Shown: positions 1 to 64,000 of the stretch, in pieces | Layout of the letters: each line of letters opens with the position of its first letter | Position numbering within the stretch: position 1 is the first letter of the stretch | IMG/VR virus record: IMGVR_UViG_3300029825_000005 | Location: 1 to 64,000 of that record | Direction: 5' to 3' (one strand) | Source: an uncultured virus (IMG/VR IMGVR_UViG_3300029825_000005) | Taxonomy: Duplodnaviria > Heunggongvirae > Uroviricota > Caudoviricetes | DNA: 64,000 nt | Translations under genes and position numbers: made by a program | Notes under the pieces: model-generated | Seen by the model: the letters and a program-made list of their open reading frames with translations, nothing else | Database searches by the model: none | What the model was told of the DNA's origin: nothing

Positions 1-169
1 GGGCTTGGTGGCTTGCGTTTGTGAAAGGCTATGTCACAAGCGATGAGTTCAGCCAGGCTGACGTTGACACCATTTATTCAGGTGTGAAGGGTTATGAGCC
101 GTACAAGGCTGGCAAACAAATACCTGATAGCCCTGACAAATGGCGTAGAGCATGCCAGCAGGTGACGAA

Positions 170-1453
170 ATGAAATTCGGGTCTTTATTCACCGGCGTTG
201 GTGGTTTTGATTTAGGCTTTGAGCGAGCCGGAATGAAGTGCGAATGGCAGGTAGAGTTTGACAAAAACTGCCAGAATATTTTGAGAAAACATTGGAGCGA
301 AACGGAGTTGTTTGATGATGTCAGAACAGTTGGAAGGCACAACCTCAAGCCAGTCGATGTTATTTGCGGTGGATTCCCGTGCCAGGACGTTTCCATTGCC
401 GGAAAAAGGGCGGGTCTTGCTGGAGAGCGGTCTGGACTATGGAGCGAGTTTGCACGAATTATTGATGAGCTTGAGCCGAAGTGGGTTGTTATCGAAAATG
501 TCCCCGGTCTTTTATCCAGCAACAGAGGACGAGATTTTGCCACCGTCATTCGCTGGTTGGCGGAACGGGGGTATGGCGTGGCGTGGCGGATACTTGACAG
601 TCAATATTTCGGAGTTGCCCAACGACGCCGTCGAGTGTTCATTGTCGGAAGTTTTGGAAACGGAGGTGCAGCCGAAATACTATTTGAGTCCGAAGGCGTG
701 CGCTGGAATACTGAGAAGGGCAGAAAAACGGGGGAAGACGTTGCCGCCACAATTGCAGGAGGCTCTTCAAAGTATAATTCAGACATAACGAGTGGTCAGC
801 AGGATGCTAAAGTGGTTGTGGGGACTTTGCTGGCAAGAGATTATAAAGGTATTGGCAACCAAGATGTCAATGAGGGCAAAGTTGTTGTTATGTCATCCGG
901 TCAAGCGAACGCCGAGATAATGAGTGAGCGCGGTCCTGCGCTCACGGGTCTGCACGAACAGCCGATTGTGGTGCTGAACGATCAAGGCGGCTCTCAGATG
1001 AGCGTGACGGAAAACGTGAGCGCAACTTTGCGCTCACAGGAACACGGGCACCAACCGATTGTTCCCGGCTTTGACTTAGCACAAATAACTTCAAAACTCA
1101 ATTACAGCAATCCAAAAAAAGGTGATCCTCAACCGCCATTGAATACGTTAGGACAAGGGTTTGTGGCTTACGAGAATCATCCAGCAGACTCACGTATAAC
1201 CGAAACTGGCAGTATCAGCCAACAACTTACTTCGAGGATGGGTACGGGCGGGGGCAATGTACCATTAGTTCAAAAATTATCAGAACGGTCAAGTGTACGC
1301 CGACTTACCCCAACCGAATGTGAGCGGTTGCAAGGCTTTCCAGACGGGTGGACGGACGGGCAAGCGGACTCGCATAGGTACAAGCAAATGGGAAACGCTG
1401 TCACGGTGAACGTGGCGGAGTGGATTGGCAAGCGGATTGCGGTGACGAAATGA
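170..1453 (+). CDS. C5 cytosine DNA methyltransferase
   Basis: Motif I SLFTGVGG, IV GGFPCQ, VI ENVPG, VIII QRRRRVF, IX RRLTPTECERLQGFPD, X YKQMGNAV; start ATG taken at 170. Confidence 0.95.
   Translation: MKFGSLFTGVGGFDLGFERAGMKCEWQVEFDKNCQNILRKHWSETELFDDVRTVGRHNLKPVDVICGGFPCQDVSIAGKRAGLAGERSGLWSEFARIIDELEPKWVVIENVPGLLSSNRGRDFATVIRWLAERGYGVAWRILDSQYFGVAQRRRRVFIVGSFGNGGAAEILFESEGVRWNTEKGRKTGEDVAATIAGGSSKYNSDITSGQQDAKVVVGTLLARDYKGIGNQDVNEGKVVVMSSGQANAEIMSERGPALTGLHEQPIVVLNDQGGSQMSVTENVSATLRSQEHGHQPIVPGFDLAQITSKLNYSNPKKGDPQPPLNTLGQGFVAYENHPADSRITETGSISQQLTSRMGTGGGNVPLVQKLSERSSVRRLTPTECERLQGFPDGWTDGQADSHRYKQMGNAVTVNVAEWIGKRIAVTK
312..788 (+). CDS. Nested alternative-frame ORF in the methyltransferase gene (putative beta subunit)
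   Basis: 158-codon ORF in the +1 frame; C-terminus SLSEVLETEVQPKYYLSPKACAGILRRAEKRGK resembles the post-motif-VIII segment of C5 MTases; exact start uncertain. Confidence 0.6.
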   Translation: MMMSEQLEGTTSSQSMLFAVDSRARTFPLPEKGRVLLESGLDYGASLHELLMSLSRSGLLSKMSPVFYPATEDEILPPSFAGWRNGGMAWRGGYLTVNISELPNDAVECSLSEVLETEVQPKYYLSPKACAGILRRAEKRGKTLPPQLQEALQSIIQT

Positions 1454-1632
1454 CCGCCGCTCACATTTGCGCAGATTGCAAGTATTTTCAAACCTCGTTC
1501 ACAGTACCACGAGGGTCGGAACCAAAAGAGATCATATTCGAATGTCAGCAAGGGCACGCGCCGATAGCATGGTTCAACGGCGAGAGTTGCCCGGATTACA
1601 AATCAAAACAATCAGAGTTACAGGAGCAATGA
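1450..1632 (+). CDS. Small Cys-rich hypothetical protein
   Basis: ATGA overlap with the MTase stop; CADC...C...C pattern. Confidence 0.6.
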   Translation: MTAAHICADCKYFQTSFTVPRGSEPKEIIFECQQGHAPIAWFNGESCPDYKSKQSELQEQ

Positions 1633-2183
1633 TGGAATTTAGGAAATTTGGCAAGATCGCAAGATTATCCCGCGAAATAGTAGTTACGGAAAAAATCGAT
1701 GGTACGAACGGCTTAATTGCCATTGGTGAGGACGGTGAGTTTCAAGTTGGCTCTCGTAATCGATGGATTACCCCCGAACAAGATAATTATGGGTTTGCAA
1801 GATGGGCTTACGAACATAAAGACGAATTGATGCAACTGGGAGTAGGCTTTCACTATGGCGAATGGTGGGGACAGGGTATCCAGCGCGGATACGGCTTGAA
1901 AGAAAAGCGGTTCAGCCTGTTCAATACTGCCCGTTGGTATGATGATGCTGTGCGCCCTGCCTGCTGTCACGTTGTACCAGTTTTGTATATCGGCAATTTT
2001 TATACGTTTGCCATCGAGGATATTCTTGAATGTTTGGAATTTGGTGGCAGTGTGGCAGCCCCTGGTTTTATGCAACCAGAAGGTGTTGTTATCTACCACA
2101 CCGCAGGAAACGTCTACTTCAAAAAGACAATCGTAGGGGATGATCAACCGAAATCAATCAATCAAACACAGGAGCAAAAATAA
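1629..2183 (+). CDS. RNA ligase (Rnl2-type adenylation domain)
   Basis: Motif I TEKIDGTN, GEWWG, EGVV and a terminal K motif; AGGAG upstream. Confidence 0.85.
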   Translation: MMEFRKFGKIARLSREIVVTEKIDGTNGLIAIGEDGEFQVGSRNRWITPEQDNYGFARWAYEHKDELMQLGVGFHYGEWWGQGIQRGYGLKEKRFSLFNTARWYDDAVRPACCHVVPVLYIGNFYTFAIEDILECLEFGGSVAAPGFMQPEGVVIYHTAGNVYFKKTIVGDDQPKSINQTQEQK

Positions 2184-2554
2184 TGTTTCAAACACTAATT
2201 TTCGTAGGCAATTTAGGCAGAGACCCAGAACTCAGGTTCACGCCAGGCGGCGATCCCGTCACGACATTCAGCGTAGCAACTTCGCGCAAGTTTGGCGAGA
2301 AAGACGAGACCACCTGGTTTCGCGTGACAGTCTGGAGCAAGCAAGCGGAGTCGTGCAATCAATACCTGCACAAAGGCTCGAAGGTGCTGGTCGAGGGTCG
2401 CTTGAGACCAGACGAAAGTGGCAGTCCAAAAGTGTTCCAGCGCAAGGATGGCACGTGGGGCGCAAGTTACGAGGTAACGGCGGAAACCGTGCGATTTTTG
2501 ACACCGAAGGGCGAAGAAAATGGCGCGGCGGTTGATGAAGAATATCCGTTTTAG
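2183..2554 (+). CDS. ssb: Single-stranded DNA-binding protein
   Basis: GNLGRDPELRFT, WFRVTVW, VLVEGRL and acidic tail DEEYPF. Confidence 0.95.
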   Translation: MFQTLIFVGNLGRDPELRFTPGGDPVTTFSVATSRKFGEKDETTWFRVTVWSKQAESCNQYLHKGSKVLVEGRLRPDESGSPKVFQRKDGTWGASYEVTAETVRFLTPKGEENGAAVDEEYPF

Positions 2555-2563
2555 GGGGATGAG

Positions 2564-3181
2564 ATGAACAAAGACGAGTTGAAAACAATGTTGGAACAGC
2601 ATAGGTTGTGGCTTGAAGACAATAATTCGGGCAAACGGGCTAACCTACAATATGCCGACCTGCAATATGCCGACCTGGAAGGTGCTGACCTGCGAAGTGC
2701 TGACCTGAAATGTGCTGACATGCGAGGTGCTAACCTACAATATGCCGACCTGCAATATGCCGACCTGGAAGGTGCTGACCTGCGAAGTGCTGACCTTGAT
2801 TATTCCAGTCTCCCCCTTTGGTGCGGCAGCAAAGGCATGATAGTTGACCGGCTCATTGCGGCACAAATAGCGGCTCACTTTTGTGCGTTGGTTTGCGATG
2901 ATGCTGACTATCAGGCGGCACGAACCGCAATATTGGGGCTCGCAAGGACGAGCCACAGGGCAGTAGATTTAGGCTTGTTAGGGGAGATTGTCAAAGAATG
3001 TAACGATGTTGCCACTCCAATTGATGTCGCACTTCGTAAGCGCATTGCAGAGTTGGAGGGGAAAATTGACCAACTTACCGCTCATAGTGACATCGAGCGG
3101 CAGGATGATAAGTCGTCTAACGATACACAAACGCAAACAATTGTGTACGGGAAAGAGGATTCGGAGGTGCAGGATGTGTAA
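2564..3181 (+). CDS. Pentapeptide-repeat protein with a chimeric C-terminal extension
   Basis: A(D/N)Lxx repeats, then LPLWCGS domain; paralogous to 31043-31732. Confidence 0.85.
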   Translation: MNKDELKTMLEQHRLWLEDNNSGKRANLQYADLQYADLEGADLRSADLKCADMRGANLQYADLQYADLEGADLRSADLDYSSLPLWCGSKGMIVDRLIAAQIAAHFCALVCDDADYQAARTAILGLARTSHRAVDLGLLGEIVKECNDVATPIDVALRKRIAELEGKIDQLTAHSDIERQDDKSSNDTQTQTIVYGKEDSEVQDV

Positions 3182-3973
3182 TTTTTTTAGTTTTGTAACA
3201 GACCCAGTCAACCACCCAGCGGAGTATTACTTTCTTGACTGGGAATATCGCAAGGCAAACCTCGAAGCGGATGATGCAGACAGTCACTCGCATATCTGCA
3301 AAGAGTTTAACTTGCGTGAGGATGTGTGCAATAAGTACGAATTCAATCCGCTAACGAAGAGGTTCGTGATAGACCAGATCAACAGCAAGCGCGATGACAG
3401 CGAAGCGGCTGAAAAGTGGGCGAACAGGCGGGACTTCAAGANNNNNNNNNNNNNNNNNNNNNNNNNNNNNNNNNNNNNNNNNNNNTTGTCAAGCCGATTA
3501 TCAATCTGCTTAAACTGCCGAAGGTTGAAAAGCCAACGAGCGAACAGATCGGTTGGCTGAAAGAGTGGGCTTCGGTCTTGGATTTGGTCTGGACTTCGGT
3601 CTGGGACACGCTCGGGGCTTCGGTCGGGGATTTGGTCTGGGATTCGGTTAGGGCTTCGGTCGGGGATTCGGTCTTGGATTCGGTTAGGGCTTCGGCATGG
3701 GCTTCGGCATGGGCTTCGGTCGGGGATTCGGTTAGGGCTTCGGTCGGGGATTCGGTTAGGGCTCCGGTCTTTGATTCGGTATTGGCTTCGGCATGGGCGT
3801 ATTTTTCGACCTTTTTCGACATCGGATTTAAAGTCGACTTTTCGCCCGCCATCAAGTTGTGGAAGTCAGGATTAGTGCCATCTTTTGACGGCACGACATG
3901 GCGATTGCACAGTGGCGAGAATGCGGATGTTGTGTTCGAGTGGACACCGGAGGTGACGAATGACCCTTCTTGA
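3174..3973 (+). CDS. Hypothetical protein with SV(W/G/R)(D/A) tetrapeptide repeats; spans an N gap
   Basis: GGAGG-linked ATG at 3174 (MCNFFSF). Frames on the two sides of the Ns differ, probably from a gap-size error; 12-nt repeats at about 3570-3795. Confidence 0.6.
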
Positions 3974-4048
3974 CGTTGTGCTCATAGTTGTTGCGCTTGC
4001 AGGGTTGGTTCAGCTCGTGCGGTGCCTTGCAAGTTTGCGAGGTGATGA

Positions 4049-4369
4049 GTGAGCAAATCCGCACTTGAAGCAGAACTGGCATTGCAGATCAAGGCGTTGG
4101 GCTTGCCAGAGCCGATTCGTGAATATCCGGCGATCAAGGGGCGCAAGTTCCGGTTCGACTTCGCTTGGCTTGAGCACAGGTTGCTGGTTGAAGTGAATGG
4201 CGGAACGTACACGAAGGGCGCTCACTCTACCGGGCGGGGCATCGCGCGAGACTACGAAAAGGCGAACTTAGCTGTGTTGCAGGGTTGGCGCGTGTTGACG
4301 TTTGACGGCAAGGCGGTCAAGTCGGGTGAAGCGGTTGAGACTATCAGGAAGGCGTTGGAGGATAAATGA
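4049..4369 (+). CDS. PD-(D/E)xK endonuclease (DUF559/Vsr-like)
   Basis: FRFDFAW...VEVNGG...H...RDYEK...GWRVL; paralogous to 29881-30237. Confidence 0.8.
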   Translation: MSKSALEAELALQIKALGLPEPIREYPAIKGRKFRFDFAWLEHRLLVEVNGGTYTKGAHSTGRGIARDYEKANLAVLQGWRVLTFDGKAVKSGEAVETIRKALEDK

Positions 4370-4760
4370 AAGTCGAATTGCACTTAGGCGATTGTTTGGA
4401 AGTTATGGCTGAACTGCCAGAGAATAGCGTCGACACTATCCTGACAGGCCCGCCTTACGGGCTCGAATTTATGGGAAAAGATTGGGACAGGGGCGTTCCT
4501 GGAGTTGCGTTCTGGGAACAAGCTCTGCGCGTTGCCAAGCCGGGCGCGATGCTACTCGCTATGGGTGGCACTCGCACATTTCACCGGTTAGTGTGCGCGA
4601 TTGAGGACGCTGGCTGGGAAGCGGCACGACTGGAATGGCGGCGGTAATGGAAGGGCGTGACTTCATCGGGATAGAACTGAATGCCGAATATCTGGAAATT
4701 GCGGAAAAGCGCATAGCAGAGGCGCAGAAGCAACTGAGACTGCCATTGGAGGCTGAATGA
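4366..4760 (+). pseudogene. Internally deleted N4/N6 DNA methyltransferase
   Basis: N-terminus LGDCLEVM...TGPPY (DPPY altered). C-terminus GSGTTGMAAVMEGRDFIGIELNAEY lies in another frame from 4617; the middle is missing. Confidence 0.8.
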
Positions 4761-4930
4761 ACTTGAGCGACTTTATGCTCGATGAGGAATCCTTGCGGAT
4801 ACTCGTCACAGCGGTTCGGGCGATCACAGACAGCCCGGAAGGATATGGCACAATAGAGGTCAATATTGCCAGAAGGCAAGTCAACAGCGTCAAGGTAACA
4901 ACGAGCCTGAAGGCGCATAGAGACGAATAA
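4757..4930 (+). CDS. Small hypothetical protein (57 aa)
   Basis: GGAGG plus ATGA coupling; MNLSDFMLDEESLRILV...GYGTIEVNI; not in the ORF track. Confidence 0.55.
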   Translation: MNLSDFMLDEESLRILVTAVRAITDSPEGYGTIEVNIARRQVNSVKVTTSLKAHRDE

Positions 4931-4984
4931 TTAGCAAGTTATAACTGAATAGCAGTACCAAAGCGTGACTCACGCGGAACATAA

Positions 4985-5033
4985 CCCGGAGTCGCCCCGC
5001 AAAAAAGCGGAGCGGCTTCGGGCCTTTTTATTT
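4985..5033 (+). terminator. Intrinsic terminator
   Basis: GC-rich stem CCCGGAGTCGC...GCGGCTTCGGG followed by CCTTTTTATTT. Confidence 0.65.
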
Positions 5034-5049
5034 AACTTTGGAGGCAAAA

Positions 5050-5289
5050 ATGGAAATTGAAGGTTACGAAATAGACGATTTGTTTGACAGTGAAAGTCTG
5101 GAAAGCATTGAGCGCAAGATTGAGTTCGAGCAATTGCTTGCGCGGCTAAGTGAGCGAGACCGGCGCATTGCGGTGCTTTATGCGTTTGGGCATACGCAGG
5201 AAGAGATTGGGGCGATTGTGGGGCTTACACAGCGCAGAATTGGGCAAATTCTGCAAGAAATTTCTAAAAGTGCTGAACAATGCCACTAA
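5050..5289 (+). CDS. Stand-alone sigma-70 region 4-type HTH regulator
   Basis: LARLSERDRRI...GHTQEEIGAIVGLTQRRIGQI; GGAGG upstream. Confidence 0.8.
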   Translation: MEIEGYEIDDLFDSESLESIERKIEFEQLLARLSERDRRIAVLYAFGHTQEEIGAIVGLTQRRIGQILQEISKSAEQCH

Positions 5290-5309
5290 CTTTATGGAAG
5301 AAGAAATTT

Positions 5310-5579
5310 ATGTGCAAAAAATATTGTGTATGCGGAAAAGAGATTTCACTCAAACGCCAGTTGTGCGGTGAGTGTCTTGACATATATGGCGCTGATTCAA
5401 GAGAATGGCCGGCTTGGTTGCGTTGGCAAATAAGCGACATTCAGAGGGAAATTGATTATGAGCGCAGGCACGACGAGTTTTGGCTGGATGACGAAGACGA
5501 ATTACCGGCTGATTTTGCGGAGCCATTGCGCGGTTGTCGCACTGAAACGCACTTGTACGAAGACAGAAACAAATATTAG
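5310..5579 (+). CDS. Hypothetical zinc-finger protein
   Basis: CVCG...CGEC followed by an acidic C-terminus. Confidence 0.55.
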   Translation: MCKKYCVCGKEISLKRQLCGECLDIYGADSREWPAWLRWQISDIQREIDYERRHDEFWLDDEDELPADFAEPLRGCRTETHLYEDRNKY

Positions 5580-5593
5580 CACTCGGAGGCATT

Positions 5594-5962
5594 ATGGAAT
5601 TTGACGTAACGGTATTAGGCATTGTGATCGGCTTTATGGTACTGGCTAACAGGCTTGTTGCCGCGCTTATCACGCCGGTGTTTGACAAGTATGGCTGGGA
5701 CAAGTTCTGGCTAATGTTCGTGAGTTGGGCTATCGCAGGCGTGCTTGTTTGGCTTGCTGACATCAACCTGTTCGCGGCTTACTTTCCGAGTGACCTGGTT
5801 GGCAAGATTCTGACCGCCATTGTTGCCGGGGGTGGGTCAAACCTCTTACACGATCTTACCGACGCGCCGGATAATCTGGTAGCGGTATTCAACGCGCTTG
5901 AGAGTGAGCCAACCTATTCGCTGGATGAAGTCAAAGAATCAGTAGACAAGGGTAACGGATGA
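5594..5962 (+). CDS. Holin-like membrane protein
   Basis: Three hydrophobic segments; LTAIVAGGGSNLLHDL motif. Confidence 0.65.
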   Translation: MEFDVTVLGIVIGFMVLANRLVAALITPVFDKYGWDKFWLMFVSWAIAGVLVWLADINLFAAYFPSDLVGKILTAIVAGGGSNLLHDLTDAPDNLVAVFNALESEPTYSLDEVKESVDKGNG

Positions 5963-6378
5963 CGGCCGAGTTTTGGACCGCGATATTAGCGGCGTTACTC
6001 GGTGGAGGCGGATTAGGGGCGGTCATTGTCAACGCAATAGCCAGCCGGAAAAAGGTGGCAGCCGATTGTGTTCGGACGCTTTCGGACGCTTATGAGAATC
6101 GAATAGCCGCGTTAGGTACACGCGCTGAACGTCTTGAAAGTAAAGTGGAGTTGTTGGAATCGCAAATCACAAACTTTCGCTCTTTGCTTTCGGATCGGGA
6201 GGCGCAAATTTTGAACTTACAACAGGAAAACGAAGACCTGAAAACACAGGTTGACAAATTGAGCAAGGCTGTCAATAGCAGAGATAGGCGCATCCGTGAG
6301 TTGGAGCGTCAGGTAATCGAGCTGAATGACCGCATCAACGCAATGAACAGCGCGGCTGATTGTGCTGACGAGGCTTGA
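5959..6378 (+). CDS. N-terminal TM plus coiled-coil protein (lysis-associated?)
   Basis: Hydrophobic N-terminus, long heptad region, next to the holin-like gene. Confidence 0.6.
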   Translation: MTAEFWTAILAALLGGGGLGAVIVNAIASRKKVAADCVRTLSDAYENRIAALGTRAERLESKVELLESQITNFRSLLSDREAQILNLQQENEDLKTQVDKLSKAVNSRDRRIRELERQVIELNDRINAMNSAADCADEA

Positions 6379-6396
6379 CCTACGAGGCGGGCGTGA

Positions 6397-6618
6397 ATGC
6401 TTGTGGACTTACGAGCGGATGTTACGGATGACGAGGGTTGTTTGGCAGAGCCGGTAGCAGTCGAGTTTGAAGCAGAGATGCGGCAAGTCAAGTCAATGGC
6501 AGACGGCACGTACAACCTTGTGCTGAATGTGCCGGAGTATTGCTTGCCACAAGTTCAAACGATGATGGGCTGGTTGAAAAGCCTGGTCAAGATCGTTATG
6601 GCTAACGAGGAAGAGTAG
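6397..6618 (+). CDS. Hypothetical protein
   Basis: Fills the gap before the terminase; GAGG upstream. Confidence 0.5.
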   Translation: MLVDLRADVTDDEGCLAEPVAVEFEAEMRQVKSMADGTYNLVLNVPEYCLPQVQTMMGWLKSLVKIVMANEEE

Positions 6619-6637
6619 CCCTGATAGCAGGTAGTTA

Positions 6638-7024
6638 ATGGCAAGACAGCGAGACGAAAAAGGCAGATTTATCAAAGGACATTCTGGCAATCCTACTGGA
6701 CGAATGCCAAAAGAGCGTGAGGTCAAGTTTTACGACTTGACCGTTTCTGCTGTTTCTGAAGAAGACTGGATTGGCATTGTCAAAACAGCGGTTAGGCTGG
6801 CAACAAAAGGCGATGCTCAAGCGCGCAAATGGCTTTCAGACTATTTGATTGGATTACCACAACAAAAGTTGGACTTGACCACAAATGGTGAAAACATCAA
6901 TTCGATTGGGATAACGGGAGTAGATTATCGATCTGCAATTACCAACCTTGCGCCCAGATCAATGGGAGATAGCGGCTCATCCAGCGAAAGTGAAAGTGCT
7001 TTCAATGGGGAGACGGTGGGGTAA
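6638..7024 (+). CDS. terS: Terminase small subunit (phage A)
   Basis: RDEKGRFIKGHSGNPTGR N-terminus; directly upstream of TerL. Confidence 0.7.
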   Translation: MARQRDEKGRFIKGHSGNPTGRMPKEREVKFYDLTVSAVSEEDWIGIVKTAVRLATKGDAQARKWLSDYLIGLPQQKLDLTTNGENINSIGITGVDYRSAITNLAPRSMGDSGSSSESESAFNGETVG

Positions 7025-8126
7025 GACCATATTGGGTGGCGCAATTTCGCTTGCAACAGCTTCACAAGGTGGAAGCGTAGCTTGGATTGTACCTACTTAC
7101 AAAAACGGACGCGCTCTTTGGAGATTCGCTGAAAATGCGGTTGCCCCTTTGCGCAAAGCAAAACTGGCAAGCGTGAACAGAACGGAACGCACAATCGAGT
7201 TTATCAACGGCGGTGTATTTGGGATCCATTCAGCGGATAACGAAGACAGCGTGCGCGGTGAAAGTTTCAACCTGGTTATTTTGGACGAAGCCGCGCGAAT
7301 ATCAGAGACAGCATGGACGAGTGCAATTCAACCTACGCTTGCAGACTTGGATGGTGACGCTATTCTAATCAGCACACCTCGCGGACGTAATTGGTTCTGG
7401 CAGGAATATCAACGCGGCATTAATGACGGTGTTCATCAAAAGTCATGGACAGCACCTTCAAAAGCGAACCCTAACAAACGTATTCAAAAAGCAGCGGAAC
7501 GCGCTAAAGAACGTGTGAACGAATTGACTTATAGACAGGAATGGCTGGGTGAATTTGTTGATGCTGAAGGTTTGGTATTCAGGCGGGTCCAAGAGGCAGC
7601 AATACTCCAGCCGCAAGAGCCGCAACCAGGGCGTAACTACATCGCGGGCGTGGATGTGGCTTCGAGCGTTGACTTCACGGTTGTGAGCGTTATGGATGCG
7701 GAGTCAAAAGAGATGGTCTACATGGATCGCTTCAATCGGGTGGATTATCCGGTGCTGATTGACCGGCTGGCGGCGATCTATGCGCGTTATCACATGCAGT
7801 CTATGGTCGTGGAAGCGAACAGCATAGGCAGGCCGGTTATTGACGAGCTGGTGACGCGCGGCTTGAATATCGTGCCATTTACAACGACTTCAGCAACTAA
7901 GCAAGCAATCATCCAGAGTTTGCAATCAGCCTTTGAAAATGGGCAAATAAAGGTGATAAACGATCCTGTACTGGTTGGAGAGTTGTTGTCATTCGAGGCG
8001 AAACGCAATGCTTCAGGGTCATTCAGTTATAGCGCGCCAGACGGAATGCACGATGACACGGTTATGAGTTTGGCTATCGCGTGGTACGGGTTATCAAGCG
8101 GGTCAATTATTTTATGGATGGATTAG
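6948..8126 (+). CDS. terL: Terminase large subunit (phage A)
   Basis: GRRWGKT Walker A, ILDEAA Walker B, ISTPRG, GVDVA and HDDTV nuclease motifs; start codon uncertain. Confidence 0.95.
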   Translation: MRPDQWEIAAHPAKVKVLSMGRRWGKTILGGAISLATASQGGSVAWIVPTYKNGRALWRFAENAVAPLRKAKLASVNRTERTIEFINGGVFGIHSADNEDSVRGESFNLVILDEAARISETAWTSAIQPTLADLDGDAILISTPRGRNWFWQEYQRGINDGVHQKSWTAPSKANPNKRIQKAAERAKERVNELTYRQEWLGEFVDAEGLVFRRVQEAAILQPQEPQPGRNYIAGVDVASSVDFTVVSVMDAESKEMVYMDRFNRVDYPVLIDRLAAIYARYHMQSMVVEANSIGRPVIDELVTRGLNIVPFTTTSATKQAIIQSLQSAFENGQIKVINDPVLVGELLSFEAKRNASGSFSYSAPDGMHDDTVMSLAIAWYGLSSGSIILWMD

Positions 8127-8138
8127 GGACGGAATAAT

Positions 8139-9473
8139 ATGGCAGAAGCGTACAAGACAATAACAAACGTGCCCGGTTGGGTTGAGATGCTGACTTCCGA
8201 TGGTGTTCCTGATTCTGTGGCGACGCTTTACAAATACGTTCCGTTGCTATTCCGGGCGGTGCAATTGCGCTGTGATGCGCTTTCAAGCGTGCCGGTTGCG
8301 ATTATGAAGGGCGAAGAGAACGAGGTTGAGTGGCCTTACCCGACAAAGCTGGGTAACCTGCTTTGGCAGTGGGAAGCGTCGAACCTTCTGGCTGGCGCGT
8401 CTTATGGTGAGATCGTCAAAAACAAGTCGGGATTCCGCAAGGACGTCAAGTACCGCAATCCCTTTGACATGGCGGTCAAATATGACAGGGGCGTTTTCGA
8501 GTTCAAGCAGAACTCAAGCGGGGCGGTTTGGCGCAACGAGCCTGAAGCTGGTCGGTACGATATGCTTTACATCCGCGAGTTTGACCCGACTCAGGACACG
8601 AATCCAGGCGTCGGTGCTGGTAAGGCAAGCAACATTGACGCAAAGTTGTTATACGCGATAAGCAAGTTCCCTGAAATGTACTTTGAGGGTGGAGCAATGC
8701 CAGTCACTTTGCTGGGTATTGATTCTAACGACCGCAACGAGATTGAGCGAATTCAAAACTGGTTCAGGCGATCCGCAACAGCGATCAAGAACGCCTTCCG
8801 GGTTCTGGGAGTGCGGTCTGGTTCTATCACGCCGGTCACATTGACGCCTCCGTTGAAGGACTTGTCATTCCCGGAAATAAGCGAAATGGCGAAAGACAAC
8901 ATCGCAATGGCATTTGGCATCAAGCAGACCTTGCTTGACAGCGAGGCGGCTAACTATGCAACGGCGCAGGAAGACCGGCTGGCGTTCTACGAGGACACGA
9001 TCAAGCCAAGAGCGCGTTTGTTTGCGGACGCTTTGAACGAACAGCTGCTTGCGCGTGACGGCTTGCGGATTGAGTTCAAATTCAACGAGCTGGACATATT
9101 CCAGGAAGACGAGAATGGCCGCGTCGACTTACTCAACAAACTCACGACCGCAGGCTTGCCAATTGAAGTCGCGCTTGAGTTGGCTGGCTACAAATTGACA
9201 GACGAACAAGCCGCAATGCTGGAATCGCATCAAGAGCAACTGGACGACCGCATTGACGAAACGCCGGTTGACGAGCGCACGGCTGAACTCCGCCGGTGGC
9301 AGAAGTTTGCAGAGAAGCGGGTCAAAGAAGGTAAAGAGTTGCGCGAGTTTGAGTCAAGCGTAATTGAGCCGAGTTTGCACGGGGCAGTTGCTGGCGCATT
9401 GGAAGGCGCGAAGTCGGTTGATGACGTGAAACATATATTTGAATCGGTTATCACATGGCGAGGGTATCCGTAA
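8139..9473 (+). CDS. Portal protein (phage A)
   Basis: Follows TerL; IAMAFGI...ANYATA...FYEDTIKP portal-type motif. Confidence 0.85.
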   Translation: MAEAYKTITNVPGWVEMLTSDGVPDSVATLYKYVPLLFRAVQLRCDALSSVPVAIMKGEENEVEWPYPTKLGNLLWQWEASNLLAGASYGEIVKNKSGFRKDVKYRNPFDMAVKYDRGVFEFKQNSSGAVWRNEPEAGRYDMLYIREFDPTQDTNPGVGAGKASNIDAKLLYAISKFPEMYFEGGAMPVTLLGIDSNDRNEIERIQNWFRRSATAIKNAFRVLGVRSGSITPVTLTPPLKDLSFPEISEMAKDNIAMAFGIKQTLLDSEAANYATAQEDRLAFYEDTIKPRARLFADALNEQLLARDGLRIEFKFNELDIFQEDENGRVDLLNKLTTAGLPIEVALELAGYKLTDEQAAMLESHQEQLDDRIDETPVDERTAELRRWQKFAEKRVKEGKELREFESSVIEPSLHGAVAGALEGAKSVDDVKHIFESVITWRGYP

Positions 9474-10156
9474 TGGACATTGTTGACCGGAGCGAACTGG
9501 AGCGCAAGTTAGCGCGGGTGTTGAGCAAGGGCTTACGGGCAGAAATGAGTAAGCTGCTTGACTTGCTGGGAGACCCGCCCGACTTGAGCCGCGTTCCTTA
9601 CGAGTATTGGCAGACCGGCTGGCGTAACATCCAGAGAGACGTTGAGCCGGTGCTGGTTGACACCTTCGTCAGGCAGGCCGAGTCGCTAATGAACTCGGTG
9701 GGGATCGGTGCAGATTGGGCGCACTTCAACGTTATAGCGGCTGATTGGGGGCGCACTTACACATACGATCTTGTGCGTGGTATTAAAGGCACGACTCGGA
9801 GTGCGCTTGAGAAGTTATTACAGAAAAACGTGCCCGGCTACTTTGAAGAGGGATTGACATCAAAAGAACTGGCAAGGCGATTAGAACCTCAATTTGGGGC
9901 GGTTAGATCAGAGATGATAGCCGTGACCGAGACAACACGTGCAGCTGTTGAAGGCGAGCGCGCTTACGTGCAGGAGCTCGTAAAAGAGACTGGGCGTGAG
10001 ATGGTTCCGATTTGGCTGACTGCGAATGATGACAGAGTTTGCCCAGTTTGTGGACCACGGAACGAAAAACCAATTACAAACGGGCAATTTCCACCGGCAC
10101 ACCCCAGATGCAGGTGTGGGGTTGGCTGGGAGTGGCCTAAGGAAGTGAATAAATAA
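9473..10156 (+). CDS. MuF-like minor head protein
   Basis: IAVTETTRA, WLTANDDRVCPVC, PPAHPRCRC. Confidence 0.9.
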   Translation: MDIVDRSELERKLARVLSKGLRAEMSKLLDLLGDPPDLSRVPYEYWQTGWRNIQRDVEPVLVDTFVRQAESLMNSVGIGADWAHFNVIAADWGRTYTYDLVRGIKGTTRSALEKLLQKNVPGYFEEGLTSKELARRLEPQFGAVRSEMIAVTETTRAAVEGERAYVQELVKETGREMVPIWLTANDDRVCPVCGPRNEKPITNGQFPPAHPRCRCGVGWEWPKEVNK

Positions 10157-10614
10157 TGGACATCCGAGTTGAAGGCGCAGAACAACTAATTGCCAAACTG
10201 ACTACAGTTCAGCAATTCAACAAGGTGAAGGCAGCGATAAGCCAGGAAAGCGTAATGCTTATCGGCAAGCTGAAGCATTATCCGCGCAAGACTTACATGC
10301 CTAACCCGCTCATCAAGAGCAATCCGAAAGTCAGGCGGGCGTTCTTTGCCAAAATGAAGGCAGGCGAAATAAGCGTGCCTTACAGACGGAGCGGTGACTT
10401 GCGTAAGCATTGGAATCGCTGGCTGGGTGACGGTGGAATGTCGGTCACGATTAGCAACTATTTGAATTATGCGCCGCTGGTACAAGGTGAAAATCAAACC
10501 TTCGGACACGGAGCAAGTGGGTGGCTGACTATTGACGCGGCTGAGAAGAAATACGCGCCGAAAATCAAGTTGCGCATTATGAAAGCAATTGAAGAGGAGT
10601 TGAGAAATGTCTAA
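10156..10614 (+). CDS. HK97 gp10-like neck/tail-completion protein
   Basis: DIRVEGAEQL...RRSGDLR...NYAPLVQG pattern. Confidence 0.55.
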   Translation: MDIRVEGAEQLIAKLTTVQQFNKVKAAISQESVMLIGKLKHYPRKTYMPNPLIKSNPKVRRAFFAKMKAGEISVPYRRSGDLRKHWNRWLGDGGMSVTISNYLNYAPLVQGENQTFGHGASGWLTIDAAEKKYAPKIKLRIMKAIEEELRNV

Positions 10615-12400
10615 GGAAACACAAGCGGCTGATTCATACAGAGTAAAGATTCAAGTGCCAAACACGGTAGTTGAGCGAAACGGCGTTGCTGAAAAGCGAA
10701 TGAAAGCCGATCTAGAATACACGCCTATGGACTGGCGCGTTCTGGGGATCCCTTACGGCGGTCCAATAAATGGGCGCGACCTGGACGGTGAAGCCTTTAC
10801 GCCTGACACGAACTTCTGGCTGAAGCTGGGTGATATTATCAACCTGTCTTACTATCACGGATTCGAGCCAGACGAGCCGGGCAAGATGCAACCTCAACCG
10901 GCTATGATCGGCAGGGCGCAATTCGTTGAAGCAGACGAACGCGGGCTTTGGTTTGAACCGTCGCTTGACCTGGACGAGCCACTTGCTAAGCGACTGGTCG
11001 CGGCAGGGATTGAGAGCTTACGCGCTTCAAGCGGTGCTGTGAATCACCTGGTACGGAAAGACGAGGGCGGAGTTATCACGACTTGGCCTGTTGGAGAACT
11101 GGCATTATTTGACACAAATGAATGGCGAAAACCGGCAAATGACTTTGCCGTTATCGAAGCGAAAGCCGAGCTAATCACAGAGGCGATCCCGGAGGCTGAA
11201 GAATCAGCGGTGGATGCGGTTGAAGAGCTGGTTGAATCGCAAGAAACAATCAAACCTAATCAACCTATTTTGGAGGAAACAATGGGCGAAGAGAAAATCG
11301 TCGAAGAAGAAAAGGCTGAAGAGCCTAAACTCGATGTTGAAGCCTTGAAAAAGGCTATCATCGAAGATTTGAAAGCGGAACGTGGCGAAGAGAAAGGATC
11401 ACCGACCGTGAAAGCACCGGCTGTTATTGAAAGCTTAGGCGAGGTCGATTACACCAAAGCCTATTGGCACTATCTCAAGACCGGCGAAACATCCGACTTG
11501 CGCAAAGCAATCAAGAACAATGTAAACCCATTGAATGAAGGCGATGCTGCCCAGGGCGGTTACCTTGTTCCTGATGACGAATACGGAAAAATTATTGCAC
11601 GGCGCGATGAAGAGTCATTGATTAGCCGACTTGGCTTACTGCGGGTTAATACCAACCGCGATAAGTACAATTTCCCGACTGAAGCCACCAGCTTGAGCAA
11701 GTTCACAATCGTTGCTGAAGAGGGCAATATCAGCCCAGCCGAAGATGAACCTGTGTTCGGGCAGGAAGCTGTCACCGTTTACAACTTCAAGAAACTAATT
11801 AAAGTTTCGGAAGAAGTGTTGGAAGACGAAAACAGCGGACTCGAAATGTTCCTGAACAACGCTATCGGTCGCGCTCTGGCTGACACCGAAAACTACTACG
11901 CATTGATCGGCGCTGGCACTACCGAGCCTGAAGGCGCATTCACCGGCGGTACTGCCGCTTTGACGCTGGATGATGATGTTACCATCGCCGCATCCGAAAT
12001 TCCTGAGTTGATGGGAAAGCTCGGATCACCTTATCACAATGGGGCGGTCTGGGTAATGAACCCTGCAACTTGGTTTTATCTGAAAGGCTTGACTGGCAAT
12101 CCGTTCCAGTTCACAGACGGCGTGGCTCGCTTGAGCGGTACTGTGGATGGTCCAACGCTGGAAGGCTATCCTGTTGTTTTGAACTCAAATGTTCAGGCTT
12201 ACTCGACAGCGTCTTACGATTCCTTGCTGTTTGGCAATTTCAACTACATGGGATTTGTAACTAATCGCGGCTTGAGAGTTCGCCGGCTGAATGAACTCTA
12301 CGCTGGAACCGGGCAGGTTGGCATTCTTGTCAACTATCGGTTTGGTTGCGGTGTACTGCAGCAAGAGGCGTTCCAATACGCAACACAGGCATCCGCTTAA
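10607..12400 (+). CDS. Prohead protease fused to HK97-fold major capsid protein
   Basis: N-terminal DLDGE, YYHG, SSGA, ELAL protease motifs; C-terminal GGYLVP, TLEGYPVV, LLFGNF capsid motifs; in-frame GGAGG-ATG at 11282. Confidence 0.9.
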   Translation: MSKETQAADSYRVKIQVPNTVVERNGVAEKRMKADLEYTPMDWRVLGIPYGGPINGRDLDGEAFTPDTNFWLKLGDIINLSYYHGFEPDEPGKMQPQPAMIGRAQFVEADERGLWFEPSLDLDEPLAKRLVAAGIESLRASSGAVNHLVRKDEGGVITTWPVGELALFDTNEWRKPANDFAVIEAKAELITEAIPEAEESAVDAVEELVESQETIKPNQPILEETMGEEKIVEEEKAEEPKLDVEALKKAIIEDLKAERGEEKGSPTVKAPAVIESLGEVDYTKAYWHYLKTGETSDLRKAIKNNVNPLNEGDAAQGGYLVPDDEYGKIIARRDEESLISRLGLLRVNTNRDKYNFPTEATSLSKFTIVAEEGNISPAEDEPVFGQEAVTVYNFKKLIKVSEEVLEDENSGLEMFLNNAIGRALADTENYYALIGAGTTEPEGAFTGGTAALTLDDDVTIAASEIPELMGKLGSPYHNGAVWVMNPATWFYLKGLTGNPFQFTDGVARLSGTVDGPTLEGYPVVLNSNVQAYSTASYDSLLFGNFNYMGFVTNRGLRVRRLNELYAGTGQVGILVNYRFGCGVLQQEAFQYATQASA

Positions 12401-12426
12401 CGGGTAGCTGACAAGGTAGACGCGCC

Positions 12427-13068
12427 GTGAAACCAATCGGGGATTTGAAAGACATTCACAAGGGGTATGACATTTATGTCGTGGCTTCCGGCGCGTCTGC
12501 TGGTTATATTGAACCAAGTTTTTTTGATAACAAATTTGTGATAGGTGTAAATCAAGTTTGGAAACGATTTAACAATCTGGATTATGTAGTGAGTAAGGAT
12601 GCTAATAGCTTGGTCCTCACTTTAGGCGCGGCAAAATTGATGGGGATTAAGTCAATTGTTAGCAAACATGATTGTGGAACATTGACGTTATCTCATAACA
12701 GCGGAGCAGATTATTACTTTGAACACCTTGACAATGAAAGAGAAAAAATAGATTTAAGTGTGGTAGGAACTGACAAGATTGTGGTTTCTTACTCAACAAT
12801 TACAAGTGCCATTCACATTGCGGCTTATATGGGCGCGGCGAACATCATCATTGTTGGGCACGATTGCGGCAAGTTAGATGGGAAGTTAAATATGCCCGGC
12901 TATCCTGAATCGCCGATGGGTGCGAAGTTTTACAGTGATTTTGTGGGGCAAATTGAGCCGTCAACAATTCAACTGCGAGCGCGGATAAAAGAGGTTTATG
13001 GGTGCAATTTGTACAGCCTGAACCCGTTTGTGAACTTTAGGTTGGAAGGGCATAAGTACGAAAAATGA
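12427..13068 (+). CDS. DUF115/Maf (sialyltransferase-like) glycosyltransferase
   Basis: LKDIHKG.DIYVVASGAS, IGVNQ, STITSAIHIAAYMGAANIIIVGHD. Confidence 0.7.
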   Translation: MKPIGDLKDIHKGYDIYVVASGASAGYIEPSFFDNKFVIGVNQVWKRFNNLDYVVSKDANSLVLTLGAAKLMGIKSIVSKHDCGTLTLSHNSGADYYFEHLDNEREKIDLSVVGTDKIVVSYSTITSAIHIAAYMGAANIIIVGHDCGKLDGKLNMPGYPESPMGAKFYSDFVGQIEPSTIQLRARIKEVYGCNLYSLNPFVNFRLEGHKYEK

Positions 13069-13946
13069 AAATACTGTTATTCTGTCCGACTTGGAGTGAA
13101 GCGGGTGTTTTGGCAATCAGGCAAGAAACGCTTGACAGCATTGACAACCTGATCCGACCTGAAGGCTCAGAAGTAACCGTAATGATCTCGGATAATAACA
13201 TCCGTGCCAGGATGGGTGACAGACGCGGCGACCATGAGAACACGCTTCATCAATACAAATTAGCACGCCGTATCACGCTTGAAGAAGGATATGACTATCT
13301 GTTCACGGTTGAGCACGACATGATTATTCCTGAAGATGCGTTGGTGAAGTTGCTGGAAGTTGACGCCGGCGTTGCTTATGGCGTTTATAGATTCCGGCAA
13401 AAACCAGCGGTGCTAAATATTTATCGAGCAGTTGGTATAAAGGCTCGCTGGCCGAATAAAAGCCTGGATTACTTTCCTGAATTGCGCGAAAGAGCAAGAC
13501 GCGCTGTTATCACAGAATGCAGTGGGTTAGGCTTCGGGTGCACACTTATCAAAAGGGAAGTGCTGGAGCAAGTAGAAATGAGGCGTTTTGAGGCAGGTGG
13601 ACATCCATCACCTGACATGCAATTCGCGGCTGATTGTATGCGACTTGGTATTTTAATGAAAGCTCATTTTGGTGTGCCTTGCGGGCACATTAAACGGGAT
13701 GGGTCTGTCCTATGGCCGGACGAAAGAGGTGAAGAGTTGAACAACGTAAAAGTTTATATACACAGACCGTTCAGATATACGCTGGACGGAAGAAGCCTCC
13801 GCTTCAAGGAAGGTGAAACCTATAACTTCCCGGAAGAAGAGGCTCTCGAAAAATCAAGGGCTGGATTCTTGTCCATTATTGAAGACGAACCGGCTGTGAA
13901 GGTGGTTGTAAAGCCTAAAAGCAGTGCGACGAAAGCGGTGAAGTAA
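13065..13946 (+). CDS. GT-A fold glycosyltransferase with a small C-terminal domain
   Basis: GYDYLFTVEHDM, GLGFGCTLIKREVLE, PDMQF, CGHI. Confidence 0.8.
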   Translation: MKILLFCPTWSEAGVLAIRQETLDSIDNLIRPEGSEVTVMISDNNIRARMGDRRGDHENTLHQYKLARRITLEEGYDYLFTVEHDMIIPEDALVKLLEVDAGVAYGVYRFRQKPAVLNIYRAVGIKARWPNKSLDYFPELRERARRAVITECSGLGFGCTLIKREVLEQVEMRRFEAGGHPSPDMQFAADCMRLGILMKAHFGVPCGHIKRDGSVLWPDERGEELNNVKVYIHRPFRYTLDGRSLRFKEGETYNFPEEEALEKSRAGFLSIIEDEPAVKVVVKPKSSATKAVK

Positions 13947-14518
13947 TGAGCTACGCCTCCACAGTCCAGTTGAAAGACTATTTAGGTATATCTGGCACGG
14001 TTGTTGATGACAACTTGTTAGATGACTTTATTGAGAGTGCGGAGGGTTTGATTGACGCTTACACCGGGCGGAGCTTCGAGTCTACCACCGCCACAAAGTA
14101 TTTTGGCGAGGGTGACACGGACGGGCAGGATTTGCCGCTTTACGGACACGATTTGTTGACTGTGACAACGCTCACGAACGGGGATGGAACGGAGCTCACT
14201 TCAAGCGAGTACCGATTGTTCCCGCGCAACGACTTCCCAAAGTGGATCATCAAACTGGATGAAAGCCAATCGTGGAGCTTCTCGGACGTGGATAGCGAAA
14301 TAAGCGTGGCTGGCACATGGGGATATAGCGCGACCGCTCCGGCTGACATCCAGCACGCTTGCGTTAGGTTGGCCGCGTTTCTCTATCGCCAGAAAGACAC
14401 TTCCGCTGATATTGATCGCCCGATGATAACAGGTGACGGTGTAACGATTATGCCTTCCGCTTTGCCAATCGATGTAACTCGAATGCTTGACAGGTACAAG
14501 AGACGGGTGGGTCTATGA
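13946..14518 (+). CDS. Head-tail adaptor (gp6/gp15-like)
   Basis: YASTVQLKDYL, IDAYTGR, WGYSATAPADIQHAC. Confidence 0.85.
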   Translation: MSYASTVQLKDYLGISGTVVDDNLLDDFIESAEGLIDAYTGRSFESTTATKYFGEGDTDGQDLPLYGHDLLTVTTLTNGDGTELTSSEYRLFPRNDFPKWIIKLDESQSWSFSDVDSEISVAGTWGYSATAPADIQHACVRLAAFLYRQKDTSADIDRPMITGDGVTIMPSALPIDVTRMLDRYKRRVGL

Positions 14519-14979
14519 GCATAATCTCAAATATTTATGACGCTTTGGCAGCCAAAGAGGTTACAACGACTTCTGGCAAAACTCCGACCATTTACAACCT
14601 GGATGAGCTGCCAGAATCCATTTCAACAGCGCATCTCCCTTGCCGGTTGCTATTGCCAGTCGGGAATAATCCTACCGAAGCGTTAGAAGGTCAATTTATC
14701 GCCATTGGAACGACTGTGACGGTCAATTGGCAGGTAAGCGACCTCATGCTGTGGCAGGCGAGTGAACAGGGCATTGGTTTGAGGGAGTTTGCGCCTGAGT
14801 TGGTTGATTATTGCGGAAAGTATGTGGACATGTGCAGATCGTTCAAATGCCCTTACCCGAACTCGGTGCTCGAGGGTTTTACCGTTACGCCTGGCGAATA
14901 TGAATGGCCACGCGGATCCGGTCGGTTTTATGCGGGCGTGCTGGCGCAGCTCGTAGTGAAAGAGGTTCTAAATGGCTAA
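14515..14979 (+). CDS. Putative tail terminator/neck protein
   Basis: Position and size between adaptor and tail tube. Confidence 0.55.
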   Translation: MSIISNIYDALAAKEVTTTSGKTPTIYNLDELPESISTAHLPCRLLLPVGNNPTEALEGQFIAIGTTVTVNWQVSDLMLWQASEQGIGLREFAPELVDYCGKYVDMCRSFKCPYPNSVLEGFTVTPGEYEWPRGSGRFYAGVLAQLVVKEVLNG

Positions 14980-15166
14980 ATATGCTTACAACTGTCAAGA
15001 GGCTGGTGGTTATTTCATCGGTCTTCCGGCTCGCGATATGAGCGAGGAAGAGTGGAAAAGTCTGCCGCCCGACCTGACGAAGGCTGCCCTGAAGGCGAAG
15101 ATGTATATATTCGTGAAAGATAAAAACGTAGAGGTCCAAGAGGTAAAAAATGCTAAATGCTCATAA
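14972..15166 (+). CDS. Small hypothetical protein
   Basis: GLPARDM motif; translationally coupled. Confidence 0.55.
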   Translation: MAKYAYNCQEAGGYFIGLPARDMSEEEWKSLPPDLTKAALKAKMYIFVKDKNVEVQEVKNAKCS

Positions 15167-16136
15167 TGTACTCCAATCAAAATTCCAAACTGCATTCGGA
15201 ACGGCTGACGCAACCGCCGTCAAGAAACTTCAGAATGTATCCGATTTCAAACTGCGCCCGGAACTCCAGACCCGCGCGTTAGATCAATTACGCGGTACGC
15301 TTGCTCCGACCCACCAGACCGTTCTGGATTCGTATGCTTCGAGCGCCACCTTCGAGGCGGCTGACGAAACCTACGAAGAACTGAACTATTGGCTGGAAGC
15401 ATTGTTCGGCACGGTTATACCATCCGGAAGTGCTACTCCTTATGAGCGCGTTTATTCCGCACCAACCACCGCCGCTGTCACACCCAGGTTTATGACGCTC
15501 CAGTGGGGGCAGACAAACGAAGTTTGGCAGATGCAAGATGCTTCCGTCACTTCGCTCACCCTCTCGGGTTCAAACAATACTGGCGTTCAGGTCGGTGGTT
15601 CTCTTATGGGCGGCAAGGTTGTCGCTGGCACGTTGGCATCGCTCTCAGACATGACTACCGAAACTCGGATGTCCGGCTGCGCGGCTTCGGTGTCGATTGA
15701 AGCCTGGGGCGGCTCGACCTTCTCAGCACTGACATCAAGCGCGTTTGCGTGGGAATTATCCATCAATGCCAACCGCGAGTACCGCAGCTTCTTGGGCGAG
15801 TGTACTCCAACGGCTCACAACGATCAGAAGTGGAACGGGCAGTTGAAATTGTCGCTGGAACTGAATGACAGCACCGACGATCACCTGATTGCCATGCTTG
15901 CATCGCCCAACGCAATTTTAGAGAAGCGCATCCGCATTATTTACACCATCGGCGCCGGCATTGCTTTGCGCAGCATGCAGATTGACTTCGCCGGTCATTC
16001 CATGAAAGCGCCGGAGCTGTTCCAAGATCGCAATGGCATTATGACCTACGATCTGGTTTTGGACGGAGTATACAACCCGACCGCAGCGAACTGGCTGACC
16101 ATCACAACCAAGTCCGCTATTGATGTAGTTTCATAG
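15150..16136 (+). CDS. Major tail tube protein
   Basis: 328 aa, Ser/Thr-rich and beta-type; lies before the chaperone and tape measure. Confidence 0.75.
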   Translation: MLNAHNVLQSKFQTAFGTADATAVKKLQNVSDFKLRPELQTRALDQLRGTLAPTHQTVLDSYASSATFEAADETYEELNYWLEALFGTVIPSGSATPYERVYSAPTTAAVTPRFMTLQWGQTNEVWQMQDASVTSLTLSGSNNTGVQVGGSLMGGKVVAGTLASLSDMTTETRMSGCAASVSIEAWGGSTFSALTSSAFAWELSINANREYRSFLGECTPTAHNDQKWNGQLKLSLELNDSTDDHLIAMLASPNAILEKRIRIIYTIGAGIALRSMQIDFAGHSMKAPELFQDRNGIMTYDLVLDGVYNPTAANWLTITTKSAIDVVS

Positions 16137-16149
16137 GCAGAGCAAACAT

Positions 16150-16428
16150 ATGGAATTTGAACATAAGAAGTTCGGCAAGTGCGTTCTGAAGGAATTGACT
16201 CAAAAGATGCTGGAGGATTTTCACCTCGACATGAAGGGCAAGGAAAATCAGCCATTGTCGGTGTGGCGTGGGGATAGCGTCAGGGCGGCTGTGAAGCAGG
16301 AGTTCCTGCTTGAGCCGAAGTGGACGCTGGAAGACGTGGACAACGCGAATCCCGGTCACATTATCTGGCTGGCTGACTGCATTGCCAAACTGTTTAGCAA
16401 GGCGATGCACCTTGACCCTTTATCCTGA
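16150..16428 (+). CDS. Tail assembly chaperone (G-like)
   Basis: Position; ends in slippery heptamer CCCTTTA at 16416-16422. Confidence 0.75.
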   Translation: MEFEHKKFGKCVLKELTQKMLEDFHLDMKGKENQPLSVWRGDSVRAAVKQEFLLEPKWTLEDVDNANPGHIIWLADCIAKLFSKAMHLDPLS

Positions 16429-16712
16429 TCGCGGCTGCAGATTTTGCTCAAGGAAAAGGCGAGATGCCGCGATTGTTGGAGCTTGCGCTTGAATGCGAAG
16501 AGTACCAGAGCTTGCCTTACTCCGGCGGTGTTATGGAACAACCGGCTGGCTTGTTGCGCAAAATGAGACAGGTTGGCAATGTATATAGGGCGTTCCGGGA
16601 GTACGAGCGCAAAGGCAAGGTGCCGGGTGAAAGCGCAAAGTGGAAGAATGAGCACTCGGATATTTGGGATATTGTGAGCCAGGTGAATGAATTGAGAGTG
16701 AAGTATGGCTGA
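16416..16712 (+). CDS. Tail assembly chaperone -1 frameshift extension (GT-like)
   Basis: The -1 frame is open from the slippery site (ILIAAADFAQGKGEMPRLL...) to 16712. Confidence 0.75.
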   Translation, partial: PFILIAAADFAQGKGEMPRLLELALECEEYQSLPYSGGVMEQPAGLLRKMRQVGNVYRAFREYERKGKVPGESAKWKNEHSDIWDIVSQVNELRVKYG

Positions 16713-18591
16713 TCTGAAAATTGTCATTACCGCGCTGAATAAAGCCAGCGGCGACCTGAACAAGCTCAAGCAGGATATGACCGGCGTGAAAGATGCCGGT
16801 GCAGATAGTGGCGGGGTTGTCGAGGCTTTTGGTGGAAAAATTGAAGGCATGATGGGCAAGGCCGCTATGGCAGCGGGCATTGTGGCTGGCGTTGGTCTGG
16901 CTATGAAGCAGATATATGATATTGCCGCTGAAGCCGCCGAGCTTGATTATGCGGCCGCTCGCTTTGATAATCTTGCGGCTTCCATCGGTACAACTTCAGA
17001 TGCTTTGATGACAGACTTGAAGTCCGCGACTGATGGAATGATGAGCGATGCTGAACTGGTTGCCGGTGCTGCTGATTTTATGGCTTTGGGGCTTGCAAAA
17101 TCGCACGACGAGGTTGTAAGACTGACTTCGGTTGCGGGCGCACTGGGCATGAACATGAACCAGTTGGTGCTGACATTGACTAACCAGACCACCATGCGCT
17201 TTGATGCTTTGGGTGTGAGCGTGGACGGGTTTGATGCCAAAGTGAAGGCGTTGGAAGCAAGCGGCATGAGCGCAAGCGAGGCTTTTTCTGAAGCGTTTTT
17301 ACAGCAGGCAGAAGAGCAGATACTTAAAGTTGGAAGCGCGTCTGATTATGCGATTGGTGACGTGAAGCGTTTTGAATCCTCAATTCAGAACGTGGGTGAT
17401 GCTGCTAAGGGCGCATTGTTACCAGTTGCAACCGATGTTTTACCAAGACTCACAGCGGGCTTGAATAATCTGAATCGCACTCAACAATTCAAAGAAATGA
17501 GCGCGGCTTTTAAAGATTTTGGGATAAACATTGACGGGCTTACAGAACCTTATGAAAGGCTGTTTGGGCAATTCACGAAAGTTGATGATGGGTTACTCGG
17601 ACAAATGGATACTGTTAGTCAATGGGCGAACGTAACTTATGAATCTTTTGTCAAAGGTGGAATGGGTGCTGACGAGGCGAAAGAAAAAGTCGCCAACATG
17701 TATAACACTTTTGGTAATGCTGTTCTCGCTTCTGAAGATTGGGCTGATTCTAACTACGAAAGCATGGCAGCGGTAGACGCGCATAGTGAAGCTGTTGACG
17801 GGAATGCCGTTAGTATGCAATCCGTTACTGATGCTACCAATAACGCGGATGCGGCAATGCGCTCTTATTCAGAATCATTATTGTTCAAAATAGCGTCTGA
17901 AGGGTTGAGCGAAGAATCCGCTTATGACCTTGCAATCGCTATGGGGCTTGTCGATCAAAAAACAATCTCTGCGACAAAGCAGACGAATTTTTATCAGGAA
18001 TTATTAGGCGCGGGCATTATCACGCAAAGACAATATAACCTGCTTATTAAACAATTAGCCGAAGATTTAGAAAATACTCCAGAAAAAAAACCTATTAATG
18101 TTACAACCAACGTTGACGAAGTATTAGATGACCTCGATGATTTAGAAAATAGGAAATTCAAGCCAAAGGCGATGAATGTGGTGCTGGAAGTTGACGACAG
18201 CGCGGTTAGAAGTTGGAGCGCGCCAACCAAAACAGGCACGGTGCATTATGAAACAACAGGGGTGTTTCCTAAAGCCGTTGGCGGCGCGGTCTACGGGGGC
18301 AACCCTTACAGTTGGCAGGAATACGGATACAAAGGCGAGCTATTTGTCCCGTCCAGCGACGGCTTCATATTGAGCCGGGCGGATGCGGAGCGTGCCTTAT
18401 CGCGGGCGCTTACGGGCGGTGGAAGTGCACTTGACCCGGAGGCTATCGGCAAGGCGGTGGCGAAGGCATTGAGCGGTGTGACGAAGGATAACCAAAAAGG
18501 CGGCAACGTCTACAACCTAACCATGCCGACTTCGAGCAATCCGGCGGACGTGAGGGCAGCGTTTGAATTAATGGAGGCATGGGGAGCATAA
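16705..18591 (+). CDS. Tape measure protein
   Basis: 628 aa, Ala-rich and helical; directly after the chaperones. Confidence 0.85.
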   Translation: MADLKIVITALNKASGDLNKLKQDMTGVKDAGADSGGVVEAFGGKIEGMMGKAAMAAGIVAGVGLAMKQIYDIAAEAAELDYAAARFDNLAASIGTTSDALMTDLKSATDGMMSDAELVAGAADFMALGLAKSHDEVVRLTSVAGALGMNMNQLVLTLTNQTTMRFDALGVSVDGFDAKVKALEASGMSASEAFSEAFLQQAEEQILKVGSASDYAIGDVKRFESSIQNVGDAAKGALLPVATDVLPRLTAGLNNLNRTQQFKEMSAAFKDFGINIDGLTEPYERLFGQFTKVDDGLLGQMDTVSQWANVTYESFVKGGMGADEAKEKVANMYNTFGNAVLASEDWADSNYESMAAVDAHSEAVDGNAVSMQSVTDATNNADAAMRSYSESLLFKIASEGLSEESAYDLAIAMGLVDQKTISATKQTNFYQELLGAGIITQRQYNLLIKQLAEDLENTPEKKPINVTTNVDEVLDDLDDLENRKFKPKAMNVVLEVDDSAVRSWSAPTKTGTVHYETTGVFPKAVGGAVYGGNPYSWQEYGYKGELFVPSSDGFILSRADAERALSRALTGGGSALDPEAIGKAVAKALSGVTKDNQKGGNVYNLTMPTSSNPADVRAAFELMEAWGA

Positions 18592-21128
18592 TGACAGCAC
18601 CTGTATTATCACAAAAGAAGTTCTGGATCGTGAATCCGAAAGCGGCGACGAACCAGATCAAGAATCCAACTTTTGCGCACCCAGAATTTGAAAAGGACTG
18701 GACGGCAATAGGCGCGGGCGTGACAATCGCTGAAACAGGGAGCGAGCAGAGGTGGGGCGCGTACTCCATGAAAGTCAATCCGGCAAATAACACAAGCTCC
18801 GGCGCTTATCACGGCGGGCTGACGGTAGAAAACGGTCTCGACTATACCTTCTCGTGCTACGTCAAGGGAGTGGCAGGACAAACAATGAGCTTGGCGGTCG
18901 ATAAAGGCATTACGCCGGACTTATTCACAAAAACCTTCACAGCCAGTGGGTACTGGCAGCGAGTGGAATTGACCTTCACCCCGGTCGATACGTCAGCAAC
19001 TTACCGAGCAAAAGTGCTGAGGGACGCGGTTGCGTCGACAGCGGCGTTCTATGTGGACGGCTGCCAGTTCGAGCAGGATTCAAAAGCAAGCACCTTCTTT
19101 GATGGTTATAGTCCCGGTTGCCGTTGGACTGGCATTCAGCGCAACAGCCCGTCTGAGAGATCGGCTAACACTGGGTTGGGCGGCGAGTTGGTAGACCTTG
19201 AGGATTACTGTCACGTTGTGCAAGCGATTGGGCTGGGTCACGGTGACTGGAATCAGATACTCACAAAAATGACGGCGGGCGGCGATATGTACCAGACGCA
19301 CATCCGCAAGTCGCGCCAATTCTCGATTATTGTAGACTTCATAGGCAGTACGCTGGGCGAGATCGAAGCAAAGCGTGACGCGCTTATTAATATATTGAGA
19401 CCTGATTTATTGAGCAACCTGCCTGTCACGGAGCAGTTCGGCGTCAACATGCCAAGTACGTACAGAGGGCATGAGCAAAGGATTATCCGCTACCAGGGCG
19501 TGGATGAGAACGGAGCGGAAGCAACCAACCCGATTGACATTATCTGCATTCCATTGCCGGCGACCTTGACCGATACGCCCGACCTACCAACGCACCAACG
19601 GGCGGTGCTCAACTTCACGATTCCGTCGGGCTTGCTCCAGGGCGCATACAATGAGGGCAGAGAACTCGACCTTTATGCAGAATTCCCTGCCGAGTTTATC
19701 GTGAAAAGAGACCCGCAGGGCAACTGGTGCAAGTGGACTGGGAGCGCATATGCCAGCCTGATTACGGGGCTGAATGGGAATGTCTATTGTATGGCTGAAG
19801 GGCCTGACGGCAAGATTTATGTCGGAGGCGCGTTCACTGATGCTGGCGGGACAACGGACGCGGATTACTTGGCGCGGTGGAATCCAATTACTGAGGCATG
19901 GGAAGCGGTGATTGCGGGGATTGACGGGATTGTTAATTGCATGGCGTTTGACGCAAATGGTGATTTATACATCGGCGGTAGCTTTAAAGACTTAGGCAGT
20001 GCAGATGGTGATTACATTGCAAAAATTGACATAGCAAACGGCACCGCGTCTGCACTTGGAACTGGATTGAATAACGTCTGCAGAACAATTGCAATTGATA
20101 CGGGTGGGATTGTCTATGCTGGCGGCGTGTTTTATCTTGCTGGTGGAGTCTCAAACACAGCGAGAATTGCTAAGTGGAATGGCAATACTTGGAGTGCGTT
20201 ATCCACAGGGCTTAACCAACCTGTAAATGCGCTTACTTTTGCGCCGAATGGTGTTTTGTATATTGGTGGTGAATTTACCAATGCAGATGGAACTTACGGG
20301 GATTATCTATGCTATTGGAATGGCACGACATTCAATAGGATTGGATCTGTTGAGTTAGTTAGCTACGTTCATTCGCTCGCCTTCGGTGCAACAGGCAAGC
20401 TATATGTCGGCGGAAGTTTCTGGGACGCTGGTGATATTCCAGCCGCCGACAGAATTGCGGTCTGGAACGGATTGAAGTGGGAACCGTTAGGAGTGGGGGC
20501 TAACAGTGCAGTGTATGAGGTTTGTGTAAATTCAGGTAAAGTCTATGCCGGTGGCGCATTTACTACCATCGGTGGTTTGACACTAACAGACCGCGTGGCG
20601 GTTTGGTCTAATGGCGCTTGGCAACCGATTGATATTGACCTGCCGGGTACGGCTAATATCCATTCCGTCCTACCCGCTTCAGACGGCTCACTCTACATCG
20701 GTGGGGCGTTCTCAACCGTAGGAGAAACACCTGACGAGAACGCTAAAACCGGCATAGTCGCGTTGAACTTTGATGTAGCTTCTGCAAGCGCAAACACCTA
20801 TCCAGTCATCAGCATAACAGGACCGGGCACGCTCAAATCAATCATCAATTACAGAACTGGTAAGTCGGTCATGTTTGACGGATTGACGCTTCAGGCTGGC
20901 GAGTGGGTTTCGTTCAACTTCGACCCGCTGCAATTGAGTTTCCGTAGCGGGTGGGCAGGTAGAGGCAACCTGATGCGCTACGTCATTGCTGGCTCTGACT
21001 ATGGTGATTTCTATGTGAGTCCGGGTGCTAATTATCTCTCAATATTTATGGATGGCACAGACGCAAACAGCAGCGCATCTATTACTTACGTTCCGAAGTT
21101 CTGGGGGCTTGACGGAGCGTTGCTATGA
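18591..21128 (+). CDS. Distal tail protein with carbohydrate-binding and beta-propeller insertions
   Basis: YTFSCYVK...WQRV...YVDGCQFE CBM-like segment; repeated LYIGG.F...A.WNG..W blades. Confidence 0.75.
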   Translation: MTAPVLSQKKFWIVNPKAATNQIKNPTFAHPEFEKDWTAIGAGVTIAETGSEQRWGAYSMKVNPANNTSSGAYHGGLTVENGLDYTFSCYVKGVAGQTMSLAVDKGITPDLFTKTFTASGYWQRVELTFTPVDTSATYRAKVLRDAVASTAAFYVDGCQFEQDSKASTFFDGYSPGCRWTGIQRNSPSERSANTGLGGELVDLEDYCHVVQAIGLGHGDWNQILTKMTAGGDMYQTHIRKSRQFSIIVDFIGSTLGEIEAKRDALINILRPDLLSNLPVTEQFGVNMPSTYRGHEQRIIRYQGVDENGAEATNPIDIICIPLPATLTDTPDLPTHQRAVLNFTIPSGLLQGAYNEGRELDLYAEFPAEFIVKRDPQGNWCKWTGSAYASLITGLNGNVYCMAEGPDGKIYVGGAFTDAGGTTDADYLARWNPITEAWEAVIAGIDGIVNCMAFDANGDLYIGGSFKDLGSADGDYIAKIDIANGTASALGTGLNNVCRTIAIDTGGIVYAGGVFYLAGGVSNTARIAKWNGNTWSALSTGLNQPVNALTFAPNGVLYIGGEFTNADGTYGDYLCYWNGTTFNRIGSVELVSYVHSLAFGATGKLYVGGSFWDAGDIPAADRIAVWNGLKWEPLGVGANSAVYEVCVNSGKVYAGGAFTTIGGLTLTDRVAVWSNGAWQPIDIDLPGTANIHSVLPASDGSLYIGGAFSTVGETPDENAKTGIVALNFDVASASANTYPVISITGPGTLKSIINYRTGKSVMFDGLTLQAGEWVSFNFDPLQLSFRSGWAGRGNLMRYVIAGSDYGDFYVSPGANYLSIFMDGTDANSSASITYVPKFWGLDGALL

Positions 21129-22222
21129 GATACGAAGCAGTCTGGTACACCCACGAAGGCATTAGAAAAGGCGTAATACAAGCGTTCAATAGCTTGGAGT
21201 ACGTCAAGACGCAGAACGCGATCGGGTCGTTGGTCATGAATATCCCACGCGGATTGATGCAGTACGATCAATTCAGCGTGGGCGACATCTTTGAGGTGTG
21301 GCGCGAGAAAGGCGGTGTGCTGGAATTGCAGAACGAGACCGCTTATTTCTTGCAGAATTGGGAGTTTTGGACGGACGGTGACGGGGCGGAGTACATCCGC
21401 TTGACCGCCTTTGACGCTAACTGGCTCTTGGATACGGCTATCGTGTGGCGTTATGCTGGCAGCACTTACGCCGACATGACCGACTATCCCGATGACATGA
21501 TGAAGGCTATCGTTGAAAATGAACTTGGCGCGAATTCCGGCGAGATAACCCGGATGAAGTTGACATGCGCCCCCGAATTACACGCCGGCGGCGACCAGAT
21601 CACAAAGGCATTCGCTTATCGCAACGTACTGACCGTCTTGCAAGAAATATGCGAAACAGCGCAAGAGAAAAACGGCGTTTGGCTCGGATTTGACGTGGTG
21701 AGGACAGCACCGGGCACATTTGAGTTTCGCACTTACACCGGACAGCGCGGACAGAATCATGGGCGGGCTTCTGGGGATCCACGCTTGGTCGGTAAGCAGT
21801 ACGGCAACTTGAGCCAAGCCACTTTCGGCACTTACCACGCCAATGAGCGCAATATGATACTTGTTGCCGGGCAGGGGGAAGGACCCGCTCGAATGCGAGA
21901 GGTTCGCGGAAACTGGTCCCGCATTCTGGCAAGCAAATGGAATCGCAGGGAGTACTTCAAGGACTCACGGGACGACTCAACCACCGCAGCACTTCAAGCC
22001 GACGGTGCCGCTGCACTTGAGGAGTACAAGCCTAAGCAGATGTTGACCGGCGCTTTGCACGACACGCCCGGTATGCAATACAACATCCATTATCAGTTCG
22101 GCGATGTGTTGAGCGCTGAAGCGTTTGGTTATTTCGTGGATTGTCACGTCAAGAGCGTGCGGGTAAGGGTAGATCAGGACGGGGGCGAACAGTTGGACAT
22201 CAAGTTGGAAGGCGAGTTATGA
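21125..22222 (+). CDS. Siphovirus tail hub (Gp37-like) protein
   Basis: VAGQGEG...RRE.F.D...Y..GD motifs; position. Confidence 0.7.
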   Translation: MRYEAVWYTHEGIRKGVIQAFNSLEYVKTQNAIGSLVMNIPRGLMQYDQFSVGDIFEVWREKGGVLELQNETAYFLQNWEFWTDGDGAEYIRLTAFDANWLLDTAIVWRYAGSTYADMTDYPDDMMKAIVENELGANSGEITRMKLTCAPELHAGGDQITKAFAYRNVLTVLQEICETAQEKNGVWLGFDVVRTAPGTFEFRTYTGQRGQNHGRASGDPRLVGKQYGNLSQATFGTYHANERNMILVAGQGEGPARMREVRGNWSRILASKWNRREYFKDSRDDSTTAALQADGAAALEEYKPKQMLTGALHDTPGMQYNIHYQFGDVLSAEAFGYFVDCHVKSVRVRVDQDGGEQLDIKLEGEL

Positions 22223-22719
22223 GCAACTTTGACGAAACGCTAATGAAAAGGCTGACGAAACTGGAGCGAGAAGTTGAGCGGTTGAGAGTGAAAGAGCGAC
22301 CGGCTGGCGGAAGCGGAGTGACCGACCACGGGGCGCTGACCGGATTGGACAGCACTGCGTTTTTGCAAACAAGTGCTTGGACAAGCTGGTCTCCGACACT
22401 CGCCGGCTGGTCAAGTACAACGTCGGTTGATTGTAAGTACTACAAGCTCGGGACGATTATGTTCTTTACCGCGCTCATATCAGGGACATCGAACAGTTCC
22501 TCAACCTCATTCACACTTCCAGAAACCAATGTAGGCTCGGAATATACAGGTGCTATGGGTCGGTGTGTGGATAATGGTAATGCTTTGACAACCGCAGGAC
22601 GCTTCTCTATCGGTCAAAACAGCAACGTCTGTAATGCCTATACAAACATGGCTTCCGGCGCCTGGACAGCCTCTGGCGCAAAAAGAATCAGTGTGTATGG
22701 TTGGATAGCTATTAATTAG
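22219..22719 (+). CDS. Short tail fibre/receptor-binding protein
   Basis: N-terminal coiled coil, VTDHGALTGL, WTSWSPT, FTLP. Confidence 0.6.
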   Translation: MSNFDETLMKRLTKLEREVERLRVKERPAGGSGVTDHGALTGLDSTAFLQTSAWTSWSPTLAGWSSTTSVDCKYYKLGTIMFFTALISGTSNSSSTSFTLPETNVGSEYTGAMGRCVDNGNALTTAGRFSIGQNSNVCNAYTNMASGAWTASGAKRISVYGWIAIN

Positions 22720-22726
22720 GAGCAAA

Positions 22727-24070
22727 ATGACACTACCATTTGGAATTGACATAAGCAAGTATCAAAACCCTGATCTTATTGATTACGACAAGATCGCCGA
22801 GCAGGTAGATTTTGTCATCATGCGGATTGGCTTTGGCTGGGCGAAAGACATCTATTTTGAGCGCCATTATCTGGAATTTACTCAGCGTGGCAAGCGCATC
22901 GGCGGCTACCACTTCCCGTTGAACACGCGCTTGCAGGAACAAGCCAACATGGTGAAACAGGCGCTGGGTGGCAAGCGAATTGAGGTGGGGCTGTGGGTGG
23001 ACGTTGAAGCCACATATCAGAGCAGGTCTGAGATCAATGCCTACATTCCGCTTTTGGAAAGCACGCTTGATACCGAGGTCGGCATCTACACCTCTTACTG
23101 GAAGTGGATTGAGGTGATGCAGAATGAAGCCCGCTGGGCATCAAGGCGATTGTGGGTTGCGAACTATGGCGTTTCCGTTCCGAGACTACCATCCCCGTGG
23201 AAGAAGTGGTGCGTGTGGCAATACTCGTCAACCGGACGGCTGAACGGATATTCCGGCAATCTCGACCTGGATTGGGCTAATGCAGAATGTCTGGACGCTA
23301 TTCCGGCAATTGGGGAAGAAGCGCCGCCTGAGCCGCCGGTCGAGAAGCTGTTTGACGCGCGCGTCACCACGACTCCGCCTAACCGCCTGAAGACGCGTTT
23401 TACCCCTGCTGGCTTGGAGCGCCCTGAAGCGGACTGGCTTCAATCTCAGGCGATCGTGCCGGTGTACGAGACGCACTCAACCGGCTGGTGGAGGGTCGCA
23501 CCGGAGGCTTGGTCTTCTGCCACGTGGATGCAGCGAGTTGACAACTTGCCGCTACCACCGCCCATGAGCGGCGATTACGCCTATTATGGACCTGTCTATA
23601 ACCAGAGGGATGTTCGCTGGAAAGACCATCCGCTCGGGACGCGTAGCACTATCGGCGCAAACGGCTGTTTGATGACTTGCGCGTCTATGGTCTGCAACTA
23701 TTTCGGGCACGCTTCTAACCCGCTTGCTTTGAATAATTGGCTCACGGATAATGAAGGCTATCTTGACGGCAACCTGTTTCTATGGGCGGCGATTGAGCGG
23801 CTCTACCCAGACATGAAATTTGACGGGTTCGTTTACTCGCCAACCACCGCGCAAATCAGGGCGGCAATTATAGCTGGCGTGCTACCCATCATGTACGTGG
23901 ACTTTGACGACTCAACGCCGCTGATTGAGATGCACTGGGTGCTGGGGATAGGCGTAACGGGGACGGACGTAATTATCGCCGACCCCTGGACTGGCACGAT
24001 CGGCAAGTTGAGCGAAATGTACCCGAAGCAGGTCATTCGTTACGGGTCTTATTCACGGAGGGCACTATGA
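22727..24070 (+). CDS. Endolysin: GH25 muramidase, SH3-like domain and C39-like peptidase
   Basis: GIDISKYQ, VDVE, WQYSSTG, DLD; later YNQRD..W, GCLMTC, HWVL, ADPW. Confidence 0.9.
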   Translation: MTLPFGIDISKYQNPDLIDYDKIAEQVDFVIMRIGFGWAKDIYFERHYLEFTQRGKRIGGYHFPLNTRLQEQANMVKQALGGKRIEVGLWVDVEATYQSRSEINAYIPLLESTLDTEVGIYTSYWKWIEVMQNEARWASRRLWVANYGVSVPRLPSPWKKWCVWQYSSTGRLNGYSGNLDLDWANAECLDAIPAIGEEAPPEPPVEKLFDARVTTTPPNRLKTRFTPAGLERPEADWLQSQAIVPVYETHSTGWWRVAPEAWSSATWMQRVDNLPLPPPMSGDYAYYGPVYNQRDVRWKDHPLGTRSTIGANGCLMTCASMVCNYFGHASNPLALNNWLTDNEGYLDGNLFLWAAIERLYPDMKFDGFVYSPTTAQIRAAIIAGVLPIMYVDFDDSTPLIEMHWVLGIGVTGTDVIIADPWTGTIGKLSEMYPKQVIRYGSYSRRAL

Positions 24071-24828
24071 CACCACCTATCACAGCATTAGGCTCACGCT
24101 ACGGCATACAGGGTGCGCTCGGCAGAAGCGTAAAGAGGGCGGCAAGCGGCATAACCGACCCGACTGACATCTCTGGCTGTTTGCTTTGGTACGACTTTTC
24201 TGACGCTAATTCTCTCTTTACAGACGATGGGGTCACCAACGTTTCATCTGACGGCGATTTGATTTATCGTATCAACGACAAAAGCGGGAATAGCAATCAC
24301 GGCAAACAGACAACAGAGGGCTATCGACCAGTATACAAAACTAATATTCAGAACTCAAAAAGTATTGCCAGATTCGCGTCAGATAACATTGACTTTACCA
24401 GCAGATTGACAACCATCAGAACCGCTTATTTTGTATTTTCGGATGCTGACACAGGAAACGATGCAAACCGATTTTTACTTGGCGATACAACTTATTCTTG
24501 GCACAGGGCGTACACATCCTCGGATGGCATTAGAAATTATTTTGATAGCACTTACAATTACGCGAGTGTTTATGTAAGAGAGGGCACGGTGCACAGAAAC
24601 GGAACCTCGGTGTCGCCAGTAGCAGATGCCCCTTTAGCCACAATTCACATTACGGCTGTAACTACAACAGGAAATCTGCCAGCGAATAAGTTTCAAGGGG
24701 ATGGGGCGACTACGGATAGATACTGGATTGGCGATGTGGCAGAGATAATTTTATACAGCGGGGCACACGATGATGCCACAAGGCAAATGGTAGAAAACTA
24801 TGCAAACTCAAAATGGAGTTTGTATTAA
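24067..24828 (+). CDS. LamG/concanavalin-like virion protein
   Basis: LWYDFSD, DKSGNSNH, WIGDVAEIILY, NYANSKW. Confidence 0.65.
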   Translation: MTPPITALGSRYGIQGALGRSVKRAASGITDPTDISGCLLWYDFSDANSLFTDDGVTNVSSDGDLIYRINDKSGNSNHGKQTTEGYRPVYKTNIQNSKSIARFASDNIDFTSRLTTIRTAYFVFSDADTGNDANRFLLGDTTYSWHRAYTSSDGIRNYFDSTYNYASVYVREGTVHRNGTSVSPVADAPLATIHITAVTTTGNLPANKFQGDGATTDRYWIGDVAEIILYSGAHDDATRQMVENYANSKWSLY

Positions 24829-24862
24829 TCAGTTTACAGGCAACGTACTTAGGAGGTGCTAA

Positions 24863-26806
24863 ATGCACGAAAATAGCGGTAATTCAGTAATCTATTACGC
24901 CCATTACACCGAAGGGGGCGTAAACAAAACAGGCTTGACTGTCACCATTACAGTCTATGAGGTCATTCGTGACGGCACGAAAACAAAGGTGGTTACCGAT
25001 GGTGCTTGCACAGAAATTGGTGACGGCTTGTACCGCTATTTGCTTGCGAGTGGCACGGTGGATGCCGCCGCCGAGTACGTTGCGGTTTTTCACACGGCGA
25101 CCGACACAGTAGACGCTCAGGATATTCCCGCAATGTGGGTCATTGACAGAGCTGGCACGGAAAAGCTGGACACGGGTATCACGCTTGCCGATGACGCAAT
25201 CACAGCCGCCTCACTCAAAGCGGATGCGGTGACTAAGATTCAAACAGGGCTGGCACTCGAAGCGACGCTCACGGCAATCAAGGGAGCAGGCTGGTCGACA
25301 CAAACTCTGTCGGAAATTGTCACGGCTATTTACAACGTAAATACACTAATAAATCAATTAAGGACACAGGATGACTATAACCTTAAGGATATATTAATTG
25401 CCATTGCCGGCATTCAAGCTGGCTCTGGGGCAACGGCTCAGGAAGTCTGGGAGTACGCAACTCGTGTGCTCACAGCAGGGACAAACCTTCCAACAGCTAA
25501 CGACATCTCAAACGCCGTTTGGACTAATGGCGATGTTTATGGTGCTGGTGAAAAGGGATTCCAATTAGAGACATTGTTTAATGATTTGATAAACGGTGGT
25601 CGCTTAGACTTGCTCGTTGATGCTATCAAAGCTAAGACTGACAACATTCCCGCAAGTCCTGCGGCAGTAGGCTCTGCAATGACATTGACCGCCGCTTACG
25701 ATAAGGCTAAGGATGATGTGCTAACTCCGCTGGGAGTTGTAGATGGAATTGTAGACGCAATCAAGGTACAAACCGATAAGATACCTGCTACTCCTGCATC
25801 GGCTGGTGAGTACACAGCCAACATCGGGGCGATAAAAGCGAAAACGGATAACTTGCCGCTATCTCCTGCATCGAGCGGAGAGTACACAAGCGCATTGACA
25901 GCTATTCAAAACGACCTCGACAATCCCAATCAATACAAAGCTGATGTAAGCGGTCTTGCTACAAGCGCAGAATTGGCACAAACGGAAGCGGATATTATCG
26001 CTGCAATGCCAGACGAAACAGTTATTCCAGATGGAATTGCATTAGAGGCAAGTGTACAAGCGATTAAAGCTAAGACAGATAATATCCCAGCTACCCCAGC
26101 TTCTGCTGGTGAATACACAAGTGCGCTAACCGCTATTCAGAATGACCTGGACAACCCTGACCAGTACAAGGCAGACGTGAGCGGATTGGCTACGACCACA
26201 GATATGTCAGATTTGAAAGACCGCATAGACGCAGTCGACACCATTGCGGATGCAATTCTGGAAGACACTGGCACTACTATCCCTGCTGCGCTGGCTACGA
26301 TTGCAGGTTATACAGATGGCATCGCTGGTGATGTCTGGAGTTATGCTAAGAGAACTTTGACGCATCCTTCGGTGTCTGCGGAAGAGCCAGAGGATTCTAA
26401 TACTCTGATACTTTATAGAGATGCTGACATAGCAATAGAGTTGACAGATTTGACAATTCCTGCAGGCGCTAAAAAGTATATATTCACAATCAAGGATAAC
26501 TTAGATGGTGGAGATGACCAGGCTGTACTACAGGCTTCTTATGCCATTGATGGCAGCGAAGTAGAAACTAACACGCTTGTCTACATCAACAGTGCCGTTC
26601 CACCAGCGCTTACAAACCCTGTTACATTTACGCTTACTGAAACTAATATCACAATTGACCTAACGGCTGAAGCAGCAGCTTTGCTTCCACGATATGAGCG
26701 TGGTTATTTGAATTGGGATTTGAAGCTGGTTACAGATGCAGCCGTAACGATTGTGCTACAAGGCTTAGCTCAGATAATCGGCACTTCAACCAGGGCTATT
26801 GAATAA
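24863..26806 (+). CDS. Repeat-rich fibre-like virion protein
   Basis: AIKAKTDNIPA-type repeats, duplicated EYTSALTAIQNDLDNP.QYKADVSGLAT, VW.Y..R.LT; AGGAGG upstream. Confidence 0.65.
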   Translation: MHENSGNSVIYYAHYTEGGVNKTGLTVTITVYEVIRDGTKTKVVTDGACTEIGDGLYRYLLASGTVDAAAEYVAVFHTATDTVDAQDIPAMWVIDRAGTEKLDTGITLADDAITAASLKADAVTKIQTGLALEATLTAIKGAGWSTQTLSEIVTAIYNVNTLINQLRTQDDYNLKDILIAIAGIQAGSGATAQEVWEYATRVLTAGTNLPTANDISNAVWTNGDVYGAGEKGFQLETLFNDLINGGRLDLLVDAIKAKTDNIPASPAAVGSAMTLTAAYDKAKDDVLTPLGVVDGIVDAIKVQTDKIPATPASAGEYTANIGAIKAKTDNLPLSPASSGEYTSALTAIQNDLDNPNQYKADVSGLATSAELAQTEADIIAAMPDETVIPDGIALEASVQAIKAKTDNIPATPASAGEYTSALTAIQNDLDNPDQYKADVSGLATTTDMSDLKDRIDAVDTIADAILEDTGTTIPAALATIAGYTDGIAGDVWSYAKRTLTHPSVSAEEPEDSNTLILYRDADIAIELTDLTIPAGAKKYIFTIKDNLDGGDDQAVLQASYAIDGSEVETNTLVYINSAVPPALTNPVTFTLTETNITIDLTAEAAALLPRYERGYLNWDLKLVTDAAVTIVLQGLAQIIGTSTRAIE

Positions 26807-26816
26807 GAGGTGTGAT

Positions 26817-27116
26817 ATGGAATTAGGATGGATGTATGAATTAGAAAAGTTAGTTATTGTAATTGTCGGTCTGCTAATGGCATATGCAGAATGGTCACAG
26901 GCAATCAAGTATCGGCGCAGTTGGGTAAAGTGGGGGCTTGGCGCAATGGGTATCTATTGGTCTATATATTATACCTATTCGCTTATACGAACCGTCTTTG
27001 ATGTGCCCTTCCCAGAGCATCGGATATTTGTTAGAGCAGGGATACTGCTAACTATATCACTTGTCACGTCTGGTGCTTTCCTAACGCTAAGAGAGTTGAA
27101 GAGGTTGCACAGATGA
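26817..27116 (+). CDS. Small membrane protein (3 TM)
   Basis: Hydrophobic segments; GAGGTG upstream of ATG. Confidence 0.6.
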   Translation: MELGWMYELEKLVIVIVGLLMAYAEWSQAIKYRRSWVKWGLGAMGIYWSIYYTYSLIRTVFDVPFPEHRIFVRAGILLTISLVTSGAFLTLRELKRLHR

Positions 27117-27496
27117 TTGATACAATTATGCAGGGTATCACAATAGCAGTATCATTAACTGCTCTATTCTTTTCTATAAAAAAACAGGGGCACGAGACAT
27201 CCTTGATAGATGAAACTGCAGCCAAGACTGCTTCTGAGGGGGATAAGATTGATGCCGATACAATCAAGACTTTATATGGTCTGGTGAATGAACAGCAATT
27301 AGTTTACAAAACTTATAAAGAAGAACAGGAAGCCTGCTATGCCCAGCTCAAAAAAGAATTTGAGCTGTACAAGAATGAGACCAGCGCTCAGATAGCAGAT
27401 GTGGTGCACGAGAATAAGAAGCTGCGTTCCTGGGCGAGACGATTATGTAAACAGCTGGAAGCAGCAGGCATTGTGCCTGAGCAATATGAAGTATAA
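27113..27496 (+). CDS. N-terminal TM plus coiled-coil protein
   Basis: Same architecture as 5959-6378. Confidence 0.6.
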   Translation: MIDTIMQGITIAVSLTALFFSIKKQGHETSLIDETAAKTASEGDKIDADTIKTLYGLVNEQQLVYKTYKEEQEACYAQLKKEFELYKNETSAQIADVVHENKKLRSWARRLCKQLEAAGIVPEQYEV

Positions 27497-27519
27497 TAAT
27501 AACTAAGGAGAATAAAACT

Positions 27520-27837
27520 ATGAACCCTATTTCTTACACACCCGACCTAATCACGATGGTTGTTGGTGTTATTTTGTCCTTATTGTTCAATTACTTCCCT
27601 GTATTGAACACCTGGTATGCAGCACTGAAGTCTGAGGTCAAGTCTGCCATTATGATTGGATTGCTTGCTGCCACTTCAGTTTCTATCTATTTGCTGAGCT
27701 TATATGGAGTAATCGAAGTTAGCGGTCCAATTACCTGGACTTTGGTGCTCCGCACTTTTGTCTTGGCTTTGGTCGCTAACCAGTCAACGTATGTAGTCGC
27801 ACCGCAAACTAACGCTGTAAGAGAAGCAAAACAATAA
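27520..27837 (+). CDS. Holin-like membrane protein
   Basis: 105 aa, three TM segments; AAGGAG upstream. Confidence 0.65.
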   Translation: MNPISYTPDLITMVVGVILSLLFNYFPVLNTWYAALKSEVKSAIMIGLLAATSVSIYLLSLYGVIEVSGPITWTLVLRTFVLALVANQSTYVVAPQTNAVREAKQ

Positions 27838-27845
27838 TACGAAAC

Positions 27846-27871
27846 AAAGCCCCTCTAAAACGAGGGGCTTT
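27846..27871. terminator. Bidirectional terminator at the convergence of the two arms
   Basis: AAAGCCCCTC-TAAAAC-GAGGGGCTTT inverted repeat. Confidence 0.7.
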
Positions 27872-28379
27872 CAATTTCTCTGAGTGAATGCTTTAGATTT
27901 TCAAGGCGGGCGCAGATATTATCCAGGTTCTCTTTGAGCCTTGCGTCTTGTATTTCCACTTTGTATAACACACCGAGAGCTTTTCCCACTAAGGCATAAG
28001 GCTGAGTGATGGCGGGGTACTTGTGCTCTTTGAATGTGGTAACGTTCCAGCCTTCGTCAACAGCTTGGTTCAGCAGCTCAACGTCTCTTGGGTCGTATGG
28101 GTCTGCGTTGCGGTAGAAAGACCAGTCCATCATCGGGTATTCCAGTCGCTTATCTGTGGTCCATCGTCTGGCAGCGTTCTCATACTCCTGCAACATCTCA
28201 TAAGAATAGTTAAGATAACCTGCAATGTATTTGAGGACTCCCTCTCTGTCGTTGTGAAGTTCTATCAACTCTATCAGGATGTCACCTATCTCAAGCTGGC
28301 TATCTCTTACCCGCTCAATAAGCTCCTGTATCCTGTCGAGATAGTCGTCTGATATTTTAATCGTTGGTTGTTGGTCCAT
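27855..28379 (-). CDS. Hypothetical helical protein
   Basis: 174-aa ORF with GGAG upstream; last gene of the leftward arm. Confidence 0.7.
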   Translation of the reverse strand: MDQQPTIKISDDYLDRIQELIERVRDSQLEIGDILIELIELHNDREGVLKYIAGYLNYSYEMLQEYENAARRWTTDKRLEYPMMDWSFYRNADPYDPRDVELLNQAVDEGWNVTTFKEHKYPAITQPYALVGKALGVLYKVEIQDARLKENLDNICARLENLKHSLREIESPSF

Positions 28380-28956
28380 CTGTTATCGCTCCATTTATTT
28401 CATTGTGTTCATTTAGAATAATTGGCTTCTCTAATATAGGGTTATAGTCTTTTGTGTCTATAAATTTTATCTCTGCTATGTCTTTATAGAGATAGAGAAA
28501 CAGTTTTAGTTTATGTTCTTCTATCCTGGACCACCCGACTTTAGCGTTCCGATAGTCCTCTATGATTACACGCTCTTTAATTGTATCGTAGTATTCGTAT
28601 TCTGCGGTGTAATATACAGAGGTATATTCCTCTCCATCATAAGTGAACCCTTCTATCAAAGTGTACTTCGGCTTGAATTTCAGATTCTTTATAGCTCCTG
28701 TGGCTTGCAGATACATCAGGTCCTGGTATCGCCACATCATAGCCTTAGAGTAGAACCGCTTGCCTTCAAACAAGTATCTCCTGGCGTATGTAACTTCGCT
28801 TGGCTCAACCAGCAGCTCTGACCGTTCTATGCCATTGTCTTTGAGAAACCGTGCTATTCTTTTCTCAAGCTGTTCCTTACTGAACACTTCAACGACTCTG
28901 TTGAAGCCAGTCTCCATGTTTGTTAGTTTGTAATTTCGTGAAGCTTTTGCCACCAT
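28357..28956 (-). CDS. DUF1064-like nuclease fold, degenerate active site
   Basis: FYSK...RY..L..L...GAIKNL...P.Y.L...YTAEYEY...IEDY. Confidence 0.6.
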   Translation of the reverse strand: MVAKASRNYKLTNMETGFNRVVEVFSKEQLEKRIARFLKDNGIERSELLVEPSEVTYARRYLFEGKRFYSKAMMWRYQDLMYLQATGAIKNLKFKPKYTLIEGFTYDGEEYTSVYYTAEYEYYDTIKERVIIEDYRNAKVGWSRIEEHKLKLFLYLYKDIAEIKFIDTKDYNPILEKPIILNEHNEINGAITDGPTTND

Positions 28957-29654
28957 AGTTCATCCTCTTCTATTTTTGCTGTGACCTGCCTATAAGACAG
29001 ACCGTCTATGTGCGCCACAGAAAACCTCACATCCTTTATCCTGTCTGCTTGGTAGTCATCCAGTGCTTTTTCAGGTGAGAAATTCGAGAGCCAGATTGTA
29101 GTGTTCTTATCAGCTCTGCTGTAACGGCGGTCTACTATCTCTGACCAGGCAGCTTTAGCGAAGTCGGTAGCGTTTTGTCTACCGACCTCATCCACTACCA
29201 GAAAATCTATGTTTTCTAAATCCTGCATCCTGCTGGCATAAACCTTCTGCCCACGCTCTTCATCGTAAGAAGTTCTAAGCCAATCCATAATCTTTGCCTG
29301 TGTTGTGTAGCGTGAAACTTTGTTGTATTTGTAGTGCGCTATTATGCAGGCTGACTTTGCATGTAGGGTCTTGCCTAATCCTGGTGGACCATAGATATAA
29401 GCCATGCCGTTGCCTTCTCTCAGAAGACTGGCAATGGTCTTTTGTAACAACCGAGCCTGGTCTGTGGTCTTGTTGAACCCGCCCCAGTTCAGCCTGCCAG
29501 CTTCGTGTTTATATATTCCCATCTCATCATCCCAAGTGACGGCATATATGGCGGGGCATAAATACGTTTTCCCAAACTTAGGGTCGCCTAACGGCACATC
29601 GTAACCTATGAAGCCTATGCCGTGGCAATAAGGGCAGCTGTCATCGTGCATCAT
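28923..29654 (-). CDS. DnaC/IstB-like helicase loader ATPase
   Basis: CPYCHG zinc motif, GPPGLGKT, LVVDEVG, VDRRY, LSN. Confidence 0.9.
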   Translation of the reverse strand: MMHDDSCPYCHGIGFIGYDVPLGDPKFGKTYLCPAIYAVTWDDEMGIYKHEAGRLNWGGFNKTTDQARLLQKTIASLLREGNGMAYIYGPPGLGKTLHAKSACIIAHYKYNKVSRYTTQAKIMDWLRTSYDEERGQKVYASRMQDLENIDFLVVDEVGRQNATDFAKAAWSEIVDRRYSRADKNTTIWLSNFSPEKALDDYQADRIKDVRFSVAHIDGLSYRQVTAKIEEDELWWQKLHEITN

Positions 29655-29902
29655 TTATCCTTTACTGCTATAACCAGTTCCTTGCCGTACACATCAAGGA
29701 TTTTTTGCAGGTTTTTGAGAGAGACGCTGTAATAGTTGCCCTGCTCTACCTGCCCAATATACTTTCTTGAAACGCCAGCTAAGTCTCCAGCTTCCTGCTG
29801 GGTAAGGCGCTTGGCTTTTCTAAGTTTTCTAAAATCAATCTCGTCTGTCTTGTTACGCTCAAAGTGTTCTGCTAACAATTCTATAAGCTTATTGGCATCC
29901 AT
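29651..29902 (-). CDS. XRE-family HTH regulator
   Basis: LRKAKRLTQQEAGDLAGVSRKYIGQVEQG. Confidence 0.9.
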   Translation of the reverse strand: MDANKLIELLAEHFERNKTDEIDFRKLRKAKRLTQQEAGDLAGVSRKYIGQVEQGNYYSVSLKNLQKILDVYGKELVIAVKDK

Positions 29903-30237
29903 AATAGTTTCCCTTTGTCTACTTTATCTATGTGCTCAGCTACTTCATCAATGGCTACGCTGTCTTTTACATCCTCGCCAGTGAATGGGTAGATTATCCA
30001 GTTGTTGTCCTGCGCTCTTCTCACCTTCCAGTAGTCTCTTGTGATACCTGCGTGGGTAGTGTGTCCGCTCTTGGTATGAGTACCACCATTGATTTCTACT
30101 GCCAGGCGGTATCTTTCCCAGCAAAAATCGTAGCGGTGCTTGCGCCCTGGGATGATAACTTCTTCCCTGCTTGGCTCTGGCAAGCCCCTGTCTTTTACTT
30201 GTTGAGCAAACAGTTCTTCTAACTCACTCTTTCTCAC
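29881..30237 (-). CDS. PD-(D/E)xK endonuclease (DUF559/Vsr-like)
   Basis: RYDFCW...AVEINGG...H...RDY.K; paralog of 4049-4369. Confidence 0.75.
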   Translation of the reverse strand: MRKSELEELFAQQVKDRGLPEPSREEVIIPGRKHRYDFCWERYRLAVEINGGTHTKSGHTTHAGITRDYWKVRRAQDNNWIIYPFTGEDVKDSVAIDEVAEHIDKVDKGKLLWMPISL

Positions 30238-30417
30238 TTCTCACCTCGCAAACTCGCAAGGCACACCACAAGCCAGCCTATCCCGATTACCAACGTCAAG
30301 CCTAATGCAATGTCAAGAAGGGTCATTCATCACCCCCTGCCGCCCACCACAACCAAGCGACCAGCAGTAGGATTGCCAGACATACACTAATTCCGGTCAA
30401 AAATCCTGCTATAAAAC

Positions 30418-30720
30418 TCACCATCTCTCACACCCCTTCCATTCGGCAACAAGGGCATCGTAATCTCGGCGCCCTCGATGAAATTCCTCAATAGTTTCCG
30501 GCTGTTTCATCATACGACCAGCCTCAATCAGCCGCTCGATAAACGCTTCCAGTTCTGCAATGTGCTTACGAAGGTCATCCTCAATCGGGCGGATGTTCCT
30601 GTTTTCTGCTTCATTTTCCGCAGCGTATTGACAGTAGGCAATAAATGCCAAACCATCTTGCATCTCCGTGCTTAGAACATTTTTTCCACCACAAAACGGG
30701 CAGGGTTTCATTTCACTCAT
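30418..30720 (-). CDS. Lar-like zinc-ribbon accessory protein
   Basis: MSEMKPCPFCGG start; LRKHIAELE coiled coil. Confidence 0.6.
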   Translation of the reverse strand: MSEMKPCPFCGGKNVLSTEMQDGLAFIAYCQYAAENEAENRNIRPIEDDLRKHIAELEAFIERLIEAGRMMKQPETIEEFHRGRRDYDALVAEWKGCERW

Positions 30721-30980
30721 CTCTCACGCTCCTTTGACTGTTTTAAGCATTGCTTGCCTGACGCCTTCCCGTCCTGACCGATTTTCACGACGTACCCGCC
30801 GTATTGATGTCGCTGGTCGAGCCAGTTCTCGAATGCCACAATCATTTTAGCGGGTAATGTCGGTTCGATAAACTCGAATATCCGAGTCGTTCCGCTCGCG
30901 AACTGCACGTAAACCGTTGTCTCGTTCGTGAGCTTCATGCGCTCGACGTGTTGAAAATTGATTACAACTGTCGTACTCAT
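30717..30980 (-). CDS. Hypothetical protein
   Basis: Start reassigned to the ATG of GGAGGTGCAGGAATG (MSTTVVINF). Confidence 0.55.
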   Translation of the reverse strand: MSTTVVINFQHVERMKLTNETTVYVQFASGTTRIFEFIEPTLPAKMIVAFENWLDQRHQYGGYVVKIGQDGKASGKQCLKQSKERER

Positions 30981-31042
30981 TCCTGCACCTCCTCCAAATA
31001 AACCTAAATCCTCTGCCCAATGACGGCGTAATTCATTCTCGC

Positions 31043-31732
31043 TCATTTTTCACACTCCTCTAACAGACCCAAATCCCCTGCTCGATGGCTCGTCTTTGCG
31101 AACTCTAAAATTGCAGTTTGCGCCGCTAAGTAGTCTGCATCGTCACAATCCAACGCGCAAAAGTGAGCGGCGATTTGTGCTGCAATGCGCTTATCAACGA
31201 TCATCCCCTTGCTACCACACCACAAGGGCAGACAGGTATAATCGAGGTCAGCACCTCGCAGGTCAGCACCTCGCAGGTTAGCACCTAGTAGGTTAGCACC
31301 TCGCAGGTCAGCACCTTGCAGGTCAGCACCACGAAGGTCAGCACCTTGCAGGTCAGCATCTCGCAGGTAAGCACCTCGCAGGTAAGCACCTCGCAGGTCA
31401 GCACGTTGCAGGTCAGCACCTCGCAGGTAAGCACCTTGTAGGTCAGCACCTCGCAGGTAAGCACCACGCAGATATTGCAGGTCAGCACCTCGCAGGTTAG
31501 CATATTGCAGGTCAGCACCTCGCAGGTTAGCACCTCGCAGGTCAGCACGTTGCAGGTCAGCACCTTGCAGGTTAGCATATTGCAGGTTAGCACCTTGCAG
31601 GTCAGCACGTTGCAGATATTGCAGGTCAGCACCTCGCAGGTCAGCATATTGCAGGTTAGCCCTTGCTCCACCTTCATCTTCCAGCCACAACTTGTGTTGC
31701 TCTAATATTGTTTTTAATTCGTCTGTGTTCAT
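31043..31732 (-). CDS. Pentapeptide-repeat protein
   Basis: Long A(D/N/Y)L(R/Q)(G/Y) run encoded by 15-nt tandem repeats; LPLWCGS domain. Confidence 0.9.
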   Translation of the reverse strand: MNTDELKTILEQHKLWLEDEGGARANLQYADLRGADLQYLQRADLQGANLQYANLQGADLQRADLRGANLRGADLQYANLRGADLQYLRGAYLRGADLQGAYLRGADLQRADLRGAYLRGAYLRDADLQGADLRGADLQGADLRGANLLGANLRGADLRGADLDYTCLPLWCGSKGMIVDKRIAAQIAAHFCALDCDDADYLAAQTAILEFAKTSHRAGDLGLLEECEK

Positions 31733-32223
31733 TCCTGCACCTCCGATAGTACTGGAAGTGGCATCCAATGGGTGACGTATAGATTGCTATAAACATTATC
31801 AATATCCACCTCGTCGTTTACCCATTTTCCATTTCGATAGGTATAAAAGGCACGTCTTGGTAAATTATGCGGGCTATTAGTCGCGCGAACCCACACCAGC
31901 TCACAGTCTTTCGGCAACCGTTCGCTCACCGGAATCCATTTATCATCCTGCCGCTCGATGTCACTATGAACGGTAAATCGTTCACTTTCCTGCAACAATT
32001 TTTTTCCGCAAAAAGGGCAAAACGTATGAGTCACTATTAACCGTTTGCTTTTCTTCTTGTCAGCAGCTTTATATTCCAATATTGTCCCTGTAATTCCAGA
32101 CAATGACACTGGGTCAAGATAAGCTTCTGTTATTTCTTCTAACGGCAAAAGTTTCTCAATGATTGATTCAATCATCGGTTTCACGCAATCGCATTCGTAG
32201 ATAAATCCTCTAATTTCACTCAT
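31729..32223 (-). CDS. DUF551-type accessory protein
   Basis: WIPVSERLP...VTHWMPLP; FCPFCG. Confidence 0.8.
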   Translation of the reverse strand: MSEIRGFIYECDCVKPMIESIIEKLLPLEEITEAYLDPVSLSGITGTILEYKAADKKKSKRLIVTHTFCPFCGKKLLQESERFTVHSDIERQDDKWIPVSERLPKDCELVWVRATNSPHNLPRRAFYTYRNGKWVNDEVDIDNVYSNLYVTHWMPLPVLSEVQE

Positions 32224-32232
32224 CTCATCCTC

Positions 32233-32457
32233 CTAAAACGGTATGCTGTCGTCATCAGCCAGCGGGTTGACCACGAATCTCTTGCCACACTTGCTGCATA
32301 AATAAGTACGTGGTTTGGTCGGCATCCCCTTCTTGCTGGGGTCTACTTCTTTGAACGTGCGCTCAGACTTGCAGTGCGGGCACGGCGGGTTGTCTAATTT
32401 GTATGCGCTGAACAACCTGTCAAGATAGATATCATCTGTAGAATACATATCACTCAT
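32233..32457 (-). CDS. Zinc-ribbon protein with an SSB-like acidic tail
   Basis: CPHC...CSKC; ends DDDSIPF. Confidence 0.6.
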   Translation of the reverse strand: MSDMYSTDDIYLDRLFSAYKLDNPPCPHCKSERTFKEVDPSKKGMPTKPRTYLCSKCGKRFVVNPLADDDSIPF

Positions 32458-32680
32458 CCCAATACCCTTCGTATTTCTCTGCCAATGTCATCAGCCTGCT
32501 GTAAGTGTTCTCTAACTCTCGTTCTTCAAACTCAGTCCAGACGTACATTTCGAGTATATCTAATATCCTCTGGGCTTTACCCCTCAGGTCTTTTGTTCTT
32601 GGCAATTCAAGCGCTTCATCGTACTTTTGGTATTTCACCTTCGCCATTAATTCAGTCATCCAGGGTTCGAGCTTCATCAT
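32450..32680 (-). CDS. Hypothetical protein
   Basis: Coupled start MMKLEPW after GAGGAG. Confidence 0.55.
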   Translation of the reverse strand: MMKLEPWMTELMAKVKYQKYDEALELPRTKDLRGKAQRILDILEMYVWTEFEERELENTYSRLMTLAEKYEGYWDE

Positions 32681-33057
32681 CTTGTACTCCTCACTTTCAA
32701 ACTCACACTTGGGTTGCCTTCTGATCGGAACACCAGTATTTCTGGGTGTGCTACCGCATAGCCATCGAGTCCTTTGGTGTCCCAACTTACACGCGCCTTT
32801 GAGTACACTGCCTGATGATGATCACCTGAAATTGTCTGCCCGGCAGCAATGACTTCGGCTTTGATCAGTTTAATCAGCTCTTGGTTTCTGCTGTTGACTT
32901 TCTCAATGATCGGGTCTATCTCCTCGTCAATCTCAGCAAGTCTCGCCTTGATCTCGGGGGTTATAACCTTATCAACCATTGCCTGCCTTTCGCCATTCAG
33001 CAGGTCGATCCCTGCTAAGTTGTTGGTATATTCGTCCAGTAATTCCTTTGCGTTCAT
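32677..33057 (-). CDS. Gam/Gp157-like coiled-coil protein
   Basis: Helical N-terminus, then RVSWDTKGLDGY...PSVSLK. Confidence 0.5.
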   Translation of the reverse strand: MNAKELLDEYTNNLAGIDLLNGERQAMVDKVITPEIKARLAEIDEEIDPIIEKVNSRNQELIKLIKAEVIAAGQTISGDHHQAVYSKARVSWDTKGLDGYAVAHPEILVFRSEGNPSVSLKVRSTR

Positions 33058-33428
33058 TCCTGCACCTCCGGCGACTCTGGAAGTGGCAACCAGTGAGTCG
33101 GATTACCGGTATGACAACCTTCAACATCCCACCAGTTATCCACCCCACCAAAAGCGATATGATGTCTGTAATATGCGGCAGTCAACATAGTATCCACATA
33201 CGCTGCCAATACAGGTTCGCCATCTTCCGGCAACCTCTCACTCACAGGAATCCAGCGTTGCTTTTCCTCAAGCTCGGCAATATATTCGCGCAACTCTCTC
33301 TGCGCCTTGTTAATCCGCGTCTGCCAGTCCGGTTCAACCCGGCGCACGAATGCAATGCACGCGCTCACAAGCTCGTTCACAAGTTCGTTTGATGATTTAG
33401 CGTTCATGTCTCTCCTTTTAGTCGTCAA
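33054..33428 (-). CDS. DUF551-type accessory protein
   Basis: WIPVSERLPED...THWLPLPESPEVQE. Confidence 0.8.
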   Translation of the reverse strand: MTTKRRDMNAKSSNELVNELVSACIAFVRRVEPDWQTRINKAQRELREYIAELEEKQRWIPVSERLPEDGEPVLAAYVDTMLTAAYYRHHIAFGGVDNWWDVEGCHTGNPTHWLPLPESPEVQE

Positions 33429-33747
33429 CTATTTCGATTGAATAATCACAATGCTCACAACGCCAGCGCTCACCTTCGCCAACTTCTTCTGTTGTGGTTG
33501 TGTAGCCGTCATACAGCAATCTGCCACCACAGCGGGGGCAACGCGGTACGTGCTTCTCGTCCCACCGCTCCACTTGGAAGTAAAGCAGGCTGGTGTTTCC
33601 CCTGACCTTGTAAACAGTGTCGGGGTAGTAGAAGTAACGTTGTTTGAACGCCTTTACCGCGTCATCATAATTTCTGCCGTAACTGATGTAGTAGGTTGCG
33701 TCTTGCGGTAGGTCGTAAATGCTTTCAAGTTCGTGTGTTTCTGTCAT
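33418..33747 (-). CDS. Zinc-ribbon hypothetical protein
   Basis: CPRCG...CEHC; coupled to neighbours. Confidence 0.6.
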   Translation of the reverse strand: MTETHELESIYDLPQDATYYISYGRNYDDAVKAFKQRYFYYPDTVYKVRGNTSLLYFQVERWDEKHVPRCPRCGGRLLYDGYTTTTEEVGEGERWRCEHCDYSIEIVDD

Positions 33748-34520
33748 TTTTGCTCCTTTATCTGGTCTAAAAACTTCTGCCTTTTCTCTGCGTCAGGTTC
33801 TGTTGTACCCGGCTTTATGGACATTCCTATCATTGATTGCACTTGCCAGGGCGTAGGTGGCTGACCTTTCTTCCCACGCCAGTCCTCTGTTTGCCACCAC
33901 GCTGAAAATTCAGCCACTTTTTCGGGGGTATATCCATTATCCAGTAATCTTGTTGCTACTTTGTGCAACATTGGAATATTGTCGGAATATTTTAGAGACG
34001 TGGCATCTGCAACCGCTGCCGCCAACGGTCTTATGGCTTCAATAGGATGCTTTGATTTACGTTTTGACTTTGGTTCTGGTTTGCCAGACTGTAAGTCTGA
34101 ATCTAATGTAGTATTCTCTGTTATTAACAACGTATCATTTTGGCACGTTGCAATGGTATCAATTTGACCTGTTGGCTGGGTATCATTTTGATACTCTGGC
34201 TCTGTATTGTACATACTAAAAGCATTGTCAAGTTTCTCGTAGTTGATACGATAAAACTTCTTGCGGTTAGTAGATTTACTCTGCCGTGATACCACGATGC
34301 CGTCCTGTTCGAGCTTCAAGAATGTGCGTTTGATGGTGATTACACTCCAAAATGGGAACTGTTCGTGCCACTGTTTGTAGGTGTTGTATACCCAACCGTC
34401 CTTGGATTTCAGAGACCAGTAATGCAATTGCTGTACGATAATCGCTTCGTTCAATCCGATAGCGCAAGCCAGTTGCGGCAGGATTTGAAGGGGCTGTTCG
34501 GGTATAAGTAGTTTGCTCAT
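33744..34520 (-). CDS. Phage replication initiator
   Basis: IGLNEAIIVQQLHYW...WVYNTY..W.EQFPFWS..TIKR winged helix; internal iterons; DnaC-like gene in the same arm. Confidence 0.85.
   Translation of the reverse strand: MSKLLIPEQPLQILPQLACAIGLNEAIIVQQLHYWSLKSKDGWVYNTYKQWHEQFPFWSVITIKRTFLKLEQDGIVVSRQSKSTNRKKFYRINYEKLDNAFSMYNTEPEYQNDTQPTGQIDTIATCQNDTLLITENTTLDSDLQSGKPEPKSKRKSKHPIEAIRPLAAAVADATSLKYSDNIPMLHKVATRLLDNGYTPEKVAEFSAWWQTEDWRGKKGQPPTPWQVQSMIGMSIKPGTTEPDAEKRQKFLDQIKEQK
34132..34190. repeat. Iterons of the putative replication origin
   Basis: GTATCA(T/A)TTTG at 34132, 34156 and 34180, an exact 24-bp period inside the initiator gene. Confidence 0.7.
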
Positions 34521-34571
34521 ATGTTACTCCTTATGCCAGGTTACGAAGCCACCTGGCGGGGCTACTAAAAC

Positions 34572-35615
34572 TTAGAAGGATTCGATAAGGATGTTTTCGA
34601 TTTCTTCTTTTGCGAAGGGGTCAATCTCACCATCGCTAAGTCCTAACCATGCGTACATGGCTGTCATTGTTTCTGGTGATAGCTCAGCAAGGGCGGTAGT
34701 ACCAAACAGATAAGTGAGCATTGTAGTAATGTCTTTCACTGCATAGCTACCAGTAATTGCTTCGATAATCTCAGCTTGTACTTCGCTCGTGGCGGGCTTA
34801 GCGCTCTTTGCTCTTGTTTCAAGCATAGACTTCAGCTTCTCAGGTGCAAGCGGGCGTTTGTTAGAGCTTGACGCTTTCGGCTGGGGCTTGGCAGGTGCAG
34901 GTTTAGCTGGGGCTGGGGCTGTTTCAGTGAACGAGCCGTCAATGTAGTCTTCCACATCCTGAGTGAACCAGTCGCTTGCGTTGGTTGCGTTGAGTACAGC
35001 AGCCACGAGCGCTCGTTTCTGTGCCATTTTCTGGATGGTATTTACAATGTCTGCCACGTCTGGGTTAGCCACCCTGCCTGTGTGCTGGCTTTCAATCGCT
35101 GGGTCGCCGTCTTTGAACTTAGCACCACAGCCACCTTTCTTCGCAAAGCAAATCCAACCACCACCATATTCTGATTTACCTTTGATGATAGCTCCTGCTC
35201 CACATTCTGGGCAGGTCCGCTCTGCCTTACGGTAGCGGTATTTAGTTTCCCATGAATTGCACGAGCCTTCGCCTTGTCCTGCCACAGTGCCGTTCCGTAA
35301 CAGATTACACTTGTAGAAGAAGTAGAAGAACGGCTCTCCACCGTGGTCCTTACCTGTCCAGTCTGCCACCTTTTCGATAATGTCGTAGGTCACAGTAAGA
35401 CCAAAGAACGTAGCGAGTTTCTCTGCGCCTGGCTTGAGCAATACTGACTTGTTGCTTGTGCCTGGGATAGAGCCGTAGTCCACATCTTTGTTTAAGACCT
35501 TATCAATAAAGTCTTTCATGTCCTGATAGCGGGTTAGTGCTGTTTGCACGTTTACTACAGGGCTGAGGTAGTTGCTGGCGTTAGAACCAGCGTTGTATTC
35601 GATAATCTCATTCAT
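34572..35615 (-). CDS. Putative single-strand annealing/recombination protein
   Basis: DYGSIPGT...LLKPGAEKL, NTIQKMAQKRALVAAV, FTQDVED, inserted zinc ribbon and PA-rich linker. Confidence 0.65.
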   Translation of the reverse strand: MNEIIEYNAGSNASNYLSPVVNVQTALTRYQDMKDFIDKVLNKDVDYGSIPGTSNKSVLLKPGAEKLATFFGLTVTYDIIEKVADWTGKDHGGEPFFYFFYKCNLLRNGTVAGQGEGSCNSWETKYRYRKAERTCPECGAGAIIKGKSEYGGGWICFAKKGGCGAKFKDGDPAIESQHTGRVANPDVADIVNTIQKMAQKRALVAAVLNATNASDWFTQDVEDYIDGSFTETAPAPAKPAPAKPQPKASSSNKRPLAPEKLKSMLETRAKSAKPATSEVQAEIIEAITGSYAVKDITTMLTYLFGTTALAELSPETMTAMYAWLGLSDGEIDPFAKEEIENILIESF

Positions 35616-35805
35616 TGTTAGTATCCTTTTCTAATAGTTTGTTGGTCAATGAGCTAAATTCCTGCTCTTTCATCATTAAGTCTAATACGATAGTATTTAA
35701 TGTTCCTTGCGCTTCTTCGCACCTTGATTCGGCTATGTCTCGGATAGCTTTCAGCTCCCTTATATCATTGGCTGTTTTTTCGATAGTCTTTAATAGGTCA
35801 TTCAT
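35608..35805 (-). CDS. Small coiled-coil protein
   Basis: AAGGAG upstream; coupled. Confidence 0.6.
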   Translation of the reverse strand: MNDLLKTIEKTANDIRELKAIRDIAESRCEEAQGTLNTIVLDLMMKEQEFSSLTNKLLEKDTNNE

Positions 35806-36019
35806 TCTCAGTCTCCTTCTGTTCTTCTAAGTAATCCAGGAATGTCAGGATTTCTTTCATGTCGTCTCTTGTAATCCAAAGATTAGAGATGAAGCGCCAC
35901 CTGTCGTTTACAAAATCAAATAAAATAGTTCCTACATTTGATTCTGGTAGGCTGGTCGTTGTGACTTCGTACTGAAGCCCGCCTGCCTTCGTGATGAAGT
36001 TGAAATTTCCTTCTGCCAT
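35798..36019 (-). CDS. Hypothetical protein
   Basis: AAAGGAG upstream. Confidence 0.6.
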   Translation of the reverse strand: MAEGNFNFITKAGGLQYEVTTTSLPESNVGTILFDFVNDRWRFISNLWITRDDMKEILTFLDYLEEQKETENE

Positions 36020-36037
36020 AATTCTCCTTTCGATAAT

Positions 36038-36355
36038 CTAAAACATTGATAGTTGACCACGCTCTTGCATAAGCAAGGCGGGTGCGGCAAGTAGTATGCG
36101 TCTTGCCATTGGGTCTATGATTGTAACTTCTTTTCCAGCTTCCCATCCGTCTTGCGGGTTCATCCATGCAAGCAGGGCTATGTAATCTTCGTCTGCTGGT
36201 GTGCGTTTACCTGTGATGTACTCTAACGCTTGGTCCGTTAGGTCTTGCTTGTTGTTGAACAGGTCTTTGAGCAAGTCCTTTACCACTCGCTTTTGTGCGT
36301 TGGTAGCTTGCATTGGGAATAGGGTTGTATTTCGATATTCTTTCAGATAATCCAT
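36038..36355 (-). CDS. Hypothetical protein
   Basis: AAGGAG upstream; first gene after the promoter at 36384-36412. Confidence 0.65.
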   Translation of the reverse strand: MDYLKEYRNTTLFPMQATNAQKRVVKDLLKDLFNNKQDLTDQALEYITGKRTPADEDYIALLAWMNPQDGWEAGKEVTIIDPMARRILLAAPALLMQERGQLSMF

Positions 36356-36383
36356 CTGTCTGCTCCTTTTTACTTATGTAACA

Positions 36384-36412
36384 AGTATATCACTTATGAT
36401 AATAAAATGCAA
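36384..36412 (-). promoter_or_regulatory. Sigma70-type promoter
   Basis: TTGCAT-17 nt-TATACT on the minus strand in an intergenic gap. Confidence 0.7.
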
Positions 36413-36437
36413 TAGCAATCTGTTCTATAACAGGTGA

Positions 36438-36764
36438 TTAATTCGATAAAGTCTCCTTTCCTGGTTTGCTTGACCAGATAGGATAACCATAATAGGTGTT
36501 TCCTTCTTCGTCAATGCTGTAAAGAGATAGGTGGTATGGTCCTGCTGGTATGCCTTCATTGTTTTCTTCTCTCCAAATGCTGAGAGCATAGCTGTAGAAG
36601 TAATACCAATAATCATCCAGCTCATGTTTGCGTTTCTTGTCATAGAGTAGCAAGGTTAGCATAAGCTTCGATAATCTTACTGTCACGTCAAGTGGGATGT
36701 AGTCGTGAGTAAAATCTAAGAAGTATTCTTCCACGATTTCCATTGTTAGTTTGTGTTTATTCAT
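36438..36764 (-). CDS. Hypothetical protein
   Basis: 108-aa ORF whose start overlaps a GATTATCGAA copy. Confidence 0.6.
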   Translation of the reverse strand: MNKHKLTMEIVEEYFLDFTHDYIPLDVTVRLSKLMLTLLLYDKKRKHELDDYWYYFYSYALSIWREENNEGIPAGPYHLSLYSIDEEGNTYYGYPIWSSKPGKETLSN

Positions 36765-36881
36765 TCGATAATCATTTCTACTTTCTGTCCCAGTCGTTGA
36801 GTTTGCAAGCTAAGTAACCTGCGGTAAAAAACAGCACGTAAAGTAAGAAGTCAATGAGCGGTAACATTCGATAATCCTTTC

Positions 36882-37100
36882 TTAGTAGGGTCGTTTTATC
36901 CAGTTGAATTTGTTAATAGCTCGTGTTGCGTGGTCAAGGGCTTGTTCCAATGCGATAATCTCTATGTTGCTGGGTTCATCCATATGGTCAAGCTTGATTG
37001 ATTCCATCAAGTCGTCTATTTCCTGGGCGATGTCGTCAAGTTGACTCGATAATCTTAGGGCGGTCTTATATTGTCTGTTAGTCAATGTGACGTGCTTCAT
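36882..37100 (-). CDS. Hypothetical helical protein
   Basis: AAAGGA upstream of MKHVTL. Confidence 0.6.
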   Translation of the reverse strand: MKHVTLTNRQYKTALRLSSQLDDIAQEIDDLMESIKLDHMDEPSNIEIIALEQALDHATRAINKFNWIKRPY

Positions 37101-37169
37101 TGTTGTTCCTTTGCCTGCATACAATGCCTACAGGCGGGCTCTAAGGTTCGATAATCTACAAGGCGGGGT

Positions 37170-37817
37170 TTAATAAATGTTGCCGTCTTGCGTGAATAGA
37201 TAGTCCTTTGCTTCGATTGTTTCTATGATGTTTTCATCTGAGCTAAGGTATTCGTGCTCAGTCCGTAGCTGTTGATACATGGCTCTGGCTGTTCGCTGAA
37301 TAAAGCGGTTCAATTCTCTTTCCAGTTCGGTTATTTCGCTTTCTTCTGGGTTGAGGTAGTCTTCGTCAAGGTAGTTTTCAAGTTTCTCGCAAAGTTCACG
37401 CTGTTCGTCTGGGTCAAGCAGGTTATCAAGGCTACTGATTTTTAGTATTACTGACGCTTCATGTGAATAGTAGCGTTCTATGCGTTCAATGTAACAATCA
37501 TAGTCAAGGGATTGGTCTTTGATGTACTTGTAAAAGATCGGGTATGTTTTGTCAGTACCCGATTTTTCCATAAGTTTTACAAGGTCTATAGAGTTTGATG
37601 TAAAAGATAATCCGTCGCCTTGTGAATAGAATCCTGTGTACTTTACTTTGGGGTCGGTCAATCCATAAGTTTCAAGGGTATTCACAAAGTCTTGGATGAT
37701 ATAATCATCCCATCCAATGCAGTTTAAGAGAATATTTCTCATGTCATTGATGGCTTTTTTCTGAGCTTCGTCTGATAGCTCTTCAAAGCTGTATAAGTTT
37801 ACTGTGATGGTTTTCAT
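37170..37817 (-). CDS. Conserved acidic early protein
   Basis: LYSFEELSDEAQKKAI, GFYSQGDG, EYLSSDE.I.E.IEA..Y.FT.DG; AGAAAGGA upstream. Confidence 0.7.
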   Translation of the reverse strand: MKTITVNLYSFEELSDEAQKKAINDMRNILLNCIGWDDYIIQDFVNTLETYGLTDPKVKYTGFYSQGDGLSFTSNSIDLVKLMEKSGTDKTYPIFYKYIKDQSLDYDCYIERIERYYSHEASVILKISSLDNLLDPDEQRELCEKLENYLDEDYLNPEESEITELERELNRFIQRTARAMYQQLRTEHEYLSSDENIIETIEAKDYLFTQDGNIY

Positions 37818-37942
37818 TCGATAATCCTTTCTGGGGTTTTGGCTTGGGCTATGGTAGCATGGCTTTGATTAAGTCTGGGTCTTGGGTTCGATAAACTTTT
37901 TTCATGAGCGCACCAATAACTGTGAGCGGGCTGATATATATG

Positions 37943-38467
37943 TCAACTAAGTACAATAGTCCTGGGTATTCTTTTGCTTTCCAACTTCCACGTGCTGTGA
38001 GTTCTTCGTACTCTGCGTTTGTGAATGGGTAGCGGGCTTTTGCGTCTAATCGATTGATACCCGTTGCTGCTAATTACTATATGGTCAAGCAATGGCAAGG
38101 CTAACAGCTTGCAAGCATTAATTAAGTCTGCGGTTAAGCGTTCATCTTCCGGGCTGGGTTTGGGGTCTCCCCCGGGGTGATTGTGGAAGACTATTATATT
38201 ATCGGCTTCACTTTGTAGCGCAGGGCGCAAAATGTCTTTGATTTCAATATTTATTTGTGAATTTGTTCCTATGTAATTAAGCGTGATGCTGATTAATCGT
38301 AATTGAGAATTCAGTGCCACTGTATAAAATCTTTCTTGCCGTGACTCTACTATTAGGGGGTCTATGATTTTAATCAGGTCTTCGGGTGTTGCCACTTTTG
38401 GGCGGGTGTCTGCTTCGTAGGTGGCGGTTAAGGTATTGTCAAGTATGTAGCGGGCGGGCTGTGTCAT
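37943..38467 (-). CDS. RadC-like JAB domain protein
   Basis: QERF..V.LN, HNHPGGDPKPSPED, LLDHIVI. Confidence 0.9.
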   Translation of the reverse strand: MTQPARYILDNTLTATYEADTRPKVATPEDLIKIIDPLIVESRQERFYTVALNSQLRLISITLNYIGTNSQINIEIKDILRPALQSEADNIIVFHNHPGGDPKPSPEDERLTADLINACKLLALPLLDHIVISSNGYQSIRRKSPLPIHKRRVRRTHSTWKLESKRIPRTIVLS

Positions 38468-38512
38468 GGTTTCCTTTCTGCCGGGGATTAGCCGCCCCGG
38501 CTCGGCTGAACA

Positions 38513-38785
38513 TTATATCCGTCCTGTTTTGGCATAATCACAAACGTCTGATGTCGCTTCCCAAAAATCGCCGCCTTCTGTTGTGCCGATTATGCGTCCG
38601 TCTTCCGTTTCCTGTAGTCCAGTGACGCGATATTTACTGTAATGATAGCGCTGCCCATCGTAGTGCTTGGCATGTACAACCAGGTCGCGCCCTTCTTGTG
38701 CTGCTCTGCGTGACGTGTCAAAGTTAGTTGCGTGTGCCCCGCCGTACATATTAGTGTCCTCATAGACTGTTAATGCTCTTTTCAT
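38513..38785 (-). CDS. Hypothetical early protein
   Basis: Hairpin plus AGAAAGGA upstream. Confidence 0.6.
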   Translation of the reverse strand: MKRALTVYEDTNMYGGAHATNFDTSRRAAQEGRDLVVHAKHYDGQRYHYSKYRVTGLQETEDGRIIGTTEGGDFWEATSDVCDYAKTGRI

Positions 38786-39004
38786 TTTACTTTCCTTTCT
38801 GCCGGGATAACGCTCCCGGCGGGCGGATCTGGTGGGTGGGTTATTCTTATTCTTGGGTCTGGTCTGGGTTGATGATGTCTTGGATAGCTTGTAGCTTATC
38901 CTTTAGGGCTATAACTTCATTTAGGTATGTATGGAATAGGCGTTGATACATGTCTCTCTCTTTTTCCATGTCGTCAAGTTTTTGTTGGATGTAAGCGTTC
39001 TCTA

Positions 39005-39298
39005 TTACTGACATTTTAGGGTTTCCTTTCCTGTGTATGTGTATTGGGCGGTGGTTGCGTCTGTGATGGTGTAGTGTTCTAGCATCACGGGGCGCTGGTT
39101 TATTGATGTTTCAATGGCAAAATCTGGTTCTCCAAAGCATAAGGCACCTGCAAGGGTCTGTTTTAATACGGTGGCGTGTACGCTGCCATATGTTTCTACA
39201 ATTGTAATGCTGGGCTGGTTGTCTCTTGCGGCGCTGTAACATATGCCCTTGTAGCTGATGGTTTTCATTGTCGCGCGCTGCGGATAGTTGCCTTTCAT
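39005..39298 (-). CDS. Hypothetical early protein (first gene of the leftward arm)
   Basis: Hairpin plus AGAAAGG upstream. Confidence 0.55.
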   Translation of the reverse strand: MKGNYPQRATMKTISYKGICYSAARDNQPSITIVETYGSVHATVLKQTLAGALCFGEPDFAIETSINQRPVMLEHYTITDATTAQYTYTGKETLKCQ

Positions 39299-39365
39299 TG
39301 TGTAACCTTTCTCCCGGTTATTATGACCGGCCGGGGCGGGTTGGGTGGGTTGTCTTTATGCTTAT

Positions 39366-39393
39366 AGTATAGCCACGGCTACTATAATTACAA
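39366..39393 (-). promoter_or_regulatory. Leftward early promoter
   Basis: TTGTAA-16 nt-TATACT on the minus strand, overlapped by an inverted repeat. Confidence 0.55.
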
Positions 39394-39454
39394 TAATACT
39401 TAAGTACTATTTTTGATTTTAGGGGCATTAGTGGCATATAGTACTTAAGTACTA
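39394..39454. promoter_or_regulatory. Pair of 16-bp palindromic operator-like sites
   Basis: TAATACTTAAGTACTA at 39394 and perfect TAGTACTTAAGTACTA at 39439. Confidence 0.6.
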
Positions 39455-39844
39455 GAAGGCTTTGTATAAGGTATTCAAGGCGTGGCGGGGGCGTTTTGGG
39501 TGTCCGTCTTTAGGCAAAATGTCGGCTTGATTACTTTGTGGGGTTTTGCCGTTGTTGGGTTGTTAGCATTGTGTAAGCTGGTATAATGTACGATACATAG
39601 TATAGGATGGTGGGTGGTGGTGTGGTGTGGTGAGTGGCAGCTGGCGCAAGGGTGATGATGTGATGGTGTACTGGTAGCGCGTGGCGGTTGGGGTGGTATA
39701 ATGTAAGGAAGCGTGCCGATGATTACGGAAGCAACGGTGGCACAACAGACAAGAGGGGGGGCATGTACAGAAAAGGAAGAAAGAAGTTAGGATATACCAG
39801 CACGGAAATTTTAGTGGCTTAAAAGGAAAGGTTGTGAGATACAA

Positions 39845-40273
39845 ATGGATAACACAAAGATAGACATAGTACCGAAGAGGAACAACAGGCGAGCGGACAT
39901 ATGGAGCAAGATAAACCCAGAGAAGATAGACGTACATCACAAAATAAGTCCAGAAGCAGTAAAGGCGTTGATACGGTTAGTAGAGTTGACGGGGATGACG
40001 CAGGCAGCGATAATAGAGATGGCAGTAGTGGCGTTATTAGTAGGGATGACGAACAATCCGTATTATGAGGGATTATTAGACAACAATGCGACAATGCAGA
40101 AGATAAAGCACAGATACCCAAAGAGCATAGACAAGTTCAGTTTTGACAAAGTAAGGGAGCGGGCGTTGAAGGGAAGAACGCCTATACAGAGGAAGTGGTT
40201 GAGAGACTTTGTAGAGAAAGACGAATTATACAGAAAGAATGGGAAAGTAGAAGAGGAAGATAAAGAAGTGTAG
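39845..40273 (+). CDS. Hypothetical protein, possibly ribbon-helix-helix DNA-binding
   Basis: VHHKISPEAVKALIRL..LTGMTQAAIIEMA; very purine-rich coding strand. Confidence 0.6.
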   Translation: MDNTKIDIVPKRNNRRADIWSKINPEKIDVHHKISPEAVKALIRLVELTGMTQAAIIEMAVVALLVGMTNNPYYEGLLDNNATMQKIKHRYPKSIDKFSFDKVRERALKGRTPIQRKWLRDFVEKDELYRKNGKVEEEDKEV

Positions 40274-40495
40274 TATAATATAGATGCTCCTTTTGCCAGC
40301 CCCACCAGTGTCCTCAACCGTTACTACACAAAGAGACAGGGTGGGGCTTTCGCTATCATTGCGGTTATAACCTCAAAATCGCCTAATTGCGGTTATAACT
40401 CCAAACCAGACTTTTGTGGTTTTTGATGCTATACTCTGATTACAACAAAACACACAATAATACTGTATAATAAAATGGTTGAGGAGGATTAACCT

Positions 40496-40864
40496 ATGAA
40501 ACGAGATACAGAATACAACCCCAAGTCAAGAGGTGCGAAGATTGCTGACCTTGTCACAGGTCGTTTGAGCAAGCAAATCAAGGTAGAGCTGCCAGAGGAA
40601 GGTGTTACGCTGGTAGAACGGCGCATTATCCTGGCTGAAGCGCTTATTCAGCTGTTGACAACTGGAGAAGTAAGGCTGCCTGACAGACGTGACCCCGACA
40701 CTGGAGAGCTGATAAAAGGCAAAATCTTCACGTATGATGCCGATGGGTGGATTGAGCACGTCACCAAGCTATTGCGCTACATTGAGCCGCCTGTTCAGCA
40801 AATGGAAGTGAACGACATCAAGGGCGTTTTTATGAGCAAAGACTTTGAGCCAGATGAAGAATGA
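40496..40864 (+). CDS. Putative terminase small subunit (phage B)
   Basis: GAGGAGG upstream; overlaps the TerL start. Confidence 0.55.
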   Translation: MKRDTEYNPKSRGAKIADLVTGRLSKQIKVELPEEGVTLVERRIILAEALIQLLTTGEVRLPDRRDPDTGELIKGKIFTYDADGWIEHVTKLLRYIEPPVQQMEVNDIKGVFMSKDFEPDEE

Positions 40865-42200
40865 GCTGGTCCAGTGGGATGAAATTGTAGGCTTCACGCC
40901 AAAGCAGTTAGAAGCCTACAAAGCTATCCATAAATATAAGTTTTTGTTATATGGCGGCGCTCGTGGTGGTGGTAAATCAAGATGGGGCAGGTGGTCACTT
41001 GCCTCTTTGCATTTATATTGGGCTTCAAAGGGGATAAGGAACGTCACAACAGGGCTGTTTTCTCGCACTTACACTGATTTACAAGAACGCCAGATAGCAA
41101 AGATAGGCGCAGAGTTCCCAGATTGGCTCGGCACGCTCAAAGAAAGCAGAGAACACGGTCTCGCTTTCTACATAGATAACAAGTTTGGTGGTGGCGCTAT
41201 CACTTTGAAGAACCTGGATGACACTTCTAAGTATAAAAGCGCTGAGTTTGCTGCTATTTTTGTGGATGAGCTGACTGAAAATCAGATAGACGTATTCAAT
41301 ACCCTGCTCGGCTCGCTCAGATGGGCGGGTATCAGCCACACCCCCTTCTTTGCAGGCTCTAACCCTGACGGTATTGGCAACGAGTGGGTGTATAACTACT
41401 TCATTGAGAAGGAATATCCGCCAGAAATGCAGAATATGGCTAATCAATTCCATTTTGTGCCTTCAAAACCAGGGGATAACCCCTATTTAGACGAGAATTA
41501 CTACCAAATGCTCAATTCTTTGCCACCAGACCTCAAAAAAGCGTGGGTAGACGGCGAATGGAACTTGTTTAAGGGGCTTGCCTTCAAATCTTTCAAGAAA
41601 GAGACCCACGTTATCGAACCTTTCTACATTCCAGAGCATTGGGCACGCATTATAGGTATAGATAGCGGGTACGCAGCCCCATTTTGCTGTTTGTTTGGCG
41701 CACGCAATCCCGATAATGGACGTATTTATATCTATAAAGAGATTTATAAGACTGAACTCACAGACCAGCAGCAGGCTCGTTTGATTCTGGACTATTCTGA
41801 CCCAGAGGAACGTAGAGCGGTGAAGTATGCCGACCCTGCTATGTGGGTTAGAAAGACTCAGCGTGAAGTTACATCAAGTAGTAAAATATACGCAGAGAAC
41901 GGCTTGTTTCTCAGGAAAGGAAACAATGACCGTATTCAAGGGAAAAGGCAGGTTGACCGCCTGTTACAACCGATGGAAGATGGGATGCCAGGTATTGTGT
42001 TTTTTGAGAATTGCACTAATATTATTAAACAATTGTCTCACCTGGTTTATGATAAGAACAACCCAGAGGATGTAGACACCAGAGCGGAAGACCATGCTTA
42101 CGATGCTCTTAAGTATTTGCTTACTTCTGTAGGCGATTACAAGAGGAAAACACCAATAACGCAAACAACTTCACCGTTTGCTAAACTGACGAGGGTATAA
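40845..42200 (+). CDS. terL: Terminase large subunit (phage B)
   Basis: YGGARGGGKS, FVDELTE, GSNPDG, GIDSGY, EDHAYDALKY. Confidence 0.95.
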   Translation: MSQMKNELVQWDEIVGFTPKQLEAYKAIHKYKFLLYGGARGGGKSRWGRWSLASLHLYWASKGIRNVTTGLFSRTYTDLQERQIAKIGAEFPDWLGTLKESREHGLAFYIDNKFGGGAITLKNLDDTSKYKSAEFAAIFVDELTENQIDVFNTLLGSLRWAGISHTPFFAGSNPDGIGNEWVYNYFIEKEYPPEMQNMANQFHFVPSKPGDNPYLDENYYQMLNSLPPDLKKAWVDGEWNLFKGLAFKSFKKETHVIEPFYIPEHWARIIGIDSGYAAPFCCLFGARNPDNGRIYIYKEIYKTELTDQQQARLILDYSDPEERRAVKYADPAMWVRKTQREVTSSSKIYAENGLFLRKGNNDRIQGKRQVDRLLQPMEDGMPGIVFFENCTNIIKQLSHLVYDKNNPEDVDTRAEDHAYDALKYLLTSVGDYKRKTPITQTTSPFAKLTRV

Positions 42201-44014
42201 TGGCTATCAACATAGACGCTTTCAAAAACGCTAAAGACCACGGCGAGGAGTTGTATGCGACTCACTCATCTGCAAGGGCTATCCATAAAAAGATTGATGA
42301 GATGATAAATATGAAGTGGAGCGGGCAACCTGACGTTCAGAACGTCAAGGTCACTATCTCACCTTCGGTCCGCAACCAGTTTATGGGAGCTGTTAGAATC
42401 CTAACCTCTACTGACCCACAGATAAACGTTCCCCACGATAAGAACAGCGCTCAGTCTATAGCGATGGCAGAGAACATCGAGAAGATTTGTAAAGCCGTCT
42501 GGTATCACTCTGGTAGACTTCTACAAAAGCCTGTGCATTATGACTTGACTAACGCTCTCTTGCGCTATGGTCAATTTCACCTGGCTGTTACCGACACGAC
42601 TGACCTGCTTGAGCACTACCGCAATGGGATGACGAATAAAGCTACCCTGGCAAGGTATGAGCGTATTGCTAAGTACACGCCATTTCTCTTTACCCCTATA
42701 GACCCAAAGACTGGCAGCGCTCAGTTTGATGCTTATGGCTTGACTGCTTACTACCGACAGACTGAAACGACCTATGGCAATATCCGCTCTATGTTTGGAG
42801 ACCGTGAAAGCTACGCTACTAAGAAAGCTACAGAGGTAGTAACCTACAAAGAGTATTGGAGTTTAGAGCACCACTTCACCTGGATTGACGCTGAGGACAT
42901 ACCGTTTATTGGCGCAGACAACAATGGAGAACACGGCTTGCCGATTATTCCGATTGTAGTGCAGTCTGCTGAGGGCGTAGCGTTTGAAAAAGACCCTGAG
43001 CTGAAATCGCAGTCTTTCCTGTATGGTGTTCAGAAGTCCGAGATGTGGGAGCGGTTGAACCTAATCAACACGCTCAACTTCACCAACCTGTTTGCCTACG
43101 CCATGCAACCTGCTTTTGTGCACGAGAAGGGAGAACAGGACAGCGAGATAGTTCCTGACTTTTCTGTGGCAGGTGGCGTGTTACATCTGAACCCAGGCGA
43201 CAAGTTCGGTCCTATGAAACGTGAAGTAATCAACCAGGACATTATGTTCAGTAAGCAGATGCTCGACCAGCAGATAGAAGAATCCACTATGTATAAGCAG
43301 GCGCTTGGTGGTGGAGACCCTGGCAATGCCGCATTTTCTACCATTGCCTTGTTATCTCAGTCTGGGCGATTGCCATTGATTGCACCCCAGCGCTGCGGTG
43401 GGGCTGGCATTGGGCAGGCGTTTGAAACGATGTTTGCTCTAATGAAAGACAACCCGACCAAACGCACTTACCTTTCAGAACACGGTCTTGAACAAATAAA
43501 GACGGCTGAGATACCTGACGACCTTATTATTGATGTGAAGCTGGAAGCCGACTTGCCACAGGATAAACTGCAGATGGCTAACGTGGCAGCGATTATGAAA
43601 CAGAACAGCTTTGTTTCTGACGAATGGATTAGAGAGAACATTCTCGGTATCGGGCAATCTGATGATATGACTAAGAAGATTGTTGAAGAGCGCTTTGCTG
43701 ATATGCGTATTGAAGAATATTTCACTGGCGCTATGCGCCAAGAGATAGAGCTGCAGATACAACAGCAGATGGCTCAACAGATGGCGCAGCAACAACAAAT
43801 GATGCAACAGCCACCTATGCCGCAAGGTATGCCACAGGGCGCGATGCCGCAAGGTATGCCCCCAGGTGGTATGCCACAAGACATTCAGTTTGACCCAGCG
43901 ATGGGCGGAATGCCACCAGTAGTAGGCAAGGGCGCTATCCCTGCCAGCCGACCTAACATGAAGCCAACTTCAGCCAATGGTGAACCGCAAGGCATTCAGG
44001 AAGGTGAAATGTGA
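42200..44014 (+). CDS. Portal protein (podovirus-type)
   Basis: 604 aa after TerL; Q/M/P-rich C-terminal tail. Confidence 0.75.
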   Translation: MAINIDAFKNAKDHGEELYATHSSARAIHKKIDEMINMKWSGQPDVQNVKVTISPSVRNQFMGAVRILTSTDPQINVPHDKNSAQSIAMAENIEKICKAVWYHSGRLLQKPVHYDLTNALLRYGQFHLAVTDTTDLLEHYRNGMTNKATLARYERIAKYTPFLFTPIDPKTGSAQFDAYGLTAYYRQTETTYGNIRSMFGDRESYATKKATEVVTYKEYWSLEHHFTWIDAEDIPFIGADNNGEHGLPIIPIVVQSAEGVAFEKDPELKSQSFLYGVQKSEMWERLNLINTLNFTNLFAYAMQPAFVHEKGEQDSEIVPDFSVAGGVLHLNPGDKFGPMKREVINQDIMFSKQMLDQQIEESTMYKQALGGGDPGNAAFSTIALLSQSGRLPLIAPQRCGGAGIGQAFETMFALMKDNPTKRTYLSEHGLEQIKTAEIPDDLIIDVKLEADLPQDKLQMANVAAIMKQNSFVSDEWIRENILGIGQSDDMTKKIVEERFADMRIEEYFTGAMRQEIELQIQQQMAQQMAQQQQMMQQPPMPQGMPQGAMPQGMPPGGMPQDIQFDPAMGGMPPVVGKGAIPASRPNMKPTSANGEPQGIQEGEM

Positions 44015-44208
44015 TAACAATCAGAGATGCGATAGATGCTTTTATTAAAGCAAAAGCTTCGTTTATAGAAATACAGACGGAGTTTGAAACAGCTTGGGCT
44101 GCGCCTGCGGATAGAGCAATTAGCAGAATGCTCGCACAGCAGATGAAAGGCATGCCAGAAGTCAATCAAGAGGAATTGTCTCAATTAGAGAACGAGATAG
44201 GAGTATGA
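44011..44208 (+). CDS. Small hypothetical protein
   Basis: GTGA coupling with the portal stop. Confidence 0.55.
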   Translation: MITIRDAIDAFIKAKASFIEIQTEFETAWAAPADRAISRMLAQQMKGMPEVNQEELSQLENEIGV

Positions 44209-44209
44209 T

Positions 44210-45139
44210 ATGCCACTCAACTATAACGTCAAGCAAACAGATACCGGCGCAGGTGGTGGCTACAACACCTCCTTCACTATCAAGCCGCCTAAGAAAAAGA
44301 ATCCAAAACCTCTCTGGGATTATACGCTGACTGTTATTCCGAATAAACCGCCAGTAAAGCCGCAACCTGTTTGGGATGAGTACAACACAGGCTGGCAGCC
44401 TAATTCGTATAATCCGTATGCCCAACCAGCCTATGAAATATACGGTGGTTCTAACAGGAAACAATTGAACTTGCCACCAGTTACAGTACCGACAGCACCA
44501 GCGCCAGCCCCTGTGGTCAATAGAGTTGCTAAAGCCAATCCAGCAGTGCAGTCGTTTATCAATCTGATGAGAGGTACAGCGCTCAGTATGCCTACCTTTG
44601 ACCCTTATGAAACACCTATTACTGGCGACCCATACGACCACGGCGCTTATGTAGCGACAACAGCGCCTAATGTCAACCCATATCAAGCCGATTTAGATTG
44701 GGCTATGGCTAAAAGACAGAAGAACTCCCCCCAGGATTACTTTGACCGTATTGTTTTGAATGGGCGCACTTATGCCGTTCCTAACCAAATGCTCAACTTC
44801 GCTAAGGATTACCCCTGGGATACTTTGCCTTCCTGGTATGCGCCACCCGCAGATTTCACAGGCTCGCCTGAGTGGAAAGAAGTTACAGGTCCACCCGCAG
44901 ACAACGGCGCTCCTGCTGGTGGTGGCTGGGGCGGATGGGGCGGTGGTGGTGGCGGGTTTACACCCATGCCTTCTTCCCCAGGATACACTGGCTATGGTGG
45001 CGGTTATAATCCTTCTCGCTCTCCCAGACCTGCTTACTATCAAGGTAGATACGGCAGCAGCGGTGGCGGTGGCGGGTATGTAGGCAGTCAAAGTCAACGT
45101 GGCGCTTGGTACGGTGCTTTACTACAATGGAACATATAA
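44210..45139 (+). CDS. Pro/Gly/Tyr-rich protein, putative ejection protein
   Basis: Low-complexity; lies between the portal and the giant protein. Confidence 0.55.
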   Translation: MPLNYNVKQTDTGAGGGYNTSFTIKPPKKKNPKPLWDYTLTVIPNKPPVKPQPVWDEYNTGWQPNSYNPYAQPAYEIYGGSNRKQLNLPPVTVPTAPAPAPVVNRVAKANPAVQSFINLMRGTALSMPTFDPYETPITGDPYDHGAYVATTAPNVNPYQADLDWAMAKRQKNSPQDYFDRIVLNGRTYAVPNQMLNFAKDYPWDTLPSWYAPPADFTGSPEWKEVTGPPADNGAPAGGGWGGWGGGGGGFTPMPSSPGYTGYGGGYNPSRSPRPAYYQGRYGSSGGGGGYVGSQSQRGAWYGALLQWNI

Positions 45140-45147
45140 GGCGATAA

Positions 45148-48100
45148 ATGGCTACTCCTAAATATCAAACCCCGATAGATAAGTACCGCTGGCTCAAACA
45201 GCAAATGGACAAGGAAAGCTACGCTGGTCCTGTTGCTGGTTACAGACCAGAGGGATACGACAAGGTATGGCACAGAGAATCAACGATAGACCCAAAGGTG
45301 ACATACTGGAAACCTAACGCTATTAAGGATTCTCTTGCGCCATACGCTGTGTATGACAGCGGCAGAGAAAGGCAATCTTATTGGGAAGACCCCCGCAACG
45401 TGGGGGCTTGGCACGACTACCTTCAGTTGCAAGGTGAGGGCTTTGAAGCGCCTGAGCCTGTAGACAGACACTATATTGAAACCGCTTATCAGTACATGAA
45501 AGAACAGAACGGCTCTCCTAACTGGAACACCTGGAAGCCACTTCCTTTTGGGCATATGCTCTCGTATGTGGCTCAGCAGATTCCTTCACCAGAATCAGCC
45601 ATTGATGAGAGATTTCTGAACTCTACAGCAGACGGCAGCCGTTATCTGCCTGGCACTGATATTCGCAACCCTGCCTATGCGGTGCAAGCGCTCTTGGATT
45701 ACCAGAATGTAATAACCCAGATACAAGACGAAGCACAGCTAAAGACGGCACAGCAGGCTGATGAGTTAAATCAGTTCTATATTACAACGCAACAAGAGAA
45801 TAATCCGATTTACGACCAGTATCAAAAGGAGTTAGAAGAATCCGCTGGTGCTGATTACCTTGAGCTTGAGCCGTGGGAGCAGTGGGTCTTGACGCTGTCC
45901 AGCACCGCTGATATGAAGAACAGACCTAACTGGTCTACAAATATTGGCATAGTTAGTCAAGGTCTTATGGCGGCTGTTGGCGGTTTTGGGCAGGGTTCTT
46001 TAGTGGGCGGTGTTGTCGGCAGTGTAGTACCAGGCTTGGGCACAGCAGCTGGGGCTGTTGGTGGCGGTGTGGCTGGCGCTGTGCTTTCATTCCTTGGTTC
46101 GGTTGACGCTTCTCTACACGCAAGGAAAGGCGAGGAAGTGCCAAGCTGGTTGACAAACACAAATAGGTTCTTCAACCTTTTAGCGGAAGGCGTGGAAAGA
46201 AGTATAGGTGTTGCTCACATAGGGCTGAGCGTACAAGAAGAAAAGCTGGAATCAGGCGCAGAAATAACAGATAATCTATTCCCATCGTGGGAACAAATAA
46301 AAGGCGGTTGGCAGCCGTTCTGGACAGCGTGGAAAGCAGCTGACTTGCAATACGAATCTCTGGCTGGTACAGAGAACGGCGGTATTGGTGACTGGCTTGT
46401 AGACGCCGTATCTACAATAGCTCATACTTTTTTCCCGTCAAAGAACAGCGGTTTGACCACCGGACTTGGTGAAGTATGGCAATTGCACAAGGGCTTGTCT
46501 GGTCCGAGAGCGTTGAAAGGCTCTGGCACAATTGGTAGAGAATCGCAGGAAGAACTGTACAACATGCTTCTTGACAAAGACAACCCTGTAGACCCAGAAG
46601 TGGCACTTGCTATATTCAGAGATAAGTACGGTTACTCTGGCAATCGGAATGATATGTTTTATCAGACCCTTTTAGACCCTGCGGTAGTTATACCGAGAGT
46701 GCTTGCTAATATGGGCGTAGATTATGCTGGCACTAAGATACAGGACATTCAGCGACAAATTTCCGTAGAAGGTCCAAGCCCTGCACTAATTGACAACCTC
46801 ACAGATGCTATGAGGATGCAGGCTACATTTCAAAGGTCGATAGGCAATCCTATTGTTGACATATCCCCTTATCCAGTGCAAATGCTGTTTGATTACGTGA
46901 TTGGCAGAAAGAACCAGAACTTGCGGTCTACCGCTCCTTTCTTCCGTTCTGTTGCAGAATATAAAATGCTGAAAGACACGGGGCTGTTAGCGCCTGCTGC
47001 TTCAACGTTTGAGTTCAAGGCTGGCGATACAGACCTGGGGATGGTTTATTTTGGCACAGACAACTCTATCACATGGAAGAAGCCTGACGGCTCTGTAGAG
47101 TATATGTACGCCAGCACTGCTAATGCCGCTGGCTTCAAGTTTGAAATGGAAGAAGGTAAACCTGTTCTTTACGTGAATGGGCAGCGTGCTTCTACGATTG
47201 GTGGAGAAAATATTTATACCCCGCCAGAAGGAACTACTGTTGTAGACGTAGACCCAAACGCCCCACGCCCTGCTGCGGATGTGGATTTTGTGGAACAAAC
47301 TACGACAGTCACCGCAGACGTGGAACTGCCAGACGGCACAAGAGCGGAGAGTGTTGACATTGACCCAGCCAACCAAACTTTTGAGGCGCATGGACAGGAT
47401 GGGATTACATACATTGCCAGAGTAGAAGATAACGTTGTTATTGACACATTAAACAGCGAAGGTGTTTCTATCCACGACCCTAACAGAGTGATAACGATAA
47501 ATCCAGTACAAGTGCGTGTGAACGGAATGACACCAACAGAGGTAGCAAGGGCGGTTGATACTGTGGCTATTTTAGGCAGGGAATATATAACGCCAGCTCA
47601 GATAGACCCGAAGCTCACGCCGAGACCATTGCTCGACAAGTCTGCAAGCCCAGCCCAGAAAGTAAAATATTTCTTTAATGGTCTAAACAAGCTGACCAGG
47701 CAATCTCAAGTATTAAAAGTGCAAAGCAACCTTCACGACATTGTTAGAAATACCGCTTATATACAAGGGGGTAGTTTTACTCAAATGGTAAGGCTGTTGA
47801 AATCAATATTTAGCGGAGATATGGAGAGCCTTGATACAGCTGCTCGCAAGCTTGCCAACTCTACGGCTGTTGTGACAAGCGCTTCTATCTACAAGGAAGC
47901 AATCAATGATTCAGGCGTAGACACGATGGTTAACCTGTGGAATACCCCAGAGAACCAGCAGAGAATATCTGCCATTGGTAAGCTCTCTGAATCCATTAAT
48001 GTAACACCGGAAGAATTTGTTAAAATGGAAGCAGCGGAGATTGTGCCTTTGGTGCGAGCCGCTCTCCAGCAAAGCCAAGATGCCAATATGCTGGCATTGG

Positions 48101-51100
48101 CTGAGACTGTTACAGAAGACAGTATCACACTGTTGGTGAAGCCTTATATCGGCAAAGACCCGCTGCCAGTCACTGACAACGCTATGAAATTGAAGTGGCT
48201 CAATGCTTTAGACCTTCAGGTAGAAAAAATAGCCACAGAAGTCTATCAGGTACAACCGCTTAACACTGCTCAAAAGCTGTTGAACATTGATAAACAAATA
48301 CTTAGCTATGGTGTGTTCCTGTTGGGTTATCTTAGAACCAACGTACTTTCTAACGCTGGTGGTACTGCTGGTCTTGCAAGTGTTCCTGTCTATCGTAGTA
48401 AGAAGGGCGTAGACCATTTGTGGGAGCGGTTAGGGATGAGTCCACCGAGCGAAGGTGCTACGGCTTACAGACAGATTACTCACGGCGCTTTGTTCGATGC
48501 GCTATGGGGCGGTGAAAACTCTAAAGGCGTGCTAAAGAAAATATCCCAGGGGCTAAGCCAAATTAGCAGGTATCAGCCGTTCATGGCTTTATCAGGGTAT
48601 ATGGAGACTAAAGCACACCAGGGGGCAGACGCTTCTTTTGTTGAGCAGGCGATGGCTTACTTCACGCTTCCAGAGCCACGACCAGAGATAAAACAGAACA
48701 TTATCAATGCGATTGGGGAGAAGGGTTACAGAGACTGGAGAGCTGCTGTCAATAAAGCTTATAACGCTGGCGAGATGAATGATGCTTATAAAGTAAAGAA
48801 CAATCTTATTGCTAAGTATGCTTCAATTGAGAACACTGTTTTGGACGCTTTATATGAAGATGCCCCAGATTTAGGCACGGAACTGATTACAAAGTACGGA
48901 TTAGAAAAGCCGCTGAAAGACATTGTAGAGAACGCACGTACACCAGAGGATGTAGATGCTCAGATTGATGCGCTCAACAAATATATCAAAGAACAGCCTG
49001 CTGTTAGAGCTGCTATTGAAACGCAATCTAAGTTATTTGAAGGTGCTGAAAAGATTAGACAGGAAGGGCTGGTTGGTCTTGCTGACATCATGTTCCAAAT
49101 GGTAGACCAAAGCTTAGAAACTTGGTCTAAATCGCAGGACTTCTGGGAAGAAGCCTGGAATCGTGCCAGTAAAGCTAAAGATAAAGCGACATATCACGCC
49201 ATTATAAGGCAAGCAAAAAGAGACAATATCGCTGCGTGGGAAACGTCCAATGGGAACTCGCTGAACATGCTGAAAGGCGCATTTAGCGTAATGGATGCAA
49301 CAGACCCTAAACAGCAGCCGTTGTTTATTGTGTCTAAAGAGCTGTTCGATATGCGTGAGGAGTGGTCTGTTTGGCTTCAAGACACTTGGAATACTTTTTT
49401 CTATGGGGATTCTCTTTATGACTTCGACCAGATATTAGAGATTATAAGTGTAAAGTCTGAAGGCTATCGGCAAAGAGAAATAGAAATTATGAACTCTATG
49501 GCTGAAAACCTTTCTTCTATATTTGCAGAGAGCAACGCTAAGACTATCGCTGGGGTAGATGTAAAAGACACGGCTGGTGCGGTAGTAGACCTTATGAGCT
49601 TCTATTACAACGGAGACAAAAAGACCAAAGGCTACTTGCAGTTGGCTCAAGAAACAACTGATATGTATGAGTCCGTGAGGGGGCTGGATTACAACAAAGC
49701 AAGGTCTATCAAAAACAAATACTTCAAGAAGCTTGCAATCAATATTGATAAGCTGCACACTGAGCTGACTACCAGGGCGTACAACACCTGGCATAGAAAT
49801 CACCCTGAGATGGTGAGCGCAAAGAAGCCACAAAAGACAGTAACAAGAGAAGAGAAGGAAGCGGATAAATTCAGAAAGTTATACCAGGCGCAGCAGGCTA
49901 ACAACGATGTTCAGAGACGAGCAGCTAAGTCTGAATTAGACGCACAAACAGTAAGCAAAGGCACGGTTACGAGGTCTGCCCTGCGTGACTTCCTTGCCAG
50001 TACAGAAACAGACGTAGATATTTCTATGGCTTTAGTGGACAGTGTGGCTGAAGCTTGGGCGCACAATAACGGCAAAAAGCCTGAGGAGTGGTACTCCAAC
50101 ATTGGGGAGCTTGCGTTTGTAGATGCAGAATCCTTTAGCGTAAGTGTAAGAGACAAGGTAGTAGAAACGCTTGGAATGACCACCTTTGACGCTGTAGGTA
50201 AGGCTACTTTGACTTTTGCTAAAGGCGCTAACCTTACCACGCTCACCCACGAATTAGGGCACTTGATTGAAGCTACATTAGCAGACAACGACCTTACCGT
50301 AATGGTAGAGAATTTTGGCGCAGGTATCACGCTTGAGCAGTATAAGGCTGCAAGGTTGAAAGCAAGGCATGGGCTGGAACTGACCGATGCGGAAGACAAG
50401 ATGTTCAGGGATGTTGCAGAAGGAACGGCTGAAGGATTCCAGAAGTGGTTGATGGATGACAGTATCAGAGCGGAAACACCTGCCAGGCTCGCAAAGTTAT
50501 TCAAAAGCATAGCAGACTGGCTACACAAACTTATCAGCAAGCTTTCAGAACGTATTAGTTCTATGGACTTCCCGCAGGAACTAAAAGATTTATATGAGAG
50601 AGTAGCAAGGGTAGTAGACACGGCTGAAGCAGAGACCACAAACGCAAACCTAATGTCTACACTACCGACTGGCGTACAACACAGTCTGATAGACGCAGAC
50701 AATGTAAGCTACCCTGTCACTGCCAGGCTCATAGACCTGCGGAATGTTATCAACTCTCACAATACGGATGGTACAAAGAACACCATATTCCCTGTAGAGC
50801 GCCAGCCACGTACTTATAACCAGCTGTTTGTACAGAAGATAGCGAGAGAGCTAAATCCCATCAAGCTGCTGGAGAAAAACTCTGGGTTTGCCATAGGTCC
50901 TATTATTCTCAATGAGAACGGACAGGTCATGGTAGGCAACCATAGGGCAGGCGCTATGCGGTTAGCAGTAATGGATTACCCTGACCGCTGGAAGGCTTAC
51001 CAGGAAGAACTCGTAAAGAGACTGCCAGAGTATGGCTTGAGTGAAACTGATTTAGAGGGCATAGACCAACCCGTTCTTGTGTACACAGCCAGAAGCGCTG

Positions 51101-54100
51101 ATATTGATGCCGTTGTAAATGCTGGCAATATTCAAGAGCAGCAAGTCTTTATGATGTTTGATAACGCTAAGCGCTGGTCAACGTCGTTTCATCAGGACAG
51201 CTTAGCTAAGCTTGTCGTCGGAGATAACCAAACGTTCACAGACGCTATTAGAAGTGCCGCAAACAAAGACATAGTTTTCGACTTTATGGCTGGTCTTTCT
51301 GAATCAGAGAAAACCTCATTTGTTGGTAAAAACGGTTACTTGACAGATACTGGCGTGAGTGCCATAAAAAGGTCGCTTTCCTACCTGGCTATTGGCGGTA
51401 ATGAAGCTGGCGATAGTTTCCTCAAAGCCGCATTTGAAGACGCTGGGAGTTTGAGCGCCAATGTAATGAACGCATTGTTAGAATCCACCCCAGCGATTGT
51501 GAAGCTAAAGGCTTCTATTGAGAGTGGTGCTCTTACGCCAGATTATGCCATTTCTGACATTCTGGCTAAAGGCATAAGTGATTACATGTCGTTTATGAAT
51601 CTGCCACCCAAAGACAGGATATTAGACCAAACAACTATTTTTGATACAGACACAGTGGCTGGATTAGATAAGGATCTTATTCGGTTCTTTATGAATTACA
51701 GTTCGTCACCAAAGGCAATCAAAGCGATAATAACAGAATATGTAGATGGGGCTGTAGCTTCTGCAACCGCACCTGGGCAAGATGCTCTATTTGAAATGCC
51801 TAAGCCGTCTGCTGATTTGTTTATGGATGTTATAAGGAAAGCTAACGGACAACAGCTTGATGTTATAAAAGAAGTTACAGACTTGAAACACAGACGGTTG
51901 GTGTCTGAGATGAGCGAGTCTCCAGCCAGAAACTGGGAAGAGGAAATGCGAGCGCCTATTATCAAGTCTCTTAGGGAAATGCTAAAGGACATTACCCCCA
52001 CGCCGTCTGATATGCCTGACTGGATTCGAGTGCCAGGTCTTATGAGCGAAGACGTAAAGACCTCTTATAGAAATGCCCGCAAGGTTATCAAAAGCGTTAT
52101 TGACGAATTAGACCAGGGCAATGTGCTTTATCCTGAGCAAAGAGCTTTGGTTCTTCAGCAGGCTTTCACCAGAAGCTTGGCTTCTGATGACGCTTTTAGA
52201 AAGTACGCTGGGCTTGAGGGAGATAACTTCGCTCTTGGCGCTCAGGCTAACAAATTATTACAGGACATAAATCAGACGACAGACGACTCTGGAGAAATAA
52301 AGAGAGTGGGTGATGAAGCGATGAAGCTGCTTGCAAGCGGTGGTCCTGAGGATGTGTTGAATGAAGTTATCAAGAAAGCCACAGAGAAAACAACCGTTAT
52401 CAGCGAGCAGGATGCTTTTGAAGAACTTGGAGCTGACCCTAAGAGAGAGGTTGGCATAGAGAGAGGACAAAGGGTGATAGACCAACCAGTCAGAGGTACT
52501 TCAATGGGCAGGACTGCACCTGGCGTGAGACCTGACGGAGAGATGTTCTCTGAACTCTCACAGGAGATTGACGCATTGCTCAACACTTTTAGAGAAGAAT
52601 TGAAAAAAGACTTGGGCAACGAGTATGAATTTCCTGAGGAGATAAAGGACTTGCTTGACAAGCAGCTTCCGCTTGACCAGGAGAAATTGAAAGAGAAGGT
52701 TATGGCTTCTGCACAACTCGCTCAGCAGCTGAGACACGAAACACTTGTGAATTACTCTGAGCGATACGGTGCTGACCAGGTATTGGAAGTTCTGTTCCCT
52801 TACCAGTTGTGGTACACAAGGTCAGCGTTAGCTTGGCTAAAGAAGATTGTCACGACTCCTGCGATGATGGCGTTTATTGAGAGATACAAAGAGCTGCTCA
52901 AAAGGAACTCTTTGTCTGGCTTCCCGACACGTGTTGGTGGTAAACACATGATACCTTACGGCGATGAGGGCTTTATGTTTATGAACTGGCTCGACATCTT
53001 GTACCCACCAGAACAGATATTTGGCGTAGTAGACAACTTTGCTGACTTGAACGATGAGCTTTATGATGATACTGTTCGTATTATTAGAGCTAAAATCCTC
53101 TCTGGAGAAATCAGTGCAGCGGAAGCTGAGGAATCCATTAAGAACAGAAACGATGATACTTGGAATAGTGCTATGGCTGAAGCTACTATCAACTGGCACG
53201 AAGAATCAGGCGATGCGGTTACTATGACTTCGTTGGCTATGCTGCCACGAGCAAGTTTCAGTGCTGCTTATTATGGGCTTATTGGTCAGAAAGAGAAAAT
53301 CAATCAGTTGGCTATGACTAAGCTTGGCAACATGCTCAAAGGCGTAGACCCCGATGGGTTTGTTGGTCTACTTGGAGAGATTGTTGCTCTACCTGAGAAC
53401 ACAGCGCGTAAGGCTGTTGGACTTAGCAGAGAAGGGCAGTGGGGTGAGATGTACGTAGACAAGAAGCTGACAGAGCTTGCTATGTCTGGTGCATATTCAC
53501 CTGACGAGGTGGTGATGGCTATGCTTGAAAGAAAGGGCGAAGCTTATGATACAGCTGCACGATTGTCTCAAGTTGACCTGATAGCTACTTCTCAGCCTGG
53601 CGGCATTGTTTACCATGCAATAGAGACGCGAAATCTTGACGGTATTATGCCTGCCATTATGACGGCGCTGTTCCCTAAAGGTTTGTACTCAATGGAAGAA
53701 ATGAAATACAGAGGGCTGCAAGCTGAATACAATCAAGCCTGGGACGACTTCTCTCACGGAGACGCTAAGGCTCTTGACAAATTCTTTGAAGCTCATCCAG
53801 AATATGAAGCAAGGTTGCCACTCTATAAAGAGCCTGAGGAACGGCTGAGAGAATATGCGATTACTGCTATCTGGGATGCTTACGGAGCTCTTAGTTCTGC
53901 TGATAAATCTCTTGTTACAGACCAGCTCGGTAAGACGTTTGAAACGCTGTTCCTTGACAATAAGACCAGAAACTACGATGAGATTACTATTGACACGCTT
54001 GTTCTTTGGGGCAAACAGCTTGGCGCTGGTGTGCCAGAAAGCGCTTTAGCTGGGCAGCAGGTAGAGCCGCTGGAGTATTACAGAGAAGATGTAAGCGCAG

Positions 54101-54522
54101 CCGTACAGCAATTTACTGATTACAGAAAGGCTAACTTCCCTAACTGGTACACGTTGCAGCAGGCTTACTTTGACCCTGCTATGGAAGACGAAGATAAAAA
54201 AGCACAATTCAAAAAGGACTTCCCAGAGTTCCAGGAGTACATGGACTGGAAGGCTGATTATGTGGAGAAGAATCCTCTCGTGGCTCAATACCTTGAGGAG
54301 AAATCTAACAGCTACGATGGCAGTGAGTTAACAGAGTTTGGTGTTACTACTAACGAATGGATGGCTCAATTTGACCCTGCTGTTGGTGCAGCCCTTATTA
54401 TGTACGCATACGGAGAACCCCTGCCACCTGCAGCTAAGTCTGAGCTTGTAAAGGTGTGGGAAGCGCTCGGAGAGCCTAACTATACATTTGACTTGTGGTT
54501 GAAATATGGTATTGGACGCTAA
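45148..54522 (+). CDS. Giant polyvalent/internal virion (ejection) protein, 3124 aa
   Basis: Glycine-zipper segment, HELGH zincin motif (about 50248-50262), DdrB-like ParB segment (NSH...ERQPR...GNHR). Confidence 0.75.
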   Translation: MATPKYQTPIDKYRWLKQQMDKESYAGPVAGYRPEGYDKVWHRESTIDPKVTYWKPNAIKDSLAPYAVYDSGRERQSYWEDPRNVGAWHDYLQLQGEGFEAPEPVDRHYIETAYQYMKEQNGSPNWNTWKPLPFGHMLSYVAQQIPSPESAIDERFLNSTADGSRYLPGTDIRNPAYAVQALLDYQNVITQIQDEAQLKTAQQADELNQFYITTQQENNPIYDQYQKELEESAGADYLELEPWEQWVLTLSSTADMKNRPNWSTNIGIVSQGLMAAVGGFGQGSLVGGVVGSVVPGLGTAAGAVGGGVAGAVLSFLGSVDASLHARKGEEVPSWLTNTNRFFNLLAEGVERSIGVAHIGLSVQEEKLESGAEITDNLFPSWEQIKGGWQPFWTAWKAADLQYESLAGTENGGIGDWLVDAVSTIAHTFFPSKNSGLTTGLGEVWQLHKGLSGPRALKGSGTIGRESQEELYNMLLDKDNPVDPEVALAIFRDKYGYSGNRNDMFYQTLLDPAVVIPRVLANMGVDYAGTKIQDIQRQISVEGPSPALIDNLTDAMRMQATFQRSIGNPIVDISPYPVQMLFDYVIGRKNQNLRSTAPFFRSVAEYKMLKDTGLLAPAASTFEFKAGDTDLGMVYFGTDNSITWKKPDGSVEYMYASTANAAGFKFEMEEGKPVLYVNGQRASTIGGENIYTPPEGTTVVDVDPNAPRPAADVDFVEQTTTVTADVELPDGTRAESVDIDPANQTFEAHGQDGITYIARVEDNVVIDTLNSEGVSIHDPNRVITINPVQVRVNGMTPTEVARAVDTVAILGREYITPAQIDPKLTPRPLLDKSASPAQKVKYFFNGLNKLTRQSQVLKVQSNLHDIVRNTAYIQGGSFTQMVRLLKSIFSGDMESLDTAARKLANSTAVVTSASIYKEAINDSGVDTMVNLWNTPENQQRISAIGKLSESINVTPEEFVKMEAAEIVPLVRAALQQSQDANMLALAETVTEDSITLLVKPYIGKDPLPVTDNAMKLKWLNALDLQVEKIATEVYQVQPLNTAQKLLNIDKQILSYGVFLLGYLRTNVLSNAGGTAGLASVPVYRSKKGVDHLWERLGMSPPSEGATAYRQITHGALFDALWGGENSKGVLKKISQGLSQISRYQPFMALSGYMETKAHQGADASFVEQAMAYFTLPEPRPEIKQNIINAIGEKGYRDWRAAVNKAYNAGEMNDAYKVKNNLIAKYASIENTVLDALYEDAPDLGTELITKYGLEKPLKDIVENARTPEDVDAQIDALNKYIKEQPAVRAAIETQSKLFEGAEKIRQEGLVGLADIMFQMVDQSLETWSKSQDFWEEAWNRASKAKDKATYHAIIRQAKRDNIAAWETSNGNSLNMLKGAFSVMDATDPKQQPLFIVSKELFDMREEWSVWLQDTWNTFFYGDSLYDFDQILEIISVKSEGYRQREIEIMNSMAENLSSIFAESNAKTIAGVDVKDTAGAVVDLMSFYYNGDKKTKGYLQLAQETTDMYESVRGLDYNKARSIKNKYFKKLAINIDKLHTELTTRAYNTWHRNHPEMVSAKKPQKTVTREEKEADKFRKLYQAQQANNDVQRRAAKSELDAQTVSKGTVTRSALRDFLASTETDVDISMALVDSVAEAWAHNNGKKPEEWYSNIGELAFVDAESFSVSVRDKVVETLGMTTFDAVGKATLTFAKGANLTTLTHELGHLIEATLADNDLTVMVENFGAGITLEQYKAARLKARHGLELTDAEDKMFRDVAEGTAEGFQKWLMDDSIRAETPARLAKLFKSIADWLHKLISKLSERISSMDFPQELKDLYERVARVVDTAEAETTNANLMSTLPTGVQHSLIDADNVSYPVTARLIDLRNVINSHNTDGTKNTIFPVERQPRTYNQLFVQKIARELNPIKLLEKNSGFAIGPIILNENGQVMVGNHRAGAMRLAVMDYPDRWKAYQEELVKRLPEYGLSETDLEGIDQPVLVYTARSADIDAVVNAGNIQEQQVFMMFDNAKRWSTSFHQDSLAKLVVGDNQTFTDAIRSAANKDIVFDFMAGLSESEKTSFVGKNGYLTDTGVSAIKRSLSYLAIGGNEAGDSFLKAAFEDAGSLSANVMNALLESTPAIVKLKASIESGALTPDYAISDILAKGISDYMSFMNLPPKDRILDQTTIFDTDTVAGLDKDLIRFFMNYSSSPKAIKAIITEYVDGAVASATAPGQDALFEMPKPSADLFMDVIRKANGQQLDVIKEVTDLKHRRLVSEMSESPARNWEEEMRAPIIKSLREMLKDITPTPSDMPDWIRVPGLMSEDVKTSYRNARKVIKSVIDELDQGNVLYPEQRALVLQQAFTRSLASDDAFRKYAGLEGDNFALGAQANKLLQDINQTTDDSGEIKRVGDEAMKLLASGGPEDVLNEVIKKATEKTTVISEQDAFEELGADPKREVGIERGQRVIDQPVRGTSMGRTAPGVRPDGEMFSELSQEIDALLNTFREELKKDLGNEYEFPEEIKDLLDKQLPLDQEKLKEKVMASAQLAQQLRHETLVNYSERYGADQVLEVLFPYQLWYTRSALAWLKKIVTTPAMMAFIERYKELLKRNSLSGFPTRVGGKHMIPYGDEGFMFMNWLDILYPPEQIFGVVDNFADLNDELYDDTVRIIRAKILSGEISAAEAEESIKNRNDDTWNSAMAEATINWHEESGDAVTMTSLAMLPRASFSAAYYGLIGQKEKINQLAMTKLGNMLKGVDPDGFVGLLGEIVALPENTARKAVGLSREGQWGEMYVDKKLTELAMSGAYSPDEVVMAMLERKGEAYDTAARLSQVDLIATSQPGGIVYHAIETRNLDGIMPAIMTALFPKGLYSMEEMKYRGLQAEYNQAWDDFSHGDAKALDKFFEAHPEYEARLPLYKEPEERLREYAITAIWDAYGALSSADKSLVTDQLGKTFETLFLDNKTRNYDEITIDTLVLWGKQLGAGVPESALAGQQVEPLEYYREDVSAAVQQFTDYRKANFPNWYTLQQAYFDPAMEDEDKKAQFKKDFPEFQEYMDWKADYVEKNPLVAQYLEEKSNSYDGSELTEFGVTTNEWMAQFDPAVGAALIMYAYGEPLPPAAKSELVKVWEALGEPNYTFDLWLKYGIGR

Positions 54523-54540
54523 TTAATATTAGTGTATAAT
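54512..54540 (+). promoter_or_regulatory. Promoter for scaffold/capsid genes
   Basis: TTGGAC-17 nt-TATAAT. Confidence 0.6.
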
Positions 54541-54561
54541 AACTGCTAAGGAGAAAATGAA

Positions 54562-55305
54562 ATGACAAAAGACGTTTATAACCAGGGCGGTGGAGAGGGT
54601 TTGGGTAAACCTGCTTCATCGTCAACCACTTCCCCAGAAGCATCTGCACCCACAGGTGGCGAAGGTAAGGAGTCTATTGGGAATGAGCCAATCACAAGAG
54701 AGTACCTTGAAAAGTTTGGCGAGGAGATATTGAGCAAAGCAGTAAGCAAAGCGCAATCTCTGACAGACAAGATGGGCAGTGCTCTCGACCAGAAGGTTAA
54801 GGAAGCTCACAGTAAAGCCGAGGAAGCTATCAAGCTTATCGAATCAGGTGGTGTAAACATGACTGAAGAACAGAAACAAGCCATTAGGCAGACTGCGGTC
54901 AATGAAGCCATCAGCCGACCTGCGGAAGCGCCCGAAAGCCCGAAGGGTATTGAAACTCCAAGTTTTGTTGATGCCGAAGTAAAAAGGATTATGGCAGAAT
55001 CTGGAATCTATGTATCGCCAGAAGAAGCAGAAAATCTTATCGGCACAGGTTTGTCTCCGTTTGTTTATGTTGAAAAATTTAAGCAATTAGTTGAGACAAA
55101 GAAACGCAACCCCTCTGTAAGACTCGGAACTCTTGCGCCAGGTGGAGATGCTGTTGATGATGTCACAGCGCTTCGTAGTAAGTACCAAGACGAGATGGAA
55201 CAAATCCGTTTGGGCAAACACCCTACGATTCGGCGTGGCAATATCGCACAAATCACCGACCTAAAGAAAGAGTATATCAAGAAGGGATTAACCAACATTT
55301 GGTAA
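54562..55305 (+). CDS. Capsid scaffolding protein
   Basis: Charged, helical; directly upstream of the capsid gene. Confidence 0.65.
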   Translation: MTKDVYNQGGGEGLGKPASSSTTSPEASAPTGGEGKESIGNEPITREYLEKFGEEILSKAVSKAQSLTDKMGSALDQKVKEAHSKAEEAIKLIESGGVNMTEEQKQAIRQTAVNEAISRPAEAPESPKGIETPSFVDAEVKRIMAESGIYVSPEEAENLIGTGLSPFVYVEKFKQLVETKKRNPSVRLGTLAPGGDAVDDVTALRSKYQDEMEQIRLGKHPTIRRGNIAQITDLKKEYIKKGLTNIW

Positions 55306-55329
55306 TGATAATCTTTGGAGGATTAACAC

Positions 55330-56469
55330 ATGGCTAACGTAGCCCCACCCTATTCTACATACGTAAATACCGCTGAAAACAAGCGTGTAATTACCGACTA
55401 TATTTCTCTTCTTGACCCCAGTGATGCTCCATTTGTGGAATCAATTGGTGGTCTTGACGGCGCTGCCAGTAAATTCAGATTCACTAATCAAGGAACTTTG
55501 GTGGAGTGGATTGAGGATACTCTTGCACCGCTGACAGGAGCGCTCTCAATCGGCACGGCAGCCACTGTTTCAACAGCTACTGCGCTAACCGTAGCTGACG
55601 CTAACATGGTACAGCCTGGACATATCCTGCTTCAAGGTTCTGAATTGATGTGGGTATCTGCGAATGATTCTGGTGCAATCACCGTCACTCGTGGTCTTGG
55701 CAGCACTACCGCAACCACCCTGGCTACCAACAATACTTTTGCTATTGTCGGTATGGCTCGTCTTGAAGGAGATGATTCCGACCCCATCGGATATACAGAC
55801 CTTACAACCAACAGCAACTATACTCAGATTTTCCACAAGGAAGTCAAACAAACTGGCACAGCCCCCTATCAAGACCGATGGGGCATGGGCGACCAGATGC
55901 AGTATGAGTCTGCTAAGTCAATCCCTGAGATGATGAGACTGATTGAACGCACCCTGCAATATGGTAAGCGCTCAGCTGGCTCTACCATAACTCCCAGGAT
56001 GATGGGCGGTTATCAAGAGTTCATCCAAACCAACAAAGCGTCTGGCGCTAACATCAGCGTGGCTTCACTTGCTCCTGCTGTTATTGAAGATGCCGTTGAG
56101 TTGATTTACAATGCTGGCGGCTCAGGAGACTTTCTTGCGATTGTCAACCCTGCCACCTACCAGAAAATCAAGAACGCCTATGACAGTTCAAGCTTTGTGC
56201 GCTACCCGCCAGAGCAGACCCAATTTGGCACTCTGGTAGACAGAATCATCACACCATTCGGCAACGTCTCGTTTGTGATTGACCGCTGGCAGCTGTCCAG
56301 TCTTATCCCGATTATGAAACTTGACAACGTAGGTATGCTTACCTTGCGCCCCTGGCAAGTTGAGGATTTGGCTAAGACTGGTGACGCTGAAAAGAAGCAA
56401 TTGATTGGAGAGTTCTCATTCTGTATGAAACTCGAAAAGTCGCACGCTTTGCTGACCGCAGTGTCCTAA
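55330..56469 (+). CDS. Major capsid protein (SU10/DUF5309-like)
   Basis: ISLLDPSDAPF, EWIEDTL, NYTQIF, RMMGG, LAKTGDAEKKQLIGEF; strong SD and downstream terminator. Confidence 0.9.
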   Translation: MANVAPPYSTYVNTAENKRVITDYISLLDPSDAPFVESIGGLDGAASKFRFTNQGTLVEWIEDTLAPLTGALSIGTAATVSTATALTVADANMVQPGHILLQGSELMWVSANDSGAITVTRGLGSTTATTLATNNTFAIVGMARLEGDDSDPIGYTDLTTNSNYTQIFHKEVKQTGTAPYQDRWGMGDQMQYESAKSIPEMMRLIERTLQYGKRSAGSTITPRMMGGYQEFIQTNKASGANISVASLAPAVIEDAVELIYNAGGSGDFLAIVNPATYQKIKNAYDSSSFVRYPPEQTQFGTLVDRIITPFGNVSFVIDRWQLSSLIPIMKLDNVGMLTLRPWQVEDLAKTGDAEKKQLIGEFSFCMKLEKSHALLTAVS

Positions 56470-56478
56470 CAATTGAGT

Positions 56479-56520
56479 TAGCAGGTGGGGCAACTTGTAC
56501 CCCACCTGCTGCTATAAAAA
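56479..56520 (+). terminator. Terminator-like hairpin after the capsid gene
   Basis: AGCAGGTGGGG-CAACTTGTA-CCCCACCTGCT; U-tract weak on the + strand. Confidence 0.6.
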
Positions 56521-56529
56521 GAGAGCATA

Positions 56530-56769
56530 ATGTCTAAACTAAGTACGATTCCTGTACTACGATGCACCCATTGTGGAAAAATGATAAAACTAACTTACCT
56601 GGGCACTACCCAATCTGATGCGGATGGGGAGATGCTCTGGAAAATCTTTCACGCAATTTCTAAAAATGCGTTATGTAATTACTGTCAAAAACAATACAAC
56701 TATTTATCTAAGGAAGGGAGACTTGACGAGTGGCATCAGAACTTGATACTAAACGTACCAGACCGATAG
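56530..56769 (+). CDS. Zinc-finger hypothetical protein
   Basis: CTHC...CNYC. Confidence 0.6.
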   Translation: MSKLSTIPVLRCTHCGKMIKLTYLGTTQSDADGEMLWKIFHAISKNALCNYCQKQYNYLSKEGRLDEWHQNLILNVPDR

Positions 56770-57602
56770 TAGACATCGGCATAGCCTGTAATATCAACCA
56801 GACCTGGCAATGGTGGGCTACTGTAATGCAAATGCTTTTGAGCGAGGAGAAGAAAGGCAACATAGAAATAGGGCAACTGCGTACTGTGGGTTCAGCTGTA
56901 CCAGACCATAATAAGAATAACATTATCGGCGATAGCAAACGGCGCATGCGTCTGACAGACTATAACAGACAGGAAGTAACAAAGGGGTTTCTCTCAGGAG
57001 AAGCTGACTGGATTTTCTGGCTGGATGATGACACTGCCCCGCCATTGAACGCAATCACTGGCTTGCTTCATTCAGGACACGACTTTGTGGCTGGCGCTTA
57101 TTTTATGACAGCAGAGCCTTACCACCCCATTGCTTACCGCAAGATGGCTGATTCTGGTTTATATGCACCTGTATATAACTTTCCTGATGGCGCGCTTATG
57201 CAGGTAGACAGCGTAGGCTTTGGCTGTACGCTGGTCCATAGAAGCGTGTATGAGAGAATCAAAAAAGCTCACAACGTATATGAGAGACATAACGGCGCTC
57301 TGTTGGTTGTTCCTAAAGACATGGTTTCTGGCGAGATTAGCGATGATTACTTTGAGCCTTATGTAAAAGACGGCGTGTACTATGAGCACATCAAGGCTAT
57401 GGACACAGACGATGACAGACAGTTTCCTTTCTATCAGCTCGAACACGGCAGGACAGAAGACCATTACTTCTGTGAACTGGCAGCGCACGTAGGTATCAAG
57501 CCCTGGCTTGACACGTCTGTTATTTGCACTCACTATAAGACAATGCCAACGACCAAACAAGATTACACAAACCACTTATTAAAGGAGCAAGGGTTAGCAT
57601 GA
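56730..57602 (+). CDS. GT-A fold glycosyltransferase
   Basis: ADWIFWLDDD, VDSVGFGCTLVHRSVY, TEDHYFC, CTH. Confidence 0.85.
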   Translation: MASELDTKRTRPIVDIGIACNINQTWQWWATVMQMLLSEEKKGNIEIGQLRTVGSAVPDHNKNNIIGDSKRRMRLTDYNRQEVTKGFLSGEADWIFWLDDDTAPPLNAITGLLHSGHDFVAGAYFMTAEPYHPIAYRKMADSGLYAPVYNFPDGALMQVDSVGFGCTLVHRSVYERIKKAHNVYERHNGALLVVPKDMVSGEISDDYFEPYVKDGVYYEHIKAMDTDDDRQFPFYQLEHGRTEDHYFCELAAHVGIKPWLDTSVICTHYKTMPTTKQDYTNHLLKEQGLA

Positions 57603-58072
57603 AAATAGCTATCTTAGGTAATATGGATGTTGAAGGGGAAGAAGGCGTAGAAGTAAAGCGCTACGATATAAACGCCTTTTATCCTAATAAAAAGATTGAA
57701 GGCGAGTTTGACCGTATCTTTGTTTCTAACAGTTTGCCAGAATTAGGCAGGGATGAGGTTATGAGGTTCTTAGACCGTGCTCGTGATGCTTTGGCTGATG
57801 GCGGCAAACTCTCTATTCAAGTGCCTATGGCTGAGTACGCAGCAAAACAGCTGTTTACAAACAAGGCTGACCAGATTACTTACTTCATGCTCTACGGCAC
57901 TGACGACCATCCATTTAAGGCGTGTTATACGATGATGCAAATACGAAGCCTGTTGGCTCGTGCTGGTTATAATGTGACAGAAGCTTCTGAAGCAATCTTG
58001 AAATTGAAAACCATCGAAGGTGAAGTGATAGATTTGCCTGTACATTCTGTTACGGCAGTTCGCAATGACTGA
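57599..58072 (+). CDS. Degenerate SAM-methyltransferase-fold protein
   Basis: FDRIFVSNSL...LADGGKLSIQVP; no clear motif I. Confidence 0.55.
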   Translation: MKIAILGNMDVEGEEGVEVKRYDINAFYPNKKIEGEFDRIFVSNSLPELGRDEVMRFLDRARDALADGGKLSIQVPMAEYAAKQLFTNKADQITYFMLYGTDDHPFKACYTMMQIRSLLARAGYNVTEASEAILKLKTIEGEVIDLPVHSVTAVRND

Positions 58073-59294
58073 CACGCTCATCATTTCAGCGCTTCTAATA
58101 CTAAACAGCTACGTAGCGTGGCAATATTCTAAGATGCCAGTCGAGTCCGACTTTGGCATCTTCGCTATGTGGGGTATGACAGGGGCTGTTTATGGCAGGG
58201 ATTTTGTGGACTGCAAGTCACCAGGTGTTCATACATGGCTGATGCTTTTGGCTAAGATAAAGCGAGACATCAAACTTGTGCGATTTTTGCACTTCTTCGT
58301 CACAGGTGCTCCTGCTCTTGTGTATTACATTGTAACACATGACACTGCTGGTGCTCTTGCGTTTCTTATCCTTGTACATTCTGGATGGCTCTATGCTTTT
58401 CATGGCAACGTGGGGGATATTCCTGCTGGGCTAATATTCCTTGCGCTTATTACAGGCAATACCTGGGCGTTTATCGGTCTCCTGGTGGCAGCTACGCTCT
58501 ATGAGCCTAAGCTGGTTGTCGCCACTTCTCTTATGGCGCTGCTTAGGATTCAGGATGTATGGCTGCCTTCGCTTGTGTATGGTTCTGTATTGGCTGTGTC
58601 CGCTGCCATTCTCTATTACAAGTACAGACAAGTGTTTGACTGGATTGTAGAATCTGCCTATACAATACCTAAAAGGATGATAGGCAGCCGTAAAGGGCTA
58701 TACAAATTCATGCCACCCTACACAGCTATACCGCTTATGTACATTCTTCCCTGGCTCTTTGCTGGTATGTACGCTAAGCCAGAGCTATTGTATTGGCTTC
58801 CTGCCATAGTCCTGCTTGCCTTTCAGTTTGTTGGTAAAGTTATCAGACCTAACCACTTGTTACCGTTGGTCGCTTGGATTGCTGCTGCTGGTATCAGACC
58901 AGAGATAGTTTATGCCTTAGCCACAGTAGACCTGCTTTCTGCTGGTTTATACATTGGCAACATTTGGGCACGGTTCTATCCAGGCTTAGACAATATAACG
59001 AGAGACTCTAAGCGAGTGGGGGAGTGGCTGAGTGATAAGTCTGGCACGCTCTGGGTAAACTCTATGTGGGCGCAGATATACCTATATGCAGACAAGAAAC
59101 CCCACTATGGAATGATGGAGATTATCGAGGTAAACAAAGTGGCTACTGAGCGCAGAGAAGTAATGCTAAAGGCGCTCATAAAGTCACCGCCTGACTGGAT
59201 TGTGCTCGATGACACAGCCATAGTGGAATATGATTATAATAAATATCGTAACGTGGCTAAGATAAACAATTTCAATGTCTATAAAAGATATTGA
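58065..59294 (+). CDS. GT-C (ArnT/PMT-like) polytopic membrane glycosyltransferase
   Basis: Many TM segments; first loop ESDFG...YGRDFVDCKSPG; soluble C-terminal domain PPDWIV. Confidence 0.7.
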   Translation: MTDTLIISALLILNSYVAWQYSKMPVESDFGIFAMWGMTGAVYGRDFVDCKSPGVHTWLMLLAKIKRDIKLVRFLHFFVTGAPALVYYIVTHDTAGALAFLILVHSGWLYAFHGNVGDIPAGLIFLALITGNTWAFIGLLVAATLYEPKLVVATSLMALLRIQDVWLPSLVYGSVLAVSAAILYYKYRQVFDWIVESAYTIPKRMIGSRKGLYKFMPPYTAIPLMYILPWLFAGMYAKPELLYWLPAIVLLAFQFVGKVIRPNHLLPLVAWIAAAGIRPEIVYALATVDLLSAGLYIGNIWARFYPGLDNITRDSKRVGEWLSDKSGTLWVNSMWAQIYLYADKKPHYGMMEIIEVNKVATERREVMLKALIKSPPDWIVLDDTAIVEYDYNKYRNVAKINNFNVYKRY

Positions 59295-60073
59295 TAAGGA
59301 GAACAATGCGTACACTATTCGATGTGATGTTAGAAACCGCCAGGCTATCTGGTATTTTGAGAAGTGGCGTTTGCACTTATGGGGCGCTGTATGGGGCTAC
59401 GCTGCAATATGTAGAGGATACCAGCAGATTAGAGAAGGAAGAATACTTTAATGGTGGCACTATCTTTTTCAAGACAGACAAGTTATTCGCTAAAATAAGC
59501 AACTTTGAACAAACAGGTGGCAAGTTCTACTACAGTAAAGATGTAGCTGCGACCACTGGGCAACCTTATAGTGCCACGAACACTGACCCTTATGCTCTTA
59601 TTGAAGCGGTGAACTCTGCTCTTACACATATGGGCACGCACACTAAGGTAGATGAGACGCTCACTTCAGATGTTACCTCTACAGAATACACACTTCCTGA
59701 TGGCGTGAGCAATTTAGTTAGGGTAGAGTACACAGCAGGTGATGGGTTCAGCCCGCAGCTGTCTTGGCGTGAGATTGAAGGCAAGCTATACACTTATGCA
59801 CCATTCAAAACTGCAGGCACGCTACGACTTTATTACAACACGCTTCATCCTTACGTAGAAGAAGCTGATGATGAGATTAGTGACGCTTATAATTACAACC
59901 GTTTAGCCTGGACCGCAACCTATATGTTCCAATTTCACAGGTTGCAGCTTACTGGCAATTACAGTGAAAAAGAAACAACCCTACTTAGTCTTGCTCAAAG
60001 AGAAGCAGAGAAACTCGCAAGGGCTTTCCCTGTGCACCACTTAGAGAGAGACCCGATTCTTGGGAGATTTTAG
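59291..60073 (+). CDS. Putative head-tail adaptor
   Basis: Position; AVNSAL...EYTLPDG; start uncertain (TTG 59291 or ATG 59306). Confidence 0.6.
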   Translation: MIRRTMRTLFDVMLETARLSGILRSGVCTYGALYGATLQYVEDTSRLEKEEYFNGGTIFFKTDKLFAKISNFEQTGGKFYYSKDVAATTGQPYSATNTDPYALIEAVNSALTHMGTHTKVDETLTSDVTSTEYTLPDGVSNLVRVEYTAGDGFSPQLSWREIEGKLYTYAPFKTAGTLRLYYNTLHPYVEEADDEISDAYNYNRLAWTATYMFQFHRLQLTGNYSEKETTLLSLAQREAEKLARAFPVHHLERDPILGRF

Positions 60074-63000
60074 ATGCCTTTAATACCAGAACTTAGAAGC
60101 AGTGTACCAGATGTAGGCATAACTGCTGTATCACCTTCCCACGACATAAAGCTCTCTGATGAGAATGGTAACAGCGTAGGGCTTATATTTTGTGACCGCA
60201 ACGGCAAGCGCAATCCTCTCGGCGTGAACTCAGGCTACATGCCCCGCTCGCCTATGCGTATTTCTACTGGAAGCACTGGCTATTCAGACCAAGAACCCCC
60301 TTTTATCACAGAGGTCCAGTCCACCTGGGTAGGCGGTAGGGCGCAGGCTGACCTATCAACAGACCGCACGAGGTTTGCTGACAGCTTCAGACTGGATACC
60401 ACAAAGCAATATCCTATCTGTGCTCCTGCTGTTATTGCTCAGCAGGGAACAGGGTCTGCCAATGGGGTTGAATACCTAACTGGCACTCCGGGTTTTAACT
60501 ATCCAACAGGCAAACCTTCTATGTGTCTATACCCGCCATCAGCAGCCGCAAGGGTAGTCAATGGGTTTACTCTCGAACTTGGGTATGATGCCGGACCTGT
60601 CACATTCTATTACAAAGCCATAGTTTCTGCCACGATGCCAACATACACTGACTATGACGCGGCTACCGATTACACGGATAGCGTTTATGTTCCGAGACCA
60701 GACGGGAGCATGACTTACCTTCCCATTACCCCCCTCGTAGTTCCAGCTAACACTAATCTGTGGCTTCTTGTATTTGGAACAGATGGCGGTTCGTTTAATA
60801 CGGTGCGAGATGTGCACGATGTACCAGGCGCATCGATTTACGAAAAGGCAGCGGGGTCTAATGAATGGGGCGATAAGCAGGATAAGTATTGCTTCTACGG
60901 TTGGGTACATTATGATGAGGAGTATGACTCTATATTCTTTGAATACCGTAAACAGATGTATGTGGTTATGAGTACCCTTGAAAAGAACAAATCTGAACTT
61001 TATATGAATGGCTATCGCGGATATTGCAGTTCCAACTCAGCGGACTTGACCAAAACAAACATTTATGCTACTGGTTTACAGACCAACGAATTGGCTGATT
61101 GCATTATCTATCTAATAGCTGGACCAGGTTCACAAGAGCGCAGACCGTGGCGCAAGGTTGTGAGCAACACCATGCTTGGTGTATGCGTTATGGATAAGCC
61201 TTGGAATATCCCTCACACTGTTGACACGGAATATGTTGTACTTGGTTTGAATAAGTGGCAGCACATCCCAGCGTTGGATGAATTAGCAGACCGACAATCG
61301 AGCTTGTTTACAAGCGCCGTGAAAACAGTTGCGGTCGTTGGTGATTATGTTGTCTTTGGTTTTGGCACGAGCAGGACATTAGTTTACTTCAAGGTGTCTA
61401 AAACGGCGATTGGCTCTTCTTACTACATCAAAAATGACTTTGCCGCTGACGCTCATTATGCGGATGTTCTAACTTCCATCACAGACAAGTTCGGTGTGAC
61501 AAGGCTTTGGCGAGGGGTTGGGGCTAAGGTGGATTGTGCCATTGCTAAAACCTGGGCAAGCCCTTATACTTCGCCACCGTCTCTCACGTTTGATATAAAT
61601 TATGAGCAGAGAGAACACCTTTACTTGATGAGAGATAGGCTATACGTTGATTTGTACAAAGACCTGTTAGAAAAGAACAAAAGCCTTTCAGACCTTGACA
61701 GGCAAAAGAATGACCTGATAACAGAGTGTAAACAAATTATAGGCTCTTCCGCTGGCTCGAAGATTGGAACACCAGGTACTTATTCTTATCACGATGGTAC
61801 TTCCACCGTCAACGTAGATTCATATCTCAAGGTTGCAAACGCCAATTATGCCACTGCTGATGATACGATAACAGGGCTAAAGAGGACATTCGATGACCTG
61901 ACGCTTGAACACAATCGCATATTGGCTGAATACGCTGCTATGACTGATGACGAGAAAGAGGTAGCAGAATACAGAGATGAGGATATTTTCATTGAGAAGT
62001 CACGCATTGCTGGTCTGAAAGCTGGCACTTGGGCTATCACCTCTCCGACTTACACCTTTGCAAACGAGGGCATCGCTCATGGCGCTTATTTTGGTTCGTC
62101 AACACCAATAGCGGGTACGGACCTGGCTGATGCTATAAGTGAATATGCTGATGCTAATGCAGATGTAAGAGAACTAACAGACAGAGCTTACGCTATCATA
62201 GGCACAGGCACGATTGCAAGCCCAGGAACGGACTCAGAGCTGAAGCGGGTAGTAGATGACATTGCTTTTGAAACTGCGAGGTTGACTTATGAAAGCGATG
62301 AGCACAATGCTATTTACAGACAGATACTCGACCTGACTTATCAGATTTCAGATGATGACGACACTGATGTAGAAGACACAGACACGGCAGAAATATCTGG
62401 TTTACTGGCAGCTCACACTGACAGAGACAACTGGGTGAACGCTAAGTATCTTCCTTCTTATCTTTACGTTGGTGAGACTACCGATAAAGTTACGAACATT
62501 GTTGGTTATGGTGAGCCTAAAATCCCTTACATACTGAAAGACAGCGGATTTGGCAGTATATCCGATGGGGTATATGCCGAGCTGCCTATAGGTGAAATGA
62601 AGTCCGTCAAGTCTATTATCAACGGCACGGCAGCAATGCAGTTCGGCGTGTACCTTTACTTCAATCTGGAAGGTGGAATGGTAGAGCGTTACTACGACCA
62701 GCGCCTTGACGATGTAGGACCTAACAGAGACGAGGGTTTGCCAGCGGATAGACAAGGAGAGATTACTAAACTTCTCCCATATCCAGGGCGATATTATGCT
62801 GCGGTTGATGCTGGGTCTGACGGCTATTCGTCTATACTTTGCAACAACCTGCTCGGCGAGTATTCTTGGCACGAGATATGGCGGTCAACTACTCTTGGAG
62901 ACCAGATATACGATGTGTACGTGCAGGCAATCCCTGGGTTCAATGAAGTTGACAGGTTATGGATTGCGACAACTGAATCTATTATTGCTGTACCAATTGC

Positions 63001-63730
63001 GATTACGCCAGTAAACCAGTATAAGTATGAATACTTCGGTTACGACGGCTCACTCCCTGGTTACACTCACGACTTTACTACAGCAGGGTGGGTGGAGACC
63101 TCTTGGATTGACTTTGAAGTCAAGTCAATTGACAAGTATTTTCATTCTGTGACAATATTCTCAGACTACACAGGAGATGTGAAATCTGGCAATGAGTACA
63201 AACTGTCCGTATATTTCAAAGTAGACGGCGATATAGATTGGACTCACGCAGGAGACGTAAAAGCATCAGAATATATTAATGGCAAGTTCGAGATAGGCAT
63301 CAAAGAGCTGCCCATTAAATATGGCAGCAAAAGTGTCAGTGGAAAGAAAATAAAATTCAGGGTGAAGATGATGCCACAAGCCAGCAAATACGAATCGCCC
63401 AGGCTAAAGGCTATTGTAGTGAATGGCATACTACGATTGCCGTCTAAGCGCACCTGGAACTTCAACTTTTTGGTAGACCCAGAAGTTGATTTGAATGATA
63501 AGCCAATTCATGATAAGACTGGTGTGCTGCTTTATTGGCTAAACAAGTGGGCTAATAGTAAAACCTACGCTGTTCCACTAACCATGAGGACAAACGACTA
63601 TTCCAGTGATGACGTACAAGTGATGATTGACCCAGCGTCTATCACAACTTATGATGTTCTTCCTGACACAAATGCGTCTAAGAACAAAAACTATAAGCAC
63701 ATAGGCTCGCTGACACTCTATGAAGTTTGA
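60074..63730 (+). CDS. Tail nozzle/stabilisation-like protein with insertions
   Basis: 1218 aa, beta-propeller-like; GWVETSWIDF...DKYF terminal motif; follows the adaptor. Confidence 0.6.
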   Translation: MPLIPELRSSVPDVGITAVSPSHDIKLSDENGNSVGLIFCDRNGKRNPLGVNSGYMPRSPMRISTGSTGYSDQEPPFITEVQSTWVGGRAQADLSTDRTRFADSFRLDTTKQYPICAPAVIAQQGTGSANGVEYLTGTPGFNYPTGKPSMCLYPPSAAARVVNGFTLELGYDAGPVTFYYKAIVSATMPTYTDYDAATDYTDSVYVPRPDGSMTYLPITPLVVPANTNLWLLVFGTDGGSFNTVRDVHDVPGASIYEKAAGSNEWGDKQDKYCFYGWVHYDEEYDSIFFEYRKQMYVVMSTLEKNKSELYMNGYRGYCSSNSADLTKTNIYATGLQTNELADCIIYLIAGPGSQERRPWRKVVSNTMLGVCVMDKPWNIPHTVDTEYVVLGLNKWQHIPALDELADRQSSLFTSAVKTVAVVGDYVVFGFGTSRTLVYFKVSKTAIGSSYYIKNDFAADAHYADVLTSITDKFGVTRLWRGVGAKVDCAIAKTWASPYTSPPSLTFDINYEQREHLYLMRDRLYVDLYKDLLEKNKSLSDLDRQKNDLITECKQIIGSSAGSKIGTPGTYSYHDGTSTVNVDSYLKVANANYATADDTITGLKRTFDDLTLEHNRILAEYAAMTDDEKEVAEYRDEDIFIEKSRIAGLKAGTWAITSPTYTFANEGIAHGAYFGSSTPIAGTDLADAISEYADANADVRELTDRAYAIIGTGTIASPGTDSELKRVVDDIAFETARLTYESDEHNAIYRQILDLTYQISDDDDTDVEDTDTAEISGLLAAHTDRDNWVNAKYLPSYLYVGETTDKVTNIVGYGEPKIPYILKDSGFGSISDGVYAELPIGEMKSVKSIINGTAAMQFGVYLYFNLEGGMVERYYDQRLDDVGPNRDEGLPADRQGEITKLLPYPGRYYAAVDAGSDGYSSILCNNLLGEYSWHEIWRSTTLGDQIYDVYVQAIPGFNEVDRLWIATTESIIAVPIAITPVNQYKYEYFGYDGSLPGYTHDFTTAGWVETSWIDFEVKSIDKYFHSVTIFSDYTGDVKSGNEYKLSVYFKVDGDIDWTHAGDVKASEYINGKFEIGIKELPIKYGSKSVSGKKIKFRVKMMPQASKYESPRLKAIVVNGILRLPSKRTWNFNFLVDPEVDLNDKPIHDKTGVLLYWLNKWANSKTYAVPLTMRTNDYSSDDVQVMIDPASITTYDVLPDTNASKNKNYKHIGSLTLYEV

Positions 63731-63736
63731 GAAATT

Positions 63737-64000
63737 ATGACAAGAGATAAGCTAAGTGGCGTATACATCATAACTAATACTGTAAATGGGAATAGATACA
63801 TTGGCAGTAGCATTGACATTCATCGTAGATGGTGGCAGCATCGCAGCCAACTTTGTAAAGGCACTCACGGCAATCAAATCTTACAACGCGCATGGGATAA
63901 GTACGGTGAGAGTAGCTTTGAGTTCTCTATCCTACTGCTCTGCTCTGAGACTGATACATTGCTAAATGAACAGCAATGCTTAGATACATTCCATCCAGAG
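63737..64000 (+). CDS. GIY-YIG homing endonuclease (truncated by the window end)
   Basis: Manual translation SGVYIITNTVNGNRYIGSS...RRWWQH...LQRAWDKYGESSFEF. Confidence 0.9.
   Translation, partial: MTRDKLSGVYIITNTVNGNRYIGSSIDIHRRWWQHRSQLCKGTHGNQILQRAWDKYGESSFEFSILLLCSETDTLLNEQQCLDTFHPE

Follow-up and report, generated by a model that had tools for sequence, protein, structure and literature searches.

Motif copies and accompanying features of the early operon

The window analysed here comprises 64,000 nucleotides (positions 1 to 64,000) of the IMG/VR record IMGVR_UViG_3300029825_000005, from an uncultured virus of the Caudoviricetes. The genes at 27.8-39.7 kb lie on the minus strand, in a leftward early operon of about 12 kb. 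The 10-mer TTCGATAATC occurs in the window in eight exact copies, from 34761 to 37826, all on the plus strand and all within this operon. Since the local genes are encoded on the minus strand, the sense word is GATTATCGAA. Neither strand of the 66,746-base record contains any exact TTCGATAATC beyond the array. The positions and features of the region are as follows, with motif copies given on the sense strand.

34761..34770, minus: exact copy deep in the 347-aa gene (EIIE, CDS position 846)
35598..35607, minus: exact copy that directly follows the 65-aa gene (TGA stop) and encodes EIIE as codons 3-6 of the 347-aa gene
36029..36038, minus: exact copy that shares bases with the stop codon (TAG) of the 105-aa gene and reaches into the ribosome-binding site (AGGAG) of the 73-aa gene
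36667..36676, minus: exact copy in the 108-aa gene (frame RLSK)
36764..36773, minus: exact copy adjoining the ATG of the 108-aa gene
36867..36876, minus: exact copy adjoining the ATG of a gene for a hydrophobic peptide of 29 aa (36778-36867)
37147..37156, minus: exact intergenic copy; the 215-aa gene stops 13 nt before it, and the hairpin at 37114-37134 follows 12 nt downstream
37817..37826, minus: exact copy in the sense context AGAAAG-GATTATCGAA-TG; its final A is also the first base of the start codon (ATG) of the 215-aa gene (37170-37817)
34434, 35373, 35779, 36331, 36951, 37045 and 37887, minus: seven one-mismatch copies in the same orientation
34581, 36343 and 36442, minus: three two-mismatch copies in the same orientation
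34434..37896, minus: span of these seven one-mismatch and three two-mismatch copies
36038..36355, minus: 105-aa protein, candidate trans-acting factor, seen only in motif-bearing clades; its codons 6-9 carry a motif copy
37114..37134, minus: conserved-family hairpin (C-rich leader, 6-7 bp stem, 9-nt loop GGCATTGTA, then a ribosome-binding site)
34536..34556, minus: second hairpin of the same family, between the 347-aa and initiator genes
39314..39330, minus: similar hairpin noted by inspection of the sequence; it follows the early promoter closely and belongs to the 5' leader of the first gene (ATG 39298)
39366..39393, minus: sigma-70-like leftward promoter (TTGTAA, 16 nt, TATACT)
39395-39408 and 39440-39453, no strand assigned: two 14-bp palindromic operators, unrelated to the 10-mer
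34132..34190, no strand assigned: three 11-nt iteron-like repeats with 24-nt spacing, within the initiator gene (33744-34520) and different from the 10-mer

The original prediction had given the eight exact coordinates, their single strand and the lack of exact copies elsewhere, and all of these hold, the last for the entire record. The six one-mismatch copies and the two-mismatch copies at 34581 and 36442 that it listed were likewise correct, but it had missed a one-mismatch copy (34434) and a two-mismatch copy (36343). Its description of the contexts (intergenic, between Shine-Dalgarno and ATG, and inside genes in different frames) was accurate; the in-gene copies use all three frames (EIIE, RLSK, EYRN). 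The array had been placed across the early arm, whereas it covers only about 3.5 kb (34.4-37.9 kb) of the operon.

Dinucleotide shuffling gave a mean of 0.17 exact copies, and none of 100 shuffles reached eight. With up to one mismatch allowed, 20 matches were found in the window against 3.47 expected (0/100 shuffles reached 20), and 15 of them lie on the plus strand from 34434 to 37896. The conserved unit is 10 nt long, with variable flanking bases.

Selection on copies inside genes

A codon-preserving shuffle of the eight block genes, a check proposed with the original prediction, yielded a mean of 0.157 exact in-gene copies compared with the three present, a number reached by one of 2000 shuffles. 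When one mismatch was allowed, eight in-gene copies were counted against 1.45, and no shuffle out of 2000 reached eight. The synonymous sites of the conserved in-gene copies were invariant: ATT and GAA were kept in 19 of 19 sequences, and TAT and CGA in 15 of 15. By comparison, invariant residues elsewhere had an invariant codon in only 26-27% of cases. The in-gene excess and the fixed synonymous sites bear out the earlier view that protein sequence does not explain the copies, which are neither due to chance nor to protein coding. The motif as a real, selected and polar cis-element is supported.

Conservation in relatives and distribution

Conservation in related phages, also proposed as a check, was observed: the exact motif is retained in 23 further loci belonging to two clades. 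These loci correspond to 22 distinct contigs, with L050 being the same 12,989-bp contig as L009/L028/L040. The 347-aa protein is 94-97% identical in one motif-bearing clade and 64-80% in the other. The motif is exact although between the clades the 347-aa protein shares only 64-80% identity and the 105-aa protein about 65%. Over the window and the 23 related loci, the distinct sense contexts amounted to 98 exact and 51 one-mismatch copies, and antisense contexts to 0. Homology with the relatives is interrupted at the copy at 36867..36876.

The array was absent from more distant relatives. One-strand k-mers that appeared to be motifs of their own (L010, L012, L017, L018) were tandem coding repeats, for instance pentapeptide repeats, and the GGAGATTGATA word in L069, considered as an analogue, occurred in two ribosome-binding-site contexts only. 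Collection scans with a 17-mer, or for two copies 70-100 nt apart, returned mostly chance matches or in-frame protein repeats (the matches in L033 and L034 are xIIE repeats), and a single viral contig was a true relative. Among GenBank phages no DNA match was found, near or distant, and a scan of genome contigs for the motif gave four contigs only, all metagenome-assembled. The lineage originates from fermentation, wastewater, landfill and digester metagenomes.

Association with gene starts and hairpins

A copy with at most one mismatch was located within -60 to +30 of the start codon in 90 of 124 distinct starts in the block, compared with 2 of 106 outside it. The distance from the 3' end of the motif to the start codon showed peaks at 0 (26 cases), +1 (9), -1 (6) and -9 (9), and the most frequent position is the one adjoining the ATG. 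Counted by context group, the start codon lies -1 to +3 nt past the motif in 26 of 64 and 4-25 nt downstream in 15 more, and 7 of the 64 groups sit 45-50 nt upstream of a start. About one fifth of the contexts are deep inside genes. Unrelated gene families are preceded by the identical motif, which lacks the AGGAG core and has no more than its first or last 2-3 bases in common with the Shine-Dalgarno sequence.

Some copies stand upstream of a covarying hairpin, which in turn precedes the ribosome-binding site. This companion element has a 6-7 bp stem and a 9-11 nt loop, with compensatory changes. All 14 hairpin elements, located by their flanks alone, were paired at all four free positions, and six different stems were represented. 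The hairpin at 37114..37134 contains a U.G pair on the sense strand. No known RNA families or tRNAs were found.

Candidate readers and RNA-level analyses

The 105-aa protein co-occurs with the arrays. Its structural model (pLDDT 87) gave no significant fold match (best Foldseek E-value 0.29, VIA-align Z 4.4), and neither PDB nor NCBIfam yielded a match for the 347-aa protein. The XRE protein and the 142-aa protein have homologues in the second motif-bearing clade, in those contigs that extend far enough, and both therefore stay candidate binders, to which the 105-aa protein is added.

Pairing with E. coli 16S rRNA was rejected: the duplex energy of the motif was no better than that of shuffled sequences (-7.2 vs a mean of -7.7), in what is a weak test, with the E. 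coli molecule standing in for that of the host. The accessibility of the motif RNA was marginally higher than that of the control (0.566 vs 0.529, p = 0.04). One-mismatch variants showed no bias to wobble-compatible changes, which makes RNA-RNA pairing by the motif unlikely. Contigs from RNA libraries cover the block; such contigs cannot show transcript ends, and their breaks near motif copies are equally well explained by strain polymorphism.

Discussion

It is proposed that GATTATCGAA is a per-gene, strand-specific site for a putative clade-restricted factor and that it is read on mRNA, a tentative reading with a probability of roughly 0.4. The motif would act as a start-associated cis-element, about one per gene in one block of small early genes, and would be recognised in the polycistronic mRNA, or possibly in the DNA as part of the non-template strand. 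The putative reader would be a sequence-specific factor restricted to these phage clades, and it may co-regulate translation initiation, coupling or processing of the whole block. The tag occupies bases not needed for coding, namely the spacer between Shine-Dalgarno and ATG, the gap between a stop and the next Shine-Dalgarno, or the leader before the 5' hairpin. The deep in-gene copies and those 45-50 nt upstream of a start would not be needed by a purely translational signal and count against this reading, as do the poor pairing with 16S rRNA, the marginal RNA accessibility, the lack of wobble bias among the variants and the absence of a significant fold match for the 105-aa protein. The tag is probably also a small homology patch for gene-cassette exchange, because the same 10 bases occur at every junction.

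The original prediction spoke of polar binding sites, of which the polarity is borne out, and of an analogy with stoperators and start-associated sequences, which is apt; nothing points to the protection or pulling-in of DNA that it also suggested. The array is confined to one block and tied to gene starts (90/124 vs 2/106), so a per-gene signal fits better than a DNA-handling track. Chi-like, KOPS-like, Fur-box and Spo0A-box readings were discarded, as they leave the start-codon link, the 10-nt exactness and the restriction to one block unexplained. The 10-mer does not represent initiator iterons either, because the initiator gene carries its own, different repeats (34132-34190), which are likely the origin.

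In Cluster A mycobacteriophages, the stoperators of the L5 gp71-type repressor number more than 20 sites genome-wide, have the same sequence as the operator of the early promoter and are bound by a monomeric immunity repressor; reversal of the site abolishes the block, according to the available text of PMC9283540. By analogy, a monomeric phage protein on the asymmetric double-stranded DNA site could block RNA polymerase in one direction, and the array, lying between the promoter-proximal genes and the initiator gene with its origin, would gate the immediate-early genes versus the replication module. The sites here do resemble stoperators as described in that text: they are asymmetric, of similar length, all co-oriented with transcription, and placed in short intergenic gaps and over start and stop codons, as in L5-type stoperators (PMC9283540). 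A position-independent DNA site would also explain well the retention of synonymous sites. This role is nevertheless regarded as unlikely. Unlike the stoperators of that account, the copies fill one 3.5-kb block and are not genome-wide, and the early promoter region (39366-39453) has no motif copy but its own palindromic operators, which are a better match than the 10-mer for a dimeric helix-turn-helix (HTH) repressor. No integrase or other lysogeny sign was found by family scans, and no repressor homologue was seen, in the submitted subset of ORFs. Moreover, roadblocks do not require a one-per-gene pattern with sharp offsets.

Evidence from rearrangements bears on a recombination linker, according to which the 10-18 bases shared at gene boundaries would be crossover points between cassettes, and the motif would persist by travelling with the exchange. 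One downstream gene is joined to different upstream genes precisely at the motif, and of the 450 internal ends of BLAST alignments, 95 fall no more than 6 nt from a copy, compared with 5% expected by position. In public runs, one contig carries a 542-letter insertion exactly at the motif edge (36773/36775), and rearrangement joints were found at two other motif edges, 37157 and 36867. The block is also the most variable part of the operon. As the primary explanation, the linker is considered quite improbable. Ten bases is very short for homologous recombination, one deletion used Shine-Dalgarno microhomology instead of the motif, and no recombinase was identified. The number of distinct upstream families per occurrence is only slightly higher for motif-bearing starts (0.43 vs 0.30). 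The invariant synonymous sites of the in-gene copies and the sharp 10-nt boundary would remain unexplained.

A promoter element that is recognised by a phage-modified RNA polymerase or by a sigma-like factor of the phage, and that yields one transcript per cassette, is very improbable. In its favour, all copies point in the direction of the genes, GATTAT matches a -10 hexamer at A2 and T6 on inspection of the sequence, positions 5038-5289 encode an 83-aa sigma-like protein and the true early promoter is followed by the same hairpin-plus-ribosome-binding-site module. Against it, the commonest class of copies ends 0-1 nt before the ATG, so that a start site 6-7 nt downstream would be intragenic, no consistent -35 element is present and in-gene copies are numerous.

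The per-gene tag read on mRNA has a close counterpart in the start-associated sequences (SAS) of Cluster K mycobacteriophages, known since 2011 (PMC3203893), whose functional role still needs experimental verification according to the available text of a 2025 survey (PMC12699233). As far as these sources describe them, both are short, asymmetric, one-orientation repeats with about 10-19 copies per genome, restricted to non-structural genes, located a few bases from the start codons of genes of different families and kept across sub-lineages, with a subset accompanied by an upstream inverted-repeat element. The differences, within the same texts, are several. The SAS have a 13-nt consensus, GGGATAGGAGCCC, which includes the Shine-Dalgarno core AGGAG (PMC3203893, PMC12699233), whereas the 10-nt GATTATCGAA does not match it with up to two deviations, belongs to another sequence family and merely overlaps the Shine-Dalgarno. 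Copies vary in register, some adjoining the ATG and others preceding the Shine-Dalgarno, following a stop codon or lying just within a gene, and about one fifth of the contexts are in-gene, compared with 6 of 125 SAS in the survey (PMC12699233). The ESAS are 17-bp imperfect inverted repeats directly upstream of SAS, with departures that do not support RNA pairing (PMC3203893, PMC12699233); in contrast, the companion hairpin here covaries as an RNA stem. The lineage studied here is also unrelated to the SAS phages, and uncultured. By sequence comparison, the motif is an analogue of the Cluster K SAS and not a member of that family.

Other systems share some of these traits. In T4, the sites of RegA (repressor) and RegB (cleavage) bring a phage factor to, or near, the ribosome-binding site of many early mRNAs; they are short or degenerate, unlike the exact 10-mer. 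Integron attC sites and the T4 promoter-early stem-loop (PeSL) are co-oriented repeats bordering exchangeable small genes. Unlike these, the motif lacks both a promoter and the form of an imperfect inverted repeat and also occurs inside genes, and no integrase was found among the submitted ORFs.

The array provides an independent, sequence-unrelated SAS-like case in an uncultured lineage, and hence a second system for finding the reader. It comes with some 150 natural contexts on the sense strand (up to one mismatch), a hairpin partner that covaries, and evidence of selection at synonymous sites. An independent and sequence-unrelated example beside SAS suggests that per-gene tags in early operons may be a recurrent phage strategy. 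In practical terms, the motif marks a variable block of accessory-gene exchange, and it can be speculated that the exchanged genes include host-takeover or counter-defence genes. In a fuller picture, which is possible although doubtful, a private 10-base mRNA code would tag a swappable early block, a small clade-specific protein (with the 105-aa protein as candidate) would switch the block on or off or cut it into units, and new cassettes would arrive ready for control. If true, the arrangement would amount to a regulon-plus-cassette system that is self-contained and converges with the unexplained SAS of mycobacteriophages.

Distribution of the motif in the window

The 10-mer TTCGATAATC was found as eight exact copies in the window, only on the + strand. 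In 100 dinucleotide shuffles the mean was 0.17 copies, and none reached eight. No further exact copy was detected on either strand of the whole 66,746-base record. With up to one mismatch, 20 matches were counted (3.47 expected), 15 of them on the + strand from 34434 to 37896. The original prediction had described such an array, and a motif search of the window gave the same positions for its exact and near copies; the entries of its near-copy lists were right, while a one-mismatch copy at 34434 and a two-mismatch copy at 36343 had been overlooked. Since the genes at 27.8-39.7 kb lie on the minus strand, the sense strand of this leftward early operon carries GATTATCGAA. The exact copies have the following contexts:

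37817, sense: adjoins start codon (GATTATCGAATG)
36867, sense: adjoins start codon (GATTATCGAATG)
36764, sense: adjoins start codon (GATTATCGAATG)
36029, sense: overlaps a TAG stop and extends into the next AGGAG
37147, sense: after a stop, before a hairpin
35598, sense: behind the upstream gene's TGA stop, forming codons 3-6 of the next gene
36667 and 34761, sense: inside genes

In two of the three copies abutting a start codon, the first G of the motif completes an AAAGGA Shine-Dalgarno sequence. The in-gene copies use all three reading frames. In a codon-preserving shuffle, the control proposed with the original prediction, the motif was enriched in genes: three exact copies were present against 0.157 (reached in 1 of 2000 shuffles) and eight with up to one mismatch against 1.45 (0 of 2000).

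Conservation in related phages

No DNA match to the window was found among GenBank phages, and relatives were gathered by scanning with the 347-aa protein (34572-35615) as anchor, which returned 11 viral, 49 metagenome and 4 genome-contig loci. The exact motif was present in every locus whose homologue was 94-97% identical, or 64-80% identical from the N-terminus on. These two motif-bearing clades comprise 23 loci on 22 distinct contigs (L050 being the viral contig L009/L028/L040), each with 2-13 exact copies and none antisense. When these loci and the window are tallied together by distinct 40-nt context, exact copies on the sense strand number 98, one-mismatch copies 51 and two-mismatch copies 78, against 0, 0 and 15 on the antisense strand.

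The exact motif was absent from more distant relatives, in which part of the 347-aa protein is 57-70% identical and the GC content is near 0.40 or above 0.55. One locus without it, L065 (the contig of L010), carries five one-mismatch sense copies and no antisense copy at 4874-9435, which may be a remnant or precursor of the array. No analogous motif of their own was found in the distant relatives; their abundant one-strand words were rejected as such, being tandem coding repeats. Scans for the motif string beyond the relatives returned chance matches or in-frame xIIE protein repeats.

Selection was assessed at synonymous sites in codon alignments of two proteins common to both clades. At motif-covered codons with invariant residues, ATT and GAA were unchanged in all 19 sequences, TAT and CGA (a codon with six-fold degeneracy) in all 15, whereas just 26-27% of the other invariant-residue codons were invariant. 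Selection on the nucleotides thus maintains at least some in-gene copies.

Gene starts and the hairpin partner

Across the clade there are 152 exact copies in 64 context groups, sorted automatically with a few misfiled:

26 groups: motif followed by a start codon at -1 to +3 nt
15 groups: motif preceded by a stop and followed by a Shine-Dalgarno sequence or start
7 groups: motif directly behind a stop, no start close by
13 groups: motif within a long open frame
3 groups: other

Within the array span, 90 of 124 distinct gene starts had a copy (up to one mismatch) at -60 to +30, against 2 of 106 outside it. The offset from the motif 3' end to the start codon peaked at 0 (26), +1 (9), -1 (6) and -9 (9), with minor groups at +18 to +27 and -45 to -50. 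The conserved stretch is 10 nt, the flanks vary between copies, and the most frequent variant is GATAATCGAA (14 contexts). Some motif-at-start cassettes encode tiny hydrophobic peptides (29 aa at 36778-36867; in the second clade, loci L054-L064, a family of 27 aa).

The copies at -45 to -50 stand 5' of a conserved module. It opens with a C-rich leader; a stem of 6-7 bp with a loop of 9-11 nt (consensus GGCATTGTA) follows, and after it come CAGAAAGG and the start codon. A first collection admitted only paired elements, which makes its 100% paired cells circular in part; a second search by the invariant flanks alone gave 14 distinct hairpins with six different stems, all with 4/4 free positions paired. 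The elements in the window are:

37114-37134: hairpin whose sense strand has a U.G pair; the opposite strand would have an A.C mismatch there
34536-34556: hairpin, second family member
39314-39330: similar hairpin in the 5' leader, directly after the promoter
39366-39393: sigma-70-like promoter
39395-39408 and 39440-39453: a 14-bp palindrome, present twice, just upstream of this leftward early promoter, likely operators for a dimeric repressor

The pairing, the U.G pair and the leader hairpin argue that the intergenic signals of the operon would act at the RNA level. The motif matched no Rfam family, was no more complementary to the 16S rRNA of E. coli than a shuffled motif (a weak test), and was not specially accessible in predicted folds (0.566 vs 0.529). 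An 83-aa protein (5038-5289) has a match (E = 6e-11) to PHROG 351, a family of phage sigma factors, in the C-terminal part of that family.

Comparison with known systems

The literature matches listed for the motif string were unrelated to phages. The closest known system is that of the start-associated sequences (SAS) of Cluster K mycobacteriophages, whose function, according to the published reports, is not known either (PMC3203893, PMC12699233). As described there, the similarities are strong: both are asymmetric, in a single orientation, confined to non-structural genes and placed beside start codons of unrelated genes, a subset having an upstream inverted repeat. Our motif nevertheless differs in sequence, lacks the Shine-Dalgarno core, has a variable register and frequent in-gene copies, and is accompanied by a true covarying hairpin; by these differences it is not a member of the SAS family. 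Both analogues named in the original prediction were apt to this extent, as Cluster A stoperators share asymmetry and polarity with the motif. A stoperator-like DNA roadblock is nonetheless unlikely, as stoperators (PMC9283540) are genome-wide and the same as the promoter operator, and the motif is neither.

Cassette exchange

The block is mosaic: the motif marks the exact point at which one and the same gene meets different upstream genes. Of the 450 internal BLAST alignment ends, 95 fall no further than 6 nt from a copy (5% expected by position). Junctions of this kind also appear in contigs of four public runs: 542 extra letters sit precisely at 36773/36775, sequences are joined at 37157 and 36867, and loose ends occur at 36877 and 36882. 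A recombination linker would explain these edges; as the main function of the motif it is, however, quite improbable. One deletion in these contigs used AAGGAGA microhomology rather than the motif, neighbour diversity was only modestly higher at motif-bearing starts (0.43 vs 0.30 at others), and ten bases are short for homologous exchange, so recombination is treated as a side effect. RNA-library contigs of two studies (runs X15 and X17) cover most of the block (34000-37104), transcription and transcript ends being beyond contig evidence.

That the motif is a promoter element is very improbable. A promoter operator was rejected, the promoter having its own palindromes at 39395 and 39440, and so was an initiator iteron, the initiator gene (33744-34520, PHROG matches) having its own three 11-nt repeats, unlike the 10-mer, with 24-nt spacing at 34132-34190. 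With these repeats, and with a GC skew that reverses near 34 kb, this region is likely the origin of replication.

The record holds two packaging/head modules, which could reflect a chimeric assembly or an unusual genome:

6948-12400: large terminase (6948-8126), portal, MuF-like protein, HK97-type capsid (10607-12400)
40845-56469: large terminase (40845-42200), 604-aa protein, SU10-type capsid (55330-56469)

The stretch at 39.3-40.5 kb is bridged by an independent 13-kb contig.

Candidate readers

The 105-aa protein (36038-36355) was found in the two clades with the motif but in none of the seven distant loci; its homologues in a large protein collection form only 28 clusters, all of at least 61% identity. 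Its model (pLDDT 87) has three helices, a beta-hairpin and a helix, with no significant fold match. Homologues of the XRE protein and of the 142-aa protein are also present in the second clade, on contigs that extend that far. All three are candidate readers. The sole Pfam match of the 3124-aa protein (45148-54522) is a ddrB-like ParB domain (residues 1851-1979).

The motif is a genuine, strand-specific tag under selection, which marks a variable block of early genes gene by gene. An mRNA site for a clade-restricted factor is its most likely reading (probability about 0.4): a factor restricted to the motif-bearing clades would read the motif on the mRNA.
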